DNA of 64,000 nucleotides from assembly GCA_964565925.1 (NCBI GenBank), contig CAZMGV010000006.1:128997-192996 (forward strand), read 5' to 3'. The notes under the pieces are model-generated. The model ran no database searches, was not told the DNA's origin, and saw only the letters and a program-made list of their open reading frames with translations. The first letter of the stretch is position 1. The number at the start of each line of letters is the position of its first letter. The position numbers were made by a program, and so were the translations under genes. Below, piece by piece: positions 1 to 64,000 of the stretch. The stretch comes from an uncultured bacterium. GTDB taxonomy: Bacteria > JAGRBM01 > JAHCIT01.

Positions 1-285
1 TTCGAAGGGCTCCCGCTGGCGCTGCTCGAGGCGCTCTCCAGCGGCCTGCCGGCGGTGGTCACCGGGATACCGGCCTTTACGACGCTGGGACTGGGCAAGC
101 CGGTCCGCTGTCTGGACGAAAGCTCCGACGAGATCGCGCTCGTTACCGACGCCTCCGACGTGCTGGCCGGGCTGATTGTGAATTCGGACGAACGTAAATG
201 GATGGGATCGCTCGCCCGGGAAGAGACCCTGAAGCGGTTCGATATCGCCGCGTGGGTCCGTGTCCACGAAAATCTCTACAGCTGA
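1..285 (+). CDS. Glycosyltransferase family 1, C-terminal fragment (5' end outside window)
   Basis: Frame 1 is open from base 1 and translates FEGLPLALLEALSSGLPAVVTG..., which resembles the conserved C-terminal motif region of GT1/GT4 enzymes. Stop at 283-285. Confidence 0.55.
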   Translation, partial: FEGLPLALLEALSSGLPAVVTGIPAFTTLGLGKPVRCLDESSDEIALVTDASDVLAGLIVNSDERKWMGSLAREETLKRFDIAAWVRVHENLYS

Positions 286-328
286 TTTCTGCGGGTTCCG
301 CCCCGGCTTTGCGGTCAGGGTTTGCCGG

Positions 329-1012
329 TCAGGGCTTGTCGGTCTGCACCGGAGCGTCGGTTTTCTGGCTGTCCGGACAGTCGCTCACGCTGCCGTCGTC
401 GTCGAACACGGCCACGCAGGTCTCCCGGGAGACCGGCTTCAGCTGGGCCGGCGGTGTTTCTTCGCCCAGGATTTTCCCGATGACGGTCAGCATCTGCTGC
501 TCGCGGTAGCCGATCGACGCACTGTCTCCGGCGCCCTTGATCTGCTGGACCGGCACGACGTCGATGAGCACCGGCTTGGGCTGGTCGGAATAGGGGACGA
601 TCCGGAGCGCCGGAATAGAGATCTGCTCGCGCACGTAGACGTGAACCCGGGTCTTGCCCGAGGCGGTTTTCGTGCAGGTCAGATGGACCGTGTAGGCCGA
701 GTGTGCGGGGTGCCTGAGATCCGGTTTCGAGTCGGTCCAGCCGACCCGGAAGACGTTGAGACTGTCGGCGTTCACGGGCTGTGTGCGGACAAAACAGGCC
801 GCCTTGTCGGTGAACGCGACGGGCAGCGTCTCGGTGGCGACGAGCATCGCCTGCCAGACCGCGTCCGGCTGGGCGGCGAACTCCCGGTCGGCGGCCCACA
901 GCCCGCGGTCGTATTCGGCGTACGACCGGATGTAGTTGGAGCATCCGGCGGACCCGGCAAGCGCGACGGAAAGCGTGGCGGCGAGGAGCAGGGATCGGAT
1001 CGGGTTCGGCAT
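329..1012 (-). CDS. Putative lipoprotein (hypothetical)
   Basis: 227-aa ORF. N-terminal signal peptide with lipobox (LAGSAGC). It is the last gene of the HK-RR operon on the minus strand. Confidence 0.5.
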   Translation of the reverse strand: MPNPIRSLLLAATLSVALAGSAGCSNYIRSYAEYDRGLWAADREFAAQPDAVWQAMLVATETLPVAFTDKAACFVRTQPVNADSLNVFRVGWTDSKPDLRHPAHSAYTVHLTCTKTASGKTRVHVYVREQISIPALRIVPYSDQPKPVLIDVVPVQQIKGAGDSASIGYREQQMLTVIGKILGEETPPAQLKPVSRETCVAVFDDDGSVSDCPDSQKTDAPVQTDKP

Positions 1013-1046
1013 GGCTGTCTCCGTAAGGTTCGTTCCGTCTGGGGGA

Positions 1047-2435
1047 TCAGGCGCTCTTCAGGATTCCGTACTCTTTGAGCTTGCGCCACAGGGTGTTGCG
1101 GCCGATCCCGAGCCGCCTGGCCGTCTCCACCTGGTTGTGGTCGCACGCGTTGTAGGCATTCAAGATATGGGCCCGTTCCGCGTCGGCGAGCGGCACCACC
1201 TGCTCGGGCGACTCGGCCGACGGGATCACGCCGCTGCGGTCCCGGGGCGTCACCGGTTCGCCGTCGTCATCCACGTCGACGCCGATCTCGGAGGGCAGGT
1301 CGGTCAGATGGAGTATGTCCGAGTCGGACAGCACGGCCGCATGGCGGATCGCGTTCTCAAGCTCGCGGATGTTGCCCGGCCACGAATAGCCCACGAGCGC
1401 TTCCAGCGCGTCTTCCGAAATCGCCGCCTGCGGGGACTTGCGTTCCCTGAGCCAGAACTGCTGGGCGAGCTGGCGGACGTCGTCCCGCCGTTCGCGAAGC
1501 GACGGCAGCATGATCTCGATCACCCGGAGCCGGTAGTAAAGATCCTCGCGAAACCGGCCCTCCGTCACCATGGTTTTCAGGTTCTGGTGGGTGGCCGCGA
1601 TCAGCCGCGCGTCCACCTTGATCGTGCGGTTGTCGCCCACGCGGCGGATCTCGTGTTCCTGCAGTACGCGCAGCAGTTTCACCTGCAGCGGCAGCGGCAT
1701 GTCACCGATCTCGTCCAGGAAAATGGTCCCCTTGTCGGCTTCCTCGAACAACCCCTTCTTCGTGGTGACGGCGCCGGTGAAGGCGCCCTTCACGTGGCCG
1801 AACAGCTCGCTCTCGATCAGCTCCGCCGGCACGGCGCCGCAGTTGATCGGAACGAAGGGGAACTCGGCCCGCGAGGAGTTGGCGTGAATCGCCCGGGCGA
1901 ACAGTTCCTTTCCGGTGCCCGAATCGCCCAGCAGCAGCACCGCCTCCTGCGACCCGGAGACGCGCTGGGCCAGGTCGATCGCCTTCTTCATGGGCGCCGA
2001 GCTGCCGATGATATGCTCGAACCCCTTGCGCAGACCCACCTGGTTCTTGAGACGCGTCACCTGAGTGAGCAGCGAGTGACGGTTCAAGGCCAGGTTCACG
2101 ACCTTGTTCAGGTCTTCGGGCTTCACGGGCTTCGTGAGAAAATCGAACGCCCCCATCTTCATCGCCTCGACGGCGAGCCCGATCGTCCCTTCGCCGGTCA
2201 GCAGGATCACTTCGACCGGGTATTTCTGTTCTTCCACCTTTTTGAGCACGTCGAGCCCCGTGAGCGGCTCCATGCGGTAGTCGGTGACGACGACTTCCGG
2301 CACCTGCTCCTCGATCACCCTGAGCGCGGCCTCGCCGTCGGAGGCGGTCGTGACGTCATGACCCGCCTTTTTCAGGAAGATGGTGAGCGCGAGCAGACTC
2401 GACGGCTCGTCGTCTACGAGGAGAATGTGGGCCAC
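1047..2435 (-). CDS. Sigma-54-dependent response regulator (NtrC family: REC + AAA+ sigma-54 activator + Fis-type HTH)
   Basis: N-terminal receiver (LLVDDE...TDYRMEP), GDSGTGKE Walker A, GAFTGA motif, ESELFGH, and a C-terminal HTH ([19 protein letters not shown]). Confidence 0.9.
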
Positions 2436-2436
2436 T

Positions 2437-4572
<2,136 letters not shown>

Positions 4573-4704
4573 TATACCCGTGTACGGCCCCCGTTTGAAA
4601 CTCCCCGATTTGGCGCACCGGAGCTGTTCCAGGGTGGGGCATTGCTCGATTCTGGAGCCCCGGTAGCCACGTATAAGTTACTGATTTTACAGGGATTTAA
4701 AGAA

Positions 4705-4720
4705 TGGCACATCATTTGTA
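4705..4720 (+). promoter_or_regulatory. Possible sigma-54 (-24/-12) promoter for lipoprotein gene 4785-5327
   Basis: TGGCAC-N5-TTGTA is a near match to TGGCAC-N5-TTGCW, with the -12 GC replaced by GT. It lies in the AT-rich divergent intergenic region next to the NtrC-type regulator operon. Confidence 0.3.
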
Positions 4721-4784
4721 ATACAAGAATGCAGTTACAGCCCACGGCCCAACAGAGGGCCTTTAGAGAAGGGGGCAGGAAATT

Positions 4785-5327
4785 ATGAAAACGCTCAAGA
4801 TCACAAGCTGGATTGCAGGTGGAATGATGGCAGCGGCCATGACCGGATGCGCAGGCCCGGTGCTGATCGGCACGATGGTGGCCCCGACGGTCGCCTCGGT
4901 GAGTGCGGTGGCGATGGCCGCCGAAACCGGCCGCGTCGCCTCGCAGACCAAATGGTACGACGGCAACGACCTCGACACGAACCCGGAAGCGGTCCGCCTG
5001 GCGAAGCTCGAAGACGCCGCCCGCGACATCGAGGCCCGCACCGGCATCAAGGTCAGCCCGGTTGAAGTCGACGTGCTGACGAAACTCTACGAAGCCCGCA
5101 GCGCGGACCTGGGCACCTTCGCCAGGGACCGCCGCCTGACCCGCGCCCAGATCGACGACGCCGTGAAGACGCTGCGCGAAAAAGGACTGGTCAGCGTTGT
5201 GAACAAGCCCGGCCGCGCCGGTGGCTACGAAGTGACCGGCACGATGAAGTTCGCCGGCCTGGGCAACCCGCTGGAACTGGGCCGCGAAGAGACCCCGCCG
5301 GTCTACGCAATGAACGAGACGCGCTGA
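4785..5327 (+). CDS. Putative lipoprotein (hypothetical)
   Basis: 180-aa ORF with signal peptide and lipobox (AMTGCAG). A GGGGGCAGG RBS lies 6 nt upstream. Confidence 0.5.
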   Translation: MKTLKITSWIAGGMMAAAMTGCAGPVLIGTMVAPTVASVSAVAMAAETGRVASQTKWYDGNDLDTNPEAVRLAKLEDAARDIEARTGIKVSPVEVDVLTKLYEARSADLGTFARDRRLTRAQIDDAVKTLREKGLVSVVNKPGRAGGYEVTGTMKFAGLGNPLELGREETPPVYAMNETR

Positions 5328-5371
5328 ACGGCACGCACTGAATAACCGCTTTCCTTCCTCCCCCTTTCCCC

Positions 5372-5407
5372 TGAAGCCCCCGGCGCAACGACCGGGGGCT
5401 TCGCTTT
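5372..5407 (+). terminator. Rho-independent terminator-like hairpin followed by T-run
   Basis: GCCCCCGGCGCAACGACCGGGGGC stem-loop followed by TTCGCTTTT, downstream of the lipoprotein gene. Confidence 0.5.
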
Positions 5408-5548
5408 TGGGGGCGGAAAACCAGATGAAGTGCTCGCGTGGTGTCACCCCGAGCGAAGCCGAGGGGTCTCCTGATTAGAAAAGAGACCCCTCCGCTACGC
5501 GCTGTCGCGCTCCGGTCGGGGTGACATGAATGTATTTTACAGAGCCGC

Positions 5549-6214
5549 TTACCTGAACGGATTTTCCTTCAGCGCCGCCTCGGCCTGCCGTTTCACGGCC
5601 GGATCGGCTGAGTCCAGTGCCGAGAGGTTCTCCGGCAGTTTCTCCAGGTAGCCGATCCCGTGTTTCAGTTTCGCCAGCGATTTTTCGGCGGCGGCGATCT
5701 CCGTAGCCGAGTGATTGTTCTTTTTGCGGGCCTCGTCGATGGATTTCTGGGTCTGATCCGCGCGCGCCCGGTACACCTTCAGGAAGTAGTCGCGCTTTTT
5801 GAGCAGCAGCTCCTGCTGCGCCCGCGGAAGTTGGGGAAGCTCAGGAGTTTTCACGTCCACGGACGGAACGTCTGGCAGGGAAGGCAGCGCGTCTTGCAGC
5901 TCCCGTACGCCGCTCTCGACGCTGGCGGGCACCGGCCCCAGCGCCTTGCGGACGCCCTTCTCGGCCTCGGTCCAGTCGATATCGTCGGCGCCCCACGCGT
6001 CCCAGATGAGCCGCGTCTCGGGGTGTTTCCACGGAGCGTATTTCGTCACCAGCCGGCGGCTCCACTCCGGCGCCCGGTCGCCGAGGCGCCAGTAGAGCAG
6101 CGCCGCACCGCCCAGCAGCACCAGACAGACGACGGTCACGTAGAACCGGATCCGCCAGAACCACTCGAAGAAGCCTTTTGGGTTGCCGGCTTTTTTAGGA
6201 GAGCGGGGAGGCAT
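5549..6214 (-). CDS. Membrane-anchored hypothetical protein (N-terminal TM helix, coiled-coil-like C-terminus)
   Basis: Starts at the internal ATG (MPPRSPKK...). The longer ORF upstream of it lacks support and would overlap the radical SAM gene. TM segment FYVTVVCLVLLGGAALLYW. The gene follows the radical SAM gene by about 20 nt on the same strand. Confidence 0.5.
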   Translation of the reverse strand: MPPRSPKKAGNPKGFFEWFWRIRFYVTVVCLVLLGGAALLYWRLGDRAPEWSRRLVTKYAPWKHPETRLIWDAWGADDIDWTEAEKGVRKALGPVPASVESGVRELQDALPSLPDVPSVDVKTPELPQLPRAQQELLLKKRDYFLKVYRARADQTQKSIDEARKKNNHSATEIAAAEKSLAKLKHGIGYLEKLPENLSALDSADPAVKRQAEAALKENPFR

Positions 6215-6234
6215 GAATGGAGCGTAACACGTTC

Positions 6235-7356
6235 TTACGCGCTCAACTGCTTGCCGTACGCGGGCGCCTTCACCGGCACGAGACCGCCGGACCAGAAGCC
6301 CGGCACGGGTTTTTTGCACGACGGGCAGGAGCCGTCCCCGCCCAGGCGGTTCTCCAGCACCCTGAAGCCGGTGCGCCGGATGACCGTCTCGCCGCAGTGG
6401 TGGCAGCGGGTGTCCTCCCAGCTGCCGACCTTGCCGGGCAGGTTGCCCGGGTAGATGTATTTGAGGCCCGCCTGCACGGCGATCTCCGCCGCGCGGATCA
6501 GGTGCCTGGGACCGGTGTAGCTGTGGTCCTGCATTTTGTAGTCGGGATGATACGCCGTCACATGCCACGGGATGAGCGGCGAGACGCTGGCAATAAAATT
6601 AGTCAGCCCTTTCAGCTCTTCGTCCGAATCGTTCCAGCCGGGTACCAGCAGCGTGACGATCTCGACCCAGAACCCCCGGTCGACGAGGTTCTGGATCGTT
6701 TCCAGAATCGGGTCGAGCTTCGCGCCGAGCTGGCGGTAGTTCTCCTGCGAAAAGGCTTTGAGGTCCACCTTGTAGATGTCGCAGTGGGGTTTCAGGAAAT
6801 CCAGCACCTCGGGCGTCGCGTTGCCGTTCGACACGAACCCGGTGGCGAGGCCTTTCTTGCGGGCGGCCTTGAACACATCCACGGCCCATTCGGCCGTGAT
6901 CAGCGGTTCGTTGTAGGTGGAGACGACGATCTTCGACCCCTCGCGGACCGCGAGATTGGCGATAATGTCCGGCGTGACCTCTTCGGGCACGATGCCGGCG
7001 ACCGGGTCGCGCAGCGCCTGGGACGTCACCCAGTTCTGGCAGTAGCCGCACTTGAGGTCGCAGCCCAGCATGCCGAACGACAGGGCCTTTGCGCCGGGGA
7101 ATGCGTGGAAGTAAGGCTTCTTCTCGATCGGGTCGTTCTGGATCCCGGCCGAGTAGCCGTAGGGCACATGGAGCTTGCCGCCCTCCATGAACCGCACCTT
7201 GCAGACGCCGTTCATGCCTTCTTTCAGGATGCACCGGTGGCCGCAGGCGAGACACCGCAGCCGGTCGTGGCTCTCCGGCCGGACCAGCGTGGAGTCCGGG
7301 CGGGAAAGCCGCTTCAGCGTCTGTTCAAGGGTCTCTGGTGTAGTGGACGGTCCCAT
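6235..7356 (-). CDS. Radical SAM enzyme, AmmeMemoRadiSam-system type (PFL-activase-like)
   Basis: N-terminal Cys cluster (CLACGHRC...GVCKVR), the DPIEKKPYFHAFPG motif characteristic of this family, and radical-SAM CxxxCxxC (GCDLKCGYCQNW). Confidence 0.85.
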   Translation of the reverse strand: MGPSTTPETLEQTLKRLSRPDSTLVRPESHDRLRCLACGHRCILKEGMNGVCKVRFMEGGKLHVPYGYSAGIQNDPIEKKPYFHAFPGAKALSFGMLGCDLKCGYCQNWVTSQALRDPVAGIVPEEVTPDIIANLAVREGSKIVVSTYNEPLITAEWAVDVFKAARKKGLATGFVSNGNATPEVLDFLKPHCDIYKVDLKAFSQENYRQLGAKLDPILETIQNLVDRGFWVEIVTLLVPGWNDSDEELKGLTNFIASVSPLIPWHVTAYHPDYKMQDHSYTGPRHLIRAAEIAVQAGLKYIYPGNLPGKVGSWEDTRCHHCGETVIRRTGFRVLENRLGGDGSCPSCKKPVPGFWSGGLVPVKAPAYGKQLSA

Positions 7357-7448
7357 AGCCCTTTGAGAATAACCATCTTCGGGGCGGGGGGAAGGGAAAT
7401 CTGAACGGGGTTAATGTGGAGGGAGATTTGCGATGAAACTGGTACGAC

Positions 7449-8222
7449 TTAATTTCCGTTCGGCACCCTCGCCGCACTCCAGGTCCCGCGGCGCAGTCCG
7501 GGGGCGAGGGTGATCCAGGTCCCGGCGAGCAGGGCCGAATCATCGTTCAGGGTGGCTTCGATGGTTCCCGCAAAGCCGTCGCCGGTCCGCGCGCGCCACA
7601 GATAACCCGTGGATCCGCCGGTATGAGCGATATTAGCCGGCTCGCCGAACACCGGCACCGACTGTCGCGGTCCGCCGAAAACACCGTGAAGAGTTCCGTC
7701 GGCGGCAATGACGACGCCGATCACACCGGCGGAATCCCCGTCGACCGCTCCCAGGTATACCGAACTGCCGGTGACGGACGCACCGCTCAAGGCACCGGAG
7801 CGCAAAATTTCGGGGTGCTTTCCGGCGGCGGCATTGTCGCTGATCTCTCCGGTAACGATTCCGGCGGACGTAATCTCGCCGGTGGCCGATATCTGCGAAC
7901 CGTCAGCCGTCAATACGAACGATCGTCCGGCGGCGGTACCGGAAAGGCGGTAACTGGTCTCTTCGCCGGATGGGGAGCGGGCCGTCAGGGTGCCCGAAAG
8001 AATACCGTCCGCGCCGACGTCGAACGATCCGCTCGCCAGAGACCAGTCTCCGTCCGGACCGCCCAGGCTGGACCGGCCCGAAAGAGTTGCCACGAATGCG
8101 TAAGAGGCCGGGGCGGAACCGGCAGGGAGGTCCGCCCGGGCCGAAATCGCGAAAAGGGCAAACAGGAGCGCCAGACCGGCTCCCGGGAGCGTAATCGGCC
8201 GCCGGATTTTTGCTCTCCCCAT
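7449..8222 (-). CDS. Secreted Gly/Ser/Thr-rich hypothetical protein
   Basis: Starts at the internal Met with a classic signal peptide (MGRAKIRRPITLPGAGLALLFALFAISARA). Low-complexity G/S/T/A-rich mature region. Confidence 0.5.
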   Translation of the reverse strand: MGRAKIRRPITLPGAGLALLFALFAISARADLPAGSAPASYAFVATLSGRSSLGGPDGDWSLASGSFDVGADGILSGTLTARSPSGEETSYRLSGTAAGRSFVLTADGSQISATGEITSAGIVTGEISDNAAAGKHPEILRSGALSGASVTGSSVYLGAVDGDSAGVIGVVIAADGTLHGVFGGPRQSVPVFGEPANIAHTGGSTGYLWRARTGDGFAGTIEATLNDDSALLAGTWITLAPGLRRGTWSAARVPNGN

Positions 8223-8361
8223 CGCGAACTCCCGAATCCTGTTTCCCAAAAGAGTATCACCGTCTCCGAAACCGGCGTGTGATACGTCTCCCGCAGGGCG
8301 ACAAAAAACGGGCGGCCCGAGAGCCGCCCGTTTGATGTTGAACAATCCGGCGCGCGGTTAT

Positions 8362-8412
8362 TTCTTCGCGGCCTTCGCCTTCTTTTCCCCAAGCCTTTCG
8401 GCGATGGCGGCC
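8362..8412. repeat. 51-bp direct repeat, copy A (duplicate of ppdK 3' end)
   Basis: TTCTTCGCGGCCTTCGCCTTCTTTTCCCCAAGCCTTTCGGCGATGGCGGCC is identical to 9197-9247. On the minus strand it reads ...AAIAERLGEKKAKAAKK-stop, the ppdK C-terminus. Confidence 0.85.
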
Positions 8413-8413
8413 C

Positions 8414-8810
8414 TCACCGCCCGGCAAATGCTTTGAGCCGTGCAGCGATCTCCGCCTTGTCGGAGAGGCGTCCCTCAGCCACGGCAATGGTGAGGTCGTA
8501 CAGTTCGTCGTCGGAAGCCGACAGACGGATTCCGTTCAATCCCAGAAAAACAGTTGCACAGAGGAGTCCCGCCCGTTTGTTGCCATCCACGAACGGGTGG
8601 TTCTTTACGATGTGAAACAGGTAGGCCGCGGCCATCAGGTACAGGTCGCCATGGACGTATTCGCCACCGAAGGAAGCCTCGGGCTGCGCCAGCGCGGATT
8701 CGAGCAGCCCACGGTCGCGGATGCCGTCAGCGCCGCCGAACCGGGAAAGCTGCCGGGCATGAAGCCTGAGGGCGAGATCGAGGCTGATGAAGCGGAAGTT
8801 CAACGGGCAA
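8414..8810 (-). CDS. doc: Type II toxin, Doc/Fic (death-on-curing) family
   Basis: HPFVDGNKRAG Fic/Doc motif. N-terminus ...ISLDLALRLHARQLSRFGGADGIRDRGLLESALAQP is typical of Doc. Probable TTG start overlaps the antitoxin stop. Confidence 0.8.
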
Positions 8811-9033
8811 GTTTTTTGAAAGCCGATTCGTGCCGGTCCATGATTTCGTCGGCGATCTTGAGCGCCTCGTCTTCCATGGACTGCTGCCGCTGAACGACGA
8901 TCAGACGGCCGCCGGTTTCCTCGACGTCCAGAGCGGTTCCGGGTTTGGCATTGAGGGCGTCGAGCACCGGACCTGTCAGCATGACTGCCGGGCCTTCCCG
9001 AGTCTCGATGATTTTCGCCTTGATCGTCGCCAT
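8800..9033 (-). CDS. Antitoxin, AbrB/MazE/Phd-like (SpoVT-AbrB fold)
   Basis: 77-aa ORF immediately upstream of and overlapping the Doc toxin, in the same orientation. Small acidic C-terminus typical of antitoxins. Confidence 0.65.
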   Translation of the reverse strand: MATIKAKIIETREGPAVMLTGPVLDALNAKPGTALDVEETGGRLIVVQRQQSMEDEALKIADEIMDRHESAFKKLAR

Positions 9034-9192
9034 GGTCCGCTCCGGAGCCTCTGCTCCCGTAACAGCAAGAATAGCACAACCGGGCGGGAGAGGGATATGG
9101 GCAGTATGGCCTGGCCGGAACAGCCGGACTGGCCCGCCCCGGCAGGGGCGGAGGTTAGTCCAGACGCTTGCGGCGCGTCCGTTCCGCGTTTT

Positions 9193-11991
9193 CTACTTCT
9201 TCGCGGCCTTCGCCTTCTTTTCCCCAAGCCTTTCGGCGATGGCGGCCTGCGCCGCGGCGAGCCGGGCGATCGGCACGCGGAAGGGCGAACAGCTGACGTA
9301 GTCGAGTCCCAGCCGGTGGCAGAACTTGACCGACTCGGGATCGCCGCCGTGCTCGCCGCAGATGCCGAGCTTGATGCCGGGACGCACGCTGCGGCCCAGC
9401 TCCGAGGCGATCTTCATCAGCTTGCCCACGCCCGGCTGGTCGATCGTGACGAACGGGTCGGCCTTGTAGAGATTGCTCTCCAGATAGGCCGGCAGGAACC
9501 GCCCCGCGTCGTCGCGCGAGAGCCCCATGGTCGTCTGGGTGAGATCATTGGTGCCGAACGAGAAAAACTCCGCCTCTTTCGCGATCTCGTCGGCGACAAT
9601 CGCCGCGCGCGGCAGCTCGATCATCGTGCCGACCAGGAACGGGATCCGTGTGCCCTTCTCGCGGTTCACCTCGTGGGCCACGTCGATCACGTTCTTCTTC
9701 AGCATGGCGAACTCGCCCGCGTCGGAGATAATCGGGAGCATGATCTCGGGCGTGACTTTGAGGCCTTCTTCCTTCAGCAGATCCACGGCGGCTTCGATCA
9801 CCGCGCGGGTCTGCATGTTGAAGATCTCCGGGTACACCACCGCGAGGCGCGAGCCGCGGAAGCCCAGCATCGGGTTGAACTCGTGCAGGCTCTCCACCTT
9901 CGCCTTGATGCGGGAGAACGGCTCGCCCAGCTCCTTGGCGAGCAGTTCCATCTCGGCGTCCGTGTGGGGCAGGAATTCATGGAGCGGCGGGTCCAGGAAA
10001 CGGATCGTCACGGGATACGGCGCCATGGCGCGGAAAATCCCCTTGAAGTCGCCCTTCTGCATGGGGAGCAGCTTGGCCAGCGCGTTCTCGCGCGCCTGCC
10101 GGTCGTCGGCGAGGATCATCTCGCGCATGGCGAGAATCCGGTCCGCCTGGAAGAACATATGTTCCGTGCGGCACAGGCCGATCCCCTCCGCGCCGAAGCG
10201 GCGCGCCTGGTCGGAATCGGCCGGGGTGTCGGCGTTGGTGCGGACCTTGAGGCGCCGCTCCTTGTCGACAAATTTCATGAACGCATGGAAGTCGGCCGAG
10301 AGTTCGGGCTCCATCGTCTCGAGCTTGCCGAGGATCACCTCGCCCGTGGAGCCGTTGAGCGACAGCCAGTCGCCTTCCTTCACCACGACTTCCTTGCCGT
10401 TTGCACGCGCGATGAACTGCATCTTTGCATAGTCGATTTCGATGGCCGAGCAGCCGGCCACGCAGCACTTGCCCATGCCGCGCGCCACCACCGCCGCGTG
10501 CGAGGTGCGGCCGCCGCGGGCGGTCAGGATTCCTTCCGACACCGTCATGCCGCCGATGTCCTCCGGCGACGTCTCGATGCGGACCAGGATGACCGGTTCG
10601 CCCAGATCCTTCTGGTGCTGGGCGTCGGCGGCCGAGAACACCACCTTGCCGACGGCGGCGCCGGGGGAGGCATTGAGCCCCTTGGCGATCACCTTCTTTT
10701 CCGCCTTCGGGTCGAACCGCCGGTGGAGCAGGTGGTCCAGCTGTTCCGGGTGCACGCGGAGCACCGCCTCGGCCGGCGTGATCAGTTTTTCGCGCGCCAT
10801 GTCCACGGCGATCTTGATCGCCGCCTGCGCCGTGCGCTTACCGTTGCGGGTCTGGAGCATGTAGAGACGGCCGTGTTCGATGGTGAACTCGATGTCCTGC
10901 ATGTCGCGGTAGTGCTTTTCGAGCTTCTGGTAGATCCTGACCAGTTCCTTGTACGCCTTCGGCATCACCTCTTCGAGGGACACCTGGTCGGCGCTCTCCT
11001 TGCCGGCGATGTTAATGGGCTCCGGCGTGCGGATACCCGCCACCACGTCCTCGCCCTGCGCGTTCACGAGGTATTCGCCGAAGAACCGGCGGTCGCCGTT
11101 CGACGGGTCGCGTGTGAACGCGACGCCCGTGGCGCAGTCGTCCCCCAGGTTGCCGAACACCATCGACTGCACGTTCACGGCGGTGCCGCCGGCGGCCGAA
11201 ATGTTGTTGAGCTTGCGGTAGATCTTCGCGCGGTCGTTCTCCCACGAGTTGAACACGGCGCTGATCGCGCCCCAGAGCTGCTCCTCGGGGTCGGTGGGGA
11301 AATGGTTGCCCGTGCGGTCCACGACCAGCCGCTTGAACCGCTCCACCAGCTCCTGCAGGTCGGAGATGTCCAGCTCCACGTCGAGCTTCACCTTGCGCTT
11401 GTGCTTGATGTCCTCGATGATCAGCTCGAACGGGTCGGCTTCCTTGTCGGACTGGGGCTTCATGCCCATCACCACGTCGCCGTACATCTGCACGAAACGC
11501 CGGTAGCTGTCCCACGCAAAGCGCGGGTTGCCCGAGTCGCTCGCGAGCCCCTCGACCGTCCTGTCCGAGAGCCCCAGGTTCAGGACGGTATCCATCATGC
11601 CCGGCATGGAGTCGCGCGCGCCCGAGCGTACGGAAAACAGCAGCGGTCTGGACGTCGAGCCGAAGCCGCGGCCCATGATCGCTTCCACACGCGCCACGGC
11701 GGAGGCCACCTGCCTGTTCAGTTCCTTGGGGTAGCGGCGTCCGTTGGCGTAGTACCAGCTGCAGACGGCGGTCGTGATCGTGAACCCCGGCGGCACCGGC
11801 AGGCCGAGGTTCATCATCTCGGCAAGCCCCGCGCCCTTGCCGCCCAGCAGTTCCTTCATGTCGCCACGGCCGTCGGCCTTGCCGTTGCCGAAGAAGTAGA
11901 CGAGCTGCGACGTTTTGGACGCGCCCTTGGCGGCGGCAGGTTTGGCGGCGGCTTTCTTCTGGGAGGCGGGTTTTTTCATGCCAGTCTTCAT
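9193..11991 (-). CDS. ppdK: Pyruvate, phosphate dikinase
   Basis: 932-aa protein with full-length PPDK similarity (LLGGKGAGLAEM ... GGRTSHAAVVARGMGKCCVAGC ... CGEHGGDP). Lys/Ala-rich N-terminal extension. Confidence 0.95.
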   Translation of the reverse strand: MKTGMKKPASQKKAAAKPAAAKGASKTSQLVYFFGNGKADGRGDMKELLGGKGAGLAEMMNLGLPVPPGFTITTAVCSWYYANGRRYPKELNRQVASAVARVEAIMGRGFGSTSRPLLFSVRSGARDSMPGMMDTVLNLGLSDRTVEGLASDSGNPRFAWDSYRRFVQMYGDVVMGMKPQSDKEADPFELIIEDIKHKRKVKLDVELDISDLQELVERFKRLVVDRTGNHFPTDPEEQLWGAISAVFNSWENDRAKIYRKLNNISAAGGTAVNVQSMVFGNLGDDCATGVAFTRDPSNGDRRFFGEYLVNAQGEDVVAGIRTPEPINIAGKESADQVSLEEVMPKAYKELVRIYQKLEKHYRDMQDIEFTIEHGRLYMLQTRNGKRTAQAAIKIAVDMAREKLITPAEAVLRVHPEQLDHLLHRRFDPKAEKKVIAKGLNASPGAAVGKVVFSAADAQHQKDLGEPVILVRIETSPEDIGGMTVSEGILTARGGRTSHAAVVARGMGKCCVAGCSAIEIDYAKMQFIARANGKEVVVKEGDWLSLNGSTGEVILGKLETMEPELSADFHAFMKFVDKERRLKVRTNADTPADSDQARRFGAEGIGLCRTEHMFFQADRILAMREMILADDRQARENALAKLLPMQKGDFKGIFRAMAPYPVTIRFLDPPLHEFLPHTDAEMELLAKELGEPFSRIKAKVESLHEFNPMLGFRGSRLAVVYPEIFNMQTRAVIEAAVDLLKEEGLKVTPEIMLPIISDAGEFAMLKKNVIDVAHEVNREKGTRIPFLVGTMIELPRAAIVADEIAKEAEFFSFGTNDLTQTTMGLSRDDAGRFLPAYLESNLYKADPFVTIDQPGVGKLMKIASELGRSVRPGIKLGICGEHGGDPESVKFCHRLGLDYVSCSPFRVPIARLAAAQAAIAERLGEKKAKAAKK
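9197..9247. repeat. 51-bp direct repeat, copy B (native 3' end of ppdK)
   Basis: Identical to 8362-8412. Lies inside the ppdK coding sequence. Confidence 0.85.
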
Positions 11992-13340
11992 GACAGTTTT
12001 CCGTCCAGGTAGTTGACGATCTGATCGGCGGAGACGCGCTCCTGCTTCATCGAGTCGCGGTCGCGCACGGTGACCGTGTTGTCCTTCACCGAGTCGGCGT
12101 CGACCGTGATGCCGAACGGCGTCCCGATCTCGTCCTGGCGGCGGTAGCGCTTGCCGATCGATCCCGACAGGTCGTAGTCCACGTTCCAGCGCTTCTTGAG
12201 CGCCTTGTACATTTTGTCGCCCAGCTCCGGCATGCCGTCCTTCTTGGTGAGCGGAAAGATCGCCGCCTTCACCGGGGCGATCTTGGGGTGGAACCGCATC
12301 ACGATGCGGGTCTCCAGGGCGCCCTTCTCGTCGGGGGCGGAATCTTCATCGTAGGCGTCGATCAGGAACGCCAGCGTGCCGCGGTCGGCGCCCGCCGACG
12401 GCTCGATGACGTACGGAATGAACCGCTCCCGCGTCTGCGGGTCGGTGTATTCGAGCGACTTGCTCGAGAACTGCTGGTGCTGCTTGAGGTCGAAGTCCGT
12501 CCGGTTGGCGATCCCTTCCAGCTCGGACCAGCCGAACGGGAACAGATACTCAACGTCCGCGCAGCCGCGCGCGTAGTGCGCCAGCTCGTCCGCCTCGTGG
12601 GCGCGCAGCCGCAGGTTTTCCTTCTTGATGCCCAGGTTCACGTACCAGTTGAACCGCGCGTCCTTCCAGTAGTTGTACCACTCCTCGTCCGTGCCCGGCT
12701 TGCAGAAGAACTCGATCTCCATCTGCTCGAACTCGCGCACGCGGAAGGTGAACTGCTTGGGCGTGATCTCGTTCCGGAACGACTTGCCCACCTGCGCGAT
12801 CCCGAACGGGATCTTCTGGCGGGACGTCTCCAGCACGTTCTTGAAGTTGACGAAAATCCCCTGCGCGGTCTCCGGACGCAGGTAAACCTGCGCGGCGGAG
12901 TCCTCCATCGGGCCCACGAACGTCTTGAACATCAGGTTGAACTTGCGCGCCTCGGTGAGTTCGCACGTCTCGTGCTGGCCCACCATCTTGGACGGCTTCT
13001 GCGGGCAGGGCGTGTCCGCCAGGTGATCCGCCCGGAAGCGCCCCTTGCACGCCTTGCAGTCCACCATCGGGTCGGTGAACCCGGACACGTGCCCCGACGC
13101 CTCCCACACGCGCGGGTGCATCAGGATCGTGCAGTCCACCCCGGCCATGTCGTCCCGCTCGGTGACGTTGGAGCGCCACCACTCGCGCTTCACGTTGTTC
13201 TTCAGCTCCACGCCCACCGGGCCGTAGTCCCAGCAGCCGTTCAGGCCGCCGTAGATCTCCGAGGACTGAAACACGAAGCCCCGCCGTTTGGCCAGCGAGA
13301 CGATCTTTTCCATGGTTGCTTTTGAGGACACCTTCACCAC
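11988..13340 (-). CDS. glyQS: Glycine--tRNA ligase (homodimeric class II type)
   Basis: 450-aa protein, MVKVSSKATMEKIVSLAKRRGFVFQSSEIYGG... with class II aaRS motifs. Its stop overlaps the ppdK start by 4 nt. Confidence 0.95.
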   Translation of the reverse strand: MVKVSSKATMEKIVSLAKRRGFVFQSSEIYGGLNGCWDYGPVGVELKNNVKREWWRSNVTERDDMAGVDCTILMHPRVWEASGHVSGFTDPMVDCKACKGRFRADHLADTPCPQKPSKMVGQHETCELTEARKFNLMFKTFVGPMEDSAAQVYLRPETAQGIFVNFKNVLETSRQKIPFGIAQVGKSFRNEITPKQFTFRVREFEQMEIEFFCKPGTDEEWYNYWKDARFNWYVNLGIKKENLRLRAHEADELAHYARGCADVEYLFPFGWSELEGIANRTDFDLKQHQQFSSKSLEYTDPQTRERFIPYVIEPSAGADRGTLAFLIDAYDEDSAPDEKGALETRIVMRFHPKIAPVKAAIFPLTKKDGMPELGDKMYKALKKRWNVDYDLSGSIGKRYRRQDEIGTPFGITVDADSVKDNTVTVRDRDSMKQERVSADQIVNYLDGKLS

Positions 13341-13532
13341 CGTTACCTTGAAGCAGATTGCGCCCCCGTTCGCCCCCTGAAAGGGCCGGTCCGCGCGCCG
13401 CTAAAAAGCGGCCCTGTATCTGCCCCGAAGGGGCAGCAGAATCAAGGGGTTGGGCGAATCGGGGCCTGGGGCCCGGGAGGGGGTGGGAGAATACCCCCTT
13501 CCTGGACTGTGGTTTCCGAAATTCGCTAAGCT

Positions 13533-16500
13533 TTGCAGCAACTTAAGCAGATGAAACTTTATCCGGGATTATATGATCAATTGCTGACAAAGCAGTTGGA
13601 AGCGGAGGCGCTCGAACAGGGTTTCGATCTGCGCCTACGAGAGCTAGACAGTTCTTCTGCTCATGTCGTAATCGGCCAATATCTTGAAAGATTGCTCGCC
13701 CGTGCACTTTCAGTAATCCCCGAAGCGGATAGACCGGCGGCGCAGGTCACGTTAGCGAACGAAATTATTCGTTGGCTGTTGTCGAAGAAGCAGGATGGAC
13801 TTGTCGACGGAGACATTATCTCCGAAAAATCGACGCTCTTGGCGTCGGTCTCGGACGACAAGCCACCTTTGAGTGCTGAAGATTGTCCCCTGATTCCACT
13901 TAATACGTCGGAGCTGTTCGTCAACGGACGCAATGAACCTCGACTGGGAGAAGAGCTTCGTCGAGAGATTTTATCTGCAGACCGAATCGATTTACTGTGC
14001 GCGTTCGTCAAATGGTACGGATTGCGCGTTATTGAGGAACCACTCGCTGAATTTTTGCGAAGCGGCCGTGAACTCCGCCTGATCACAACGACCTATATGG
14101 GTGCCACAGAGCAAAAGCCGCTGGATTGGCTTTTTCAGCGAGACGCCAAAATAAAGGTATCATATGAGACGGAATCAACTCGTCTGCATGCCAAGGCGTG
14201 GCTGTTTCACAGAAATAGTGGCTCATCCACCGCGTATATTGGCAGTTCGAACTTATCGTATGCGGCTTTACTCGATGGCGTCGAATGGAACGTTCGGCTT
14301 TCGCAGCAAACATTGGGACCCGTCCTGAATAAGTTTCAGGCGACCTTCGACACTTACTGGAACGATACGCGGTACGAACTCTATGACGCTAAAAGATTCG
14401 CGCAGGCGACTGCGCGCGATCTTCAAGATAAGACGACTGAAATTAGCTTTCGATTGCTCGACGTCGATCCACGGCCCCATCAAAGGGAAATTCTCGATGC
14501 ACTCGAAGTTGAACGGTATCGTCACGGTCGTTGGAAGAATCTAGTTGTTGCTGCCACAGGTACCGGCAAGACGGTAATTGCAGCTCTGGACTACCGGCGT
14601 CTTCGTGAACAATTACCGCGTGCCAATTTGCTGTTTGTTGCTCATCGAAAAGAGATTCTTACTCAAAGCCTCAGAATGTTCCGAGACGTATTGCGTGACG
14701 GCTCGTTTGGAGAGCTTTACGTTGACGGAAAACGGCCTGAACAGTGGTCCAATGTATTTGCTTCAATTCAGTCGTTGACAGCCCAATCTATCGACCGCAT
14801 TGATCCACATCACTTTGATGTTCTTATCGTTGACGAGTTCCATCACGCGGCAGCGAAATCATACGAAACGTTACTAAATAGGCTTAGGCCCAAAGTCCTT
14901 TTGGGCCTTACGGCGACGCCAGAACGGGGCGATGGTGAAAGCATCCTTCATTGGTTCGACGATCGTATTGCCGCTGAATTAAGAATCTGGGACGCGCTGG
15001 AACAAGATCTTCTCATCCCATTTCAATACTTTGGGATTCACGATGATGTGGACTTAGAAAAATTGTCATGGAAACGAGGCGGTTACGATCTCTCAGAACT
15101 GAGCAATCTGTATACGAATAACGACAGTCGGGTCGCCAAAATTCTACAGCAAATGGCTCGCATCGTACCGAATGTCGCAAAAATGAAAGCGCTCGGATTT
15201 TGTGTGAGCATTGATCACGCGAAGTTCATGGCGAAGAAGTTTTCAGAAGCCGGCGTTCCCTCAGTGGCGATCGTTTCGGAAGGCTCTTCGGCAAATAGAG
15301 ATGAGGCAATTGCTGATCTCAAGCGCAGAGATGGAAAGATTCGGACGATCTTTTGCGTCGATATTTTCAACGAAGGTGTAGATATACCAGCGGTTGATAC
15401 CGTCTTGATGTTGCGTCCAACCGAAAGTCCAACGGTGTTTCTGCAGCAACTCGGACGAGGGTTACGTCGGCATCCTGAAAAGGCGTGCTTAACGGTTTTG
15501 GATTTCATTGGAAACCAAAATCGAAAGTTTCGGTTTGATCAAAGATTCTCAGCGTTGATTGGGTGTAAGCGTAGAGACGTTGCCGAACATGTTGAGCAGG
15601 GTTTCCCGTTTTTGCCTGCTGGTTGCCATATCGATCTTGACCGAGATGTTTCTCGAATTGTCCTCGAAAATCTTAAGCAGACTATAGAAACCAAGAACAG
15701 GTTGGTACAAGAACTTAAAGATATTGGTGATGTCTCATTGCTCGAATTTATCCGGAAAAGTGGGGTCGATGTTGAGGACATCTATCGGAGCAATCGAAAT
15801 TATAGGATTCTTCGACAGTTGGCTGGCTTCCCAACGGAGCCTGATGGTGAATTCGAAGATGAACTGGGCCGTTCGATTGGCCGCCTTCTACATAACGACG
15901 ATGTAGTTCGAGTGGGGCTCTATCGGAAAATACTGTCCGAAAAATCACCACCCAAGGTAAATACGTTCTCAAAAACGGAGCGCCGGTCACTTCATATGCT
16001 TCACTTCATGCTTTGGGGCGTGAAGCGAAAATGGCCGTCTATTGATGAAGCATTCGTGACTCTGTGGAAGCACAAAAACGTATTGAAGGAACTGAGTGAA
16101 CTGTTCGAATTGCTAGACGAGAAGGCTGAGATTCTGACAAAGCCACTTCCGGAGTTGAGCGAAAGTCCGATCCAACTTTATGGACGATATGACCGCGCGG
16201 AAATTCGTGCCGCTTTTGATAGGCTCGACGTCGAAAAGCCGTATGCCCATCAAGAAGGTTGTGAATGGATTGAATCGTTTAACGCAGATATCTTTTTTGT
16301 GACCCTTAGAAAGAATGAAAAAGGCTTTACGGCGACGACTCTTTATAACGACTTCGCGGTTAGTCCGGAAGAATTTCATTGGGAGTCGCAATCACGCACG
16401 GCGGAGAAGAGCCCAACAGGGCAACGATATATCCACCACGCGAAACGCGGTAGTCGGATATTGTTATTCGTCAGGGAAACAAAGACGGACCCTTTCGTTG

Positions 16501-16619
16501 CGCTTGGCCCTGCGGAATACGTGAGTCACGAATCCGAACGGCCCATGAAGATTATCTGGAAGATGAAGTACCCGATTCCTGAATTCCTCTTGAAGTCGGC
16601 GACCGTCGTCGCGGCGTAA
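13533..16619 (+). CDS. PLD/HKD-like nuclease - SF2 (ResIII/DEAH) helicase - DUF3427-like fusion protein (candidate restriction/defence protein)
   Basis: 1028 aa. HKD-like motif RLHAKAWLFH...GSSN (about aa 219-240). Walker A AATGTGKT (about aa 340-347). DEFH box (about aa 434-437). Helicase motif VI QQLGRGLRR. About 300-aa C-terminal region resembling DUF3427. The gene is visibly lower-GC than its flanks. Confidence 0.85.
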   Translation: MQQLKQMKLYPGLYDQLLTKQLEAEALEQGFDLRLRELDSSSAHVVIGQYLERLLARALSVIPEADRPAAQVTLANEIIRWLLSKKQDGLVDGDIISEKSTLLASVSDDKPPLSAEDCPLIPLNTSELFVNGRNEPRLGEELRREILSADRIDLLCAFVKWYGLRVIEEPLAEFLRSGRELRLITTTYMGATEQKPLDWLFQRDAKIKVSYETESTRLHAKAWLFHRNSGSSTAYIGSSNLSYAALLDGVEWNVRLSQQTLGPVLNKFQATFDTYWNDTRYELYDAKRFAQATARDLQDKTTEISFRLLDVDPRPHQREILDALEVERYRHGRWKNLVVAATGTGKTVIAALDYRRLREQLPRANLLFVAHRKEILTQSLRMFRDVLRDGSFGELYVDGKRPEQWSNVFASIQSLTAQSIDRIDPHHFDVLIVDEFHHAAAKSYETLLNRLRPKVLLGLTATPERGDGESILHWFDDRIAAELRIWDALEQDLLIPFQYFGIHDDVDLEKLSWKRGGYDLSELSNLYTNNDSRVAKILQQMARIVPNVAKMKALGFCVSIDHAKFMAKKFSEAGVPSVAIVSEGSSANRDEAIADLKRRDGKIRTIFCVDIFNEGVDIPAVDTVLMLRPTESPTVFLQQLGRGLRRHPEKACLTVLDFIGNQNRKFRFDQRFSALIGCKRRDVAEHVEQGFPFLPAGCHIDLDRDVSRIVLENLKQTIETKNRLVQELKDIGDVSLLEFIRKSGVDVEDIYRSNRNYRILRQLAGFPTEPDGEFEDELGRSIGRLLHNDDVVRVGLYRKILSEKSPPKVNTFSKTERRSLHMLHFMLWGVKRKWPSIDEAFVTLWKHKNVLKELSELFELLDEKAEILTKPLPELSESPIQLYGRYDRAEIRAAFDRLDVEKPYAHQEGCEWIESFNADIFFVTLRKNEKGFTATTLYNDFAVSPEEFHWESQSRTAEKSPTGQRYIHHAKRGSRILLFVRETKTDPFVALGPAEYVSHESERPMKIIWKMKYPIPEFLLKSATVVAA

Positions 16620-16735
16620 GTCCGTCCTGGCCAGGCGGACTCATCTGGTCAACCACTCTCGTTAAAATTCGATTCCATTTTTACTGGACGCCCCCGGACC
16701 GCCTGGGCAGGGTCGGACTGGTAGGAGCAATAGCT

Positions 16736-16999
16736 ATGAACGCCGTCCGAATAACGCTGCAGCCGTCCGACTGGCAGATGTTGCTCGATCACCTCGATTC
16801 CTTGCGCGACGGCTACGAGCGCACAGTTATGTATTACCAAAGCGTCGGCACCGTCGAAGAGATCGGCATGGTCAGCGGCGACGTGAATAACGAAGAGGAA
16901 GCGTTAGTCGCCTTCAACTATTGCGGCTATTTGATTGAGTCGATCCGCCAGCAGATCGCCATACAAGACGGCCAAGAGTATGAGCTGAGAAGCGAATAA
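16736..16999 (+). CDS. Small hypothetical protein (87 aa) downstream of helicase-nuclease gene
   Basis: ORF with GGAGCAATAGCT-ATG RBS. Intermediate GC. No recognisable motif. Confidence 0.35.
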   Translation: MNAVRITLQPSDWQMLLDHLDSLRDGYERTVMYYQSVGTVEEIGMVSGDVNNEEEALVAFNYCGYLIESIRQQIAIQDGQEYELRSE

Positions 17000-17154
17000 C
17001 CCCCGTTCAAACCCTTCGATCCATTCGAGACGCGCATATGGTTCGACGGCGCTCACCACGAACGGCGCTCCTCAGGGCGAACGGGAGTGCCCCGAAGCGG
17101 CGGGTGAGTCCAGTACATAACATAAACGTCAACCTCCGCTTTTTAATAAAACCC

Positions 17155-17178
17155 CCCAAATGGCCCTAAATGACCCAA
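17155..17178. repeat. Left arm of ~22-bp inverted repeat (CCAAATGGCCCTAAATGACCCAAG)
   Basis: Reverse complement of 17420-17443 (CTTGGGTCATTTAGGGCCATTTGG-like). Confidence 0.7.
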
Positions 17179-17400
17179 GCCCGATTCCTGGGCAACATGG
17201 GCTAACCCCGCGCCGGCGCTCGGGAATCCGGCAGATTCCAAAACTTGTGTCACGTTAATCAAAAAATATTTTGGCGGCTGTTAAGGGGGTCGGCTCCGGC
17301 GGGGAAATCCGGAGATTCCGCTGCGTGATCCGCAAGTTGGACCGTCAGAATTAAGGCCTTAACTACCGTCGCTAGATTCTCAAAAAACCGTGCGCGCTTG

Positions 17401-17443
17401 GGTCATTTAGGCTCGTTTAGGGTCATTTAGGGCCATTTAGGTT
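17401..17443. repeat. Four tandem 10-bp repeats (GGYCRTTTAG, period 10 bp) forming the right arm of the inverted repeat
   Basis: GGTCATTTAG / GCTCGTTTAG / GGTCATTTAG / GGCCATTTAG at 17401-17440. The units are one helical turn apart. Confidence 0.7.
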
Positions 17444-17801
17444 CACCCCCTTACGTCGCCCCATTTCGCTCGCTAACAATAGTCACATGGGAAATCCGTA
17501 CTCCATACCCGCCGACCTCAGGGACGACCCGTCCGCTTACCGGGATGACTACCCGGTCTCTTCTACGGGCGGTGTTACGGCCGGTACGGTCGTCCCGTTC
17601 CCTTCGCCGCAGGGCAGCGCGAGGCAGAGCTATAACGGCGCGTTCGCGAGCGGCCGGCGGTGGGTGCGAGCGCGGGTCAATGTGGAACCCGAGTGGTCGA
17701 GCCCCCGTGTGGCTGGAAAAATCTGGAACTGCGCGACGGCCCGCACGATTGTCTCACCCGTCGAGCGCGACACGGTGAGCCGGGCGGTGGGGGGACTGTT
17801 C

Positions 17802-17859
17802 GGGGGGATTCGGCCCCCCTGCGATCCCTCCCGGGATCGCGTCCCCCCGAATAGGGGGG
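17802..17859. repeat. Three consecutive perfect GC-rich hairpins
   Basis: GGGGGG-ATTCGG-CCCCCC (17802-17819). GCGATCCC-TCCC-GGGATCGC (17821-17840). CCCCCC-GAATA-GGGGGG (17843-17859). Confidence 0.5.
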
Positions 17860-18030
17860 ACAAATCCGCGGGACTGACTACCCGTGGAACCGGTCAGCCG
17901 GGCGAGTGTTCTCCCCCTCGACGGGGGAGACCCTCCGGAGTTTTACCGCAGGAGGGTGGGGGTGCGGAGTTGGTTCCCGCTTTGCCCGCTCCCGCCCCGC
18001 ACGCTATGGGGGCTGGCGGAGGGTCTACCC

Positions 18031-19044
18031 ATGCCGAACAAGACGGTTCTGGTGACGGGCGCCAGCGGGTTCATCGGGAGCCATCTCACGGAGCAGCTTC
18101 TGGAGAAGGGCCACGAGGTGCGCACGATCGTGCGCCGGCCGGAGACGCTGGGCCGGTATTCGTTCTCGAAGCACCCCAACTTCCGGGCGTTCACGGGCGA
18201 CCTGCTGGACCCGGCGACCTTCCAGGCGGCCTGCGAGGGCGTGGAGCAGGTGTACCATCTGGCCGGGATCATCTCGACGAAAAACGGCGAACGCCGGAAG
18301 CTGTTCGATATGAACGTGAAGGGGACGGTCAACCTGTTTGGCACGCTCAAGCGCACGAAGCCCGGAAAGATCGTCTACCTCGCGTCGATTTTCGCGCTGG
18401 CTCAAGGCGAGAAAACCCGCCCGGCGACGGAGGAGAGTTTCTACAACCTGGAGGGGGTGCGGGTGGACTACTTCGACTCCAAGCGGGCGGCGCAGCTGGA
18501 GGTCGAGAAGTTCGAGATGGACGGCCTGCCGGTGACCTACGTGTACCCGGGTTTCTGCTACGGGCCTGGCGATATCTACGTCTCCAGCTCGGTGTTTATC
18601 CTCAGCTTTCTGCGCGGCGAGCTGCCGGTGCTGATGGAGGGCGGGCAGAACGTGCTCGACGTGCGGGACTGCGCGAAGGGGCTGATACTGGGGATGGAGA
18701 AGGGCCGCGTCGGGCAGAAGTATCTGATCGGCGACCACAACATCACCTTCAAGGAGCTGGCCGACACGCTCGCCAGAGTGACCGGCAAGAAGGCGCCGGG
18801 CGTGGTGCTCCCCCGGTTCGTGACGGTGGGCCTTGGCACGGTGGCCGAGCGGCTGATGCCGAAATTTCCGCTCAACCGCCAGTCGGCCGAGGCGGCCAGC
18901 CACTACTGGTACTACGACACCGGCAAGGCGCGCTCGGAGCTGGGCTACACGGGCCGCCCGCTGGAGGAAACCCTGCGGGACGCCGTGAGCTGGTTCAAGG
19001 CCAACGGCTACGACCGCCGCGGGTTCTATCCGCCGGTCCACTAG
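18031..19044 (+). CDS. NAD-dependent epimerase/dehydratase family protein (extended SDR)
   Basis: Starts at the internal Met with a Rossmann motif (VLVTGASGFIGSHL). YxxxK-type catalytic region. About 337 aa. Confidence 0.85.
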   Translation: MPNKTVLVTGASGFIGSHLTEQLLEKGHEVRTIVRRPETLGRYSFSKHPNFRAFTGDLLDPATFQAACEGVEQVYHLAGIISTKNGERRKLFDMNVKGTVNLFGTLKRTKPGKIVYLASIFALAQGEKTRPATEESFYNLEGVRVDYFDSKRAAQLEVEKFEMDGLPVTYVYPGFCYGPGDIYVSSSVFILSFLRGELPVLMEGGQNVLDVRDCAKGLILGMEKGRVGQKYLIGDHNITFKELADTLARVTGKKAPGVVLPRFVTVGLGTVAERLMPKFPLNRQSAEAASHYWYYDTGKARSELGYTGRPLEETLRDAVSWFKANGYDRRGFYPPVH

Positions 19045-19101
19045 GCGGTACATTGACGGTTCATTGAAACACGTTCGCAAAACCGGCCGGAGGCCGCTAG
19101 G

Positions 19102-20253
19102 ATGCGAACCGCTCCGATGCACGATATGTCCCGAACCATAGTCCACATAGACGACGACCCCGCGATCCTCGACCTGGTGTCGGCCTCCCTCTCGGAGCCG
19201 GGCAGCATCGAGGTGATCTCCGTGCGCGACGGCAACAAGGCGGTCGAGGTGATCGGCAGGCGCCGGCCCGACCTCATCCTGTGCGACATCGGCCTGCCGG
19301 AGCGGGACGGGTTCTCGGTGGTCGAGGAGCTGCGCCGCTGGCCCACTTCCATCGACGCGCCGGTGATTTTCGTCTCGGCGCTGGCGGACGAGGCGCAGAT
19401 CGACCGGGCGTTCGGAATAGGCGCGGCCGATTTCATCAAGAAGCCGTTCCGGCCGACGGAACTCAAAGCCCGGGTGCTGGCGAGACTCGGCGCCCACTCG
19501 GCGGCCAAATCCGCCGGCTCCGGCGCCCCGGGCAGCGCGGACGTGCGCGGCTCGCTGGCCATGATGAGCGTGGGGGACCTGTTCAACGCCGTGGAGCTGG
19601 GCCGCAAGAGCGGCGTGCTGAAACTCTCGGGCACGGAATCATCCGGTACGAAACTGGCCGGCGAGATCCGGTTCAAGGCCGGCCGGGTCGTGGCCGCCAG
19701 TTGCGACGGGATCACCAACGAGGCGGCCGCCTACCGCCTCGGCGTGCTGGCCGACGGCGATTTCGAGATGCGCTTCCTCCCCGAAAAAGAGGTGGAGGGC
19801 AAGCTGGACCTCTCGCCGCAGTTCCTGCTCATGGAGGCGTGCCGCCTGCAGGACGAAGGCACGCTGGTGCAGCCAAAGCCCCCGACGCCGTCCCATCCGC
19901 CGGCGTCTTCCGAACTGGCGCAGCTGCTCGCCCGGTTCGACGCCCTGATCGCCTACGCGCAGAAGACGTCGCACGCCTCGGTGGTCCGCAACTATCTGGA
20001 GGAGTCCCGGCGTATACTCCCGCGCCAGTGGCGGGAAAGCTGCCAGGTGGGCTCGGGCGACGGTTCGCTGGAGGGCACCCCGGTGATCATCATCCAGCCC
20101 GGCGCGCCCGGTTCCGAGAATCTCGTGCGGGCGTGGGTGAGCGAGTTCATCAAGCGCGGACAGTATTCAGAGCCCAAGGCCTACGGCCGCGAGGCGATCC
20201 TGGCCGCCGGGATTCTGGACGCCCCGTTTCTGGACAAGCTCGGTATCCGCTGA
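19102..20253 (+). CDS. Response regulator receiver protein with DUF4388 domain
   Basis: REC domain (IVHIDDDPAIL...LILCDIGLPERDG...FIKKPF) followed by a DUF4388-like segment (GSLAMMSVGDLFNAVELGRKSGVLKL). The start may be the downstream Met at 19126. Confidence 0.8.
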   Translation: MRTAPMHDMSRTIVHIDDDPAILDLVSASLSEPGSIEVISVRDGNKAVEVIGRRRPDLILCDIGLPERDGFSVVEELRRWPTSIDAPVIFVSALADEAQIDRAFGIGAADFIKKPFRPTELKARVLARLGAHSAAKSAGSGAPGSADVRGSLAMMSVGDLFNAVELGRKSGVLKLSGTESSGTKLAGEIRFKAGRVVAASCDGITNEAAAYRLGVLADGDFEMRFLPEKEVEGKLDLSPQFLLMEACRLQDEGTLVQPKPPTPSHPPASSELAQLLARFDALIAYAQKTSHASVVRNYLEESRRILPRQWRESCQVGSGDGSLEGTPVIIIQPGAPGSENLVRAWVSEFIKRGQYSEPKAYGREAILAAGILDAPFLDKLGIR

Positions 20254-20273
20254 ACTTTCGGTTGCGCCGGGGC

Positions 20274-20738
20274 CTAATGGCCCTTGCGGAGCCGCTCCCA
20301 GCCCGACCGGGCGCCGTGACGGGAGGCCGGATCGCAGGCCGGCGCGCTGAAAGCCCTCGCTTCCGCTTCGAAGTCGGCGCAGCTCCCGGTGCCGCAGTCG
20401 TAAAGATTCAGGCAGTCGGTGCCCTGCCGCTCGCACGCGATCCAGATGGAGCTGCCTTCGGGAAAAAGCTGGTCGACCGGAACGGGGTAGGACCGCCGGA
20501 TACCGATGAAGCTCCACGAGCCGAAGTCATGGGAGATCAGGTCCTTGCCGGGACGGATCAGACCGATGAGCTCGAACGACGACACCGGGACCTGCTCGAA
20601 CCGCTTCTCGAGCCGCGATTCGATCTCGTCGGCGTCGTCCATTTCGAGCCAGTAGCTGTAGCCAAGGTATCCGGCGCCGGTCAGCACGGCGCAGACCAGA
20701 GCGATCAGGGGCAGGGGGCTCCGGTCGCCGGAAGCCAT
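20274..20738 (-). CDS. Small membrane-anchored hypothetical protein
   Basis: 154-aa ORF with N-terminal TM helix and several Cys in the C-terminal domain. A 4-nt gap separates it from the upstream MshEN-domain gene on the same strand. Confidence 0.45.
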   Translation of the reverse strand: MASGDRSPLPLIALVCAVLTGAGYLGYSYWLEMDDADEIESRLEKRFEQVPVSSFELIGLIRPGKDLISHDFGSWSFIGIRRSYPVPVDQLFPEGSSIWIACERQGTDCLNLYDCGTGSCADFEAEARAFSAPACDPASRHGARSGWERLRKGH

Positions 20739-20742
20739 CCCG

Positions 20743-21750
20743 TCAGCCTTCCTCGAACGAGCGGGTCACCCGGGAGTTGATGACGCGGGCGTAGGCGGCG
20801 GGCAGTTTCTGGACCGCCAGCAGCACCGGTCCGATGTCGGCATCGATCGTCGCCATGGGTCCGGCGTCGGCATATAGGATGTTCACCACCCGGCCGCCCA
20901 CGTGCACCGGCACGAACAGCGAGTTGCCGCGCTGCTTGTAGAGCGCCTTGCGGACCAGGTCGTTGGCCGTGGAGCGCGGAATACTGCCCAGGTAGTGGCC
21001 CGGATGCTTGATGACGGAATCAAAGACGGATTCGCGGTTCAGCGTGATGGCGATGGCTTTCACGAGGTCCGGATCGATGCGGTCGCCGATCCCTTCCCAG
21101 CCGAAGACGATTTCCTTTTTGACGATAAAGAAAACCGCCCGGCCGATCTGCCTGGCCGCCTGCAGCACGATCGAATGGACGATCTCGTCCCGGTTCGCGG
21201 CCGTTTCGACGGTCGGCTCCGCACGCGGCACGCGGGGGAGCGTGCCGCCCGTTTCCATCTTGCTCCGGTGGGCCCGCGACGACCGGTCGATGTAGTCCAG
21301 TTCGGTTTCTTCGTGGCGCCAGTTGGGGAGCATGCCGCAGTACTGTTCGAGCAGCGCGGCCATGGTCAGTTCCGTGACCACATACGGCTTCACGATCAGT
21401 CCGGTGGAATAGGCGATCTCCGCCTTCACCACGTGCTCGCCGGGGTTCACCATCAGGAGCGCAAGGGTTTTGGATTCCACGCGGTAGGGGAACACTTTCG
21501 CGGAACGGCACCGTTCGTGACCTATTCTTTCGACCAGTTCCGGATCGATCGCCGCCCGGTCCACGTCGACCGTCGGCACGCCGAACTGTCTGGAGAGGCA
21601 GAGCGCCAGCTCTTCTTCGCGGAGCGCGCCGGTTTCGACAAGATTGGTACCCAGATGGCCGCCGTAGACCGCCTGGTGACGGATGGCTTCCTCGATCTGG
21701 TCGCGCGTGGCGAAACCGTTCTTGAGCAGTAACCGGGGCAAAAGCTCCAT
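20743..21750 (-). CDS. MshEN / T2SSE_N (GspE N-terminal) domain protein, putative c-di-GMP receptor
   Basis: N-terminal LPRLLLKNGFATRDQIEEAIRHQ and a second HLGTNLVETGALREEELALCLSRQ match the 24-residue MshEN-type motif. No ATPase domain is present. Confidence 0.7.
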   Translation of the reverse strand: MELLPRLLLKNGFATRDQIEEAIRHQAVYGGHLGTNLVETGALREEELALCLSRQFGVPTVDVDRAAIDPELVERIGHERCRSAKVFPYRVESKTLALLMVNPGEHVVKAEIAYSTGLIVKPYVVTELTMAALLEQYCGMLPNWRHEETELDYIDRSSRAHRSKMETGGTLPRVPRAEPTVETAANRDEIVHSIVLQAARQIGRAVFFIVKKEIVFGWEGIGDRIDPDLVKAIAITLNRESVFDSVIKHPGHYLGSIPRSTANDLVRKALYKQRGNSLFVPVHVGGRVVNILYADAGPMATIDADIGPVLLAVQKLPAAYARVINSRVTRSFEEG

Positions 21751-21824
21751 AGAACCGTTTTAATACAATATCTCGCGAAAGTTCACCATTTCCCGGCCGC
21801 TGTCCGTGCGTTAAAGTAGGCGTC

Positions 21825-22139
21825 ATGGCAATCGGTCCGGGAGATTTTCCGTCCAGAAACCGCGCCTGGGGGCTTTACGAATCGCCGCTGGGACGCCGGA
21901 TGCTGCGTTCCAGAAGGCTGATTCGCTCGCTCGAGCGCGATCTTCTGGACAGCGGCCGGACCTTCGGCTTCCGCGTTCTGGAAAATACCGGCAGAGGGGG
22001 GTTCGAGATCATCATCCGGCTCTCGTGCGAGCCCGAAACCTACCGCCGGACGACCTTTATCACCCGCGCGGAATACGGCTACCTGCTCGGAAACCCGGAT
22101 CTTGAACCTCTGCTCCGGGCCGGCTGCTATCTGATGTAG
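21825..22139 (+). CDS. Hypothetical protein (104 aa)
   Basis: ORF only. No motif recognised. Confidence 0.3.
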   Translation: MAIGPGDFPSRNRAWGLYESPLGRRMLRSRRLIRSLERDLLDSGRTFGFRVLENTGRGGFEIIIRLSCEPETYRRTTFITRAEYGYLLGNPDLEPLLRAGCYLM

Positions 22140-22154
22140 AGCCGGCTGAGACAG

Positions 22155-23342
22155 CTATTTCGCTGGAGAGCCGCCCTCGAAATGGGGCGGCGTCGTGATC
22201 TGAGGTCCGGCTCCGCCACCGCCGCCTTTGCCCTTGCCGGCGAAATCCCTGAACGTGATGTCGAAAGTGAGCTGGTTCGCCTTGCGGTCTATGTTCCGCT
22301 GATAGGAGAACGCGAGCGAGACGGCGGGATTCTCGAGACCGACGCCTGCGGTGATCAGATTGTCGCGGATCGTCGGTTCCCGGTAGGCGCCGCCCCGAAG
22401 CAGCAGTTCCTTGTAAGGCTCCACTTCGACGCCGATGACGAAACCGGCCGCCAGATCGCTCGAATGGGTCAGGTCCGTCACCACGCCGCCGGCGCCCCGC
22501 AGCCAGTCCATCGGGGCGATGCTGCCGGTGATCTCGACTTCCCGGCCGAGCCGGTCCGTGTTGGAACCGACGAGATTCCGGCCGACGATACCCGCCGACA
22601 GGTTCCACAGGTCCTTCATCGGCGCCAGATAGGCACCGAAGGTTCCGTCGACGACGTTCTGGCTTTTTCCTTCGGCCGGCAGGTCGGTGCGGAGCCAGTT
22701 GACGGCGGCGCCGACCATGATCGGGAGGTCCAGCAGGGGGAAATTATCGGACAGGGCGAATGTCAGGTAGCTGTATTTGGGCGGCCGGATGTTGTTTCCG
22801 ATAAATCCGAAGCCGGCGGCCGATTCCAGACTGTAGTAAAGTGCCACGCCGATGTCGGTCGACTGGGAATCGCTGAGGCCGAGGTTGTACTGGTCCGACT
22901 TGTCTGCATTGCGCTGGTAGCCGGCGGTGATCCCGAACATCGAGTTTTTGGACAGGGCGGCCGGATTGAGCCGGGCGAGGGCGGGATCGCTGAGGAGCGT
23001 CGAACCGGCACGGCCCATACCGGTATTGCGGGCGCTCGGTGTCAGATCGAACTTGGGCACACCCATGCCGCCCAGATATTCCCGTCCGGGCGACACGCAG
23101 ACGGTAGGGTCGGAGCCGTTCAGGCCGCAGGAAGAAGTGGACTGGGCATATACCGCTTCCGGTTTGCAGAGGCCCGCAATAATCAGGACCGCCGGTACAA
23201 GAACCGGCAGAAGCGGTCGGAACTGTCTGGTAAAAATGAAGGGCACGCCCGTGCGGGATCTCCGGTACGCAAAAAGCCCTCGACTGAACGCGGACAAGAT
23301 ACGGTTTCCGGCGCGCAGTTTCAATCGTTCGGCTTCCAGCAC
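22155..23342 (-). CDS. Putative outer-membrane beta-barrel protein
   Basis: Signal-peptide-like region (PLLPVLVPAVLIIAGLCKPEAVYAQS). Alternating-hydrophobic C-terminal strands and a Gly-rich tail. The true start is probably downstream of the annotated Met. Confidence 0.5.
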   Translation of the reverse strand: MLEAERLKLRAGNRILSAFSRGLFAYRRSRTGVPFIFTRQFRPLLPVLVPAVLIIAGLCKPEAVYAQSTSSCGLNGSDPTVCVSPGREYLGGMGVPKFDLTPSARNTGMGRAGSTLLSDPALARLNPAALSKNSMFGITAGYQRNADKSDQYNLGLSDSQSTDIGVALYYSLESAAGFGFIGNNIRPPKYSYLTFALSDNFPLLDLPIMVGAAVNWLRTDLPAEGKSQNVVDGTFGAYLAPMKDLWNLSAGIVGRNLVGSNTDRLGREVEITGSIAPMDWLRGAGGVVTDLTHSSDLAAGFVIGVEVEPYKELLLRGGAYREPTIRDNLITAGVGLENPAVSLAFSYQRNIDRKANQLTFDITFRDFAGKGKGGGGGAGPQITTPPHFEGGSPAK

Positions 23343-23446
23343 ACGGGAAGTTCATGCTATTAACCCTGCGTTCCCGGGTTCTTAATCTGGCAGGCCGGAA
23401 CCGACTCTGAACCACCGGCCGTTCAATCCCTGAACGAGGAGCGTCG

Positions 23447-24337
23447 TTGAGCAAGGTCCTGACAGCCGTCATTCCGGTGGCCGGTCTCGGTACGCGGTTT
23501 CTTCCGATTACCAAGGCAGTTCCCAAGGAGCTCCTTCCCGTCCTGAACCGGCCGACGCTGCACCTGATCTGCGATGAAATCTACGAAGCGGGCATCCGCA
23601 AGGTGATCCTCGTTTCCAGCCCGTCGAAGGGCGCCCTTGAGGATTACATCCGGCCGCACCGGGCATTGAAGGCGCATCTGAAAAAGGCCGGCAAGGACGA
23701 GCTTCTGCAGGGCTGGGTCCGCACACTCGGGAAACTCGAATTCCAGGTGGTTTACCAGCGCAGCCCCCGGGGACTTGGTCACGCGGTGCTGCAGGCGCGC
23801 AAGGCGGTCGGACGAAGCCCCTTCGCGCTGCTCCTCCCGGACGAAGTGTTTTTCACCGATCCCGGCCGCCCGGGTCCTCTCAAGACGCTCGTGAAAATTC
23901 ACGAACGAAAAGGCGCGCTCGCGACGATCGCCGTGAAGCCGGTTCCGCTCGAACATGCGAGCCGCTACGGCATGGTCGAACCTGCCGGCCGGGTTTCGCG
24001 CGGCAAACCGTTTGTGGTCCGGGGCATGGTGGAAAAGCCGCGGCCCGAGCAGGCGCCGAGCCGTCTGGCGATTATCGGCCGGTACGTGATCGATCCGGCG
24101 GTGTTCGAGCTGCTCGCCAGCGCCCGCCCGGGACCGGGACGTGAAATCCAGCTGACCGACGCGCTGGACCGTCTTTGCAGCAAAGGACCGGTCCTCGCGA
24201 CGGAGATTCCCGGAGAGCGGTTCGACACAGGTGTTCCGCTGGGGCTCGTGAAGGCGAATCTGTTTGCCGCCTGGCGGAACCCGGTGTACCGGAAAGAGAT
24301 CCGGTCCCTGATCGACGCTCTGGAGAGAGGAAACTGA
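23447..24337 (+). CDS. galU: UTP--glucose-1-phosphate uridylyltransferase
   Basis: AVIPVAGLGTRFLPITKAVPKELLPV N-terminal signature. 296 aa. Confidence 0.9.
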   Translation: MSKVLTAVIPVAGLGTRFLPITKAVPKELLPVLNRPTLHLICDEIYEAGIRKVILVSSPSKGALEDYIRPHRALKAHLKKAGKDELLQGWVRTLGKLEFQVVYQRSPRGLGHAVLQARKAVGRSPFALLLPDEVFFTDPGRPGPLKTLVKIHERKGALATIAVKPVPLEHASRYGMVEPAGRVSRGKPFVVRGMVEKPRPEQAPSRLAIIGRYVIDPAVFELLASARPGPGREIQLTDALDRLCSKGPVLATEIPGERFDTGVPLGLVKANLFAAWRNPVYRKEIRSLIDALERGN

Positions 24338-25377
24338 TGGCTCGTACCGAAGCTCCGGCCGCCGACCAGGTGATGAAGGAGATCGAAGCCGGAAAAATCC
24401 GGCCGGTCTACTATCTGGCGCCGCTGGGCTGGGGCGATCCGGTCACGGAGCCATATTTCGTCACGGAACTCCTGAAAGCGTTCCGCGAATCCACGGTAGC
24501 GGCCACCGCCGACTTCAACCTGGACCGGTTCGATGCGTCCAGCTGCGAACCGTCCCAGATCACCATCGCCGCCGAGACCTTCCCGATGATGGCAAAATAC
24601 CGGCTGGTGATCGTCCGCAACGCCTCGTCGCTCGATAACGAACGGGGCCATGAGGTGATGCTCCGGTATCTGGAGAAACCGGCCAGTACCTGCGTGCTGG
24701 TTATGGAAGGCGACAAGCCCGACGGCCGGAAGAAACTCGCCAAGGCGCTGCAGGAGATGGGCGCCTATGTGGACGTGTCCCGTCCGAAGGAAGAGGGCCT
24801 GTCCTACTGGATCCGCCGCTTCGCGCGTCTTCGGGGCCGCTCGGTGTCGGACGGCGCGGCGGAACTGTTTATCGAACGGATCGGCGCGGACATTACGGCG
24901 CTCGATCAGGCGATCGAGGTCGCGGCGCTCGTGGACCCGGATTCCAAGGAGATCAGTGAAGAAACCGCCGCCAGGGTGATCGCCAGCACCCGGGGTTTTA
25001 CGGCGTTCGATCTGTTCGATGCCATCACGAACCGGGATCTCCCGGCCGTCTACGGTATTCTGGAGAAACTGTCCGAGAGCGGCGAACGGGAATATCCGAT
25101 GCTGCTCGGCGGGCTTCACTGGAGTTTCCGGCAGATGCGCCGGATGGACGAGATGCGGTCGCACGGGATGTCGGGCGATGACATCTGCCGGGCGCTCAAG
25201 ATCAACTTCCGGCGGGACGAGAAAATCCGGGCGGCGGCGCGCTGGAAAGGCGCCGGCTGGGACCGGTTCGCCGAACGGTTCTACGAACTGGACCGCCAGC
25301 TGAAGGGGGCGCCGGTGGACCGGCGCCTGGCGATGGAGCGCCTGCTCGTGGAGCTGACGTCGCGCAAGGCTTCCTGA
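24337..25377 (+). CDS. holA: DNA polymerase III subunit delta
   Basis: 346 aa starting at an ATG that overlaps the galU stop (TGATG). HolA-like N-terminus (IRPVYYL...), followed by rpsT as in many bacteria. Confidence 0.75.
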   Translation: MARTEAPAADQVMKEIEAGKIRPVYYLAPLGWGDPVTEPYFVTELLKAFRESTVAATADFNLDRFDASSCEPSQITIAAETFPMMAKYRLVIVRNASSLDNERGHEVMLRYLEKPASTCVLVMEGDKPDGRKKLAKALQEMGAYVDVSRPKEEGLSYWIRRFARLRGRSVSDGAAELFIERIGADITALDQAIEVAALVDPDSKEISEETAARVIASTRGFTAFDLFDAITNRDLPAVYGILEKLSESGEREYPMLLGGLHWSFRQMRRMDEMRSHGMSGDDICRALKINFRRDEKIRAAARWKGAGWDRFAERFYELDRQLKGAPVDRRLAMERLLVELTSRKAS

Positions 25378-25411
25378 CCTATCTACCTACAGGAAAAACA
25401 AACGAAAAAGG

Positions 25412-25430
25412 GCGGCTCGTGGCCGCCCCT
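25412..25430. terminator. Hairpin between convergent holA and rpsT (GGGCGGCTCGTGGCCGCCC)
   Basis: Perfect 7-bp stem with a 5-nt loop between the two convergent genes. Confidence 0.45.
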
Positions 25431-25455
25431 GATCTTCAGAATCGCCCTGAACGGT

Positions 25456-25731
25456 TCAGGCGGACTTGGGTTTCGCCTTGTGCGCGGAGACGGCCTTCGT
25501 CAGGCGGCTGATCCGGCGGGCGGCGTTGTTCCGGTGGAGAACGCTCTTCGACTTGGAGCGGTCCAGATAGGAGACGGCCTGCTTGTAGAGATCGTCGAGT
25601 TTCGGATCGTTGTTCTGCATGGCCTCGCGGACGTTGCGAACCAGGGTGCGCCAGGTGGAAGTGACCTTGCGGTTCACTTCATGACGGCGGCTTTCCTGAC
25701 GGGCGCGTTTGGCAGCGGACAGTTTCGGCAC
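25456..25731 (-). CDS. rpsT: 30S ribosomal protein S20
   Basis: 91-aa basic protein MPKLSAAKRARQESRRHEVNRK..., typical of S20. Confidence 0.95.
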   Translation of the reverse strand: MPKLSAAKRARQESRRHEVNRKVTSTWRTLVRNVREAMQNNDPKLDDLYKQAVSYLDRSKSKSVLHRNNAARRISRLTKAVSAHKAKPKSA

Positions 25732-25931
25732 GGGGTGTCTCCTTCAGAGTTCCATTTATCAGGACCGGACCGCCACCACACGGCTCCCGGTCTATAAGGG
25801 CCAACCGTGTATACCTTTAGACAGGGGGCGTCAAGGGCGGGAATTCCGGTCGCTTAATTGTCCGGTTTGAACCCGGTTCAGATGCCCTGTTGACGCGGTA
25901 GGACAGTTTGGGTAGCGTCGCCGCGCAAAGT

Positions 25932-25953
25932 GATTGACCGTTCAGTCAATCGC
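25932..25953. promoter_or_regulatory. Perfect 7-6-7 palindrome GATTGAC-CGTTCA-GTCAATC upstream of SCP2 gene
   Basis: Seen directly in the sequence about 85 bp upstream of the 26036 start. Candidate operator. Confidence 0.35.
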
Positions 25954-26035
25954 GGGAACACTGGAAGGCTATCCGACGGCATGGGGCCCGGGAGTCTATC
26001 TGGAACAGACCAACAGAGAAGCGGGAGAGACCCAC

Positions 26036-26380
26036 ATGCCGAAGTTCGATAACTGCAAAGACATTTTCGCGTTCATTGGAAAGAACCTGGCTCCGAACGC
26101 CGAGACCGCCAAGGCCAACGTCGGCGGCATCTTCAAGTTCGTGGTCACGGGCGGCAAGGGCGGCACCTGGCTGGTGAACTGCAAGGACAACGTGGGCGTG
26201 ACCGAAGCCGACGGCGAAGCCGACTGCACGATCACGGTTGACGACGAGACGTTCCTCGCCATCAACAACCGCGAGATGGACGGCCAGATGGCATTCATGA
26301 GCGGCAAGCTCATGGTGTCGGGCGACATGTCGTTCGCGTTCAAGCTCGGACAGGTGCTGGGCGGCGGCGGCGGAAACTGA
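26036..26380 (+). CDS. SCP-2 sterol-transfer family protein
   Basis: 115-aa product with strong RBS GGAGAG. SCP2-like pattern (FKFVVTGGKGGTWLVNCKDN...AFMSGKLMVSGDMSFAFKLGQVLG). Confidence 0.8.
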   Translation: MPKFDNCKDIFAFIGKNLAPNAETAKANVGGIFKFVVTGGKGGTWLVNCKDNVGVTEADGEADCTITVDDETFLAINNREMDGQMAFMSGKLMVSGDMSFAFKLGQVLGGGGGN

Positions 26381-26525
26381 TTCCGCTCGCGGCGCCGGCA
26401 CTGTTTAGTGGCGTCATGAAATAACAGCGGGCCGGGCTCCTTAACCAAGGAACCCGGCCCGTTTCTTCTTCACCGCATCCGGTCTGTTTTCGGGCTGTTT
26501 GGCAGTCCGTTCAGGAGTATTCGCC

Positions 26526-27710
26526 ATGGCTTCACCCCTCGATGGTATCAAGGTCCTCGATCTTTCCCGTCTGCTGCCGGGCCCTTTCTGCTCGCAGCTG
26601 CTCGCCGATCTGGGCGCCCGGGTCGTGAAAGTGGAGGACACCCAGGGCGGCGACTACGCCCGTGCCGGCGGTCCGGCCGTCGACGGACAGAGCGCCTTCT
26701 ATGTGGCGATCAACCGGAACAAGGAATCGATCAAGCTCAATCTGAAGAAACCGGAAGGCGTCCAGGCGCTGCTCAGGCTGGTTCCGCAGTTCGATGTCAT
26801 TCTGGATACATTCCGTCCGGGCGTCGTCGAGAAACTGGGCGTGGGTTACGAGGTCTGCAGGAAGATCAATCCGAAAATCGTCTACTGCGCCATCACGGGT
26901 TACGGACAGGACGGTCCGTACTCCCAGCGTGCCGGACACGACAACAACTATCTGGCGCTTGCCGGAGTGGGCGGGCTGACCGGAGAACCGGGCCGCCGGC
27001 CCGTGCTCGCGGGGTTCCAGCTGGCGGATCTGGGCGGCGGTGCGCTGTTCGGACTGTCGGCCATTCTCGCCGGCCTGTTTCAGGCACAGCGAACGGGCCA
27101 GGGTACCTATTGCGACGTCTCCATGCACGACGGTTCGTTCGCGTTTCTGGCGCCGCATCTCGCCGGTTTCATCCAGCAGCCCGGCGAACCGCCCAGGCCT
27201 TCCACGATGATGCTCTCGGGAGCGATCGTCTGTTACAACATTTACGAAACCAAAGACGGCAAATACATGTCCGTGGGGGCGCTGGAGCCCAAGTTCTGGC
27301 AGGCGTTCTCGCAGGCCTGCGGCCGTCCCGATATCCTGCCGTTCGCCTTCCAGAAGGCGGCCGACGGAGAGAAAGCCTACGAAGCGACCAAGGAGCTGTT
27401 CCGGTCGAAGACCCAGGCCGAATGGATCGAACTGCTCAAGACGGCCGACTGCTGCGTGGAACCGATCTGGGATTTCGCGCAGACGCTGAAGGACCCTCAG
27501 CTGGAAGCCCGCAAGATGTGGATCACCATCCAGAATCGGAAGGGCGAAACGGTCAAGCTGCCCAACACGCCGTTCCGGTTCAGCACCCAGCAGAAGAAAA
27601 CCTCCGACAAGGCGCCGCCCCAGTATGGCGAACATACCCAGCCGGTGCTCAGGGAGTTCGGCTTCTCGGACGACGATCTGGCGAAACTGAAATCCAGCGG
27701 TGCGATCTGA
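26526..27710 (+). CDS. CoA-transferase family III (CaiB/BaiF; alpha-methylacyl-CoA racemase-like)
   Basis: LDGIKVLDLSRLLPGPFCSQLLADLGA N-terminus and family III architecture. AGGAG RBS. Confidence 0.9.
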   Translation: MASPLDGIKVLDLSRLLPGPFCSQLLADLGARVVKVEDTQGGDYARAGGPAVDGQSAFYVAINRNKESIKLNLKKPEGVQALLRLVPQFDVILDTFRPGVVEKLGVGYEVCRKINPKIVYCAITGYGQDGPYSQRAGHDNNYLALAGVGGLTGEPGRRPVLAGFQLADLGGGALFGLSAILAGLFQAQRTGQGTYCDVSMHDGSFAFLAPHLAGFIQQPGEPPRPSTMMLSGAIVCYNIYETKDGKYMSVGALEPKFWQAFSQACGRPDILPFAFQKAADGEKAYEATKELFRSKTQAEWIELLKTADCCVEPIWDFAQTLKDPQLEARKMWITIQNRKGETVKLPNTPFRFSTQQKKTSDKAPPQYGEHTQPVLREFGFSDDDLAKLKSSGAI

Positions 27711-27750
27711 CCTGACAATGGCCTGAAGCTCTGGCTAAGGTGGGGAATAC

Positions 27751-30120
27751 GTGAAACGGTCCCTGCTGAATCCGCTTCTTCTCGGCTCCATCATCCTGTG
27801 GCTGTTCGCCCCGGCATGGAGGGAAGGCCGCACGCTCTGGGTGCGGGACAACCTTGTCAATTTCCTGCCCAACCATGCCTACTGGATCGAGCGCGTTCGC
27901 AGTGGCGAACTTCCCCACTGGAATCCGTACGTCGCAGGAGGCATGCCGTTCGCTGCGGATCCGGTGCAGGGTACATTCTATCCGCCGAGGCTGCTCGCCC
28001 TTCTGGTTCAGGATCCGGTCCTTTCATTCAATCTGCTGATCGGGCTGCATCTGTTCATTCTTGGATGGGGATTCGAACGGTTTCTGAGAAAATTCGGAAC
28101 CGGGCGGATTGCCGCGCTTGCGGGCGGATTGACGGTCATGCTGTCAGGGACCTTTCTGAACAGCACGTATCTTGTGGAATTTCTGTACGCGCAGGCGTGG
28201 ACCGGCTGGCTGTTGTGTGCTGCGCTCGATTTCGCCCGGGGCCGTGCCAGTCAGGCGGCTTCGGGTCGGCCGGGATTTTGGATCGCATTTTTTGGCGGAC
28301 TGATGCTGCTGGCCGGCGAACCGCAGACGTTCATCGTGAACTGGGGTGTTCTGCTTCTGTTCTGGCTGTTCGTGCCGATCGGTGCCGAAACGGTTTTCAC
28401 TCGCCGTGCCGGCCGGGCGATTCTGGGCTGTACGCTTTTCGGAGCCCTCGCCATCGGAATTGGAATCGTACAATGGTTCCCGGCGCGTTATCTGATTGAG
28501 GAAACGGCCCGGGGAGCACTCGGTTTCGGATTGAAGGATGCAGAAGGCTGCGGATTTCATCCGGCGCGCTGGTTTGAACTGATCGTACCGGGTTTTTTTG
28601 GCGACGATGCCGGAGATCTCACGCTTTGGAGCCCCAAGATTGCCTGCATAGGCCATTCGACACTTTATATTTCAACGATCTACGTGGGTCTGTTGGCTGT
28701 ATTGCTGGCAATATTCGGCATCGTGGAAGGCCGCCCGCGGCGAATTATCCTGTGGACGGGAGTGTTAACGATTCTGGCGGGCCTTCTGGCCACAGGCCCG
28801 CAGAGTCCACTGGATATCTACAGTGTGCTTTATCGCGTGCTCCCCGGGTGGAACCGTTTCCGTAACACGGAACGGCTGCTTCCATGGATGACGATGGGAC
28901 TCGGGCTGCTCGCCGGGTTTGGCCTTGACCGGTTGCGGACGAAAACGAACCAAATCCATTTGTTCATATTATCGGCAGCGTGTCTGGCGTGCTGGACTGT
29001 TTTCGCCATTATTGACTGGCCCGGTATTTCGAAGGCGTTCGATCCGCATTCGTATTTGTATCTGAAAGACGTCGTATCCAGATCGGTTCAGGCGGGATCG
29101 GTATCTGCGATTATGGCAGCCGGCCTTTTCGGTGCGGCTTTTGTGTTCCGGTCCCGGAAAATCCTTTTTCTGGTACCGCTGCTGATTGCGGTTGACCTGA
29201 TAGGTTACGCGCCGGAACTGCTCGAATTCTGGCCCGAACCCGGATTTCCCCGGACGGAGTCGAATGTAATGACGGCGATACGCCAGGCGGCCGGCAAGGA
29301 CGGGTTTCCTTATCCACCCCGGTTCACGGGACCGTCGATCACCCTGGTGCCATTGACACGAACGTCGATAGTGAACCTCCGGGAGGCAACCCGGATTCGA
29401 TGGCTGCTTGCCGATCCGGATTTCAATATTTTCTATCACCTCGCTTCGTCCGAGACGATGAACTCCTTTGTGACCCGCCGGGCAGCGGATGCCCGGCAGT
29501 ACCTCCAGCCGGACCGATTCGAGAGCCTATGGGGTAATTCGGTCCTGCTGCTTCCCAAAGGCACGGCGGTTCCGGATCCGGCATATGAGTTACGGGAAGA
29601 TTTCGGACTTGTCGGACTTGCCTGGAATCGCGGGAACCGTTCCCGCGTCGTTTGCCCCGGAAAATGGACCAGACTTCCGGACGACGGTTCTGTCCTGCGG
29701 TACTGGAAAGAACGGGGGCTCACGGTCGATTTTGCTGACGAAACGACCGGTCCTTTTCCCGCATCGGGAAAAGCTGAACCGGCTTCACGCTGCATCGTGA
29801 CATCCTGGGCGCCCGAGAAATACGAAATAGAGGTCGATTTGTCGGCCGATTCGCCGGTCGTATTGCGGGAATCTTTCGCAAAGGGCTGGACCGCCTCTCT
29901 TGCGGATGAAAATAACCGGACGCTCGCGGTCTACCCGGCGAATCACGTTCAGCAGGCGGTATTTCCCGGCCCGGGCAAGCACAGGATCCGGTTCGAATAC
30001 CGTACCCCGGGCCTTGGCATTGGGATCGCTGGTACAGCTATTTCCCTGTTGCTGGCAATCTGGACAGGGAGGCGGTTCGGTTACGAATCCGGGCCCCTTG
30101 ATCCGGCGCGAAGCCACTGA
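27751..30120 (+). CDS. Large polytopic membrane protein, YfhO-like / putative glycosyltransferase
   Basis: 789 aa with many TM segments in the N-terminal two-thirds and a soluble C-terminal domain. GTG start. Confidence 0.5.
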   Translation: MKRSLLNPLLLGSIILWLFAPAWREGRTLWVRDNLVNFLPNHAYWIERVRSGELPHWNPYVAGGMPFAADPVQGTFYPPRLLALLVQDPVLSFNLLIGLHLFILGWGFERFLRKFGTGRIAALAGGLTVMLSGTFLNSTYLVEFLYAQAWTGWLLCAALDFARGRASQAASGRPGFWIAFFGGLMLLAGEPQTFIVNWGVLLLFWLFVPIGAETVFTRRAGRAILGCTLFGALAIGIGIVQWFPARYLIEETARGALGFGLKDAEGCGFHPARWFELIVPGFFGDDAGDLTLWSPKIACIGHSTLYISTIYVGLLAVLLAIFGIVEGRPRRIILWTGVLTILAGLLATGPQSPLDIYSVLYRVLPGWNRFRNTERLLPWMTMGLGLLAGFGLDRLRTKTNQIHLFILSAACLACWTVFAIIDWPGISKAFDPHSYLYLKDVVSRSVQAGSVSAIMAAGLFGAAFVFRSRKILFLVPLLIAVDLIGYAPELLEFWPEPGFPRTESNVMTAIRQAAGKDGFPYPPRFTGPSITLVPLTRTSIVNLREATRIRWLLADPDFNIFYHLASSETMNSFVTRRAADARQYLQPDRFESLWGNSVLLLPKGTAVPDPAYELREDFGLVGLAWNRGNRSRVVCPGKWTRLPDDGSVLRYWKERGLTVDFADETTGPFPASGKAEPASRCIVTSWAPEKYEIEVDLSADSPVVLRESFAKGWTASLADENNRTLAVYPANHVQQAVFPGPGKHRIRFEYRTPGLGIGIAGTAISLLLAIWTGRRFGYESGPLDPARSH

Positions 30121-30134
30121 AGGAGTTTTCACCC

Positions 30135-31022
30135 ATGTCCCACAAGAGCCGTATTTTCCGCGACGACCTGCTCGAAGGCAAAAAAGCCATTGTCACGGGC
30201 GGCGGCACCGGCATCGGCGAGGCGATCACCGCCGAGCTCGCGGCGCTGGGCTGCGAGGTATTTATCTGCTCGCGCAAACAGGAAAACGTGGAGCCGGTCT
30301 CGAAGAAGATCACCGAAGCCGTCGGCAAGAAGCCGGTGCACTGGGGTCTGTGCGATATTCGCAAGCATGAGGAAGTGGACCGCGCGATCGACGAAGCGGT
30401 CCAGAAAATGGGCCGGATCGATTTTCTGGTGAACAACGCGGGCGGGCAGTTTCCCTCGCCGGCGGCCGCTTTTACCGATAACGGCTGGAACGCCGTCATC
30501 AACAACAATCTCACGGGACCGTTCTACTTTTCCCAGTCCACGGCGAAGAAGGCGTTCTTCAAGCAGAACCACGGCAAGATCATATTCATTACCGCCGACT
30601 GCCACCGTGGCATGCCGGGGCTCGCCCACACGAGCGCGGCCCGGGCGGCGGTTCAGAACCTCGCCATGACGCTCGCCATCGAATGGGCCTCGTTTAATGT
30701 GAAGGTGAACTGCGTGGCGCCGGGAACGATCTTCTCCACCGGCATGCGGGTTTACCCGAAGGAAGTGGTGTTCAATACCGCCCGGCATATTCCGCTCAAG
30801 CGGCTCGGTACGGTGGAGGAGATCGCCAACGCGGTCGCCTACCTGCTTTCACCGGCGGGCGACTGGATCACGGCCGAAACGATGAAAGTGGACGGAGGCG
30901 CCAGTATATGGGGCGACCGCTGGCCGATTCCGGATCCGAAGGATTTCGACAAGACCCACGGCTGGCCGGGCCCGGTCCCGTTCGGCGGCTACACCGGACA
31001 CGACGACGACAAGAAAAAATAA
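30135..31022 (+). CDS. SDR family oxidoreductase (2,4-dienoyl-CoA reductase-like)
   Basis: TGGGTGIG cofactor motif and YxxxK region. 295 aa. Confidence 0.85.
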   Translation: MSHKSRIFRDDLLEGKKAIVTGGGTGIGEAITAELAALGCEVFICSRKQENVEPVSKKITEAVGKKPVHWGLCDIRKHEEVDRAIDEAVQKMGRIDFLVNNAGGQFPSPAAAFTDNGWNAVINNNLTGPFYFSQSTAKKAFFKQNHGKIIFITADCHRGMPGLAHTSAARAAVQNLAMTLAIEWASFNVKVNCVAPGTIFSTGMRVYPKEVVFNTARHIPLKRLGTVEEIANAVAYLLSPAGDWITAETMKVDGGASIWGDRWPIPDPKDFDKTHGWPGPVPFGGYTGHDDDKKK

Positions 31023-31023
31023 G

Positions 31024-31764
31024 TTATCCGCCGTCCGGCGGTGGCGGAGCGGAACACTGCCTCATTTCGGGCAGGGGTTCTTCTTTCAGTTTGTCGGCGT
31101 ACGGTTTCGGAATAATCCCGTTATCGCGGTAAATATCGATCAGCTTGTCCCGCCGTCTTTTGATCGGCCCTGTCCGGTCTTCCACCGATGGGCCGTAATA
31201 GGCGGCCGCCGCGAGCGTCAGCAGATCGTTCAGGTCGAGCTCGCCGGATGATTTGTTCAGGAGCTTGATGGCCCCATCGACATAACCCCGCCCGTCACAG
31301 GGGAACCGCGATTTCTCATATATGCAGGAGGTTAGCGCTTCCGGCGTGACGTGCCTCGACAGCCAGACCATATCTGTCAATCCCGCCAGTCTGTACTCCT
31401 TTCGCGTTCTCTGGGTTTTCTGTTCTGCCAAACGCAGTCGCGAACAAACGATGGCGACCCCTTCGCCTTTTCGGTAAGGTTCCCCGGCCGCAAGTTTTTC
31501 CCGGTTGACCAGCAGGTAATTAACCAGCAGGTCCCACGGCCGGATGGGTTCCAGAACGTAGGGCGGTTTTTCGCCGGCGTTCGCCCAGATGGCGTCGGTG
31601 AACTTCGGATCCACCTTTCCGGTGGCCTGGAGGGGAGGCAGATCGTGATAGTTCCGGAGGCCGTACCGGTACAGCCCTTCGACGAGGACCACCGGAACCG
31701 TCAGCAGCACGACGATTACGATCCCGGTAACGAGGGTGGTTTTTCTGGCGAACGGGCGTGACAC
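31024..31764 (-). CDS. Membrane-anchored hypothetical protein
   Basis: 246-aa ORF with N-terminal TM helix (LVTGIVIVVLLTVPVVLV). Confidence 0.45.
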   Translation of the reverse strand: MSRPFARKTTLVTGIVIVVLLTVPVVLVEGLYRYGLRNYHDLPPLQATGKVDPKFTDAIWANAGEKPPYVLEPIRPWDLLVNYLLVNREKLAAGEPYRKGEGVAIVCSRLRLAEQKTQRTRKEYRLAGLTDMVWLSRHVTPEALTSCIYEKSRFPCDGRGYVDGAIKLLNKSSGELDLNDLLTLAAAAYYGPSVEDRTGPIKRRRDKLIDIYRDNGIIPKPYADKLKEEPLPEMRQCSAPPPPDGG

Positions 31765-31809
31765 AGGAGCCTATTATTACCTATTGTCAGGCCTCGACGA
31801 GAATAAAAT

Positions 31810-32501
31810 ATGCTGACCCGCGCTCCAGTCATCCTGTTCGAGAACGACGACGTCATACTTGCCGACAAGCCGGCCGGAGTTCTCACGACCGGTGAAAAGG
31901 ACGACAAAAACACATTCGAGGCAAAGCTCCAGGCCGAATCCGGTAAAAATATGAAGGCGCTTCACCGGCTGGACCGCGATACAAGCGGCGTCGTGGCTTT
32001 CGCCAGGAACGAACCGGCGCGCAAACTGCTTGAGCCGCTCTTCAGAAAGCACGAAACCGAGCGGGTGTATCTGGCGCTGCTGCTGGGAACCTTTCCGTCA
32101 GACAAAGGCACTCTCAAGAACTACCTCCGGACGAACCCCAAAACCTTCACCGAAGAGGTTGTTTACAACCCCAAGTTCGGTATCGAAGCACGGCTTTCCT
32201 ATAAGGTCCTGCAGAGCGGAAAGGGCGTCAGTCTCGTGGAGATCCGGCCCGAAACCGGACGGACCAACCAGATCCGTGTCCAGTTCGCCCACGATACACA
32301 CCCGGTGCTGGGTGACCGCAAATACAGCAAGGGGAAGATCTTTCCGGTCCCCGCCCGGCGGACCCTGCTCCACGCCCGGTCGCTGGCGTTCACGCCGCCC
32401 GACTCCATCGGTGGCGGAAAGCGCATACAGGCAAAGAGTCCGCTCCCGGACGATTTCCGGGAGGCCATCGCCGAAGCGGCACTGTCGATGAAGGGCCTTG
32501 G

Positions 32502-32505
<4 letters not shown>
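31810..32505 (+). CDS. RluA-family pseudouridine synthase
   Basis: HRLDRDTSGVVAFA catalytic-Asp motif and ...GRTNQIRVQFA. Confidence 0.9.
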
Positions 32506-33482
<977 letters not shown>

Positions 33483-33494
33483 GGCGGGTTCGGA

Positions 33495-34229
33495 CTAGAG
33501 GTTCCGGAACTCCTCGATGAACTCTTCCTTGGTGATAATACCCTTGCGCGAAAGAATGCGGATCAGCGCCAGCATCTCCTTGGACGGCTTGGGACGTGCG
33601 GCTTCGGAAGTAACCGGAATGGGCTCCATGGGGATGGGCGACGCCTTGCGGCTCGCATCCGGAAAGGGCTGGCTGCGCTCGATCATGTCCGCCTGGAGCT
33701 TGTATCCGGCCGCATCGTCTGTGCCGCCCTTGAAATTGGACTGGGTTCCCGCGCCGACGCCGTAACTTTTCTCGAAGTTGTCGTGTCCCTCGTAGTGCTT
33801 CGACAGCATCGCCTGAATCTGCGAGTCGACCGCGACCACCGGCTTGATCTGGCAGCCGGTCGCAAAACCGATTTCATCCAGTGCCGGAAGATTCGTGGGA
33901 TCGCTCATGGCGAGGTAGAGCACCTTGCGGGTGCCTTCCTTCTTGAACATGACGGGAATGACGCTGTATTTGCGGGCGCGCTCGGCGTCGAGCATGGCGA
34001 CGAGGTCGGGCGTGATGTTCTGCTTTGCGAGATTGACGCTCGGAATTTTCAGATGGCTGGATAGCGCCTTCGCCATCACGTCCTCGGAAACGAAACCCAG
34101 CGCAATCAGCACGTTACCCAGGCGGTCTCCCCAGCGCTTCTGCTCCGAGAGCCCGGTGCGAAGCTGCATTTCATCGAGGACACCGGCCTCGATAAGAATT
34201 TCGCCGAGTCTTTTCCGCGGCCCTGCCAT
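33495..34229 (-). CDS. MshEN / T2SSE_N domain protein, putative c-di-GMP receptor, embedded in peptide ABC operon
   Basis: [24 protein letters not shown] and [25 protein letters not shown] are near-perfect MshEN 24-residue motifs. No ATPase domain. Confidence 0.75.
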
Positions 34230-34373
34230 GGGGTCTCCTTCAGGACGTTCGCTTTACATCATATACCCGAAGGCCGGGCCAGTTCCAGACGGGAATGGAA
34301 TTGGCCGGGGTATCCGGGCCGGCACCCGGGACGCCGTGAACCGGACTTAATGCCCGTTTATTGCGTATGGCCG

Positions 34374-35375
34374 TTACGTCCGGGCGGCACGGCTTCTGGC
34401 GCTGCGGGGGTCGGCCCGCTCCCGCAGCCGGTCGCCCAAGACGTTATAGGCGGTGATCGACAGGAACAGGACAATGCCGGGGAACACGATCAGCCACCAG
34501 GCGCTCCTTACATAGGGTTTCGACTGGCCCAGTATCTGTCCCCAGCTGGAGGTCGGCGGCTGGACCCCGAATCCGAGAAAACTGAGCGAACTCTCGGTCA
34601 GCATGGCGCCCGCCACGTCGAAGACCGCCGAGACGATCACCGGGGCCATGGCGTGCGGCAGCACATGCTGGAACAGGATTTTCAGGGAACCGGTTCCGGT
34701 CACCCGGGCCGACAGCACGAACTCCTCGTTCTTCAGTTTCAGGACCTCGCCGCGTACCAGCCGGGCGATCCCGGTCCAGCCGGTGATGCCGATGACGATC
34801 ATGATGTTCCAGATGCTGGGCGGCCAGAACGCCATCACGGTCAGGATCAGGAAAAACGTCGGGAAACAGATCACGACCTCGATCACCCGCGAGATCAGGA
34901 TATCCGTCCACCCGCCGAGCCAGCCGGCCAGCGCGCCGATAATCAGTCCGATCGCCAGCGTGATCCCCATGGACACGAATCCGACGGCAAGCGACACCCG
35001 TCCGCCGTGAATGATCCGGGCCAGCACGTCCCGGCCGTTCTGGTCCGTTCCGAAAGGATGATCCCCGGACGGCCCCGACAACCGGTGATCGAGATCGTTG
35101 GTGTCGGGTGACTGGTCATGGATGGGCCATACCGCCCAGTCGCTTTCGGTCATGGCGGCGATGAGTTCATCGCGTGTCAGGGTACGCGTACGGGCGTCTT
35201 CGTGGAGGGCCGGAAACAGGACTTCGCCGTTCAGGGTCATGACGATGGGCCGGTCGCTGGCGATCACCGGCGCCAGCAGGGCGAGCGCCACGACCAGAAC
35301 GATAAACAGGGTCGAAATCGCGATCAGCGAACCGGAAAACAGTTCTTTCCCGATCTTGCGAAGGGCCGTCATCAT
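34374..35375 (-). CDS. Peptide ABC transporter permease (OppC/DppC-like)
   Basis: ABC transmembrane type-1 domain with EAA-like loop. N-terminal extension typical of OppC. Confidence 0.9.
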   Translation of the reverse strand: MMTALRKIGKELFSGSLIAISTLFIVLVVALALLAPVIASDRPIVMTLNGEVLFPALHEDARTRTLTRDELIAAMTESDWAVWPIHDQSPDTNDLDHRLSGPSGDHPFGTDQNGRDVLARIIHGGRVSLAVGFVSMGITLAIGLIIGALAGWLGGWTDILISRVIEVVICFPTFFLILTVMAFWPPSIWNIMIVIGITGWTGIARLVRGEVLKLKNEEFVLSARVTGTGSLKILFQHVLPHAMAPVIVSAVFDVAGAMLTESSLSFLGFGVQPPTSSWGQILGQSKPYVRSAWWLIVFPGIVLFLSITAYNVLGDRLRERADPRSARSRAART

Positions 35376-36379
35376 TCGGTCCCCCCGTCATAGCGGATCC
35401 GCGGATCCACAACCGAATAGAGAAGATCGGACACCAGCATTCCGACCAGCGTCAGGAAGGCGGAGATGGTCGTGATCGCCATGATGAGCGGATAGTCGTA
35501 GTTGAGAATCGCATCGAACCCGAGCCGGCCGATGCCTGGAATGCTGAAAATGCTTTCGATAATGACCGAACCGCCGAACAGCCCCGGCAGCAGATAGCCG
35601 AGCAGCGTGACCACCGGAATGAGTCCGGTGCGAAACGCATGGCGGAGCAGCACCACCGGCTCCGAGAGCCCCTTGGCGCGGGCCGTACGCACATGATCCA
35701 TGTGGAGATTTTCGAGCATTGTCGACCGGACGAAACGCGACATGAAGGCGAGCGATCCGTAGACATAGCAGATGACCGGAAGCACCAGATGGTGTGCGTA
35801 GTCGAGAAGCTGCTTCCACCAGGGCCAGGTCTCCCAGCCGATGCTGTGGATGCCCGCCACCGGGAACCAGTCGAACCAGATTCCGCCGGCAAAGAACAGC
35901 ACCAGCATCATCGCAGCCCAGAACGACGGGATCGAATAGAGGAGAAAGAGGAAGGTTGAGACGGCCGCGTCCAGTTTCTTGCCGACGATCGTGGCCGAAT
36001 ACACCCCCCAGGGTATCGAGATCAGGTAAATGAAAAAGAGCGACACGACGTTGAGCACGATCGTCACCGGCAGGGTCTCGAAAATCGTGTCCATCACCGG
36101 ACGCCGGTAGAGGCGGCTCGTGCCGAAGTCGAACGTGAGCGTGCGTTTCATCCAGGTGAGGTACTGGACGTGCAGCGGCTTGTCGTCGCCGTAGAGGGCG
36201 CGGACCTCTTTGAGAATCTGCGCTCGGACGGCCGGATCGGCTTGGCCCTGAAGGGCAGCAGAGGCCCGCAGCGTCGCCGTGTCGCCGGGCGCCGCCTTCA
36301 TGATCAGGAACGTGACCAGCGTGATCCCGAACAGGGTCGGGATCATGAGCAGCAGACGCCGGAAGAGATAGGTGTACAT
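35372..36379 (-). CDS. Peptide ABC transporter permease (OppB/DppB-like)
   Basis: MYTYLFRRLLLMIPTLFGITLVTFLIMKAAPGD is the canonical OppB N-terminus. Confidence 0.9.
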   Translation of the reverse strand: MYTYLFRRLLLMIPTLFGITLVTFLIMKAAPGDTATLRASAALQGQADPAVRAQILKEVRALYGDDKPLHVQYLTWMKRTLTFDFGTSRLYRRPVMDTIFETLPVTIVLNVVSLFFIYLISIPWGVYSATIVGKKLDAAVSTFLFLLYSIPSFWAAMMLVLFFAGGIWFDWFPVAGIHSIGWETWPWWKQLLDYAHHLVLPVICYVYGSLAFMSRFVRSTMLENLHMDHVRTARAKGLSEPVVLLRHAFRTGLIPVVTLLGYLLPGLFGGSVIIESIFSIPGIGRLGFDAILNYDYPLIMAITTISAFLTLVGMLVSDLLYSVVDPRIRYDGGTE

Positions 36380-36383
36380 CAGC

Positions 36384-38114
36384 TCAGGGAGCTACCGCCG
36401 TGTATTTCTGCAGGTTCTTCGGAACGAACCACTCGCGAAAATCGACACAAGGCCTCGGACCGTAGAACCGGATATTCCGGTAGCGGTTGCTGGTGGCGAT
36501 GGTCGCCTTCCGGCTGAACATGAACAGGTAGGGCGCCTCGTCGTAGATGATTTTCTGCATCTCTTTCACGAGCGGTATCCGTTTCTGCATGTCCAGCTCG
36601 CGGCGGTTCTGCTCGATCAGTTCATCCACGCGAACATTCTTGAACCCGACGTAGTTGGAACTGGATTCGATATCCGCCTGCGACGAGTGCCAGAGCTGGT
36701 AGTAGTCGGGATCTACCGAGAGCGCCCAGCCGAGCATGGCGGCTTCGAAATCCCGCTTGTCCAGTTTCTTGAGCAGGTTGGCCCAGTCGAGAACGGCGAC
36801 CTTCATGGTGATGCCGGCGCGCTTGAGCGAATCCTGGAAGTTCGTGGCCGTCTGTTCGGTTTCGGGACTTCCCTGCGCGATATTCAGGGTGAACTCGAAC
36901 GGCTTGCCGCCCCGGTCCAGGATTCCGTCGCCGTTCGTATCGGCCCAGCCCGCTTCCTTCAGCAGCTGGGCGGCCTTCTGCGGATCGTATTTCCGTTCCG
37001 GCAGGTCGCCGTTCCAGTAGGGGGATTTGTCGAACTCGGTGCTGTTGATGGGACGTGAAAGCCCCCGGTAGATCTTGTCGGCGATCAGATTCCGGTCGAT
37101 CAGATGATTGAGCGCGATCCGGGTCTTGGCGTCGGCGAACATCGGATTGCGGGCGTTCCAGCCGATGTAGGAGTACGACGGATAGTCGTACTCAAGCCGG
37201 TTATTCTTCGCACGGAACTCCGGCGTCGAGGCATCCCGGAACCACTTTTCCGGCGGAACGTTGACCGAATCGAGATCCCCTTTGGCGAAGCTGATGAATT
37301 CGGCCTCGGGATCCGAGATGAACCGGAACACGAACCGGTCCAGATGCAGCTTTTCGGCGGCCGGACCCCAGTAGTCCCTGAACCGTTCGAGTGTGAGGGT
37401 CTCTCCGCGTTTCCACTCCACAAACCTGAGCGGGCCTGTGCCGACGGGGGTTTCGTTCGCCGGCTGGGTGTTCCAGTCCTTGCCCTTCACCTTGCCATAG
37501 ATGTGCTTGGGCATGATCGACACCGTTCCGCACACCTCCAGCGCCAGAAAATAGACTTCCTTGAACTTGCACTCGAACGTGTCGGGGCCGGTCTGTTTTA
37601 CGTGCTCGACCTTGGAAAAATAGGAACGGCTTTCGGCGGCATCGACATCGGGGTCGAGCAGCTTTTCGTACGAAAAAACGACGTCCTCTATCGTCATCGG
37701 CACGCCGTCATGGAACTTCACCCCCTGACGGATCTTGAAGGTGTAAGTCATCCCGTCAGGACTCACGGTCCAGCTTTCGGCGAGCATCGGCTTGTAGGCG
37801 AGCGTTTTCAGGTCGCGGTCGATCAGCGATTCGAACATGAAGCCGAGCACTTCACCCGATGACGTGTCCTTGGCGATGATCGGGTTCAGGGTCGGCGGGC
37901 TCGAATGCAGGTTCCTTACCAGCCAGTCGCCGTCCACCGGCTCGCCTTCGGCGGGGACCTCGGTCATCCCCCGGTAGTCATCGGGGGAGACTCCCGATTT
38001 GGCGGCGGCCGCCGGTTTCCCGTCGGGTTTCTGGCCCCGGGTGGTTTTGCAGGCGGAGACAGCCGCCAGCATGACGGACAACAGACAGACCGATAGAAGC
38101 CGGTGGGTTTTCAC
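36384..38114 (-). CDS. Peptide ABC transporter substrate-binding lipoprotein (family 5)
   Basis: Lipoprotein signal (LAAVSAC) and SBP_bac_5 similarity throughout (576 aa). Confidence 0.9.
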   Translation of the reverse strand: MKTHRLLSVCLLSVMLAAVSACKTTRGQKPDGKPAAAAKSGVSPDDYRGMTEVPAEGEPVDGDWLVRNLHSSPPTLNPIIAKDTSSGEVLGFMFESLIDRDLKTLAYKPMLAESWTVSPDGMTYTFKIRQGVKFHDGVPMTIEDVVFSYEKLLDPDVDAAESRSYFSKVEHVKQTGPDTFECKFKEVYFLALEVCGTVSIMPKHIYGKVKGKDWNTQPANETPVGTGPLRFVEWKRGETLTLERFRDYWGPAAEKLHLDRFVFRFISDPEAEFISFAKGDLDSVNVPPEKWFRDASTPEFRAKNNRLEYDYPSYSYIGWNARNPMFADAKTRIALNHLIDRNLIADKIYRGLSRPINSTEFDKSPYWNGDLPERKYDPQKAAQLLKEAGWADTNGDGILDRGGKPFEFTLNIAQGSPETEQTATNFQDSLKRAGITMKVAVLDWANLLKKLDKRDFEAAMLGWALSVDPDYYQLWHSSQADIESSSNYVGFKNVRVDELIEQNRRELDMQKRIPLVKEMQKIIYDEAPYLFMFSRKATIATSNRYRNIRFYGPRPCVDFREWFVPKNLQKYTAVAP

Positions 38115-38165
38115 GGGATCGGGATCCTTTCGGACAGGGGTCGGTTCAACTCGGATCAGTGGAGA

Positions 38166-39035
38166 TTATTTCGACAGGGCCGGGGTGCCAAGCGGCTCCA
38201 CGCCCACTCCGCGCGGCGGGTCCAGCGTAAAGAGTTTTTCTTCGGAGGGCGGCGGGTTCAGTTCCGCTTCCGAATAGGTCAGCTCCAGCATCATCGCCCG
38301 GGCCGGTATGAACAGCTTCACGACTTTCGGCACCTTGAGACCGTCCTTCCCGGACCAGTCACCCCATTCGACGGCCAGCGTTTCGCCGTCGGGCGAGCTG
38401 CGGCTCCAGCGCACCGGCACGTGGGTTTCGGAATCAAACCAGTAACTGTCGGTGAGTACAACGATCGCCGGTTCGCCGGCGGAAACTGCCGGTGCAGGGG
38501 GCGATTTGGTATCGAATCGCCAGGCCCGCTCTTGCGGGTCTTCGGCCGGTGCCGTCACCCGTTCGTCCGTCACCGCTTCGGGGAAACCCCACGGATGTCC
38601 GAGCAGCGCCGCGACGACTTCGTCGCCTTTCAGCGGAAGCGGAAACCGGTCCAGCGTGATTCCGTTATCGACCGGTCCGCGGAAAAACCGCTTGTTCGCC
38701 ACATCGTGAAGCGAGAGGTCTCTGCAGTTGCTGGCGATATAGGCCTGCGGGCGGTCGAACAGTCCCAGCACCGTCAGGCGGAACGAGCAGGGACTTTTGA
38801 TCAGCAGCTCTTCGGAAAAAATCGTCTCGTGTTCGGGCTCCGTGTATTTGGCCTTCGCCATCGCCGAAAATCCCTGGACGCTTCTCCAGCGCAACGCGGT
38901 CGAATCGGCCAGCTGGGCAGATGGCGGTAGCGGCACCCAGACAGTCGCCTTCTCGGGGGCGGGCGCCGTGAACCAGGCGCAGGCGGAAATCTGGACGCAC
39001 AGCAGTGCGGCCACGAACAGCCGGACGTGTTTCAT
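38166..39035 (-). CDS. Putative lipoprotein (LolB-like/DUF4292-like hypothetical)
   Basis: Signal peptide with lipobox (LCVQISACAW). 289 aa. Confidence 0.5.
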   Translation of the reverse strand: MKHVRLFVAALLCVQISACAWFTAPAPEKATVWVPLPPSAQLADSTALRWRSVQGFSAMAKAKYTEPEHETIFSEELLIKSPCSFRLTVLGLFDRPQAYIASNCRDLSLHDVANKRFFRGPVDNGITLDRFPLPLKGDEVVAALLGHPWGFPEAVTDERVTAPAEDPQERAWRFDTKSPPAPAVSAGEPAIVVLTDSYWFDSETHVPVRWSRSSPDGETLAVEWGDWSGKDGLKVPKVVKLFIPARAMMLELTYSEAELNPPPSEEKLFTLDPPRGVGVEPLGTPALSK

Positions 39036-40828
39036 TTTTTCGCTTTCTTTCCCGCTTTTTTGGGCGGTTCCGTTCCGGCGGCCGGATTGTCGCGGAGTTT
39101 CTTTTCGATGGACGTCTTGAGCTCGGGGTCAGGATTCAGTTCCAGCGCCTGGCGCCACGTCTCGACCGCTTTTTCCTGATCACCGGTGGACTTGTAGGCG
39201 TCGCCCAGATGGTCGCGGATCTCGGCGACGCCGGGAGACATCTCGACGGCTCTCTTCAGGACCTTGAGCGCTTCGGTGAATTTTCCCTGCTTGAACAGCA
39301 CCCAGCCGAGCGAGTCGGTGATGTTCCCGTCGTCGGGCTGCGCTTCCAGTGCCAGCCGGATCATCTTCTCGGCGTCGGGAAGCCGGATGCCCCGGTCCGC
39401 CCAGCCGTAACCTATGAAATTCAGCGCCTCGGCGTTTTTCGGATCCAGATCCAGCACCCGCTGCATGGTGCGGATGGATTCATCGAAATCCTTCTTCTCC
39501 AGAAGGTATCCGAGCACCACGTGAAGGCGGATCGCTTTGGGGAATTTATCGAGTCCGTCTCGGGCCACCTTGATGCCGTCGTCGATCCGCTTGGCCCTCA
39601 GATACAGGGCTGCCAGGTATTCCGGAAACCGGGGTTCTTCGGGCTTCAGCGCCAGTGCTTTCGAGACGGCGTCGATGGCCGCGCCCTTGCGGTCCAGCTT
39701 CTCCAGTACAAAGGCCTGATACAGCAGCGCTTCCGGAAACACGGGCGACTCGGTCTTGATGCGGCTGAATTCGACGATAGACGCTTCCGGCTGCCCGGTA
39801 TTGTCGAGACTGATGGCAAGGTAGTACCGGACGGCATCGTTGGCCGCATCCCGGGCCAGCACGAGGCGGAACTCCTCGATGGCGGCCTCGAAATTCTTCT
39901 GCTCGAAGTGGGCATAACCCAGCCGCGCCAGTACATCGAGATTGCCGGGCTGACTGTCCCGTTCCTTCTCCAGCACCTTTACGGCCGTGTCGAGTTCGCC
40001 CTGGTTGATGAGCGCCGAGCTGTAGAGACGGCGCAGCTCCTCGTTATCGGGATCGACCTCTTCCACGAGCCGGCGCAGGATATCGAGCGCCTTCTTTTTC
40101 TCGCCATACTGTTCGTAGATCAGGAACAGATCGATATACGCCCGCTTGAACCGGGGAGCGATCTCGATGGTCTGGAGGTACAGGTCTTCGGCCTGCGGAT
40201 ATTTTCCCTGCGACGCGGCGATCTGTGCCAGCGAGAAAAGCGCTACGGTATGCAGGGGCTCGATGTCGAGAACCTTCCGGAAGGTTTTCGTGGCGTCGTC
40301 CATCCGGCCCAGCGTGGTTTCCACGGAACCTTTCTGGAGCAGGGCGGAGATGTTTTCCGGTTCCACTTCCAGGGCGGCGTCGAGCTGCTTCACGGCGTCG
40401 CCAAGCGCGCCCCGGGCCGTGAGCAGCTGGGCATATTTCAGCCGCGCGCCCACATTCTTCACGTCCAGCCGCACGGCTTCCCTGGCGAACGCCTCGGCTT
40501 CCGGAAGTTCGCCCTTCAGCTGGTGAATCTGGGAAAGCCGGAGCTGGACCTCGGCGGAACCGGGGTCGAACTTCGCCGCGTCCTCAAAATCCGACTCGGC
40601 CCCCCGGATGTCGCCCATCCGGAGCTTCATTTCGCCGTCGAAGAACTTGCGGAACGCCCGGTCGTCGGCCTCGCTCTGGGCTTCCACGCCGGCCAGTACG
40701 GTGCTCTGCTCGGGCGCGCCGTCGGCGTGCCCGGCGCAGGCGGCCATGCACACTGTCAGGCTGGCGGGCAGCCAGAACGGTAGACAGCGAGCGGTAGTTC
40801 TGAGGAAGGACGTTATCGAAATTCTCAT
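39032..40828 (-). CDS. TPR-repeat lipoprotein
   Basis: Starts at the internal Met with signal and lipobox (LTVCMAACAG). Many TPR units follow. Lys-rich C-terminus. Confidence 0.8.
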   Translation of the reverse strand: MRISITSFLRTTARCLPFWLPASLTVCMAACAGHADGAPEQSTVLAGVEAQSEADDRAFRKFFDGEMKLRMGDIRGAESDFEDAAKFDPGSAEVQLRLSQIHQLKGELPEAEAFAREAVRLDVKNVGARLKYAQLLTARGALGDAVKQLDAALEVEPENISALLQKGSVETTLGRMDDATKTFRKVLDIEPLHTVALFSLAQIAASQGKYPQAEDLYLQTIEIAPRFKRAYIDLFLIYEQYGEKKKALDILRRLVEEVDPDNEELRRLYSSALINQGELDTAVKVLEKERDSQPGNLDVLARLGYAHFEQKNFEAAIEEFRLVLARDAANDAVRYYLAISLDNTGQPEASIVEFSRIKTESPVFPEALLYQAFVLEKLDRKGAAIDAVSKALALKPEEPRFPEYLAALYLRAKRIDDGIKVARDGLDKFPKAIRLHVVLGYLLEKKDFDESIRTMQRVLDLDPKNAEALNFIGYGWADRGIRLPDAEKMIRLALEAQPDDGNITDSLGWVLFKQGKFTEALKVLKRAVEMSPGVAEIRDHLGDAYKSTGDQEKAVETWRQALELNPDPELKTSIEKKLRDNPAAGTEPPKKAGKKAKK

Positions 40829-40993
40829 CCGGACGGAAACCGTAGCACAGGGTTCCGGGGCCGTCGCTAGGCCGGGCCTTTTGACGTGGGCCGCGGGAAC
40901 CGCCAAAATGAAGCCGTAGTCATTTTTCATCGAGTGGGTGTCCGGACCGGCCGGGACTGTTGAATACCGGACGGACACGAGGGCTTAATCAGG

Positions 40994-41407
40994 GTGGCTC
41001 CTGCGGATATTACCAGTCTGCTCGACGAGGGCCGCAAGGCGCTTATCGACGGTGACGGTGCGGCGTTCAAGGACGTACTGTCGCGGCTGAGCGACTACGC
41101 CCTGGAGATGGCCGACGCCTCCGCCGACGTGCTCCGGGCCCGGCTTCTGTACATGGCCGAAAGTTACGATGAGGCGCTGGACGCCTGCAGGCGGGCGCTG
41201 TCGCAGGGTTCCACCGACGCCATGGCCCACGAGATCCGCGCCCAGATTCATTTCTTCCGCAACGAACTCGAAGAAGCCCGCGAAAGCGCCCTGAGGGCGC
41301 TGGAGTCGGATCCCCTTGGAAGTATCGCGCAGGCGGTGCTCGATCATATCGACCGCCGCCGCGAGAAACTCGCCCGGCCCGGCCAGCCAGACCAGAATGA
41401 ACGCTGA
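40994..41407 (+). CDS. Hypothetical protein, TPR-like helical
   Basis: 137-aa ORF with GTG start. Overlaps the start of the downstream MFS gene. Confidence 0.4.
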   Translation: MAPADITSLLDEGRKALIDGDGAAFKDVLSRLSDYALEMADASADVLRARLLYMAESYDEALDACRRALSQGSTDAMAHEIRAQIHFFRNELEEARESALRALESDPLGSIAQAVLDHIDRRREKLARPGQPDQNER

Positions 41408-42623
41408 CGCCGGGCCTCCGCCCGCGTCCCCGGAGCCCGACTCCAGACTGAAAGCCGCCCGCCGGTTCATCGTCATCATGGGCGTCGTGAGCCTGTTCGG
41501 CGACTTCTGCTACGAAGGCGCCCGCAGCATCGGCGGGCCGTACCTGAGGCTCCTCGGTGCCAGCGCCGCCGCAGTCGGATTTATTGCCGGTCTGGGTGAA
41601 TTCATCGGCTACGGGCTCCGGTATCTGGCCGGATACGTGGGCGACCGCACGCACCGCTACTGGCTGCTCACGATTTTCGGCTATTCGCTGAACCTGATCG
41701 TCATTCCGGGGATGGCGTTCGCGGGCCGCTGGGAAGTGGCGATGGGGCTGTTCCTGATGGAACGGTTCGGCAAGGCGGTGAGAAGCCCCGCCCGCAGCAC
41801 GCTGGTTTCCTACGCCGCAAAGGAAGTCGGCTCGGGCTGGAGCTTCGGTCTTGAGGAAGCCCTGGACCAGATCGGCGCCATCGCCGGGCCGCTGCTCGTG
41901 GGTCTCGCCATGTATCTGCGGCGGGGATCGGCGCCTGCGGAGCAGTATCACCTGGCGTATCTGTTCCTGGCGGCTCCGGCACTGGTCACGATTCTTCTGG
42001 TCGTTTCAGCCCGTTTCAAATATCCGGATCCCCGGTCGTTCGAAACGGACCGGCCTTATGCCGGGAACCATCTGGGCCGGGCTTACTGGATCTATATGGC
42101 GGCAATCGGCCTGCTGGGCGCGGGGTTCGCCGACTGGGCGGTGATCGCATTCCATATCAACAAGACCGGAATGGTCAGCGCTGGACTTATTCCGGTTTTT
42201 TATGCCGGTGCGATGGGCGTGGACGGCGCGGCGGCCCTTTATTTCGGCACCCGGTTCGACCGCCACGGCCTGCCGGTGCTGATGGCGGCGGCGGGGATTT
42301 CGGCGCTGTTCGCGCCGCTGATTTTTCTCATTCACAGCCCCTTCGTGGCAGCGCTGGGACTGTTCTGCTGGGGTGTCGGCATGGGCGCCACCGAGTCGAT
42401 CCTGAAGGCGGTCATCGCCGAACTGGTCCCGCCCGATAAGCGGAGCCAGGCGTACGGCACCTTCTATGCGGTCTACGGTCTCTGCTGGTGGATGGGAAGC
42501 GCCGTGATGGGCGCACTTTACGACCGGTCACTTGTCGCGCTTGTCGTCTTTTCCGTGACCATGCAGCTCGCGGCCATACCGGTTCTGTTCGTCGTGAATC
42601 GCCAGCTCAAAAAACCGGCATAG
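41397..42623 (+). CDS. MFS transporter
   Basis: About 408 aa with 12 predicted TM helices and an MFS-like layout. Confidence 0.8.
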   Translation: MNADAGPPPASPEPDSRLKAARRFIVIMGVVSLFGDFCYEGARSIGGPYLRLLGASAAAVGFIAGLGEFIGYGLRYLAGYVGDRTHRYWLLTIFGYSLNLIVIPGMAFAGRWEVAMGLFLMERFGKAVRSPARSTLVSYAAKEVGSGWSFGLEEALDQIGAIAGPLLVGLAMYLRRGSAPAEQYHLAYLFLAAPALVTILLVVSARFKYPDPRSFETDRPYAGNHLGRAYWIYMAAIGLLGAGFADWAVIAFHINKTGMVSAGLIPVFYAGAMGVDGAAALYFGTRFDRHGLPVLMAAAGISALFAPLIFLIHSPFVAALGLFCWGVGMGATESILKAVIAELVPPDKRSQAYGTFYAVYGLCWWMGSAVMGALYDRSLVALVVFSVTMQLAAIPVLFVVNRQLKKPA

Positions 42624-42629
42624 GTAAGC

Positions 42630-43082
42630 TCAGTCGTGATGCGGCCGGTGCGCCCGCCAGTTGGGGTCGGGCGGCGGATGCGGCACGTAACCGTCGACAT
42701 AGATCATCTTCGGGAATCCCGATTCCGGGATAAGGTGCATCTGGTCTTCGCCCAGTTCCACGAGCCGGGCGTAATGTTTCTTTGCCGCCTCGACAAACAG
42801 GTCGTTCCGGAGCGGCGTAGACAGGTGCCGTGTCCGTTCGAGTTTCTCGATACCGCGCTCGAACAGGGCCTTCGCTCCGGGATAACCCAGCCCCACGATC
42901 TTGTAGTAGGCGACCGCCGTCTGGATAAGCCCCTGATAGTAGACCTTCTGGTCCCCGAGCGACTCCAGCCACACCTCTTCGAACGCGTCGTGGCACGCGT
43001 GATATTCGCCGGAATTGAAAAGCCGCACGCCCTCGTCGGCAAGATCGGGCCATTCGATGGAGAACTGCGGGGGCTTGCTCAT
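42630..43082 (-). CDS. DUF309 domain protein
   Basis: GVRLFNSGEYHACHDAFEEVWLES matches the DUF309 signature (FN.G.Y.E.HE.WE). Confidence 0.65.
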   Translation of the reverse strand: MSKPPQFSIEWPDLADEGVRLFNSGEYHACHDAFEEVWLESLGDQKVYYQGLIQTAVAYYKIVGLGYPGAKALFERGIEKLERTRHLSTPLRNDLFVEAAKKHYARLVELGEDQMHLIPESGFPKMIYVDGYVPHPPPDPNWRAHRPHHD

Positions 43083-43110
43083 GGGCCGATTGTGGGAAAC
43101 GCTCCGGGCG

Positions 43111-43611
43111 ATGACAATGGCCCCGTCCCGCTATCTGCCGAGGTTTTCGGCGCTGATTCTAGCCGCCCTTATCGCGCTCGGCTTCGCGCCCCTGCTTTCC
43201 TGCAGCGGCCCGGGCCATCTCACCGAAATCGTCCTGAAACCGGGCGAGTCCGGTGCCACGAAGGACGATCCGGTCGAAATATCGGCGACCCCGTCCAGTA
43301 GCACAGACGTTCAGTTCGTTCTGTCGGCGGCAAATGGTTTTACCGGGGACGTGTCGGTGCTGGTTTTCCCGGATCCGCTGGTTCTGAAAGACATCAATGA
43401 CGATGACCGGTCCGTTTCTGTCAATTTCACTCCGCCCCGCCCGTATACCTTCTCTGATGTGGTCGCCAGCCAGCTGGTGACGGTCACGTTCGACGCCGAG
43501 GACAACATGGTCCCGCCGGCCGATGCGGTCTACCGGATCAAGATCAGCTCCGGCGCCGTCGGCGAACTGGTCGACAGCGGTGTCGACCTCTATTTCAAGA
43601 TAGTCCCGTAA
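43111..43611 (+). CDS. Putative lipoprotein (hypothetical)
   Basis: Signal peptide and lipobox (LIALGFAPLLSCSG). The start is uncertain (43081 or 43111). Confidence 0.4.
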   Translation: MTMAPSRYLPRFSALILAALIALGFAPLLSCSGPGHLTEIVLKPGESGATKDDPVEISATPSSSTDVQFVLSAANGFTGDVSVLVFPDPLVLKDINDDDRSVSVNFTPPRPYTFSDVVASQLVTVTFDAEDNMVPPADAVYRIKISSGAVGELVDSGVDLYFKIVP

Positions 43612-43675
43612 CGGACCGGGCTACCGGCAGACATTAACAGGGGATCATTCGGGTCCCTGAAGGCATGGGTCTGTC

Positions 43676-44428
43676 TTGAGTTCTGCCGTTGCCACCTTTC
43701 CGCCAGCCGGGATACCCTCGGTGGACATTCGGGCCGTTCCGGCCGGAGTGTTTTCCAGGGGAGCGGGATTGGCGGAATCCGCAAAAGCAGCCGGGCCGAG
43801 AACCGACGAGACGGAGCTTATCGCCCGTCTTCTGGACGGCGATGAAGCGGCGTTCTCGGAGCTCGTCCGGTCGTACCATCCGTCCCTCGTCCGGCTGGCC
43901 CGGAATTTCGTCCAGTCGGAATCGGTCGCCGAAGAGGTGGCCCAGGAAACCTGGCTCGAGGTGCTGAAGGGTCTTGAACGGTTCGAACGGCGGTCGTCGC
44001 TGAAGACCTGGATCTTCCGAATCCTCATGAACCGCGCCCGTACCCGCGGCGAGCGTGAACGCCGGACGGTTTCCTTTTCCGATCTCTCGACGCCCGATCA
44101 TGAATTCGAGCCGGAACCGGCCGTCGATCCGGCGCGGTTCGCCGCCAACGGACACTGGGTGACATTTCCCGATGCATGGCATGCGACCACGCCGGAATCG
44201 CTGCTCGCGGACCGGCAGACCGGCTCCATTTTGATGGAGGCCATCAACAGCCTGCCGCCGAATCTGAGAGCGGTTATCGAGTTACGGGACCGTGACCAGT
44301 GGAACTCGGACGAAGTCTGCGATCTGCTTGGTATTTCCGAGGCCAATCAGCGGGTGCTGTTGCATCGGGCGCGCGCACGGGTGAGAAAGGCCGTCGAAGA
44401 CCGGCTGGGCAGGGGGGCTGCATCATGA
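43676..44428 (+). CDS. ECF (sigma-70 family) RNA polymerase sigma factor
   Basis: Region 2 (LVRLARNFVQSESVAEEVAQETWLEV) and region 4 (DLLGISEANQRVLLHRARARV). Confidence 0.85.
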   Translation: MSSAVATFPPAGIPSVDIRAVPAGVFSRGAGLAESAKAAGPRTDETELIARLLDGDEAAFSELVRSYHPSLVRLARNFVQSESVAEEVAQETWLEVLKGLERFERRSSLKTWIFRILMNRARTRGERERRTVSFSDLSTPDHEFEPEPAVDPARFAANGHWVTFPDAWHATTPESLLADRQTGSILMEAINSLPPNLRAVIELRDRDQWNSDEVCDLLGISEANQRVLLHRARARVRKAVEDRLGRGAAS

Positions 44429-44757
44429 ATACAACCCCGGCGATGAAGAACGGCGAGTCCGGGCGGACTGATTCCGGCCGGAATAGTTCCGGCCGGACCG
44501 GAAAAGGCGGATTCCTGCTCAGCTGCCGGTACGTCACGGAAGTGATTACCGACTATCTGGAAGGGAAAATGCCGTTCTGGGACCGTTTCCGGTTCCAGCT
44601 GCACCTGGGCATGTGTGCGGGCTGCCGGCGCTATCTGAACCAAATCCGGCTGACGGCGGCCGCCACCGGCAGCCTTCCGGACGATCCCGTGCCTGCGGAC
44701 GTCGAGAAGGAGCTGCTCGAACGGTTCCGCAGCTGGAAGAAAAAACCCCAGCCTTAA
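44425..44757 (+). CDS. Anti-sigma factor, zinc-finger (zf-HC2/ChrR-like)
   Basis: HLGMCAGCRRYL zinc-binding motif. Translationally coupled to the ECF sigma gene. Confidence 0.7.
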   Translation: MNTTPAMKNGESGRTDSGRNSSGRTGKGGFLLSCRYVTEVITDYLEGKMPFWDRFRFQLHLGMCAGCRRYLNQIRLTAAATGSLPDDPVPADVEKELLERFRSWKKKPQP

Positions 44758-44814
44758 GAACATCCTGTTCCCCAAAGCCTTCCGGACGGCTATGCCTGTG
44801 TCCCGGAGGGTACG

Positions 44815-45528
44815 TTGAAGAAACTCCTGAACGGTATCGTCAACTTCCGCCGGAATATCGCCCCCGGATACGCCGAAACTTTCGCGCGTCTGGCGCTCGG
44901 CCAGTCGCCGGATACGCTTTTCATGGCATGTTCCGACAGCCGCGTGGTGCCGAACCTGTTCGCGTCCACGGATCCGGGCGACCTGTTCGTCTGCCGTAAC
45001 GTCGGCAACCTGATTCCGCCGTGCAAGTCGGGAGAGGCAATCTCCGGCGAAGAGTCCGAAGCGGCCATTATCGAGTTCGCCGTCATGGCCCTGCGGGTAA
45101 GCGATATCGTCGTCTGCGGGCACTCCGAATGCGGCGCCATGAACGCGCTTCTCCGCGGGCGCGAACATGCACCGGCACCGCATCTGCGCGAATGGCTCCA
45201 GCATGCCGATCCGGCCCTGTTCCGGTACCGCAAGGGCGAACGCCTTCGGGGCGACGCTTCGGACGTGAATCATCTGGGCCGCCTGAACGTCCTGCAGCAG
45301 GTGGAGCACGTAAAGACCTATCCCTGCGTCCAGGAACGGCTTCGCGCCGGCACGCTGGAAATCCACGCCTGGTGGTTCGACATCGGTCAGGCGCAGGTCT
45401 CGTCGTGGGAGGCCGACCGCGGCGAATTTGTCGTCATCGACGAAGACGAGGCGGCCCGCATTCTGGCCCGGATCGAAGCCCACGAGGCAGCCGAACGCGC
45501 CAGCGGCACTTCCAAACCCCTGAAATAG
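44815..45528 (+). CDS. Beta-class carbonic anhydrase
   Basis: CSDSRV and HSECGA zinc-ligand motifs. TTG start. Confidence 0.9.
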   Translation: MKKLLNGIVNFRRNIAPGYAETFARLALGQSPDTLFMACSDSRVVPNLFASTDPGDLFVCRNVGNLIPPCKSGEAISGEESEAAIIEFAVMALRVSDIVVCGHSECGAMNALLRGREHAPAPHLREWLQHADPALFRYRKGERLRGDASDVNHLGRLNVLQQVEHVKTYPCVQERLRAGTLEIHAWWFDIGQAQVSSWEADRGEFVVIDEDEAARILARIEAHEAAERASGTSKPLK

Positions 45529-45645
45529 CTGGCGATATAGCCGGTTCTTTTAGCCCCTTGTCCGTCCCCGGATCGTGGACATTCTACGGTTGTAGCCCTG
45601 TGCCGCCCGAGAGGCGCACAGCGGCAACGTGGAGTCCTTAAGGTA

Positions 45646-45981
45646 ATGGGCGCAATCAGTTTCAAGACGATCACCCGCACGGTAGCCCTGAGCGATCAGG
45701 CCCGTTTGCGGCTGTATCCGCCTGCCTACGGGCTTGAACGGTGGCAGGTGGACGGCATTGTGGACGACGGCGCTGCGAAGATGCTCGTCATGCAGCTGAT
45801 CGGCACGCGTCAGTCTGTGGGCAGTCTCGACCATGTCGTTCTGGACTGGCAGGACGCGACCGTTGACGGAGACGGGGCGGCGATGGCCTGCGATCTTGCC
45901 GAAAAATGCGGTGCCAGGCTTTCCCACAAGCCCGCCGGTCTGGGCACTCCTGAGCCTGACTCCACTATGCCGCAGGCGTGA
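45646..45981 (+). CDS. Hypothetical protein (111 aa)
   Basis: ORF only, with a weak RBS. Confidence 0.3.
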   Translation: MGAISFKTITRTVALSDQARLRLYPPAYGLERWQVDGIVDDGAAKMLVMQLIGTRQSVGSLDHVVLDWQDATVDGDGAAMACDLAEKCGARLSHKPAGLGTPEPDSTMPQA

Positions 45982-46087
45982 CCGCCGGTTTCATCCCTTT
46001 CCAGTATTCCTGTATCCGGAGACAACGGGGTTGCGCTGCGCAGTCATGCGCAGTTAGGGTTTTCGCAGAGGATAAAGGGCTTTCTCC

Positions 46088-46450
46088 ATGCAGCTCACCC
46101 GCGAATTCCGGTTCAATGCGTCGCACCAGATTCCCAACCATGACGGGCTCTGCCAGAACCTGCATGGGCACGGCTACCTGCTCTACATCACGGTGCAGGG
46201 GAAGGTGGACCCCAGGACCGGCATGGTGATCGACTTCGACGAGATGGACCGCATTGTCCGCGAAAACGTGCTGAAGACGCTCGATCACAGCTTCCTGAAC
46301 AACACGATTCCGCTTCCGTCGTGCGAGAACATCGCCGTCTGGATCTGGAACCACGTCAAGCCCGGTCTGGCCGGTCTCTGTGAGGTCAAGCTGTACGAAA
46401 CCCATGATTCCTGCGTGATCTACCGCGGTGAAAACGAGCAGGCGGCCTGA
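46088..46450 (+). CDS. queD: 6-carboxytetrahydropterin synthase / 6-pyruvoyl-tetrahydropterin synthase
   Basis: FRFNASHQIP...LHGHGY zinc-ligand pattern and an active-site Cys-containing loop. 120 aa. Confidence 0.9.
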   Translation: MQLTREFRFNASHQIPNHDGLCQNLHGHGYLLYITVQGKVDPRTGMVIDFDEMDRIVRENVLKTLDHSFLNNTIPLPSCENIAVWIWNHVKPGLAGLCEVKLYETHDSCVIYRGENEQAA

Positions 46451-46456
46451 CGCTCC

Positions 46457-47041
46457 GTGGCTTCCCGTAAAAAACAGACCCCCGAAACCCGGCGCAAGCT
46501 CGTCGAAAAATCCGTGAAGGATTTTCTGGATGCGCTCGATGTGAATGATCCTTACGCAGTTTCGATGCCAAGGATCGTCGCCCGGGACTGGCCGCTCGAA
46601 GTGCTCGATGGCTATCACCAGGATCCGGAAAAACTCCTGAAGACCGAGCCGATCGAAGCGTTCATGGGCCAGATGATCATCGTGCGGGATATCGCCTTCA
46701 CCTCGATCTGCTGCCATCACCTGCTGCCGTTCGTGGGACGCGCGGCGATCGCCTACCTTCCGGACAAAAAGGTGACCGGCTTTTCGGCGCTCGGCCGGGT
46801 TGTGGACTGCTTCGCGCACCGGTTCCAGACCCAGGAGCGGATGACCGACCAGATTGTAAGGTCGATCGACCGGACGCTGAAACCTAAAGGGGTCGCGGTC
46901 CGGCTTGAGGCCGAGCAGTTGTGCATGTGCTCGCGCGGGCCCAAGAAACACGGAGCCCGGGTGGTGACGACTTCCTTCACCGGCGTGTTCAAGTCCAGCC
47001 GCCGCCAGCGGGACGAGTTTCTCCGGGCTGCCGGTCTCTGA
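46457..47041 (+). CDS. folE: GTP cyclohydrolase I
   Basis: FTSICCHHLLPF and FAHRFQTQERMT are FolE signatures. Confidence 0.9.
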   Translation: MASRKKQTPETRRKLVEKSVKDFLDALDVNDPYAVSMPRIVARDWPLEVLDGYHQDPEKLLKTEPIEAFMGQMIIVRDIAFTSICCHHLLPFVGRAAIAYLPDKKVTGFSALGRVVDCFAHRFQTQERMTDQIVRSIDRTLKPKGVAVRLEAEQLCMCSRGPKKHGARVVTTSFTGVFKSSRRQRDEFLRAAGL

Positions 47042-47066
47042 AATAAAGCGGAGATACAAGCCGGAC

Positions 47067-47783
47067 ATGGACTCTCTCAAAGGCAAAGTCGCGCTCGTCA
47101 CCGGGGCCTCGCGCGGCATCGGAAAAGCGGTCGCGCTGGAACTGGCCTGTTACGGCGTGAAGCTGGCGGTGCACTCCCGGTCCGACGAATCGCTCGCGAA
47201 AGTCATCCCTGAACTGAGAGCGGCGGGCGTCCAGGTGCTGGGACTGCCGGGGCTTCTGGAGCATCCGGGCGTCGCCGCGGAACTGGTCAGAAAGACCGCC
47301 GCCCATTTCGGCCGCCTCGACATCGCGGTGAACAATGCCGGGATCAATATCGTGAAAAATCTCGATGAACTCACCCGCGAGCAGTTCGAAAAGGTCTTGC
47401 AGGTGAATCTGCTGGCGCCGTTCGAAGTGTCGGCCGAAGCGCTGAAAATCATGAAAAAGCAGAAATCGGGCGTGATCGTCAACGTCTCCAGCGTGTCTGC
47501 GAAAACCGGTTTGCCGAAGTTCCCCGGTTTTGCCGCCTACTCGGCTTCCAAATACGGCCTTCAGGGGCTCACCGACGTCACTCACGCCGAAGGCAGGCCC
47601 TTCGGTATCCGGGTCGTGGCGGTGCAGCCCGGTTCGGTCGACACCGACATGCTGCGGGAGTCCCTGCCCGGAGCCGGTGCGGACAGGGTGCTCAAGCCCG
47701 TCGAAGTCGCACGGGTCGTGGCGTTCGCCTGTTCCGGCGGCGGTGCGTCTCTGGCCGGTACGACGGTTGAGGTATGGCCATGA
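47067..47783 (+). CDS. SDR family oxidoreductase (sepiapterin-reductase-like candidate)
   Basis: TGASRGIGKA cofactor motif and YSASK catalytic motif. Immediately follows the PTPS-FolE pair. Confidence 0.85.
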   Translation: MDSLKGKVALVTGASRGIGKAVALELACYGVKLAVHSRSDESLAKVIPELRAAGVQVLGLPGLLEHPGVAAELVRKTAAHFGRLDIAVNNAGINIVKNLDELTREQFEKVLQVNLLAPFEVSAEALKIMKKQKSGVIVNVSSVSAKTGLPKFPGFAAYSASKYGLQGLTDVTHAEGRPFGIRVVAVQPGSVDTDMLRESLPGAGADRVLKPVEVARVVAFACSGGGASLAGTTVEVWP

Positions 47784-48754
47784 CCGGATCGGCCGATCGG
47801 AAACTGTTCAAGCCGCCGGTTGAAGTGGGTGAAGCCGGCAAAGGCGTCTACTGCGTCGATCTGTTCGAGGGCGGCCATCCGGACCGGACCTGCGCTTATA
47901 TCGTGAAAGACGGAGGCCGGGCGGCGATTGTCGAGACCGGTGCCGCTCCGCTTTCCTGGCGGGTACTCAAGTCGCTTGAGACGCTCGGTCTTTCGGCGGA
48001 CGCGGTCGAATGGATCGTGCTGACGCATATCCACCTCGATCACGGCGGCGGCGCCGGCTGGCTGATGGAAAACCTGCCGAATGCGAAAGTCGGCGTGCAC
48101 CCGCGCGGCGGGCGGCATCTCGTTGATCCGTCCCGGCTCATTGCCGGTGCGCGGGCCGTTTACGGCGACCGGTTCGATTCGATGTTCGCGCCGATCGTTC
48201 CTATTCCCGCGGACAGAGTGGTTGAAGTCCCTGACGGCGGAACGGTCGCGATGAGCACCGGCCGCACGTTCGAAATCATCCACCTGGCGGGTCACGCGAG
48301 GCACCATTTCGTGGCGGTGGACCGCACTTCCGACGGCGTCTTTACCGGAGACAACGCCGGGGTCAGATACCCCTGGCTTTCCCGGTACGGATTCACGCCC
48401 GCACTGCCCACGACCTCGCCGTCGGAGTTCGATCCGCCCGAGCTGGAAAAGACGATGGACCGGCTCGTGAACCTCGGCGTGAAGAACTATTACTTCACGC
48501 ATTTCTCGTGCGGCACGGCGGCGGAAGTCCGCGAATGCCGGAACTGGATCGCCGGGTACGTGAAGCTGGTGAAGGAAACCGGTGCCGACTGGGAGAAGTT
48601 ACGCGGCAGGTTCCGCCAGGAGATCACGGAGGCGCTCGTCAGGCGGGGAGTTCCTGCGGGCGCGCCGGAACTGAAAAGTCTCGAACTCGATCACGAGATC
48701 AACGCCAAGGGTGTTGCGCTGTGGTGGGAAAAAGCGGGCGGGATAAACGGCTGA
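47780..48754 (+). CDS. MBL-fold metallo-hydrolase
   Basis: THIHLDHGGG metal-binding motif. Start overlaps the preceding SDR stop. Confidence 0.8.
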   Translation: MTGSADRKLFKPPVEVGEAGKGVYCVDLFEGGHPDRTCAYIVKDGGRAAIVETGAAPLSWRVLKSLETLGLSADAVEWIVLTHIHLDHGGGAGWLMENLPNAKVGVHPRGGRHLVDPSRLIAGARAVYGDRFDSMFAPIVPIPADRVVEVPDGGTVAMSTGRTFEIIHLAGHARHHFVAVDRTSDGVFTGDNAGVRYPWLSRYGFTPALPTTSPSEFDPPELEKTMDRLVNLGVKNYYFTHFSCGTAAEVRECRNWIAGYVKLVKETGADWEKLRGRFRQEITEALVRRGVPAGAPELKSLELDHEINAKGVALWWEKAGGING

Positions 48755-48787
48755 GGCCGCTGCTGTAAGCCACCCCCAAAAGGGGGA

Positions 48788-48821
48788 GCCCCGGACATCG
48801 GGGGAGGCCAATGTCCGGGGC
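48788..48821. terminator. Stem-loop downstream of MBL gene (GCCCCGGACAT...ATGTCCGGGGC)
   Basis: 11-bp perfect stem with a 12-nt loop. No strong T-run follows. Confidence 0.4.
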
Positions 48822-48970
48822 TATAGGAGGAGAAGTGCTCTGAAGTTTGAGATAGAGCACGCCTTGTGCCGCCATCAGCCGGCTATTCAAAAAACAAACA
48901 ACTTGTTGTAATTACAGAGTAATTTTCCAATTGATCGCGCTGATTTCCAACGCGCAGATCAAGTATCATT

Positions 48971-48987
48971 TTGAGAAAATTTCTCAA
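48971..48987. promoter_or_regulatory. 17-bp perfect palindrome TTGAGAAA-A-TTTCTCAA upstream of PilR-like gene
   Basis: Seen in the sequence. A second related palindrome CTCAA-T-TTGAG lies about 30 bp downstream, in an AT-rich intergenic region. Confidence 0.4.
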
Positions 48988-49028
48988 TGTGATACAAATA
49001 ATTCTCAATTTGAGGTGAGTGGGCATTT

Positions 49029-50447
49029 TTGACGTCCGGTGGACTCTGGAACCGGAACGCGGCGGATCGTGTGGCCCGTATCCTCGTCGTCGATGACGAT
49101 CCCAACTTCCTGAAACTCGTAACCGAGCATTTGCGCGCCGACGGCCACGAAACCGTCACGGCCTCGAACGGTATCGAAGGTCTTTCGCGCTACACACCGG
49201 AAATCGACTGCGTCGTTTCCGACGTCCAGATGCCCGAGATGGACGGCCTCGAACTGCTCCAGTCGCTGCGCGAGCGAAACCCCGCGCTGCCGGTCATCAT
49301 GCTCACCGCGCAGACAACCGCCGACGCCGCCGTTCAGGCGCTCCGTCACGGCGCACGCGATTACATATTCAAGACAGACCTGCAGCGGCTCCCCACGACC
49401 GTTAAAAACGCAGTCTCGCACCGGCGGCTCGAAAACCGCGTGGACCAGCTCGAATCGGCGGCACGGGAAAAATTTTCGCTGCGGAACATCGTCGGCCGTT
49501 CGTCCCAGATGAACGCCGTCTTCGAGGCGCTCGAGCGCGTCGTGTCGTCGAACGTGACCGTGCTCGTGCAGGGGGAAAGCGGCACCGGCAAGGAACTGCT
49601 CGCCAAGGCCATTCACTTCAATTCGGCGCGGTCAAAAGGACCGTTCATCGCTATTAACTGCGCGGCGATTCCGGAAAACCTGATCGAGAGCGAGCTGTTC
49701 GGCCACGAGAAAGGCGCCTTCACCGGCGCCGTCAACCGCCGTATCGGCCGCATAGAGCAGGCCAACGGAGGCACGCTGTTCCTGGACGAGATCGGCGAAA
49801 TGAACCTGAACCTTCAGGCCAAGTTGCTGCGCGTGCTCCAGGAGCGAACGCTGGAGCGCGTGGGCGGTTCCGATACCGTGAAGGTGGATGTGCGCGTGGT
49901 GGCGGCGACCCACCGGCGGCTGGACGAAATGGTCCGTGCCGGACAGTTCCGCGAGGATCTCTTTTACCGGCTCAACGTTTTTCCGATCCGGATCCCGCCG
50001 CTCCGGGAACGGCGTGACGACGTCGTGCCGCTGGCGGAGCATTTTCTCGCCAAGTTCAACCGCGAGGAGGGCCGGACGCTGAAAGGTTTCTCGCCCGATG
50101 CGACCGAGATCCTTCTCAGCCACAACTATCCGGGCAACGTCCGCGAACTGGAAAATCTCGTCTACCGGACGGCACTGCTCTCCAGAAGCGAATGGATCGG
50201 CGCCCAGGATGTACCGCCGTTCGGTTCGGCGGGAGCGGAAACCCCGGTTCAACCCGCCGTCCACGCGGCCGGTACCGGCGCCCAGTGGAGCCGCGAGCAG
50301 TTTCCCAAACTGGTGGATCTGGAAAAAACTGCCTGTCAGAAAGCGCTCGATCTGGCGGAAGGGAACGTTACCGAAGCGGCCGATCTGCTCGGTATTGGCA
50401 AGGCGACGCTCTACCGCAAGATCAAGGAATATGAACTGAAAGCCTGA
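49029..50447 (+). CDS. Sigma-54-dependent response regulator (PilR-like)
   Basis: REC ([10 protein letters not shown]...), [21 protein letters not shown], and a C-terminal HTH. The start is either TTG 49029 or GTG 49071. Confidence 0.85.
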
Positions 50448-50660
50448 GCTTTCGCCTTAACGCATCGCGTAATTTGCGATCTAATTTACATTGGGAGATT
50501 TTGTGTACGGGCCGTTTTTGGGCACCGAAAGTGACAAAAATTGTCAGTTTCGATGCCGTTTAATGGCGACGTTCAAAAATCAGTTTGAATGCGCCAGTAA
50601 AAAACCGTGTTAACTGGCTGTTATTACAATGATTATTTAGAAATCACATTACCTTATATT

Positions 50661-50676
50661 TGGTCCTGATTTTGCT
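50661..50676 (+). promoter_or_regulatory. Sigma-54 -24/-12 promoter upstream of pilin gene
   Basis: TGGTCC-TGATT-TTGCT follows the GG-N10-GC spacing, about 105 bp upstream of the pilin ATG in an AT-rich region. Confidence 0.45.
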
Positions 50677-50779
50677 CTAAGGACTCCCCAGTGGATGTTA
50701 ACCGATTGACCAGGTTTGCCTAATGGTGGGCGATCCGTCTCAAACGGAAGATCAAAAGAAAGTTCAAGGAAGGACTCAA

Positions 50780-51352
50780 ATGAAGAAGCAGAATAAAGGT
50801 TTTACGTTGATTGAGCTCATGGTCGTCGTTGCGATCATCGGCATTCTGGCCGCCGTGGCCGTCCCGCGTTTCCTCCGGTTTATGGCCCAGAGCCGCCGCA
50901 CGGAAACCAAGACGATCCTCTCGGCCGTTTATATCGCCGAAGCAGCGACGAACGAAGGTCTGAACTATCAGGCCTCTTCGGCGGCTTCGACGATCACCGG
51001 CTACACGACGCTTTCGGCTGCGGGTTTCACCCCGTCATCGCCGGTTAAGCTCTACACTGCCGCTACCGGTGGCAACGGTGGACTCACCGACGGACCGGGT
51101 GCTCCGGCTGGTGCCGGCGTGACCTACAACACGCACGTTGCTCTTACGTTTTCGACTGGCGGCACACCGACCCGTGGCACGTGGTTTACCGCTGCCATGT
51201 GTGGCGATCCGGACGTCAGCGGTACTGTGACGGACCAGTTTGCCATTGGCAGCGCGGGCGGCCGTGAACCGGCCCTTTGCAAGGACGATCTGAACGGCGG
51301 CGTTGCTCCGGCAACTCCTTCGGATTCCTGCACGGGCGCCCTTGGCTGCTGA
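50780..51352 (+). CDS. pilA: Type IV pilin (prepilin-type N-terminal cleavage/methylation domain)
   Basis: [29 protein letters not shown] is the class III signal with Gly-Phe cleavage site and Glu+5. C-terminal Cys pair. Confidence 0.85.
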
Positions 51353-51409
51353 TTTGAGATACGGGTCGGCCTGACGGCTGGATCCGCTCAATTCGGATGA
51401 ACATCCAGA

Positions 51410-51445
51410 CCGCCTCCGGGAAACCGGGGGCGGTTTGCTTTTGGG
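51410..51445 (+). terminator. Rho-independent terminator after pilin gene
   Basis: CCGCCTCCGG-GAAA-CCGGGGGCGG stem followed by TTTGCTTTTGGG. Confidence 0.5.
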
Positions 51446-51501
51446 TGCGCGCCGTCAGGTATCCGGCTTTCAGCCGGTATTCAGTCAGTGTTCAGGCGGC
51501 T

Positions 51502-52983
51502 TCAAGCGGCCCGGCGGGCGATCGCCCCCAGTTTTTCCACCGCCCCTTCGGCGCCGTCGAACCAGGCGGCATAGTTGAGACGGATGAAGTTCCGGTATCG
51601 CTGCGTGGGTGAAAATATCGGACCGGGCGCGATCGAGATTCCCGACCGTACGGCTTCGCGGTACAGTTCGATACCGTCGATTTTTTCCGGCAGCTCCACC
51701 CAGATGAAATAGCCTCCCAGCGGACGGGTCGCCCGGGTGCCGGCCGGAAAATACCTGGCCACCGCTTCGCTCATTTCGCGGGCGAACTGGGCATAGTACC
51801 GGCGCATCTTTCGCAGATGATGATCGTATCCGCCGTGCGCCAGGAAATCCGCCACCGCCAGCTGGGGCAGGGTGGCGCTGGCGATATTGGTCGCCATCTT
51901 GAGCCGTTCGATCTCCTTGCAGTACCGGCCCGGCGCGATCCAGCCTACCCGGTATCCAGGCGCCAGCGTCTTCGAAAACGACGAGCAGAGCAGCACCAGC
52001 CCTTTGGAGTCGTAGGATTTGGCCGCCCGCGGGCGTTCCGTCCCGAAACTGAGATCCCCGTAAATATCGTCCTCGATGAGCGGGATCCCCCGCTCCGACA
52101 TCATCCGGACCAGCTCCCGCTTGTGCTCGTCGGGCATAAGGTGGCCGAGCGGATTCTGGAAGTTGGGCGAGACGAGTACCGCCTTCACCCGGTGCGTATC
52201 CAGCGCCCGCCGGAGGGCGTCCAGTTCCATGCCGGTCTCGGGGTGCGTGGGGATTTCAAGCGCCTTGAGTCCCAGCAGTTCGATCGCCTGCAGCACGCCG
52301 TAGAACATGGGCGACTCGATCGCGACGGTGTCGCCGGGCTGGCAGATCGCCCTTAAAGCAAGCGTGATCGCCTCCTGCGCGCCGCAGGTGGTGACAATGT
52401 CGTCGGGACTCAGCACGCACCCGGCCGACAGCGCCCGTCTGGACACTTCCGTGCGAAGCGCTTCGCACCCCGGCGGGATGTCGTAGGTGTTGGCGAGCCG
52501 CTTGTGACGCCGTCCCATGACGCCCAGCGTGCGGGTGAGTTTCTCTGTCGGAATATGGTCGGGGTTCGGCACGCCGGCGCCGAACTGCACGAGCCGGGGG
52601 TTGCGGGTGTCCTTGAGCACCTGCATGACCAGTTCGTCGATGGTCACCGCACAGGGGACGCCCGTCTGCTCGCGCAGCGGCGGCGGCGCGAGCCTCTCCA
52701 GCGTCCGCACGCGGACGTAGTATCCCGACTGCGGCCGGGCTTCGATCAGTCCGCGGTCTTCCAGGTTCCGGTAGGCCTGGGTGACGGTCGTGATGCTGAC
52801 GCGGAACTGCCGGCTGAGATGCCGGACCGACGGAATGCGGTCGCCGGGACGAAACGTCCGCTGCTCAATCAGCCCCGCGATTCGTCCGGCCACCTGTTCG
52901 TAGAGGTTCGGTTCTTCACGTCTGAGTTGCGCCAGTCCGTTCATACAGTCACCAGTGAGCCTGACCGCAGGGTCCCTTAACAA
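51502..52983 (-). CDS. MocR-family transcriptional regulator (GntR HTH + PLP aminotransferase-like domain)
   Basis: N-terminal wHTH (LPSVRHLSRQFRVSITTVTQAYRNLEDRGLI) and a C-terminal class I aminotransferase fold. Confidence 0.85.
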   Translation of the reverse strand: MLRDPAVRLTGDCMNGLAQLRREEPNLYEQVAGRIAGLIEQRTFRPGDRIPSVRHLSRQFRVSITTVTQAYRNLEDRGLIEARPQSGYYVRVRTLERLAPPPLREQTGVPCAVTIDELVMQVLKDTRNPRLVQFGAGVPNPDHIPTEKLTRTLGVMGRRHKRLANTYDIPPGCEALRTEVSRRALSAGCVLSPDDIVTTCGAQEAITLALRAICQPGDTVAIESPMFYGVLQAIELLGLKALEIPTHPETGMELDALRRALDTHRVKAVLVSPNFQNPLGHLMPDEHKRELVRMMSERGIPLIEDDIYGDLSFGTERPRAAKSYDSKGLVLLCSSFSKTLAPGYRVGWIAPGRYCKEIERLKMATNIASATLPQLAVADFLAHGGYDHHLRKMRRYYAQFAREMSEAVARYFPAGTRATRPLGGYFIWVELPEKIDGIELYREAVRSGISIAPGPIFSPTQRYRNFIRLNYAAWFDGAEGAVEKLGAIARRAA

Positions 52984-53137
52984 TATACAGTTTTATTGCA
53001 CAAATAGCAGTACAGATAACTATCTAATTTTACTGGAATATTATGCAAATATTCGCTACTGGTCATTATATTCAAAATCTGTACTGCTTTCCAATTCTGC
53101 CGGGTGTCTCTGCCGCAAGCGGCTCGAAGTTGTCACG

Positions 53138-53395
53138 ATGGTGGCGGAGGAAAGCGGCTCATCCATGAACGGCATTCTGACCAGCCATCGCCAGATCGGT
53201 CACCGGCACAGTTTTCACGTCGACTCGGGACGCGAGCCGGTGCAGGTGCGTTGCGTCTCCGGCGCCGTCTGGGTGACGATGGAAGGCATCCACGATGATT
53301 TCGTGATGGGTGCCGGCGACGCCGTCGATTTCTGTCCGCCCGGGCGGATCGTCGTCTACGCTCTGGCCGATTCAGAGGTGAAAGTGTGTCAGTGA
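53138..53395 (+). CDS. Small hypothetical protein divergent from MocR
   Basis: 85-aa ORF overlapping the ilvE start by 10 nt. Confidence 0.35.
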   Translation: MVAEESGSSMNGILTSHRQIGHRHSFHVDSGREPVQVRCVSGAVWVTMEGIHDDFVMGAGDAVDFCPPGRIVVYALADSEVKVCQ

Positions 53396-54447
53396 TCGCG
53401 GTGAGCCGTACCAGAAGTCCCAAACCCGTACCGCCGGTTTCGGAACTGGGCTGGGGCCGTCATTTCACGGACCACATGTTCACGGCCGTCTGGAACGAAT
53501 CCCTCGGCTGGCATGATGCGCGGATCGTCCCCTACGGCCCGGTCGCACTCTATCCGGCCGCCGCCGTACTGCACTACTCCCAGTCGGTCTTCGACGGTCT
53601 CAAGGCGTTCCGCACGCGGGACGGCGTGAAGCTGTTCCGTCTGCGCGATCACGTCGCCCGGCTGGGTGAAAGCGCGAAGCGGCTCTGCATACCGCCGGTG
53701 GATACCGGTCTGGCGGCCCAGGGAATCCGTGAACTGGTCCGCACCGACCAGCAGTGGGTTCCGGCCGGCACAGGCAACGCGCTGTACTTAAGACCGACGA
53801 TCATCGCGACGGAACCGTTTCTCGGAGTGCGCCCGGCCCTGACCTACCTGTTTTTCGTGATCGCATCCCCCGTGGGCGCGTACTACGGGAGCGGCCTCAA
53901 GGCGGTGAAAATCTGGATCGAGAGCGGCTTTGTGCGCGCCTCCGAAGGCGGCCTGGGCGGGGTCAAAGCGGGCGCGAACTACGCCGCCAGTCTGCTCGCC
54001 GCCGAAGAGGCGAAACAGAAGGGTTTCGATCAGGTGCTCTGGCTGGACGGCCGTGAACGGAATTACCTTGAAGAAGTGGGCACCATGAACCTGTTCCTCG
54101 ACTTCGGAGACGAGGTGGTGACACCCCCGCTCAAGGGAACGATCCTGGGCGGGGTCACCCGCGATTCCGTGCTCACACTGCTCCGCCGTCAGGGCGTGAA
54201 AGCCGTCGAGCGGCCGGTCTCCGTGGACGAACTGCTGGACGCGCACCGGTCCGGGCGTCTCAAAGAAGTCTGGGGCAGCGGCACCGGAGCGAGCATCTCG
54301 CCGGTCGGCGAACTGGCCTGGAAGGGCGAGCGGCTCCGGATCGGCGACGGTGCGCCGGGGCAGCGTGCGCTCGGCCTGTACCGTGAACTCAACGCCATCC
54401 AGTACGGCGAGACGCAGGACACCGAAGGCTGGCTGACGGAACTGTAG
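53386..54447 (+). CDS. ilvE: Branched-chain amino acid aminotransferase
   Basis: 353 aa with PLP fold type IV similarity (…GLKAFRTRDG…EVWGSGTGASISPV…). Confidence 0.9.
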   Translation: MSVIAVSRTRSPKPVPPVSELGWGRHFTDHMFTAVWNESLGWHDARIVPYGPVALYPAAAVLHYSQSVFDGLKAFRTRDGVKLFRLRDHVARLGESAKRLCIPPVDTGLAAQGIRELVRTDQQWVPAGTGNALYLRPTIIATEPFLGVRPALTYLFFVIASPVGAYYGSGLKAVKIWIESGFVRASEGGLGGVKAGANYAASLLAAEEAKQKGFDQVLWLDGRERNYLEEVGTMNLFLDFGDEVVTPPLKGTILGGVTRDSVLTLLRRQGVKAVERPVSVDELLDAHRSGRLKEVWGSGTGASISPVGELAWKGERLRIGDGAPGQRALGLYRELNAIQYGETQDTEGWLTEL

Positions 54448-54462
54448 AATTCAGAAAGGGCG

Positions 54463-55005
54463 ATGTCCGTGAACCTGATCGATCATTACCGCGAGATGGC
54501 CTGGTACAACCGGGAGATGAACCGCAGGATTTACCGGATCTGTTCCGAACTGTCCGACGAAGAGCGCAAGCGCGACCTCAAGGCGTTCTTCGGCAGCATT
54601 CACGGAACGCTCAATCACCTGTTGCTCACCGACCGGGCGTGGCTCGGGCGGTTCAGCGGTGATCCGGAGAAGTTCCGGTCCCGCGACACCTCGGGAAAAC
54701 CGATCGACTACCGGTCGCTCGCCCATGTGCTCTACCCCGACTGGAAGGACCTGGTCCGCGAACGCGAGAACACCGACGGGGATATAATCGCCCATGTGGC
54801 CGCGCTGACCCCGGACACGATCGCCGTGCCGCTTAGCTACAAGACCAGCTCCGGCGAGCCCTGCTCGCACCCCGTCTGGTGGGCGCTCTCGCACATGTTC
54901 AATCACGAGACCCATCACCGGGGGCAGGTGACCACGCTGATGAAACAGCTCGGGAAAGACCCCGGCGTGACGGACCTGGTCGCGCTGCTCAGAACCCGTA
55001 AATAA
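54463..55005 (+). CDS. DinB-family (DinB_2/YfiT-like) damage-inducible protein
   Basis: Four-helix-bundle His triad pattern (HGTLNHLLLTD...H...HETHHRGQ). Confidence 0.75.
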   Translation: MSVNLIDHYREMAWYNREMNRRIYRICSELSDEERKRDLKAFFGSIHGTLNHLLLTDRAWLGRFSGDPEKFRSRDTSGKPIDYRSLAHVLYPDWKDLVRERENTDGDIIAHVAALTPDTIAVPLSYKTSSGEPCSHPVWWALSHMFNHETHHRGQVTTLMKQLGKDPGVTDLVALLRTRK

Positions 55006-55011
55006 ACGTCG

Positions 55012-55998
55012 TTAAGGCTGGGTTTTCTTCGCCCGGTTTTTCGGGTTGTTGGGATCGTCGTCCCGCCATTCGGGCATGGGGGGCGGCTCCTTCGGCCGCT
55101 GGCCGGGAGGCAGGTATTTCTTGGCGGGCTGCTGCGGAGCTGCCGCGGGAGCCGGTGCCGGTGTAGCGGCGGGCGCCGCTGCAGGAGGCGGCGCTGCAAC
55201 AGGCGCCGGAGCCGGGGGTTGAACCGGAGCGGGCGCTGACGGTTTGACGATCTCGGGCACCGCCGGTGTCGCGATCTTGCCGCTCTGAAGCAGCTGGCCC
55301 TGCTGGATGATCGCGGCGATCTCGTCCGCCGACACACCCATCTCCTTGAGAGCGTCTTCCGCCGCCCGGCGCCAGCGCTTCACGTCCCGTTGCGGGGGCT
55401 TGAGCAGCAGGTACTGGTTGTACGCACCGATCGCTTCCGGATAGTGGTGAACCGTCTGTTCGGCACGGCCCAGATTGAACCAGGCATCCGCGTAGGAGCG
55501 GTCCAGCTCGACCGCCTTCTTGTACTGGACGATCGCCTCGTCCACCCGCACCTGCTCGTGCAGCACGGAACCGATGTTGTAGTAAATGGCCGGAATGGCC
55601 GGATCGAGTGCCAGCGCCTTCTGGTACTCCACCATCGCCTCGTCGAGATAGCCGCCGTCGTCCAGCGCCGTTCCGAGCATGTTGTGGAAGCTGGCGTTAC
55701 CCGGCTGCATCTCGATCGCCTTGCGGAAATGGAAGACGGCGGAGGTGAACTGGCGGTCTTCCTGGAGCGCGCGCCCGAGCTCGACGCGGGCTTCGGCGTT
55801 CTGCGGCTCCTTCATGACGAGCTTCTGGCGGATGTTGATGACCTCTTCGCGTTCGCGAGGGGTCATTTCACCCAGCGGACCCGATGGCGCGCAGGCGGCC
55901 TGAAACAGACAGAGGATAAAGGCGGTCTTGCGGACTGATTTCAAAAAATAGGGTTGCACAGCGTTGGTGAGTGTAAACGACGGTTCGAAAAATATCAC
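55012..55998 (-). CDS. TPR-repeat protein with Pro/Ala-rich C-terminal tail
   Basis: TPR units (…ALQEDRQFTSAVFHFRKAIEMQPGNASFHNMLG…) and a PAPAPVQPPAPAPVAAPPPAAAP low-complexity tail. Confidence 0.7.
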   Translation of the reverse strand: MIFFEPSFTLTNAVQPYFLKSVRKTAFILCLFQAACAPSGPLGEMTPREREEVINIRQKLVMKEPQNAEARVELGRALQEDRQFTSAVFHFRKAIEMQPGNASFHNMLGTALDDGGYLDEAMVEYQKALALDPAIPAIYYNIGSVLHEQVRVDEAIVQYKKAVELDRSYADAWFNLGRAEQTVHHYPEAIGAYNQYLLLKPPQRDVKRWRRAAEDALKEMGVSADEIAAIIQQGQLLQSGKIATPAVPEIVKPSAPAPVQPPAPAPVAAPPPAAAPAATPAPAPAAAPQQPAKKYLPPGQRPKEPPPMPEWRDDDPNNPKNRAKKTQP

Positions 55999-57155
55999 CG
56001 GGCCTTATGGAAGAACAGGCCGGGAGAGTGGCCGCAAGCCCGGCCCGCCAGCCACCTGACCGACGGAACGTGAGCCTCCGCTGCCGCCAGCAGCCGCTCG
56101 TCCCAGCGGCCGTCCCTGCGCCAGTGGGCCATAAGAACCGACTCTTCTTTTCGTACCGTTTCGGGACGCGGAGCACCCGGACGCAGCAGTTCGAACTCGA
56201 GCCACGCGCCGGGGCGGCGGTCCAGTACCTGGCCTATTCTGGCTTTCAGGCCGTTATAGGCGTCGTCGGAAAAGTAGCCGGTGGTGATGGAGTTCCAGAA
56301 CAGGACCGGTCGCTCCTTGCGGGCCCAGAACTCCACGTCGAATCCGTCCGGAAGGTCCATCTTCATGAATTCGATCTTCGGCGCTCCCGGTCGCGTGGCG
56401 GCGTTGAGCACTTGGTCGAGCATCTCGAGCCTTCCTTTCTGGTCCGGCCACACCAGCGCCCGGAGCCACAATCGGTTCTCGTCATCGTGCGGATCCAGCG
56501 GATTCCGGTCCACGCCGATCCGCCGGCCTATATGGCGCGGTCCCGGAAAGGGCGCCTCGCCTTCGGTCACGCCGGTCGAGAAGGCTCCCGTATCCGGGCC
56601 GCCGAAACAGCAGGGGGCGGCACCGGGATAGTTCACGATCCAGCCCAGCTGGTCGGCCACAAGTGACAGTCCTGCGCTGGAGCCCAGCTCCACCAGGTCG
56701 TAATCCGTCAGGCCCAGCCATACGCTGCCGAGCAGCCAGCAGACGGAGCGGCGGATCTCGTTGGTCTGGATCAGGCCGCTACGGAGCGTTCCCATGATTC
56801 GCGGGTTCGGATTTCTGAGCACCTGTTCCACGGCGTTCAGGAAACCGGCCTTCTCACCGTCGGTCAGTTCCGCTCCTTCGCGGCGGCTGTAATAAGGTCC
56901 GAGAGCGGCAGTGTCCGGATCGTTTCTGAGGACCGACGCATGCAGCGAAGCCGCGATCACGAGCGGCGGTTCGAACCACGCGCCGAACTCCCGGTCCTTC
57001 CACCGCTCGTTCAGAAGATCCCGGAACCAGCCGTGGGAACTGCTCTCCCACCAGTCGCCGAAGGCGAGAAACAGCGTTTCATAGAGCGGCGACCGTCCCT
57101 TGCAGAACCTGGACTGCTTGCGGCTGTTGGCGGCGAATTCGGAAGGAACGGGCAT
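55995..57155 (-). CDS. Conserved hypothetical protein
   Basis: 386-aa ORF. No motif confidently recognised. Confidence 0.45.
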   Translation of the reverse strand: MPVPSEFAANSRKQSRFCKGRSPLYETLFLAFGDWWESSSHGWFRDLLNERWKDREFGAWFEPPLVIAASLHASVLRNDPDTAALGPYYSRREGAELTDGEKAGFLNAVEQVLRNPNPRIMGTLRSGLIQTNEIRRSVCWLLGSVWLGLTDYDLVELGSSAGLSLVADQLGWIVNYPGAAPCCFGGPDTGAFSTGVTEGEAPFPGPRHIGRRIGVDRNPLDPHDDENRLWLRALVWPDQKGRLEMLDQVLNAATRPGAPKIEFMKMDLPDGFDVEFWARKERPVLFWNSITTGYFSDDAYNGLKARIGQVLDRRPGAWLEFELLRPGAPRPETVRKEESVLMAHWRRDGRWDERLLAAAEAHVPSVRWLAGRACGHSPGLFFHKAR

Positions 57156-57157
57156 CG

Positions 57158-57505
57158 TTATTTCGCCAGCTCGGCGCCCAGCTGTTTCGCCATCGATTCC
57201 ATTTTCACGGCCAGCTTCGCGTCGAAGTCGGAGATGGCTTTCACATCATGCGTAATAAGGTCGACCGTCACGAACGCCCACACGTTGAACCACTCGGGGT
57301 GGTGGTCCATCGCCTGTGCCTCGATCGCCATCGCCGCCATGAAACCGATGGCGGACGGGAAATCCCTGAACTTCCATTTCACGTGGAGCTTGCCGTTCAG
57401 GACGGACCAGCCCGGAAGTTTCTTGAGCAGTTCGGCGATTTCGGCGTCGGAGAGTTTCGTGTAGCGCATGAATGATCCATGTCCGGGCTCCCGGCCGGGA
57501 GTCAA
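57158..57505 (-). CDS. phhB: Pterin-4a-carbinolamine dehydratase
   Basis: LPGWSVLNGKLHVKWKFRDFPSAIGFMAAMAIEAQAMDHHPEWFNVWAFV is the PCD/DCoH signature. The likely start is the Met at 57469. Confidence 0.85.
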   Translation of the reverse strand: MTPGREPGHGSFMRYTKLSDAEIAELLKKLPGWSVLNGKLHVKWKFRDFPSAIGFMAAMAIEAQAMDHHPEWFNVWAFVTVDLITHDVKAISDFDAKLAVKMESMAKQLGAELAK

Positions 57506-57674
57506 AGCAGCGGCTCCGGTTGCCGCGAACTCCGGTTCGCGGTGACACAGTTGTTACGCACCGATGCTCATTTTCCTGAAATAAAAACGTCGATTTTTTA
57601 CCGGCGATAGGTAATGTTACCGCCCGTGGTGAGGCGGCCTCAGTTCTTGACGCCGCCGGGAGGTCCTCTCTGAC

Positions 57675-58676
57675 GTGAAACCCTCTCCCCAGGAAATGAA
57701 GCTGCTCTACGAGAAGATGCTGCTGTGCCGGCGCTTCGAGGAAAAGGCCGGTGTCGCCTACGGCATGGGCAAGATCGGCGGTTTCTGCCATCTCTACATC
57801 GGGCAGGAGGCGGTCGCCGCAGGCGCGCTCTGCATGCTCCGCAAGACCGACTACGCGATCGCCGCGTACCGCGAGCATGCGCACGCTATTCTGAAAGGGA
57901 TCGACCCGAAATTCGTCATGGCCGAGCTTTACGGCAAGTCGACCGGCACCTCCCGCGGCAAGGGCGGCTCCATGCACATCTTCGACATGGATTGCCGGTT
58001 CCTGGGCGGACACGGCATCGTGGGCGGGCAGATTCCGCTCGCCGCCGGCGCGGGATTCTCGATCAAGCACCGCAAATCCGACGACGTCGTCGTCTGTTTC
58101 TTCGGCGAAGGCGCCATCAACCAGGGCGTCTTCCATGAGACGATGAACCTGGCGGCGCTGTGGCACCTGCCGGTGATCTTCATCTGCGAGAACAACCGCT
58201 ACGGCATGGGCACGGCGCTCGAACGCGCGTCGTCCATCTACGACCTGTCCAAGAAGGCGCTCGCCTACGAGATGGAGCGCGGCGTGATCGACGGCATGGA
58301 TGTCGTCGACTGCTTCGAGAAGGTGTCGCAGGCGGTGGACTACGCCAGACACACCAAGAAGCCGACGCTGCTGGAGGCCCGTACCTACCGGTTCCGCGGC
58401 CACTCCATGTCGGACCCGGCCACCTACCGCACCAAGGACGAACTGAAAGAGATGAAGGAACGCGATCCGATTTCGCTCTGCAAGGAAGTGATCCTCGCCC
58501 AGAAGCTCGCCGATGCGGCCTGGTTCGACGAGATCGAACTGAAAGTGAAGGCGGAGATGGAAGAGGTGATGAAGTTCGCGGAAGAAAGCCCCGATCCTTC
58601 CCTCGAAGAGCTGCACGCCCATGTGATCGTCGAACCGCACGAGCAGTCGCAGCTCGGTAAGGGAGGTGCCAGCTGA
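57675..58676 (+). CDS. pdhA: Pyruvate dehydrogenase E1 component alpha subunit
   Basis: TPP-binding region (GGHGIVGGQIPLAAGAG) and GEGAINQG. Confidence 0.95.
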   Translation: MKPSPQEMKLLYEKMLLCRRFEEKAGVAYGMGKIGGFCHLYIGQEAVAAGALCMLRKTDYAIAAYREHAHAILKGIDPKFVMAELYGKSTGTSRGKGGSMHIFDMDCRFLGGHGIVGGQIPLAAGAGFSIKHRKSDDVVVCFFGEGAINQGVFHETMNLAALWHLPVIFICENNRYGMGTALERASSIYDLSKKALAYEMERGVIDGMDVVDCFEKVSQAVDYARHTKKPTLLEARTYRFRGHSMSDPATYRTKDELKEMKERDPISLCKEVILAQKLADAAWFDEIELKVKAEMEEVMKFAEESPDPSLEELHAHVIVEPHEQSQLGKGGAS

Positions 58677-59665
58677 TGGCGGAACTTTCATACCGCGAGG
58701 CGCTCAACCGGGCGATGGCCGAAGAGATGGCGCGCGACCCCGACGTGTTCATCATGGGCGAGGAAGTGGGCCAGTACCAGGGCGCCTACAAGGTGACCAA
58801 GGGGCTCATGGACAAGTTCGGCGAGGACCGCGTGGTCGATACGCCGATCACCGAGGCCGGGTTCGTCGGCGTGGGCGTGGGAGCCGCCATGTGCGGTCTC
58901 AGGCCCGTTATCGAGCTGATGACCTGGAACTTCTCGTTCGTCGCCTACGACCAGATCATCAACAACGCCGCCAAGCTGCACTACATGTCGGGCGGCAAGA
59001 TCAAGATTCCGATCGTCTTCCGGGGGCCGCAGGGGGCGGCACATCAGCTTGCCGCGCAGCATTCGCAGAGCGTGGAGCCGTTGTTCTGTTTCTTCCCCGG
59101 CCTCACGGTCGTGGCCCCCAGCACGCCGCGCGACGCCTACGGCCTGCTCAAGACGGCGATCCGGGACGACAACCCCGTTATCTTCCTGGAGAGCGAGGTC
59201 CTCTATAACGCCAAGGGACCGGTCGAAGACGAGGAGTTCCTGATCCCGCTGGGCAGGGGCGAGATCAAGCGCGAAGGCACCGACGTCACGATCATCGCCT
59301 GGAACAAGATGCTCTATGTGGCGCTCACCGCCGCCGAGCGGCTCTCGCAGCAGGGGATTTCGGCGGAAGTCGTGGACCCCCGGACCTTAAGGCCGCTGGA
59401 CGACAAGCTGATCTTCAACAGCGTCCGCAAGACCAACCACTGCGTGATCGTGGAAGAGTCCTACCCCCACAACAGCGTGGGCTGCGAGATCTCCGACCGC
59501 ATTCACCGCAACTGCTTCGACTACCTCGACTCCCCCGTGGCGCGGGTGAATTCGCAGGACGTGCCGATGCCTTACGCCAAATACCTGGAACACGCCGTCA
59601 TGCCCGAGGTCTCTCAGGTGATCGACGCCGTGAAGCAGGTTCTCTACATCGACGACAAGGAGTAA
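58676..59665 (+). CDS. pdhB: Pyruvate dehydrogenase E1 component beta subunit
   Basis: Transketolase-like pyrimidine-binding and C-terminal domains. ATGG overlap with pdhA. Confidence 0.95.
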   Translation: MAELSYREALNRAMAEEMARDPDVFIMGEEVGQYQGAYKVTKGLMDKFGEDRVVDTPITEAGFVGVGVGAAMCGLRPVIELMTWNFSFVAYDQIINNAAKLHYMSGGKIKIPIVFRGPQGAAHQLAAQHSQSVEPLFCFFPGLTVVAPSTPRDAYGLLKTAIRDDNPVIFLESEVLYNAKGPVEDEEFLIPLGRGEIKREGTDVTIIAWNKMLYVALTAAERLSQQGISAEVVDPRTLRPLDDKLIFNSVRKTNHCVIVEESYPHNSVGCEISDRIHRNCFDYLDSPVARVNSQDVPMPYAKYLEHAVMPEVSQVIDAVKQVLYIDDKE

Positions 59666-59671
59666 CAGACA

Positions 59672-61006
59672 ATGGCCTATGTACTCGCCATGCTCCGGTT
59701 ATCGGACACGATGACCGAGGGCGTGCTGCTCAAGTGGAAGAAGAAGGAAGGCGACAAGGTCGAGGTCGGCGATGTGATCGCGGAAGTCGAGACCGACAAG
59801 GCGGTCATGGACCTCGAATCGCCGGAGGCCGGCATCCTGCGCCGCTACCTGATCCTGGAAGGCGCGACGGTTCCGGTCGGCGCGCCCATCGCGATCATCG
59901 CGGGCGCCGACGAGGCCATCGACGACATCCTGTCGAAGCTGAAAGGTTCCGGCGACACGGCCAAGCGCCCGGTCTCCACCAAGCCGCCTCCCAAGCCGGC
60001 GGCTCCGGCGGCACCGGTTGCCGCGGCAGGTTCCGGCGTTCCGCCGCCGCCTCCCCCGCAGGCGGAATCTTCCGACGATATGGACAACGGCCGGATCAAG
60101 GTGTCGCCGCTGGCGGCGCGGCTTGCCGCCGAACACGGCATCAAGCTGGACCGCGTGCGCGGTTCGGGCCCGGGCGGCCGTGTGGTGAAGAAGGACGTGG
60201 AAGCGGCGATCTCCGCCGGAGCCAGTTCCGCCGCCGCGACCCCGCCGTCGCCGTCGGAGACTTCCAGCGCCCCGCATTCCCACAAGGACAAGCTTCTCGA
60301 CACGAGCGGCGACGAGTACGGCCCCGGCGAAAGCGTCCCCCACTCGCAGATGCGCAAGGCCATCGCCCGCCGCATGGTGCAGTCCAAGCCCGGCGTGCCG
60401 CACTACTACCTCACGGTGGCGGTCGACATGGAAAACGCCATCGACTTCCGGCAGCAGCTGAACAAGGCGCTGCCCGAGACGGACAAGATCTCGATGACCG
60501 ACATCATCGTGAAAGCGGCCGCCCGGGCGTTGCTCCAGAATCCGCGTGTGAACGCGAGCTGGACCGAAGAGGCCGTCGTGCTTCACCCCTCGGCCGACAT
60601 CGGTCTTGCGGTGGCGCTCGCCGACGGGATACTGACGCCGGTGATCCGCAACTGCGAAAAACGGGGACTGCTCGAAATCTCCCGCGAGCGGCGGCTGCTC
60701 ACCCAGCGGGCGCGGGACCGCAAACTCACGCCCGAACAGTTCACGGGCGGTACGTTCTCGATCTCGAACCTCGGCATGTACGACATCGCCCATTTCACGG
60801 CGATCATCTCCGAACCTGAAGTGGCGATCCTCGCCGTCGGCACGATCCGCGACATCGCGGTCGTGCGCGGCGGAAGCGTCGTACCGGGCAAGCGCATGGA
60901 CGTGACCATGTCGTGCGATCACCGGGTGATCGACGGCGCCGTGGGTGCGGCCTTCATGAAAGACCTGAAGGGCATGCTCGAGCATCCGGCCACGCTGGTA
61001 CTGTAA
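59672..61006 (+). CDS. pdhC: Dihydrolipoamide acetyltransferase (E2)
   Basis: Lipoyl domain (ETDKA), Pro/Ala linker, E3-binding domain, and catalytic DHRVIDG motif. Confidence 0.9.
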   Translation: MAYVLAMLRLSDTMTEGVLLKWKKKEGDKVEVGDVIAEVETDKAVMDLESPEAGILRRYLILEGATVPVGAPIAIIAGADEAIDDILSKLKGSGDTAKRPVSTKPPPKPAAPAAPVAAAGSGVPPPPPPQAESSDDMDNGRIKVSPLAARLAAEHGIKLDRVRGSGPGGRVVKKDVEAAISAGASSAAATPPSPSETSSAPHSHKDKLLDTSGDEYGPGESVPHSQMRKAIARRMVQSKPGVPHYYLTVAVDMENAIDFRQQLNKALPETDKISMTDIIVKAAARALLQNPRVNASWTEEAVVLHPSADIGLAVALADGILTPVIRNCEKRGLLEISRERRLLTQRARDRKLTPEQFTGGTFSISNLGMYDIAHFTAIISEPEVAILAVGTIRDIAVVRGGSVVPGKRMDVTMSCDHRVIDGAVGAAFMKDLKGMLEHPATLVL

Positions 61007-61047
61007 CCGGCCTCCGGCCGGCGTTCCGTAACTGGAGTTCTCTCAAG

Positions 61048-62466
61048 ATGGCTGAATCATCCTATGACGTGATCGTGATCGGTGCGGGCCCCGGCGGTTA
61101 TCCGGCGGCGATCCGTGCCGCGCAGCAGGGGCTGAAAGCCGCCATCGTCGAACGCGAGACCCTTGGCGGCATCTGTCTCAACTGGGGCTGCATCCCGACC
61201 AAGGCACTGCTCAAATCGTCGGAATTCTACGACCACGTCAAACATGCCGCCGACTACGGCGTCATTGCGGAAAATATCGGTCTCGACTGGCCGCGCGTCA
61301 TCAAGCGGTCCCGCCAGGTATCCGACCGGCTCACCAAGGGCATCGGCGCGCTCATGAAGAAGCACAAGATCGACGTGCTCATGGGAACGGCGGTGATCGA
61401 GAAGCCGGGCCGGGTCGTCGTCACGAACGCGGAGCGCCAGGCGACCGCCTACGCGGCGAAGCACGTCATCATCGCCACCGGCGGCCGCCCGCGTGAGCTC
61501 AAGGGGATGGAGTTCAACCGCGACACGATCATCACCTCGCGCGAGGCGATGATCCTGCCGGAAAAACCCGAGTCGCTCGCCATTATCGGCGCGGGTGCCA
61601 TCGGAATCGAGTTCGCCAGTTTTTACGCCACCATGGGCACCAAGGTAACGGTGATCGAGGCGCTTCCGCAGATTCTGCCCATCGAGGACCCGGAGATCGT
61701 CGCCGTCGTCCAGAAGTCGATGGAAAAGCAGGGCGTGGGTTTCCATGTGAACGCCAAAGTCGACAAGGTCGTCGCCACCGGATCGGGCGCTTCCGGCTTC
61801 GTCACACTCGACGTCGTCACGGCTGCGGGCGAGAAGCTCCAGGTGAAGGCGTCGAAGCTGCTGGTCGCCGCCGGAGTGGTCGGAAACGTCGAACACCTGG
61901 GTCTCGAAGCCCTTGGCGTGAAAACCGACCGCGGTTTCATCGTCGTGGACAAGGCGACCTACGGGACGTCGGTGCCCGGAGTTTATGCCATCGGCGACGT
62001 GATCGGTCCGCCTCTGCTCGCCCATGTGGCGACCAAGGAGGCCATCGCCTGCGTCGACCATTTCACGGGCCACAACGAAAGCTACGTGAACTACGACAAC
62101 ATTCCGGGCTGCACCTACTGCATGCCGCAGATGGCGAGCGTCGGCCTCACGGAAAAGAAAGCCATCGAGAAATATCCCGACTTCGTGAAGGTGGGGCGGT
62201 TCCCGTTCCGCGCGTCGGGCAAGGCGCTGGCGGCTGGCGACTGGGACGGCCTCGTGAAAGTCGTGACCCATTCGCGCACCGGGGAGATTCTCGGCGTCCA
62301 CATGGTGGGCGCGGAAGTGCCCGAACTGATCCCCGAGATCGTCATGGCTCGCGAGATGGAACTCACCGTTCACGAACTGCACACGATGATGCACGCCCAC
62401 CCGACGCTGGCCGAAGCCGTCATGGAGGCCGCCGCCGATGCGCTGGGCGAGGCCATTCACATCTGA
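61048..62466 (+). CDS. lpdA: Dihydrolipoyl dehydrogenase (E3)
   Basis: GAGPGGY FAD motif, redox-active CLNWGCIPTK, and C-terminal HAHPTLAE. Confidence 0.9.
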   Translation: MAESSYDVIVIGAGPGGYPAAIRAAQQGLKAAIVERETLGGICLNWGCIPTKALLKSSEFYDHVKHAADYGVIAENIGLDWPRVIKRSRQVSDRLTKGIGALMKKHKIDVLMGTAVIEKPGRVVVTNAERQATAYAAKHVIIATGGRPRELKGMEFNRDTIITSREAMILPEKPESLAIIGAGAIGIEFASFYATMGTKVTVIEALPQILPIEDPEIVAVVQKSMEKQGVGFHVNAKVDKVVATGSGASGFVTLDVVTAAGEKLQVKASKLLVAAGVVGNVEHLGLEALGVKTDRGFIVVDKATYGTSVPGVYAIGDVIGPPLLAHVATKEAIACVDHFTGHNESYVNYDNIPGCTYCMPQMASVGLTEKKAIEKYPDFVKVGRFPFRASGKALAAGDWDGLVKVVTHSRTGEILGVHMVGAEVPELIPEIVMAREMELTVHELHTMMHAHPTLAEAVMEAAADALGEAIHI

Positions 62467-64000
62467 GGACCGGGGGACGGACGGGCCGCTCGAGATCGAA
62501 CTCTGGCGATCCCGCAAGCCGGTGCCTTATGCGCCCTCTTTCGAGCGGCAAAAGGCTCACGCCGCTCTGGTGTCGGAGGGCCGCGCCCGGCCGGTGCTGT
62601 GGCTCCTTGAGCACGAGCGCGTCGTCACGGTCGGCAAAAGCGGCGCCGAAGGGCTGCTCAAGTCGTCTCCAGAGGAACTGAACGCATCGGGCGTCGACTT
62701 CGTCGAGGCCGACCGGGGCGGAAAAATTACCTACCACGGGCCGGGCCAACTGGTCGGCTACCCGATGCTCCCTATCCAGCAGATCGAACTCTCCACCCAT
62801 GTCCACCTGATGGAAGACGCCCTCATCCGGACGCTGGCGGATTTCGGTATCGACGCCTGGATCGATCCGCCGTTCACGGGCGTCTGGACCGAGCGCGGAA
62901 AGATCGCGGCCATCGGCGTGCGGCTGTCGAAAAACGTGACGACCCACGGGTTCGCGCTGAATGTCACCACCGACCTCAAAGACTTCGACCTGATCGTCCC
63001 GTGCGGCCTCGAAGGCAAGCGCGTGACCTCCATGCGGGAGTTCCTGGGCGGCAAAACCCCGTCTATGGACGACGTCGCCGCCCGGTTCACCGGGATTTTC
63101 TGCGAACTGTACAAGGTGACCGTCGCCGTCGAGCGCGAGATCGAACCCGAAGGCGAAACCGTTTCGCTGCCGGAGCGCAACGTCCCGCACCGGGACCGGA
63201 CAAAACTTGTCGCCACCTACGAGAACGGCATGCCGGGCCGCAAGCCCCCGTGGCTCAAAGTCCCGCTCCCGTCGGGCAAGAACTACCTGGACCTCAAGGC
63301 CCGCGTCGCCCGTGAAGGGCTCAACACCGTCTGCGAGAGCGCCAGCTGCCCCAATATCGGCGAATGCTGGGAGCGGCGCTCGCTCACGCTGATGATTCTC
63401 GGCCACACCTGCACAAGACGCTGCGGCTTCTGCGACGTGGCGACGGGACGTCCGGCGCATCCGGACCCTGACGAACCCCAGAAGGTCGCAAGGCTCCTGA
63501 AAGATCTGAATCTCTTGTACGCCGTCGTGACCTCCGTGGACCGGGACGACCTCGCGGACAAGGGCGCCGCCCATTGGGCCGCCGTGATCCGTGAAGTCCG
63601 CCGGACCGTTCCGGCGCTGAAGATCGAGGTGCTGGTGCCCGATTTCCAGGGCGACGAAGCGGCGCAGCGGATCGTTTTTCACGAGAAACCGGACATCCTC
63701 GCCCACAATCTTGAGACCGTTCCGCGCCTTAACAAACTGGTCCGCCCGCAGGCCCGCTACGACCGGTCGATAGAGATGCTGGAACGGTCATCGAAATTTC
63801 CGCTGCTCACCAAGAGCGGCCTGATGCTGGGCCTTGGCGAGACCGACGCGGAAGTGTTCGAAGTCCTGCGCGACCTGCGCAAGGCGGGGGTCGGAGTGGT
63901 CACGCTCGGGCAGTATCTGCGGCCGTCGGTCGCCCACCTGCCGCTGACGAGATGGGTGACGCCCGAGCAGTTCGCGGAGTTCAAACGCTACGGCGAGGAC
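62438..64000 (+). CDS. lipB-lipA: Octanoyltransferase LipB fused in-frame to lipoyl synthase LipA (3' end outside window)
   Basis: LipB motifs (RGGKITYHGPGQLVGY, KIAAIGVRL, HGFALNV). The same uninterrupted frame then continues into LipA motifs (CPNIGECW, CTRRCGFC). ATG at 62438 overlaps the lpdA end. Confidence 0.7.
   Translation, partial: MRWARPFTSEDRGTDGPLEIELWRSRKPVPYAPSFERQKAHAALVSEGRARPVLWLLEHERVVTVGKSGAEGLLKSSPEELNASGVDFVEADRGGKITYHGPGQLVGYPMLPIQQIELSTHVHLMEDALIRTLADFGIDAWIDPPFTGVWTERGKIAAIGVRLSKNVTTHGFALNVTTDLKDFDLIVPCGLEGKRVTSMREFLGGKTPSMDDVAARFTGIFCELYKVTVAVEREIEPEGETVSLPERNVPHRDRTKLVATYENGMPGRKPPWLKVPLPSGKNYLDLKARVAREGLNTVCESASCPNIGECWERRSLTLMILGHTCTRRCGFCDVATGRPAHPDPDEPQKVARLLKDLNLLYAVVTSVDRDDLADKGAAHWAAVIREVRRTVPALKIEVLVPDFQGDEAAQRIVFHEKPDILAHNLETVPRLNKLVRPQARYDRSIEMLERSSKFPLLTKSGLMLGLGETDAEVFEVLRDLRKAGVGVVTLGQYLRPSVAHLPLTRWVTPEQFAEFKRYGED

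Follow-up and report, generated by a model that had tools for sequence, protein, structure and literature searches.

The 3' end of ppdK, the gene for pyruvate, phosphate dikinase, is present twice in the 64-kb stretch of DNA analysed here (the window, taken at its full length), once at the end of the gene itself and once behind a small cassette of an antitoxin and a Doc toxin, which raises the question of how the cassette came to lie between two copies of the same gene tip. The first-pass annotation read the repeat as the mark of the insertion that brought the cassette, by site-specific or homology-mediated integration into a gene terminus. The features of the locus, whose genes all lie on the minus strand, are collected in Table 1.

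Table 1. Features at the ppdK/cassette locus, in window coordinates
Feature	Position	Strand	Basis or remark
Orphan gene, 257 aa, signal-peptide-like N-terminus	7449..8222	-	Between the terminator and an AmmeMemoRadiSam radical SAM gene
Native ppdK intrinsic terminator, 12-bp GC stem and U6	8300..8336	-	Fold, BLAST, alignment
Direct repeat copy 1 (8362-8412) with A and TAA; displaced, untranslated native ppdK tip	8358..8412	-	
Doc/Fic-family toxin, 129 aa	8414..8803	-	Pfam Fic, NCBIfam DOC_P1
Antitoxin, 77 aa, AbrB or 'doc_partner' type	8800..9033	-	Weak profile matches
41-nt block, ribosome-binding site and first 9 antitoxin codons	9007..9047	-	100% identical to L001
Cassette leader, ppdK stop to antitoxin gene	9034..9192	-	BLAST and alignment with L001, fold
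Direct repeat copy 2, functional ppdK tip	9197..9247	-	Followed by G, TAG
ppdK, pyruvate, phosphate dikinase, 932 aa	9193..11991	-	ORF, Pfam, named homologues

Anatomy of the duplicated gene tip

The 51-mer, counted on the plus strand, occurs exactly twice in the window with 0 mismatches, as the first-pass annotation had stated; its identity is 51/51, its edges are sharp, it is the sole long perfect repeat within the 64 kb, and a 51-mer match was obtained in 0 of 100 shuffles. Copy 2 is the true 3' end of ppdK, a gene with the Pfam domains PPDK_N, PEP-utilizers and PEP-utilizers_C, and comprises the 51 nt of the gene up to the second base of its last codon (AAG, 9198-9196), after which follows the stop TAG (9195-9193). 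Copy 1 begins 1 nt past the Doc stop (TGA, 8416-8414) and reads, in the ppdK frame, ...AAIAERLGEKKAKAAKK, then a last Lys codon AAA and the stop TAA (8360-8358). Past the repeat, AAA TAA thus stands against AAG TAG with two differences, both silent, as is expected if each copy was once the real ppdK end in two alleles. Outside the 51-mer, no similarity was found on either side apart from the stop context N-TA-N. The two copies are separated by 784 bp, consisting of a 159-nt leader, the antitoxin gene and doc, so the earlier description of a segment whose gene content is a toxin-antitoxin pair only is accurate.

The copy behind Doc is the displaced native tip of ppdK, because it retains its own stop and, 26 nt later, a canonical terminator which aligns with those directly 3' of ppdK in the relatives L083 and L084 (87% over 31 nt by BLAST against L083). 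This terminator now stands behind the cassette, its motif occurs a single time in the window and its fold is strong (dG -25.5 kcal/mol, z = -4.6). The annotated regeneration of the ppdK 3' end, with a relic tail behind Doc, is borne out. Folding of the leader gives a GC hairpin that lacks a U tract (z = -1.4) and no canonical terminator; the leader has two elements in common with the relative L001, the block AAGCGTCTGGACTAACCTCCGCCCCT and the -10-like TGCTATTCT (about 9066-9080). As ppdK has no canonical terminator of its own, it and the cassette are presumably co-transcribed and terminated together at the displaced native terminator. The orphan gene further downstream belongs to a variable stretch outside the cassette; its sole match among 5.8 billion proteins is itself, it has no family match, and it is not homologous to the gene of 303 aa that occupies the corresponding position in L084.

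The source of the window is most likely a metagenome-assembled genome, a caveat for reading the repeat as a recombination scar. The contig could accordingly be a chimera of two co-existing strains, with and without the cassette, threaded through the 51-mer; the ppdK protein of the relative L084 is the one that bears a metagenome-assembled-genome label. The final 30 nt of the repeat and what follows them were recovered independently in a Logan contig (L091); its start coincides exactly with those 30 nt, that is, a k=31 graph branch, and ATAA and GTAG continuations both occur in that read set, a pattern that fits the repeat structure or an allele mixture alike and would also arise from a mixture of strains. 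The 51-bp repeat gave 0 matches against metagenomes. Such a chimera is nevertheless highly improbable, as a graph leading from the end of doc into the repeat requires k-mers across that joint, which a simple two-strain mixture would not contain, and no further repeats of this kind exist in the 64 kb. Moreover, 51 is not known to be a default k or k-1 of the common metagenome assemblers, which also counts against an artefact.

The antitoxin/Doc cassette

The toxin is a well-supported member of its family, matching Pfam Fic PF02661 (67.4 bits, cut-off 24, E 2e-18) and NCBIfam DOC_P1 (TIGR01550; 59.1 bits, cut-off 38.65), and its intact motif HPFVDGNKRAG, which satisfies the catalytic pattern HxFx(D/N)(A/G)NKR, is kept in the homologues P0001-P0005. 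P0001 is the identical Doc protein, listed at 99% since the query began one codon upstream of the TTG start; the nearest plasmid-borne Doc reaches no more than 56% identity. The stop of the antitoxin gene and the TTG start of doc overlap in the sequence TTGA, and the same two-gene layout is present in L001 and L086-L090.

Regarding the antitoxin, the Phd-like assignment given at first does not hold, since no Pfam family, the PhdYeFM profile included, matches at E <= 0.01; the best match is NCBIfam TIGR02609 'doc_partner', which lies below its cut-off (27.1 bits against 55.9, E = 4e-6), together with a faint AbrB domain match (E = 0.017). L001 has a 77-aa partner at the same position, and outside the 41-nt block the antitoxin gene is ~62% identical to it. 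By analogy, the cassette would act as an ordinary type II system, where Doc would inactivate EF-Tu, by phosphorylating it, like the characterised Doc toxins, and a labile AbrB-type partner would neutralise Doc and repress the operon.

Age of the cassette and of the repeat

Only four related loci are available in all, the lineage being nearly unsampled. In the relative L001, whose ppdK is 85% identical, ppdK, leader, antitoxin and doc are contiguous, with the same junction past the ppdK stop as in the window, the homologous leader beginning ~10 nt after it. In L083, 33 codons of doc survive as a remnant in the interval from ppdK to the radical SAM gene, and the cassette is absent from the locus in the outgroup L084, the ppdK tree being (L084,(window,(L001,L083))). 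At four-fold sites, doc of the window has an identity of 0.53 with that of L001, and ppdK one of 0.65. As the silent-site divergence of doc is at least that of ppdK, with the cassette in L001 and its remnant in L083, cassette and ppdK have long been linked, and these comparisons indicate that the cassette is a long-standing resident of the ppdK locus in this clade. The claim that the repeat marks the arrival of the cassette at this locus is thus not sustained.

The repeat, by comparison, is young. Besides being perfect and sharp-edged, it is built on a ppdK tail, IAERLGEKKAKAAKK, that is seen in the window lineage only; all three relatives have a short ...V(N/E)EK..KKK tail, and that of the window lineage is 15 nt longer. 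Since the tail is lineage-specific, the duplication is placed after the split. Far from being present in all relatives in diverged form, which the first-pass annotation had set against its own reading, the 51-bp duplication is carried by none of them.

An old duplication kept young by concerted evolution would join these two ages, the ppdK tip having been duplicated when the cassette first entered the genome of the ancestor common to the window, L001 and L083, gene conversion having kept the window copies identical, and the distal copy having disappeared from L001 and L083; a deletion from one repeat to the other would carry a penalty, as the antitoxin gene goes with it. The same-site cassette in three lineages agrees with this history, as do a possible spacer relic, CGGCCTGA, soon after doc in L001, as would fit an insertion exactly where ppdK ends, and the mismatches found solely at the outer edge of the repeat, where edge erosion predicts them. 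We consider it unlikely, because a distal tip copy is missing from every relative and because the inner edge is uneroded, with 51/51 identity set against a neutral-site divergence of ~35-47% between lineages. Moreover, the longer lineage-specific tail must have been copied into a non-functional relic, and gene conversion acting for that long on a 51-bp tract is demanding.

Other insertions at the ppdK boundary and the case for mobile elements

The ppdK end has received other insertions in the relatives. In L084, a three-gene block lies between 38-bp, 89% repeats of the ppdK spacer and terminator, with the U tract retained on the distal copy only, and in L083, native-type terminator DNA adjoins the doc remnant. 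These are scars of the same type as that of the window, at other positions: the duplicated segments are -51 to -1 before the stop in the window, spacer and terminator in L084, and the right arm of the terminator in L083, with no overlap and no common core. In L083 the terminator stands left of the doc remnant, an arrangement that does not follow simply from that of the window, so the history of the locus is reconstructed in part only.

This recurrence at the ppdK 3' boundary could suggest a site-specific integrative element, of which the cassette would be a remnant or a non-autonomous passenger, with an att site in the ppdK 3' end, an integrase lost or encoded elsewhere, and a replacement tip carried along, as in islands targeting tRNA genes. 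The layout resembles attL/attR, the target 3' end being regenerated and the native end displaced. Still, such an element is decidedly unlikely: the 835-bp unit has no recombinase, nor do the window ORFs of 1-44 kb include one, no tRNA or terminal inverted repeats were found at the locus, and the duplications of the window, L084 and L083, using different segments, lack the common core that reuse of one site requires. Five other Doc-family loci were fetched, and at the four tested (the fifth having too little downstream sequence), in two genomic contexts, no flanking repeats were found. In addition, the L001 cassette has no distal repeat, and the divergence of the cassette suits long residence and not repeated re-entry. 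Thus, between the two forms of integration first proposed, the homology-mediated one is favoured, and a site-specific system or a decayed island is unsupported.

Toxin-antitoxin pairs are frequent as integron cassettes, which, with the short insert between direct repeats, could point to an integron-type gene cassette or to a transposon-like insertion with a target-site duplication. The integron parallel has also been mentioned in the literature (PMC5361080). Both origins are barely credible here and already largely refuted, since terminal inverted repeats, transposase and attC are all lacking: 51 bp far exceeds known target-site duplications, no terminal inverted repeats pair the insert ends, no attC-like site is present, and neither a transposase nor intI occurs in the window at 1-44 kb. 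The sequence past doc is the ppdK tip and not an imperfect palindrome with R'/R'' cores, and the stop directly after copy 2 would have to be a chance contribution of the insert.

A further reading, quite improbable, is that the 835-bp unit, a ppdK-tip mimic joined to antitoxin and Doc, is a minimal non-autonomous integrative cassette which spreads among close relatives as a circle. If so, a portable 51-bp gene tip would serve as a homology 'att' for the host RecA or an unlinked recombinase, the addiction function would penalise loss through recombination between the repeats, and the recurrent duplications at the ppdK 3' boundary of the relatives would be footprints of the same process.

A homology-driven scar as the favoured origin

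To the most likely explanation we give about an even chance, namely that the repeat is a recombination scar, left when a cassette-bearing and a cassette-free allele recombined recently in a one-sided homologous insertion. This would be a real yet fairly ordinary event, and not a new kind of mobile element. The duplicated shared segment flanks the insert and the resident distal sequence is intact downstream, as such a scar should have it, and a plausible donor arrangement exists, with the cargo already linked to the ppdK tip in L001 and a remnant of it in L083. Given that the cassette is old at the locus, the event would be an allele exchange between close relatives and not a first arrival. No conspecific genome was found, nor any from the window's lineage that lacks the cassette; the cassette-free conspecific partner is accordingly an allele that we infer, as is the route of recombination.

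In the proposed mechanism, the incoming segment would carry, in order, ppdK tip, TAG, leader, antitoxin and doc, and the recipient chromosome the native arrangement of ppdK tip, TAA and terminator, the homology employed being the ppdK tip itself. Two routes may be considered. In the first, of Campbell type, an 835-bp fragment would have closed into a circle and entered through one RecA-type crossover inside the 51 bp. The second would start from a longer linear fragment, with homologous recombination inside ppdK at one end and an illegitimate joint just past the doc stop at the other, probably at a short GGCC microhomology, which amounts to homology-facilitated illegitimate recombination. The product of either route would be an intact ppdK with the incoming tip, and the resident tip with its stop and terminator would be shifted behind doc, losing translation, without a dedicated recombinase taking part.

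As for the joint, GGCC stands 2 nt past TGAG at the doc end in both L001 and L083, and the window repeat begins with GGCC, which, as judged from these two relatives, may point to a microhomology joint. The position of this illegitimate joint, just 1 nt past the doc stop, needs luck or selection for an intact operon. Also against the scar, 51 bp is about the lower limit for a RecA-dependent crossover, and homology-facilitated illegitimate recombination is known mostly for deletions, not duplications (PMC3240628).

Comparison with known systems

The cassette resembles phage P1 Phd/Doc and the chromosomal Doc modules with AbrB partners in having two small overlapping genes, the antitoxin first, and a toxin motif HxFx(D/N)GNKR. 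It differs from P1 Phd/Doc in that the antitoxin is not of the PhdYeFM type and in being chromosomal, in an uncultured lineage of which the one labelled relative is given as 'Deltaproteobacteria'. As in integrase islands at the 3' ends of tRNA and protein genes, direct repeats bound the insert and the element-proximal copy restores the 3' end; unlike them, the locus has no integrase and no core shared with its other insertions, and a 0.8-kb insert made of a long-resident cassette.

The original work on homology-facilitated illegitimate recombination and on the crossover of recircularised fragments is that of de Vries and Wackernagel in 2002 and of Prudhomme et al., also in 2002, as cited in PMC3240628 and PMC5361080. 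The former process has, like the scar proposed here, a one-sided homology anchor and an illegitimate second joint, often at 3-10 bp of microhomology; classically it yields deletions, and here there is a duplication. The single crossover of a circle likewise duplicates the homologous segment on either side of the insert, and in E. coli that of recircularised fragments duplicated 109-950 bp of homology (PMC3240628). In contrast to those experiments, the duplication at ppdK is shorter (51 bp), and the process is deduced from a natural genome instead of being observed.

Close parallels are the displaced tips of Rhs, CDI and T6SS effector loci, for which the proposed routes are again a circular-intermediate single crossover, as modelled for Rhs C-terminal tips (Jackson et al. 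2009, PMC2935791), or homology-facilitated illegitimate recombination, the process put forward for displaced T6SS effectors (Kirchberger et al. 2017, PMC5361080). Unlike these, ppdK encodes a housekeeping enzyme whose new and old tips are the same peptide and so bring no functional diversification; instead of a toxin tip with its immunity gene, a toxin-antitoxin pair is carried, and the shared segment is only 51 bp, with one displaced tip and no array. What ppdK has in common with them is that incoming DNA and resident gene share a conserved upstream segment, that the resident 3' end survives, moved to a silent downstream position, and that the newcomer is bordered by short repeats of this segment.

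Organization of the repeat and the cassette

All genes at the ppdK/cassette locus have the minus strand as coding strand, and the 51-mer TTCTTCGCGGCCTTCGCCTTCTTTTCCCCAAGCCTTTCGGCGATGGCGGCC is present there in two copies, without mismatch and with none expected by chance; these are its only two occurrences in the 64-kb window, of which it is the sole long perfect repeat. This confirms the 51-bp repeat pair noticed by the first-pass annotation, whose geometry, a cassette enclosed between two copies of the ppdK end, was also correctly described. The 784 bp between the copies hold only the antitoxin and doc genes.

Features of the ppdK/cassette locus in the window (window coordinates) and of the region past ppdK in the relative L083 (last three lines, own coordinates)
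Feature	Coordinates	Strand	Remarks
glyS	13340-11988	-	First in transcription order, before ppdK
ppdK	11991-9193	-	Three PPDK Pfam domains
Repeat copy 2	9197-9247	-	Last 51 nt of ppdK before the final base; then last codon AAG, stop TAG
Leader		-	159 nt, between ppdK stop and antitoxin gene; GC hairpin only, no U tract
Antitoxin, 77 aa	9033-8800	-	
Doc toxin, 129 aa	8803-8414	-	TTG start overlapping the antitoxin stop
Repeat copy 1	8362-8412	-	1 nt past doc; ppdK frame reads ...AAIAERLGEKKAKAAKK, ends AAA + TAA
Intrinsic terminator	8300-8336	-	26 nt beyond the displaced ppdK tip; 12-bp GC stem + U6, dG -25.5 kcal/mol, z = -4.6
Orphan gene, 257 aa	7449-8222	-	After the displaced terminator
AmmeMemoRadiSam radical SAM gene		-	After the orphan gene
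L083 terminator	10787-10816		
L083 doc remnant	10836-10934		
L083 stretch with right-arm copy	10953-10975		

Past the 51-mer, the flanks of the two copies have only the N-TA-N of the final codon plus stop in common, and extended degenerate homology outside the repeat was rejected, its scores being at shuffle level. A tandem duplication of the unit, or a duplication of resident sequence only, was also rejected, as the DNA past the distal copy (ATAA, spacer and terminator) does not duplicate that past the proximal copy.

The toxin matches Pfam Fic at 2e-18, scores above the NCBIfam DOC_P1 cut-off and carries the motif HPFVDGNKRAG. Its partner, described in the first-pass annotation as AbrB/Phd-like, is not of the Phd type; it has zero Pfam hits and matches the AbrB-like 'doc_partner' family below the threshold. 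A 41-nt block (9007-9047, minus strand), which spans the ribosome-binding site together with antitoxin codons 1 to 9, shows 100% identity to that of the cassette-bearing relative L001, while outside the block the two antitoxins share 36% protein and about 62% DNA identity; the block may serve the cassette as an operator or in translation control. Regarding the orphan gene beyond the terminator, its sole match among 5.8 billion proteins is itself, and it is also found on the Logan contig L091 (SRR14271333).

The native end of ppdK

A hairpin lying shortly past the ppdK stop in two relatives aligns with the window terminator, at positions 8308-8331. These relatives are L083, which holds a remnant of doc (GCA_964621525.1; ppdK 87% identical to the window in amino acids over the full length, and 88% in amino acids and 86% in nucleotides over the last 2.2 kb), and L084, an outgroup in which the cassette is absent (GCA_026129095.1; 85% in amino acids, 81% in nucleotides), whose ppdK protein is labelled as from a 'Deltaproteobacteria bacterium' MAG. 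The terminator motif has a single occurrence in the 64-kb window, and the possibility that the match reflects a generic motif was rejected on that account. Because the copy after doc has its own stop and a terminator matching those of the relatives, with the motif unique in the window, it is the original ppdK end, and the copy now joined to ppdK would have arrived with the cassette. Just beyond the repeat, the copies differ at two positions (AAA/AAG and TAA/TAG), neither of which alters the product; this fits two alleles, each once a working ppdK end.

An assembly artefact, possible in a MAG, is very unlikely to explain this arrangement. The contig L091 independently matches the window from 30 nt before the end of the repeat via ATAA and the terminator to the orphan gene, and starts exactly at a k=31 branch point; therefore, both continuations of the repeat are present in the SRR14271333 reads. 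In addition, a simple strain mixture would yield no k-mers spanning the joint between doc and the repeat.

Age of the cassette and of the repeat

L001, a JGI metagenome contig with a ppdK of 85% nucleotide identity to the window, has the order ppdK, a homologous leader from about 10 nt past the stop, an antitoxin of 77 aa and a Doc 78% identical to that of the window; there is no second tip copy past its doc. L083 keeps the last 33 codons of doc only (82% nucleotide identity to the window), placed with a complete ppdK terminator on one side and the radical SAM gene on the other. The tree based on ppdK identity is (L084,(window,(L001,L083))). At four-fold sites, doc of the window and of L001 has an identity of 0.53, vs 0.65 in ppdK; thus, the cassette has diverged for at least as long as its host genes, and its link to ppdK is consequently older than the split of these lineages.

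The repeat, meanwhile, is young. Its copies are identical at 51/51 positions with sharp edges, and the tail that it encodes (IAERLGEKKAKAAKK) is seen in the window only, as L001, L083 and L084 all have a shorter ...V(N/E)EK..KKK tail. This identity, together with a tail unique to the window, excludes the repeat as the footprint of the first cassette arrival, unless gene conversion has kept the copies alike. Such an old duplication, held identical through conversion, is considered unlikely, since no relative has kept the distal copy and the inner edge of the repeat is without erosion.

Search for a mobility system and for further copies

The two ends of the insert are not paired by inverted repeats, no integrase or transposase was detected among the ORFs across 1-44 kb of the window, and neither a tRNA nor an Rfam match was found in it. 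A tRNA-linked island or a structured RNA was rejected on the latter ground. An origin as transposon or integron cassette, hardly credible, was rejected for lack of terminal inverted repeats, of a transposase among those ORFs and of attC.

Five further Doc-family loci (L086-L090), with Doc 64-71% identical, lie in two unrelated genomic contexts, and flanking repeats are absent from the four of the five with enough flank, L087 having 86 nt downstream only. No DNA match was obtained in plasmids, where the best Doc is 56% identical, and the scan of viral contigs with the conserved 5' block of the cassette gave 0 matches. In metagenomes, a 28-mer of the repeat also gave 0 matches and the L001/L083-type tail recovered L001 alone, while in genome contigs the ppdK C-terminus gave, among the matches listed, only PPDKs of at most 67% identity from unrelated phyla.

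The first-pass annotation had proposed site-specific or homology-mediated integration into the ppdK end; the homology-driven form is retained here, and the locus is best not read as a minimal site-specific island. The geometry does fit a site-specific element whose integrase was lost or acts in trans, but the failure to find a recombinase in the insert or among the ORFs of 1-44 kb, the lack of a common core and the long residence of the cassette make this quite unlikely.

Recombination scars in relatives

Between the ppdK and radical SAM genes of L084 lies a block of three genes (DUF4423, 295 aa and 303 aa), bounded on both sides by a 38-bp direct repeat (10781-10818 and 13813-13850, 89% identical). 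This repeat corresponds to the ppdK spacer and terminator stem, with the U tract retained in the distal copy alone. It is another 'displaced end' scar of the ppdK locus, older than that of the window; the geometry, with the native end moved downstream, is the same, but a different segment is duplicated. In L083, DNA of the native terminator type adjoins the doc remnant, and beyond the remnant lies a 12-nt copy of the terminator right arm (GGCCGCCCGTTC). The cassette here seems to have been replaced in part by DNA of the cassette-free type, and the arrangement cannot be derived simply from the window layout. The ppdK 3' locus is a hot spot of recombination, and its scars vary in position. The duplicated segments are without overlap, which makes a single att core unlikely, and homology-driven or illegitimate joins at the border of conserved and variable DNA fit the scars better.

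Proposed mechanism

We give about an even chance to the reading of the repeat as a young scar of homology-driven recombination, with displacement of the gene tip, around a Doc toxin-antitoxin cassette that is itself old and ordinary. The donor DNA, arranged as [ppdK tip - TAG - leader - antitoxin - doc], would stem from a cassette-bearing close relative, and the recipient would be a chromosome with the native [ppdK tip - TAA - spacer - terminator]. Integration could proceed through a circularised 835-bp fragment, by a single crossover inside the 51-bp homology, or through homologous exchange within ppdK combined with an illegitimate joint just past the doc stop. Either route would leave behind a displaced, silent gene tip and part ppdK from its terminator. 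In both L001 and L083, the TGAG that ends doc is followed 2 nt later by GGCC, which is also the start of the window repeat; this suggests a microhomology joint. The weakest points of the homology-driven reading are the shortness of 51 bp as a substrate and that a cassette-free conspecific was not found.

Both routes have published precedent (PMC3240628, PMC2935791, PMC5361080). In E. coli, integrants with one-sided homology were mostly single crossovers of recircularised molecules, with 109-950 bp of homology duplicated (PMC3240628). Rhs C-terminal tips move downstream upon displacement, in a model with a circular intermediate (PMC2935791), and older T6SS effector modules are proposed to be displaced by homology-facilitated illegitimate recombination (PMC5361080).

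Other features of the window

On the far side of glyS from ppdK lies a 1028-aa gene (13533-16619, plus strand) whose product combines PLD-nuclease, ResIII/DEAD helicase and DUF3427 domains. Its GC3 is 0.49 vs about 0.8-0.9 in its neighbours, and it is probably a horizontally acquired defence-type gene. The same position holds Dcm methylase, Vsr, MvaI/BcnI and Abi_alpha in L083, and an HNH gene and DUF6883/DUF4926 in L084; thus, the conserved glyS-ppdK pair has variable islets on both sides. In an AT-richer non-coding stretch (17147-17183 and 17393-17445), a 10-nt unit (TCATTTAGGC/GGGTCATTTAGG) is repeated in tandem about 4 times, with an inverted copy about 210 nt upstream, a pattern that resembles iterons or terminal repeats. 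Finally, positions 1657-2012 and 49488-49843 are long, imperfect inverted copies of each other, with a complementarity of about 71%; since the former lies inside a sigma-54 response-regulator gene, they are probably parts of paralogues encoded on opposite strands.

Significance and comparison with known systems

The locus is a clean natural case in which a housekeeping gene and a toxin-antitoxin cassette are linked, and in which the cassette appears to have moved or re-inserted with the neighbouring ppdK 3' end as homology. It illustrates how chromosomal toxin-antitoxin pairs may persist and spread among relatives without a dedicated mobility gene, and cautions that a gene-end duplication is not always an integrase att site. 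It is a fresh example of known processes, neither opening a new mechanism nor settling an outstanding question. The 'tip displacement' pattern known at the Rhs and T6SS polymorphic toxin loci is shared by the window, but the gene concerned here is an ordinary metabolic one, to which the pattern is thus extended.

Follow-up and report, generated by a model that had tools for sequence, protein, structure and literature searches.

The AT-rich gene lying between the glycyl-tRNA synthetase and epimerase genes of this uncultured bacterium very probably encodes a type IV, modification- and ATP-dependent restriction endonuclease of the SauUSI family, which would have been acquired horizontally into a defence hotspot (Table 1). 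Its interest as an enzyme is slight, since proteins of the SauUSI type are known to occur widely (more than 8000 full-length relatives were scored) and their mechanism is already understood in detail. Public labels for the protein and its relatives read 'DUF3427 domain-containing protein' or 'superfamily II helicase', over which the present assignment is a gain in annotation.

Table 1. Coordinates of the enzyme gene, its domains, the variable slot and the bordering host genes
Feature	Coordinates	Strand	Basis
Class II glycyl-tRNA synthetase, host core gene, left anchor	11988..13340	-	Pfam tRNA-synt_2b, HGTP_anticodon
Conserved glyS leader, two small hairpins	13341..13454	-	left edge of variable slot
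Variable slot (island), from conserved glyS leader to epimerase start	13455..18030	.	blastn synteny ends and GC profile
Predicted SauUSI-family type IV restriction enzyme gene, 1022 aa + stop	13551..16619	+	PADLOC, phmmer, Foldseek
N-terminal three-helix module, aa 1-118	13551..13904	+	alignment starts, AF2 helices, homologues
PLD-family (single HKD) nuclease, aa 119-281	13905..14393	+	Pfam PLDc_2, RE_NgoFVII; SauUSI alignment
SF2 helicase-like ATPase/translocase, aa 305-713	14463..15689	+	Pfam ResIII, Helicase_C; aligns to SauUSI ATPase
All-helical coupler, aa 714-876	15690..16178	+	colinear with 7CLG; equals SauUSI residues 618-805
DUF3427 / SRA-fold target-recognition domain, aa 877-1022	16179..16616	+	pocket D934, W944, F916, V917, G903
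orf87, orphan small acidic ORF (87 aa, pI 4.2)	16736..16999	+	AGGAG 8 nt upstream of ATG
287-bp element	17155..17441	.	22-nt inverted repeat at bounds
NAD-dependent epimerase/dehydratase, host gene, right anchor	18031..19044	+	Pfam Epimerase E=6e-28

Architecture and family assignment

The association of a PLD nuclease, an SF2 ATPase and a DUF3427 domain is the defining architecture of SauUSI family type IV enzymes (Xu et al. 2011, PMC3141236; 7CLG, PMC7913695), and the PADLOC model mREase_IV PDLC03659 matches the protein at 880 bits (E=4e-265; aa 109-1012 align to positions 13-934 of the 945 in the model), so that the statement in the earlier note that no named system matches is not supported. 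A phmmer search against the PDB retrieves SauUSI itself (7CLG, E=3e-81), with residues 28-920 of which aa 119-994 align colinearly; the two proteins are only ~25% identical. The full-length AF2 model (pLDDT 81) has 7CLG as its top Foldseek match (E=2e-38, 939 columns), the runner-up being 24 orders of magnitude weaker; the second-best PDB match is 6JDE (RadD).

The mechanical ORF begins at an in-frame TTG at 13533 (13533-16619, + strand), the coordinates first given for the gene; this ORF exists, but the N-termini of homologues, like a separate gene prediction, point to the ATG at 13551 as the start, hence a protein of 1022 aa. Residues are numbered here from that ATG, whereas the numbers counted earlier from the TTG are 6 higher; the sequence quoted at that time was also in error, in that it begins TTGCAG, not ATGCAG, and of the four parts announced three were listed. 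Pfam matches to PLDc_2, RE_NgoFVII, ResIII, Helicase_C and DUF3427 all exceed curated cut-offs, in agreement with the initial PLD, helicase and DUF3427 assignments, except that the last match spans ~186 aa (830-1015) and not ~300, the rest corresponding to the helical coupler, a domain defined in PMC7913695 and helical in the AF2 model (pLDDT mainly 77-96). The defence role proposed for a nuclease and helicase in one polypeptide appears well founded, with a putative DNA reader in the same single chain.

The N-terminal module lies outside the alignments to SauUSI (starting at aa 119) and to the PADLOC model (starting at aa 109), has no counterpart in SauUSI or in either PADLOC mREase_IV model, and has no match in Pfam. 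It carries the motif GLYDxL(I/L)T and helices at 14-22, 37-54 and 63-78 (pLDDT 76-90 in the AF2 model), and is present in 49/50 homologues, where it is less conserved (27% identity) than the remaining protein (54%). This ~110-aa helical module, newly noted here, appears to be specific to the clade.

Could the protein rather be a housekeeping DNA-repair helicase (RadD/XPB-like), or the PbeA component of the phosphorothioate-linked PbeABCD system? Besides 6JDE, a RadD score of 105.7 bits in NCBIfam and a PADLOC match to PbeA (E=8e-35 over aa 185-654) point that way; however, the RadD score is far under the 720-bit cut-off and covers the ATPase core only, PbeA reaches just 119 bits, confined to the PLD-ATPase part, while mREase_IV scores 880, the slot contains no genes for Pbe partners, and the foreign composition and patchy, non-syntenic distribution also speak against it, which makes this explanation scarcely credible. 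A Dnd-type restriction system was likewise rejected (dnd_restrict_1 scores 70 bits, the cut-off being 600; no PbeBCD/DndFGH partners).

Catalytic residues, reader pocket and predicted mechanism

Residue conservation was counted across 50 homologues of the enzyme. H213-x-K215 and G231-S-S-N234 are invariant, as are the Walker A motif GTGK340T, D428-E-F-H (428-431) and motif VI QQLGRGLR (632-639), so that all the motifs claimed in the earlier note are indeed present. H213, K215, N234 and E245, conserved in 50/50, align to SauUSI H119, K121, N139 and E150, which are essential by mutagenesis (PMC3141236). The ATPase region (ResIII E=3e-35, Helicase_C E=4e-14 in Pfam) also carries TAT at 454-456.

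The acidic position of the HxK(x)4D/E motif is a histidine (H220), which, together with the reported inactivity in vitro of a relative, ScoA3I, and with the absence of a sigma-70-like promoter in a scan that may not suit this organism, could suggest a decaying or inactive passenger, recently transferred and non-functional. This is highly improbable, as the 1022-codon frame is intact and retains all invariant catalytic and ATPase motifs, His220 is the clade majority (33/50) and not a private lesion, and the corresponding SauUSI E126 is not among the residues proven essential (PMC3141236).

The reader domain adopts an SRA fold, as in other modified-cytosine readers, with 22% identity to the SauUSI target-recognition domain (TRD). 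The 5mC pocket modelled in SauUSI comprises M829, Y831, F841, I842, D858 and W868, with Y831 as the methyl contact and M829 as the intercalating residue (PMC7913695). D858, W868 and F841 align to D934, W944 and F916, which are invariant or almost so among homologues (D934, the cytosine-contacting Asp, and W944, the stacking Trp, strictly), and V917 is conserved. The counterparts of M829/Y831 are E902/C904 or G903/E905, the local alignment being ambiguous by one residue; position 904 is V or P in most homologues, and a conserved clade motif, R/Q-E-G-V/P-x-W, replaces the two SauUSI residues. The preferred modification or sequence context may thus differ from that of SauUSI. A family variant reading only 5hmC, another modified cytosine, or a context other than S5mCNGS would fit this replacement and the low identity of the reader, and is unlikely rather than far-fetched, given that the Asp and Trp are invariant, that other DUF3427 proteins bind 5mC and 5hmC (PMC6765204), and that ScoA3I (Sco2863 of Streptomyces coelicolor) restricts Dcm-methylated (5mC) plasmid ~1000-fold in S. 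lividans (PMC6765204).

The enzyme would work in four steps. All of them are predicted by homology to SauUSI, and so are the type of modification read, the sequence around it and the activity of the enzyme in this host. The protein would first form a dimer via its PLD nuclease domains, as implied by a single HKD motif per chain (PMC7913695). The C-terminal SRA-fold domain would then flip a modified cytosine (5mC or 5hmC being the likeliest) from incoming DNA into its pocket, where D934 would hydrogen-bond the cytosine and W944 stack on the base. Recognition would activate the SF2 ATPase, driving double-stranded DNA translocation and loop extrusion, and the nuclease residues H213/K215/N234/E245 would introduce double-strand breaks, repeated cycles shredding the modified DNA. 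On this basis the organism is predicted to resist transformation with Dcm-methylated DNA.

As the earlier note had remarked, no methyltransferase partner is visible: no C5-methyltransferase was found by tblastn in the window (the whole 64-kb stretch of DNA analysed), nor beside six homologues, whose loci have no conserved neighbour at all. This is expected of a type IV enzyme, as a host that simply lacks the modification needs no methyltransferase for self-protection. A conflicting C5-methyltransferase may nevertheless lie in the genome beyond these 64 kb.

A low-GC island in a variable slot

The region at 13.5-16.5 kb has the lowest GC of the whole window (45-51%, against 62-70% in the flanks); the enzyme gene stands at ~48% beside adjoining host genes at ~65%, and its GC3 is 0.49, where four flanking genes have 0.89-0.94. 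The AT-rich character described initially is therefore confirmed, and this GC3, compared with about 0.91 in host genes, supports the horizontal acquisition and foreign origin suggested at the time. The nearest non-self homologue is merely 56% identical.

Three close relatives, L002, L003 and L089, whose GlyRS is 91-92% identical, bear differing defence cargo beside the same GlyRS gene: a C5-methylase/Vsr/MvaI-BcnI/Abi set in L003, an EcoRII-like enzyme in L002 and a SIR2-like protein in L089. Synteny with these relatives (blastn) ends at ~13319-13454 on the left and 18035 on the right; the glyS leader is 78% identical to that of L002 up to 13454, with complete divergence beyond, and the epimerase gene is syntenic with L003:3938-4963. 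From these sequences, the glyS-epimerase slot looks like a defence hotspot, newly noted here, with cargos spanning 5mC-writing restriction-modification systems and a predicted 5mC-dependent nuclease, and it provides a clean natural case of one chromosomal hotspot with four defence cargos in four near-identical backgrounds. In the present genome the slot is occupied by the enzyme gene, orf87, the element bounded by inverted repeats and a spacer rich in GC.

orf87 (GC1/2/3 of 0.57/0.31/0.74) is probably a real gene. It has no match in Pfam, PADLOC or NCBIfam, a search of 5.8 billion proteins retrieves nothing but orf87 itself, and six homologues of the enzyme lack it as a neighbour; these searches indicate that it is an orphan and not a conserved partner. 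The right arm of the 287-bp element falls within a tandem array of four 10-bp units (GGGTCATTTA-like), with 4 matches where 0.01 would be expected, and the fold of the element has z=-3.1. It has no Rfam match and no exact match in a metagenome scan; a MITE-like remnant and an operator array are candidate readings.

A new, unnamed single-protein system, possibly with orf87, acting on unmodified DNA like type III/ISP enzymes or DISARM, would account for a nuclease and helicase in one chain with no methyltransferase, for an N-terminal module missing from SauUSI, and for the Shine-Dalgarno sequence of the adjoining orf87. It is nevertheless very improbable in view of the full-length colinear homology to SauUSI and the PADLOC type IV model, the SRA fold of the reader, and the lack of homologues of orf87; moreover, ISP enzymes require a methyltransferase domain, and Pfam finds none in the protein. 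The parallels drawn in the earlier note to DISARM, Mokosh and type III/ISP are beside the point. As individual candidates, type III/ISP was rejected for want of a methyltransferase domain in the protein and of a methyltransferase or Mod subunit in the slot or window, ResIII being merely a shared ATPase fold, and DISARM (DrmA, DrmB, DrmC with DrmMI/MII or DrmD/E) on marginal, partial matches (DrmD 5e-6, DrmC 3e-3) and no further DISARM genes in the slot.

Within the SauUSI-family assignment, two linked readings are put forward jointly and tentatively, the pair being somewhat doubtful: that the slot cargos are epigenetically antagonistic, and that the N-terminal module is functionally required. 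The systems of L003 (M.C5, Vsr and MvaI/BcnI-like) and L002 (EcoRII-like) are cytosine-C5-methylating and probably CCWGG-type; the reader-nuclease of this genome would destroy DNA so methylated, and the slot alleles would then be mutually exclusive, each restricting the entry of genes or phages from carriers of the other. As for the module, ScoA3I constructs of 945 and 991 aa showed no activity in vitro or in E. coli (PMC6765204), and these forms would begin at about residues 97 and 51 of the clade's conserved N-terminus. If the module were required, the inactivity in vitro may be explained, a cheap and concrete hypothesis that could rescue in-vitro activity of the non-staphylococcal clade.

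Comparison with known systems

SauUSI and the present enzyme share the order of PLD nuclease, linker, SF2 ATPase, helical coupler and SRA-fold/DUF3427 TRD, the four essential nuclease residues, the ATPase motifs and the pocket Asp/Trp/Phe, and both are solitary genes without a methyltransferase. They differ by the extra three-helix module of ~110 aa, by HxK(x)4H in place of HxK(x)4E, and by the loss of M829 and Y831; in addition, SauUSI belongs to the core genome of S. aureus, a Firmicute, while the present gene is a low-GC insertion of recent date in an uncultured high-GC bacterium outside the Firmicutes.

ScoA3I is described as strongly homologous to SauUSI (PMC6765204; PMC3874153 table) and is the sole experimentally tested non-staphylococcal relative described in the cited literature (PMC6765204). 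Judged from its published description, it presumably belongs to the same clade as our enzyme, with which it has in common a high-GC source and a change at the acidic position of the PLD motif. Its length of 945 aa is that of the PADLOC model PDLC03659, and both constructs are shorter than the 1020-1050 aa typical of the clade.

Other systems share only some of these parts. The DUF3427-PD-(D/E)XK fusions McaZI, BwiMMI, EfaL9I and YenY4I have the same type of reader, bind 5mC/5hmC DNA, restrict T4gt, are toxic in Dcm+ cells and are frequent in defence islands (PMC6765204), but they carry a C-terminal PD-(D/E)XK nuclease, have no helicase, are ATP-independent and are much smaller. NgoAVII and CglI (R2H2) also combine a PLD-family nuclease with an SF2 helicase-like ATPase (PMC7913695), but in two subunits with a B3-type TRD; they cut at unmodified specific sites, come with a cognate methyltransferase and do not depend on modification. 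Finally, EcoKMcrBC is analogous in function, a type IV enzyme that translocates at the expense of NTP and restricts 5mC/5hmC DNA (PMC3874153), built in contrast from unrelated proteins, an AAA+ GTPase and a PD-(D/E)XK nuclease in two subunits.

Gene and family assignment

The open reading frame at 13533-16619(+) is present as the earlier note described it, except that it begins with TTGCAG and not with the quoted ATGCAG. Translation likely starts from the ATG at 13551, since this codon is used by an independent gene call on an identical public contig and the N-termini of 49 homologues fall on it; residues are numbered here from this ATG, and the numbers in the note run six higher. The low GC content claimed for the gene is confirmed in 500-bp windows (45-51% at 13.5-16.5 kb, against 62-70% on both sides), this being the sole strongly AT-shifted stretch within the 64-kb window. 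The contrast is sharper by codon position, with a GC3 of 0.49 for the enzyme gene compared with 0.91 for the flanking pyruvate-phosphate dikinase, 0.94 for GlyRS, 0.92 for the epimerase and 0.89 for the response regulator. The neighbours are also those described (GlyRS, an 87-aa ORF referred to as orf87, and an epimerase), all of the motifs listed were found in the protein, and PLDc_2, RE_NgoFVII, ResIII, Helicase_C and DUF3427 all exceed their curated Pfam cut-offs.

SauUSI is the founder of a family of type IV modification-dependent, ATP-dependent restriction enzymes composed of a PLD nuclease, an SF2 ATPase, a helical coupler and a DUF3427 TRD (PMC3141236, PMC7913695, PMC3874153), and the enzyme studied here has exactly the same architecture. 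The PADLOC model PDLC03659 ('Type IV methyl-directed restriction enzyme') matches it with 880 bits (E=4e-265; aa 109-1012 against positions 13-934 of 945), the second PADLOC family being PbeA with 119 bits. Among all PDB sequences, the top match is 7CLG (E=3e-81; aa 119-994 colinear with residues 28-920), the crystal structure of SauUSI (PMC7913695). An AlphaFold model built from 50 homologues (pLDDT 81) likewise retrieves 7CLG first with Foldseek (E=2e-38, 939 columns), followed by RadD (2e-14); the TM-score to 7CLG is low because inter-domain orientations differ. Judged from its sequence, the enzyme is thus an additional member of the known SauUSI family, and its clade is already represented by a PADLOC model. 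The prediction of a defence function was right, whereas the view that the combination of domains matches no named system was wrong. Type III/ISP enzymes, DISARM, PbeABCD/Dnd and RadD were also considered as identities and rejected, each missing a defining feature.

Origin of the gene and its surroundings

A family search returned at least 8000 candidates (all at E<=1e-10), and the 120 matches listed are full-length homologues of about 50% identity; the family is therefore very large. Horizontal transfer, as proposed, is borne out by the GC3 contrast and by the closest non-self relative among the matches listed, which is 56% identical; this distance, despite the size of the family, fits a donor that is an unsampled organism of about 48% GC. 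The surroundings of six homologues are mutually unrelated: defence genes adjoin two of them (a type I R-M system and Mrr at L087; BrxC/D, an SNF2 helicase and Fic at L085), three others (L082, L083 and L086) are surrounded by housekeeping genes, and phage-like genes surround the sixth (L088). Neither a C5-methyltransferase nor any recurring neighbour adjoins the enzyme at these six loci.

The start codon of orf87 is preceded at 8 nt by AGGAG, a good Shine-Dalgarno sequence, its GC1/2/3 pattern is coding-like, with a GC3 (0.74) between island and host values, and its product is acidic (pI 4.2; 16 D+E against 5 K+R). Pfam, PADLOC and NCBIfam gave no match to it, and a search of 5.8 billion proteins found nothing beyond orf87 itself; tblastn against 88 fetched loci was likewise negative, and no counterpart adjoins the six enzyme homologues. 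Probably it is a genuine gene, though an orphan, and the enzyme's system does not include it as a conserved component. An unnamed defence system, or one dependent on orf87, is not supported, as SauUSI represents a known family with the same architecture and orf87 is without homologues.

Coordinates of features in the window and of the cargo at equivalent sites in close relatives
Feature	Position	Strand	Remarks
GlyRS	11988-13340	-	
Two small GC-rich hairpins	13394-13436		conserved glyS leader, common to L002
Enzyme (likely start)	13551-16619	+	SauUSI-like type IV enzyme; cargo of this window with orf87
N-terminal module	13551-13904		first ~118 residues
H220 codon	14208-14210		PLD motif
orf87	16736-16999	+	87 aa
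Inverted-repeat element	17155-17441		287 bp
Spacer	17487-18030		544 bp, GC 69%
Epimerase	18031-19044	+	
Downstream host genes	19102-21750		response regulator fused to DUF4388; opposite strand, MshEN-domain protein
L003 cargo	L003:5655-9594		91% GlyRS identity; HTH-fused C5 cytosine methyltransferase, overlapping Vsr, MvaI/BcnI-family endonuclease, Abi_alpha/PDC-S47 protein
L002 cargo	L002:1-360		92% GlyRS identity; C-terminal catalytic domain of EcoRII-family endonuclease (Pfam EcoRII-C, E=7e-35)
L089 cargo	L089:400-2136		92% GlyRS identity; metagenome contig Ga0268299_1011432; defence-type SIR2-like protein (373 aa), DUF559 endonuclease-like ORF

Several further elements surround the island. 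The 287-bp element is bounded by a pair of 22-nt inverted-repeat arms (95% complementary), of which the right-hand one belongs to four tandem 10-bp units (GGGTCATTTA / GGCTCGTTTA; 4 matches to the pattern against 0.01 expected by chance). Its folding is better than that of shuffled sequences (z=-3.1), and, standing where the island ends on the right, it could represent either a MITE-like remnant or an array of operators; the metagenome collection contains no exact copy of the repeat arm, and Rfam returned nothing meaningful across 13000-18300, this element included. The spacer between this element and the epimerase start has host-like GC and shows no similarity to the equivalent spacer of L003. 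No gene in it is convincing: an ORF of 526 aa called mechanically from 17487 is without a Pfam match and reads through the epimerase in another frame. The two hairpins of the glyS leader (GCCGCTAAAAAGCGGC, CTGCCCCGAAGGGGCAG) may serve the divergent genes as part of a leader or as a terminator; no T-box or other Rfam leader was found upstream of glyS. Promoter scanning gave no sigma-70-like promoter, and terminator-like sites occur at the background rate.

The glyS-epimerase slot

The DUF4388 fusion and the MshEN-domain protein among the downstream host genes hint that the host belongs to a Myxococcota/Planctomycetota-like lineage or to another uncultured one. The host GlyRS is at most 66% identical to those of genome representatives, three close relatives aside. 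These three, all uncultured and of 91-92% GlyRS identity, carry different low-GC cargo at the GlyRS-proximal site. L003 is syntenic with the window on both sides, epimerase included, and its cargo (39-60% GC) occupies the same slot, with the methyltransferase and overlapping Vsr in a dcm-vsr-like arrangement. The EcoRII-C domain of L002 lies at a contig end, directly after the shared glyS leader, and in L089 the cargo is found upstream of GlyRS, the SIR2-like gene lying in DNA of 34-43% GC. With a different cargo in each of four backgrounds, the slot (~13455-18030) appears to be a hotspot of defence genes.

There is no tRNA or tmRNA integration site within the window, nor any integrase or transposase ORF in the slot. 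A candidate pair of att-like repeats in direct orientation on either side of the island (13363-13446 and 17000-17113) was dismissed as chance, their local alignment score of 23 not exceeding the shuffled maximum of 25. From what is generally known of defence hotspots, exchange of cargo by homologous recombination across the conserved flanks would be the simplest route.

Two of the siblings (L003 and L002) bear systems of the Dcm/EcoRII/MvaI kind, and the presence of Vsr and EcoRII suggests a CCWGG target. Because SauUSI cleaves Dcm-modified DNA (PMC3141236, PMC3874153), the cargos of the slot may be mutually incompatible alleles. The hotspot is a modest but concrete lead, as is the N-terminal module of the enzyme.

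Catalytic residues, reader pocket and N-terminal module

Mutation of H119, K121, N139 or E150 abolishes SauUSI activity (PMC3141236). These residues align to H213, K215, N234 and E245 of the enzyme, which are invariant in 50/50 homologues, as are K340 of Walker A, D428, E429 and H431 of the DExH box, and R636 and R639 of motif VI. With the frame intact and the catalytic residues fully conserved, it is very improbable that the enzyme is inactive. His (H220) takes the place of the acidic residue in the PLD motif HxK(x)4D/E. Across the clade, 33/50 members have H at this position, 8 have E, 3 have Q, T and R occur twice each, and D once; according to the alignment, H220 is a clade trait and no lesion.

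In the modelled 5mC pocket of SauUSI, D858 hydrogen-bonds the cytosine, W868 stacks on the base, M829 intercalates and Y831 contacts the methyl group (PMC7913695). The counterparts of D858 and W868 are D934 and W944, both invariant, and those of F841 and I842 are F916 and V917. M829 and Y831 are not kept, the clade having R/Q-E-G-V/P-x-W there with G903 invariant. This last difference would favour a reader whose specificity has shifted within the SauUSI family, a reading that deserves to be taken seriously but that we consider rather unlikely given the invariance of D934 and W944. Owing to the correspondence of pocket residues with the SauUSI model, the likely ligand is a flipped modified cytosine, its exact modification and sequence context being a matter of inference.

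Overall identity to SauUSI is about 25%, and the N-terminal three-helix module is absent from SauUSI and from both PADLOC type IV models. It is found in 49/50 homologues with a common start point, diverges more than the remainder of the sequence does (identity 27%, compared with 54%), carries a GLYDxL(I/L)T motif and belongs to no Pfam family. A search with the module by itself against 1.8 billion representatives retrieved 70 short proteins; among the 10 longest, which were scanned, 5 are N-terminal fragments of the enzyme's own family, and no independent family was found. One marginal match (P0190, E=8e-4) has as its fusion partner a DSP-phosphatase domain of 'Swiss Army Knife'/polymorphic-toxin type, a fusion hinting that the module could be a shared adaptor of conflict systems.

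Outside the staphylococci, experimental data exist for one relative, ScoA3I (Sco2863), described as strongly homologous to SauUSI. In S. lividans it restricts a Dcm+ plasmid by a factor of about 1000; constructs of 945 and 991 aa showed no activity in vitro or in E. coli, and the authors remarked that the Asp of the PLD motif is altered (PMC6765204). PDLC03659 has as many positions as the shorter construct, and begins at about residue 97 of the enzyme. If ScoA3I belongs to this clade, we hypothesize that both constructs fall short of part of the conserved N-terminal module, and its altered Asp may, considering how often position 220 is His among the homologues, be a clade trait instead of an inactivating mutation.

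Follow-up and report, generated by a model that had tools for sequence, protein, structure and literature searches.

A candidate MITE-like foldback repeat built from 10-bp units in the spacer of a bacterial defence hotspot

Several kinds of described system come close to the DNA tract reported here. Miniature inverted-repeat elements (MITEs) such as Correia of Neisseria, RUP of Streptococcus pneumoniae and ERIC are, like it, shorter than 400 bp, non-coding and located between genes, with terminal inverted repeats of ~25 bp around an AT-richer core that can form a long hairpin; members of these families number tens to hundreds, are accompanied by target-site duplications and mostly have a related IS. 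The attachment site of phage lambda, attP (P1, P2 / P'1-P'3), shares the layout of two inverted clusters of ~10-bp sites ~240 bp apart around an AT-rich centre, one cluster being a tight tandem triplet or quadruplet. Operators of the OmpR/PhoB response regulators share repeats that follow each other in one orientation at intervals of a helical turn, immediately before a weak -35 region. The ends of Mu, Tn7, Tn402 (TniA) and IS21 carry sites of ~19-22 bp, flank kilobases of genes and terminate in 5'-TG...CA-3'. We analyzed the tract within a 64-kb stretch of DNA, hereafter the window, and compared it with each of these systems.

Between glyQS and an epimerase gene, the window carries 4.6 kb of strain-specific inserted DNA (~13455-18030), and the tract is part of it. 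The original prediction had put it at the edge of a low-GC island and proposed aligning relatives to locate the junctions. That comparison bore the claim out: homology to three relatives ends at 13319/13454 and picks up again at 18035, and the DNA at ~13455-18030 is horizontally acquired and absent from the relatives. The sole genes of the island are one for a type IV restriction enzyme and an acidic ORF of 87 aa, the genes flanking it are housekeeping genes, and the tract forms the spacer between the island's last gene and a small conserved gene. At the same position, one relative carries Abi, an MvaI/BcnI restriction-modification pair and Vsr, and another HNH_2. We regard the glyQS-epimerase junction as a defence hotspot of this lineage; since each relative holds a different restriction or abortive-infection cassette, the junction is a natural place to seek new defence genes. 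The closest homologues of the restriction enzyme (from Polyangium and a deltaproteobacterial MAG) are only 56% identical, and we rejected hitch-hiking of the tract with the enzyme from a low-GC donor, as the flanks of these homologues lack the tract. The tract has no homology to the pre-epimerase gap of one relative, L075. As a side observation, L075 and a second locus, L099, share other modules mutually but none with the window.

The island has no rep, par or relaxase gene, and next to the tract there is no gene for a Rep protein, an integrase, a transposase, an invertase or a winged-helix regulator; neither a transposase nor an integrase nor an invertase was present among the window ORFs scanned (part of ~54 ORFs). 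Regulators among ten further window ORFs scanned comprised a sigma-54 activator, an ECF sigma factor and a GntR fusion; the response regulator adjacent to the tract carries PatA_N rather than a DNA-binding output domain. The window holds no tRNA, tRNA fragment or tmRNA, and we found no reverse transcriptase or toxin partner in the island.

The repeat-bearing module itself spans 286 bp (~17156-17441; Table 1). Its four tandem 10-bp units were confirmed in the sequence where they had been described, as was the ~22-bp inverted repeat, a 22-nt arm pair at 95% identity (17155-17176 / 17420-17441; repeat search and blastn). The inverted copy of two units is likewise real, but it lies one base to the right of where it had been placed. 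Both arms contain a perfect 19-mer (17158-17176 / 17420-17438) and, in a second register, a perfect 16-mer, CCTAAATGACCCAAGC (17165-17180 / 17396-17411). From its outer end inward each arm reads AAATGGCCC-TAAATGACCC-AAGC, and on the inner side both stop with this identical AAGC and then diverge. Relative to the left arm, the right arm has one additional 20-bp double unit; the inverted units of the left arm proper occupy 17156-17175, and a third, degenerate unit reaches ~17147. Units within the arms have already diverged from one another (GCTCGTTTAG, GGCCATTTGG).

Table 1. Coordinates of the features of the tract and its surroundings in the window.
Feature	Position	Strand	Details
REP-like GC-rich motif GAGTGCCCCGAAGCGGCGGGTGAGTCC	17085-17111	+	Outside the foldback module; left landmark, in the spacer past the island genes
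Left arm	17156-17180	-	Units GGTCATTTAG, GGCCATTTGG on the minus strand, then CAAGC on the inner side
Inverted copy CCAAATGGCCCTAAATGACCCAAG	17156-17179		Read from the sequence
Core between arms	17181-17395	.	215 bp, GC ~0.5-0.56
Internal direct repeats GGGAATCCGGCAGATTCC and GGGAAATCCGGAGATTCC	17222-17239 and 17302-17319
A/T stretch in core	~17240-17275
12-bp palindrome TTAAGGCCTTAA in core	17351-17362		Self-match
Right arm	17396-17441	+	GCTTG, then four tandem 10-bp units
Right-arm tandem units	17401-17440		Four 10-bp units: GGTCATTTAG, GCTCGTTTAG, GGTCATTTAG, GGCCATTTAG; read from the sequence
Array-to-ATG spacer	17442-17486	+	45 bp
Small protein-coding gene	17487-17860	+	Previously unrecognised; ATG 47 nt past the array
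GC-rich hairpin cluster	17780-18030	+	Lies between the conserved block of the small gene and the start of the epimerase

Several statistics set this arrangement apart within the window. The array reached TRF scores of 51 (period 10) and 64 (period 20), the window's top tandem-repeat score, with the 20-bp reading amounting to 2.3 copies. Six of the eight unit matches in the window (at most 2 mismatches) fall in this tract; because eight matches per window is chance level, the non-random aspect is their clustering. The arms constitute the sole perfect inverted repeat of at least 14 nt with arms 20-400 bp apart in the 64-kb window, and in block-shuffled sequence such repeats numbered 0.22 (k=14) or 0.03 (k=16) per window. 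In the predicted fold, the two arms pair with each other (plus strand z = -3.1, minus strand z = -2.8).

Between the arms, the internal direct repeats that had been noted are present, but 80 bp rather than ~70 bp apart and with a mutual match of 78%. Each is an imperfect palindrome; as a motif they show no excess over chance in the window, and the palindromic repeat of the core has no copy in any fetched locus. The claim that no ORF of at least 60 aa occurs within 17000-17486 was correct, and we found no convincing small toxin-like ORF inside the tract, where the largest ORF is at most 39 aa. Description of the tract as noncoding thus holds up to 17486, but its right border is a real small gene starting at 17487 and not plain intergenic DNA, the annotated neighbour (the epimerase gene) beginning only at 18031.

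On sequence evidence, the conserved block in the ORF from 17487 is genuinely protein-coding and represents a tiny, unannotated family. This block (~17616-17860) carries the motif SGRRWV..PEPEW..PR..GR.W...SPVERDTVSRAVG.LFGG. The reading frame stays open to 19067, and frames +1 and +2 stop at ~17875 and ~17852. Homopolymer runs occur at 17789-17870, and the gene may in fact end at ~17852-17875. Against the homologue in L099, 27 of 52 residues are identical, 14 of these 27 via a different, synonymous codon; within SPVERDTVSRAVG alone there are six third-position changes and no amino-acid replacement, and the other frames contain stops. Homologues are rare: five were found among 1.84 billion representative proteins (E 1e-16 to 7e-5) and none in viral contigs. 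The product matches no Pfam or PHROG family, and its AlphaFold2 model was uninformative (pLDDT 56). This family sits at the inner edge of three defence cassettes.

Comparison with the loci L099 and L100, which are distant homologues (43-52% protein identity), bears on the origin of the module. Within the window, nothing but the REP-like motif matches GGGTGCCCCGRMGGGGCGGGTGAGTCC (2 mismatches; chance expectation 0). The motif is present three times in L100, around the homologous small ORF, and the local alignment scored 35, a value reached by none of 300 shuffles. From this motif to the small ORF is ~85 nt in L100 versus 375 nt in the window, and MAFFT opened a ~330-nt gap opposite window 17112-17440, although flank similarity past the REP-like motif was not significant. 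In L099, no array precedes the small-ORF copy. As two homologues of the small ORF thus have a much shorter upstream spacer and no repeats, the module looks like inserted DNA. The hexamer ACCCCC occurs on both sides (17151-17156 and 17446-17451), although the right copy is 4-5 nt off the arm and could be there by chance. Taken together, these features point only weakly to insertion, and local duplication-inversion, without mobility, could yield the same picture.

We searched widely for relatives of the tract. The arms and core have no other copy in the 64-kb window, and the arms were absent from 185,579 GTDB species-representative genomes searched with a generic unit pattern broad enough to catch them: it returned 71 loci, none with homologous flanks. 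The GGTCATTTAGGGCCATTT pair occurred in a single locus among these representatives (L005), with unrelated flanks. An arm-specific pattern, GCTTGGGTCATTTAGGNNCNTTT, had no match in IMG/VR and none in JGI metagenomes. The expectation of a MITE or iteron family with additional copies thus failed in the window, GTDB representatives, JGI metagenomes and IMG/VR alike. By blastn, 17000-18030 matched nothing in PLSDB (72,556 plasmid records) or INPHARED (50,697 phage records). At gathering thresholds, neither the window nor any of four related loci matched an Rfam family, and a relaxed Rfam search of 16600-18100 gave chance-level matches only. When the literature was searched for the repeat sequence, matches to the ITS1F primer were all that came up.

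The 10-bp unit, GGNCATTTAG, is by contrast not confined to this locus and recurs as arrays in many phyla and in phages. Arrays of GGG(N)CATTT(A/G) occupy intergenic DNA in eight or more phyla and also occur in foldback elements of Bacteroidota and in phages, three lineages of which carry true arrays. Three composition-matched control patterns formed no arrays of their own unit; that the unit recurs across phyla and phages while the controls do not suggests that the motif is not arbitrary. In Bacteroidota, the unit builds inverted arrays around a conserved palindromic core. Those of Saprospiraceae and Chitinophagales resemble the window pair in having a GGG(T/G/A)CATTT(A/G) unit and two inverted arrays 15-590 bp apart; they are often aimed at a conserved palindromic core of ~110 bp (AACGTGGGTTGTCATCCAGAGCG...) that the window lacks, and they reach 19 units and many copies per genome, whereas the window pair is short and single-copy. 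We know of no literature name for these elements. All 26 of the 26 pairs examined elsewhere point inward, the window pair being the single outward case; with its outward polarity and without the core sequence, we rejected its membership in the inward-pointing Bacteroidota elements.

Arrays in other genomes vary freely in length and period and have no consistent position or orientation relative to gene starts. Their surroundings have little in common: Pfam annotation of 79 ORFs within 3 kb of arrays in 28 other loci revealed no shared neighbouring family, and no integrase was among the 25 of 133 families listed for them. PADLOC matches were mostly housekeeping look-alikes such as dnaG, so the arrays are not enriched near defence genes. 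At one locus, L007, a unit array lies within ~70 nt after a degenerate tRNA (23 bits, E = 0.037), with IS fragments and a HigBA module adjoining.

We tentatively read the tract as an orphan MITE-like foldback module whose arms would be multi-site protein-docking DNA. Among the readings originally offered, the two ends of a small MITE-like element fit best, given terminal inverted repeats of 24-26 bp and extra DNA relative to two homologous contexts, but no further copies were found. The module has the expected form of inverted repeats around a short non-coding sequence (286 bp, no ORF above 39 aa), and the multiple copies typical of MITEs were missing from the window, GTDB representatives, JGI metagenomes and IMG/VR. 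It would be a discrete non-coding foldback of MITE type, its terminal inverted arms of 24-26 bp composed of 10-bp sub-repeats and enclosing the 215-bp AT-richer core, one arm having presumably been lengthened later by a 20-bp tandem duplication. On this model, the module would be DNA added to the spacer, outside the conserved layout, and the phased units may be sites at which one sequence-specific DNA-binding protein, a transposase- or recombinase-type protein encoded elsewhere or lost, docks in several copies. Since no partner protein lies nearby and another copy could not be detected, the module is probably an inert orphan now. Its only likely present effect would be incidental, namely that a bent array, rich in repeats, comes to lie at ~-46 to -86 relative to the small gene. 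Insertion, protein binding and inertness are each what we infer from this architecture.

The main alternative is that the tract controls the small gene. As originally proposed, it is possible that it serves as a control region for a DNA-binding protein encoded elsewhere, with the small ORF at 17487 as candidate target. In its fuller form, which we consider somewhat unlikely, the tract is a promoter/operator in which the four units at ~-46 to -86 of the ATG are tandem half-sites of OmpR/PhoB type and the inverted pair 236 bp upstream is an auxiliary looping site. The ORF that begins 47 nt past the array is a real conserved coding sequence, and the units are exactly 10 bp apart, in one orientation and aimed at it; the unit also bears what we take to be a resemblance to GTCAT of Pho boxes and GnnAC of OmpR half-sites. 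A weak -10-like AACAAT (17475-17480) lies ~7 nt before the ATG, which together with a poor -35 would recall activator-dependent promoters, and a promoter in this spacer might yield a leaderless transcript. However, no array lies upstream of the small ORF's homologues in L099 and L100, and the array is therefore not a conserved control element of the gene family. By reading, the array-to-ATG spacer has no recognisable -35 or Shine-Dalgarno; it has no convincing match to a sigma-54 or sigma-70 promoter, and a consensus scan found no sigma-70-type promoter in 16500-18300. Nor is there a winged-helix (Trans_reg_C-type) regulator nearby, the adjacent response regulator having PatA_N instead, and arrays elsewhere are not consistently placed or oriented with respect to gene starts. 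The locus thus has the spacing of OmpR/PhoB operators, with neither conservation upstream of homologues nor a known cognate regulator, and its second cluster is inverted and 236 bp away.

It is also conceivable, though unlikely, that the tract is functionless and was never mobile, having arisen by local slippage plus duplication-inversion (template switching) in the decaying spacer of an often rearranged hotspot. Such an origin would suit a unique, non-conserved tract in strain-specific DNA whose units are already diverging from each other (GCTCGTTTAG, GGCCATTTGG), as it would the free variation of arrays elsewhere in length and period, like that of slippage-prone minisatellites. Slippage, however, does not make a perfect 19-nt inverted copy 240 bp away, the same extra AAGC ends both arms, and the recurrence of the unit as arrays across phyla and phages, in contrast to the three composition-matched controls, also speaks against it. 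The orphan foldback reading remains our preference here.

We considered as well whether the tract is a site for site-specific recombination, either like lambda attP or as an inverton, whose unit clusters bind a recombinase encoded elsewhere that inserts or exchanges cassettes at the hotspot's inner edge or flips the 215-bp core; we judge this quite unlikely. The geometry is suggestive, with two sites on one arm, four tandem inverted ones on the other, ~240 bp between them and an AT-richer middle with a 12-bp palindrome, although inverted clusters of ~10-bp sites around an AT-rich core are not in themselves family-defining. The tract sits exactly where variable cassette DNA meets semi-conserved flank, and the array in L007, beside its degenerate tRNA, IS fragments and HigBA module, occupies a typical integration junction. 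Furthermore, independent short-read assemblies from two samples break at the same 17178 and 17916, which would fit structural heterogeneity in the population. Yet the break at 17178 matches neither inversion register (predicted 17176 or 17180), and a 20-bp copy-number variant or homopolymer noise would explain it equally well. Neither next to the tract nor among the scanned ORFs of the window is there a tyrosine or serine recombinase, and the window has no tRNA or tRNA fragment. Neither an arm nor the core is copied at the other island edge (13.3-13.6 kb), and across the 28 array loci (79 ORFs) no neighbour family was shared, nor did an integrase figure in the 25 of 133 families listed. The proposed attachment scar finds no support, an integrase, a tRNA and a second arm copy at the other edge all being absent. 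Unlike lambda attP, the tract comes with no integrase or excisionase gene (and no adjacent tyrosine integrase), no core shared with a bacterial site or tRNA or duplicated at both island ends, and no attL/attR around the island; as regards an inverton, a consensus scan found no promoter inside, and there was no invertase beside the tract or among the scanned ORFs.

A bolder version of the docking idea seems to us very improbable: GGG(N)CATTT(A/G) would be the site of an unrecognised, very widespread DNA-binding or recombination system, the window pair an active docking or recombination site exchanging defence cassettes at the inner edge of the glyQS-epimerase hotspot, and the small gene part of the junction machinery. 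We give similarly little credence to a structured non-coding RNA (a small RNA, long leader or defence-system RNA) with the arms as a long-range stem. The arms do pair in the predicted fold (z = -3.1 plus, -2.8 minus) and the setting is a defence island, but both strands give the same z-score, which is the mark of an inverted repeat in DNA rather than of a strand-specific RNA. Within the module, Rfam even at E of at most 10 gave nothing but one chance-level match; a consensus scan found no promoter or terminator, the module has no homologue, and the island lacks the reverse transcriptase or toxin partner that retron- or ToxI-like RNAs would need. The hairpin cluster further downstream is a separate matter: the fold of 17760-18030 is strong (-162.3 kcal/mol, z = -4.1, equalled by none of 200 shuffles), and all Rfam matches on 17780-18030 were below threshold. 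Finally, an iteron-type replication origin or plasmid-style partition (centromere) site of an integrated replicon, as suggested by tandem direct repeats, a partial copy of these in inverted orientation and DNA richer in A/T between the two, is hardly credible and largely refuted, because the units are only 10 bp (or 20 bp in two and a bit copies, against 17-22 bp and at least three copies in typical iterons), the island has no rep, par or relaxase gene, blastn found nothing similar among 72,556 plasmid and 50,697 phage records, and the locus is chromosomal, flanked by housekeeping genes.

Nothing shows an origin, attachment-site or operator role for the tract. At present it is no more than a curiosity, the orphan foldback repeat of a junk-rich spacer in a defence hotspot. 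The by-products of the analysis (the hotspot, the small gene and the recurring unit) are more useful than the repeat itself. The recurring unit keeps a strict polarity in Bacteroidota, and no protein is known to bind it; should it be the site of a shared mobile-element protein, it would offer a handle on how such hotspots are serviced.

Among known systems, the ends of Mu, Tn7, Tn402 (TniA) and IS21 presumably share with the module several short transposase-type sites in head-to-tail order and ends that are inverted and unequal (2-3 versus 4), but the module has none of their ~19-22 bp sites, kilobase gene cargo or 5'-TG...CA-3' termini. From Correia, RUP and ERIC the module differs in the one copy seen, in having neither a clean duplication nor a partner transposase, and in arms that are themselves arrays of a 10-bp unit.

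The tract at 17000–17486 contains no ORF of at least 60 aa, as the original prediction had stated, and within it lies a module with two arms built from a 10-bp unit. Sequence reading confirmed the four predicted head-to-tail copies in the right arm, and the predicted reverse-complement copy of two units is present at 17156–17175 in the left arm, beyond which a third, degenerate unit reaches about 17147. Repeat search and blastn both found the arms inverted in two registers, an outer one (17155–17176 against 17420–17441; 22 nt at 95%, with a perfect 19-mer inside) and an inner one (17165–17180 against 17396–17411; a perfect 16-mer, CCTAAATGACCCAAGC). Read from the outer end inward, both arms run AAATGGCCC-TAAATGACCC-AAGC, and the right arm exceeds the left by one double unit of 20 bp. 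The array has the top TRF score in the window (64 at period 20), and six of eight unit matches in the window lie within the tract. The pair is the sole perfect inverted repeat of at least 14 nt with arms 20–400 bp apart in the 64 kb and is well beyond chance, block shuffles giving 0.22 such repeats per window at k=14 and 0.03 at k=16. Internal direct repeats exist as predicted, but 80 bp apart rather than about 70; each is an imperfect palindrome, and their motif shows no enrichment there. The anatomy matches a small MITE-like foldback module: the arms, each about 25 bp, share the same end, the core between them is AT-richer and does not code, and the whole could fold into a hairpin.

The module lies in fast-turnover spacer DNA, is absent from both available homologous contexts, and looks like added DNA. 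The window shares a lineage-specific REP-like motif, GGGTGCCCCGRMGGGGCGGGTGAGTCC, with L100, a JGI metagenome contig that encodes a homologue of the small gene following the array. L100 has three copies, where the hairpin CCCTCTCTATTTATAGAGAGGG precedes the motif, and the window has one (two mismatches; 0 expected by chance). From motif to small ORF the distance is about 85 nt in L100 versus 375 nt in the window, and a MAFFT alignment of the two leaves window 17112–17440 facing a gap of about 330 nt. L099, the other fetched locus with a homologue, lacks the arrays, like L100. Because flank similarity between the window and L100 is not significant apart from the motif, this comparison suggests insertion but does not prove it; the module shows no clean target-site duplication.

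Additional copies, for which the original prediction had proposed a search, were not found: there are none in the window, and an arm-specific pattern had zero matches in IMG/VR and JGI metagenomes. A generic unit pattern satisfied by both arms matched 71 loci among GTDB species representatives (a set without the window's own genome), none with window-homologous flanks. Independent assemblies of two samples (SRR14271333 and SRR14271334) gave contigs that match the window at 100% identity; in both, one contig ends at 17178 and the next begins at 17916, the intervening 737 bp being absent from gene-bearing contigs. Candidate causes of these breaks are repeat copy-number heterogeneity, homopolymers and other copies in the community. 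The break at 17178 matches neither inversion register; it could be explained by copy-number variation of 20 bp in the left arm, or by repeat or homopolymer noise.

We compared the region with three fetched relatives whose epimerases are 79–83% identical to that of the window (L075, L079 and L080). Nucleotide homology ends at 13319 or 13454 and restarts at 18035, so that the repeat tract falls within a strain-specific stretch of about 13455–18030. The glyQS/epimerase junction, which holds this stretch, is in this lineage a hotspot where defence genes accumulate. Left of the tract lies a low-GC island (GC 0.46–0.51 versus about 0.63 for the window), and the tract does sit at the edge of this island, as first proposed. 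A 690-bp gap in L075 has no homology to the tract. We rejected the idea that the tract travels with the island's restriction enzyme, as the closest homologues of that enzyme (56% identical) have unrelated flanks. The acidic ORF that follows the enzyme gene has no match in Pfam or PADLOC, nor by tblastn in the fetched loci; GC3 is 0.75 in this ORF versus 0.49 in the enzyme gene, and the encoded protein could have an accessory or anti-restriction-like role. Ten further window ORFs searched against Pfam all have housekeeping or regulatory functions, and none is an integrase, transposase, invertase, rep or par gene. The Fic/Doc-family protein near ppdK is probably the toxin of a toxin–antitoxin pair, and the second low-GC dip of the window is due to a pilin region at 49029–51353.

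The gene at 17487, queried as the 181-aa translation of 17487–18029 in a full HMMER scan, matched five small proteins (E 1e-16 to 7e-5). Only 4–5 homologues exist in public data, 77–227 aa long and with arginine-rich tails that vary, and the gene has no family in Pfam or PHROG. The block common to the homologues is SGRRWV..(R)PEPEW..PR..GR(I/V)(W/F)...S(P/D)(V/I)ERDTVSRA(V/L)G.LF.G, which in the window reads SGRRWV..PEPEW..ERDTVSRAVG.LFGG. Against L099, 27 of 52 residues are identical, 14 of them through a different, synonymous codon; the SPVERDTVSRAVG stretch has six third-position changes and zero replacements. With stops in the remaining two frames, this synonymous pattern clearly shows that the conserved block is protein-coding and under selection at the protein level. 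An AlphaFold2 model of the product (pLDDT 56) is uninformative. In the window the frame stays open until 19067, with frames +1 and +2 stopping at about 17875 and 17852; an indel of 1 nt in a G6 or C6 run, whether genuine or introduced by assembly, would yield a homologue-like product of 122–130 aa. The long ORF 17487–19067 is not one gene, since identical public contigs start the epimerase at 18031, which leaves a true gap of about 1 kb between annotated genes. Homologue DNA context could be fetched for two loci, L099 and L100, and together with the window these place the small gene at the inner edge of restriction or defence cassettes in three genomes.

A hairpin cluster before the epimerase has only sub-threshold Rfam matches (whalefall-1-like hairpins); it might represent a structured leader or REP-like DNA. 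The window lacks a module shared by relatives, in which a strong sigma-70-like promoter (TTGATA-17 nt-TATACT or TAGACT) leads into structured, GC-rich sequence; this module lies either 5′ of the epimerase or 3′ of the small ORF, has no Rfam match and could be a non-coding RNA of a new kind.

Positions of features in the window and in loci fetched from other genomes
Locus	Feature	Position (strand)	Detail
Window	Tandem units	17401–17440	GGTCATTTAG, GCTCGTTTAG, GGTCATTTAG, GGCCATTTAG
Window	REP-like motif	17085–17111	
Window	Small protein-coding gene	17487–17860 (+)	unannotated
Window	PLD-helicase-DUF3427 protein	in island	1022–1028 aa; PADLOC type IV methyl-directed restriction enzyme model, 4.5e-265
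Window	Acidic ORF	16736–16999 (+)	87 aa, strongly acidic; directly 3′ of restriction enzyme gene
Window	Dense GC-rich hairpin cluster	17760–18030 (+)	just 5′ of epimerase start; fold −162 kcal/mol, z = −4.1
Window	Genes left of island		ppdK, glyQS
Window	Genes right of island		epimerase, response regulator with PatA_N, MshEN protein, galU, holA, rpsT
Window	Fic/Doc-family protein	8414–9079 (−)	just downstream of ppdK
Window	Sigma-54-dependent response regulator	49029–50447	PilR-like; then low-GC gap with GG-N10-GC sigma-54-type promoter-like sequence
Window	Type IV pilin gene	50781–51353	
L075	Hotspot interval	4946–10016	Abi_alpha, MvaI/BcnI restriction enzyme (of a restriction-modification pair), Vsr, C5 methyltransferase, 690-bp gap
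L075	Promoter and structured module	9526–9568, 9818–9976	
L079	Hotspot interval	418–2156	HNH_2 protein (nuclease), cyclase-like protein
L080	No insert		dnaK directly adjoins epimerase
L099	Small-ORF context		ORF-free low-GC DNA, then small ORF
L099	Promoter and structured module	1175–1353, 1422–1464	
L100	Small-ORF context		MmeI-type restriction-modification gene end, REP-like motif, small ORF
L100	REP-like motif	1286–1312, 1913–1939, contig end	
L100	Promoter and structured module	~2090–2330	
L066	Pair of 10–11-bp GGGTCATTTA arrays	3330–3700	example
L033	Pair of 10–11-bp GGGTCATTTA arrays	4480–4940	example
L017	Pair of 10–11-bp GGGTCATTTA arrays	3380–3615	example; 23 more
L084	Phage GGGACATTTA array	9252–9750	~50 units between divergent genes; 70-kb contig, 32% GC
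L086	Phage GGGACATTTA array	start of fetched stretch	at least 5 units
L081, L082, L083, L085	Phage GGGACATTTA arrays		
Veillonella phage lineage	Phage GGGACATTTA array		3 units
L007	Two arrays	6900–7480 (−)	Desulfarculaceae MAG

The 71 GTDB loci fall into three groups: arrays in Saprospiraceae and Chitinophagales, short true arrays, and probable chance matches; by our calculation the collection size leads one to expect about 35 chance matches to this pattern. Saprospiraceae and Chitinophagales genomes hold dozens of long arrays as inverted pairs between gene ends, which face a conserved, roughly 110-bp palindromic core (AACGTGGGTTGTCATCCAGAGCGCAGCGAAGGACC...) or abut one another; as far as we could find, they form an undescribed foldback repeat family. 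Their pairs point inward in 26 of 26 cases, whereas that of the window alone points outward. The short arrays are intergenic, with 3–5 units of GGGACATTTA or GGGTCATTTA, and occur in Caldilineaceae, Dehalococcoidia, Tepidisphaeraceae, Myxococcota, Trinickia (between rpsU and dnaG), Verrucomicrobia, Clostridia, Veillonella, a Bathyarchaeote and Sphingobacterium. Viral contigs add three independent lineages, all with real arrays. Three composition-matched control patterns matched nine loci, with no array of their own unit in any (0/9) and one related GGTCACTTT array; as the unit yields true arrays and the controls none of their own, it is not arbitrary. Among the neighbours of arrays elsewhere, no common protein family came up, nor any real association with defence genes. 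In L007 each array follows a tRNA-like 3′ fragment (one scoring 23 bits as a degenerate tRNA) and precedes about 65 nt of conserved sequence, near IS fragments (an IS3-type transposase fragment) and a HigB/HigA pair; the locus looks like stacked integration junctions.

We tentatively prefer to read the module as an orphan, probably inert foldback insertion. A promoter or operator for the small gene, which starts 47 nt 3′ of the array, is a doubtful alternative, as homologues lack the array and the tract contains no sigma-70 promoter consensus (or terminator). Functionless local duplication and inversion is unlikely, since slippage does not yield a perfect inverted 19-mer 240 bp away. A recombination site at the junction of cassette and flank is quite improbable, with no recombinase in the island or among the window ORFs scanned, no tRNA in the window and no second site; the attachment site of the original prediction could not be demonstrated. 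A structured RNA is very improbable: the arms do pair in predicted folds (z about −3), but equally on both strands, as expected of a DNA inverted repeat and not of a strand-specific RNA, no homologue was found, and Rfam has no family for the tract. The origin or partition site once proposed is barely credible, with neither rep or par genes among the ORFs scanned nor plasmid or phage similarity of the tract.

The foldback module is an orphan, in that neither a second copy nor a partner protein was found, and it adds a further example to a known kind of element; more useful than the repeat itself are the hotspot for defence genes, the small gene that lacks annotation and the 10-bp unit that recurs elsewhere. 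Its interpretation as an insertion is preferred on its MITE-like anatomy together with a likeness to multi-site ends. Phased sub-repeats make up the ends on which the multi-site transposases or recombinases of the Mu, Tn7, Tn402 and IS21 families act, and the arms of the module, with their phased 10-bp sub-repeats, would resemble such ends.
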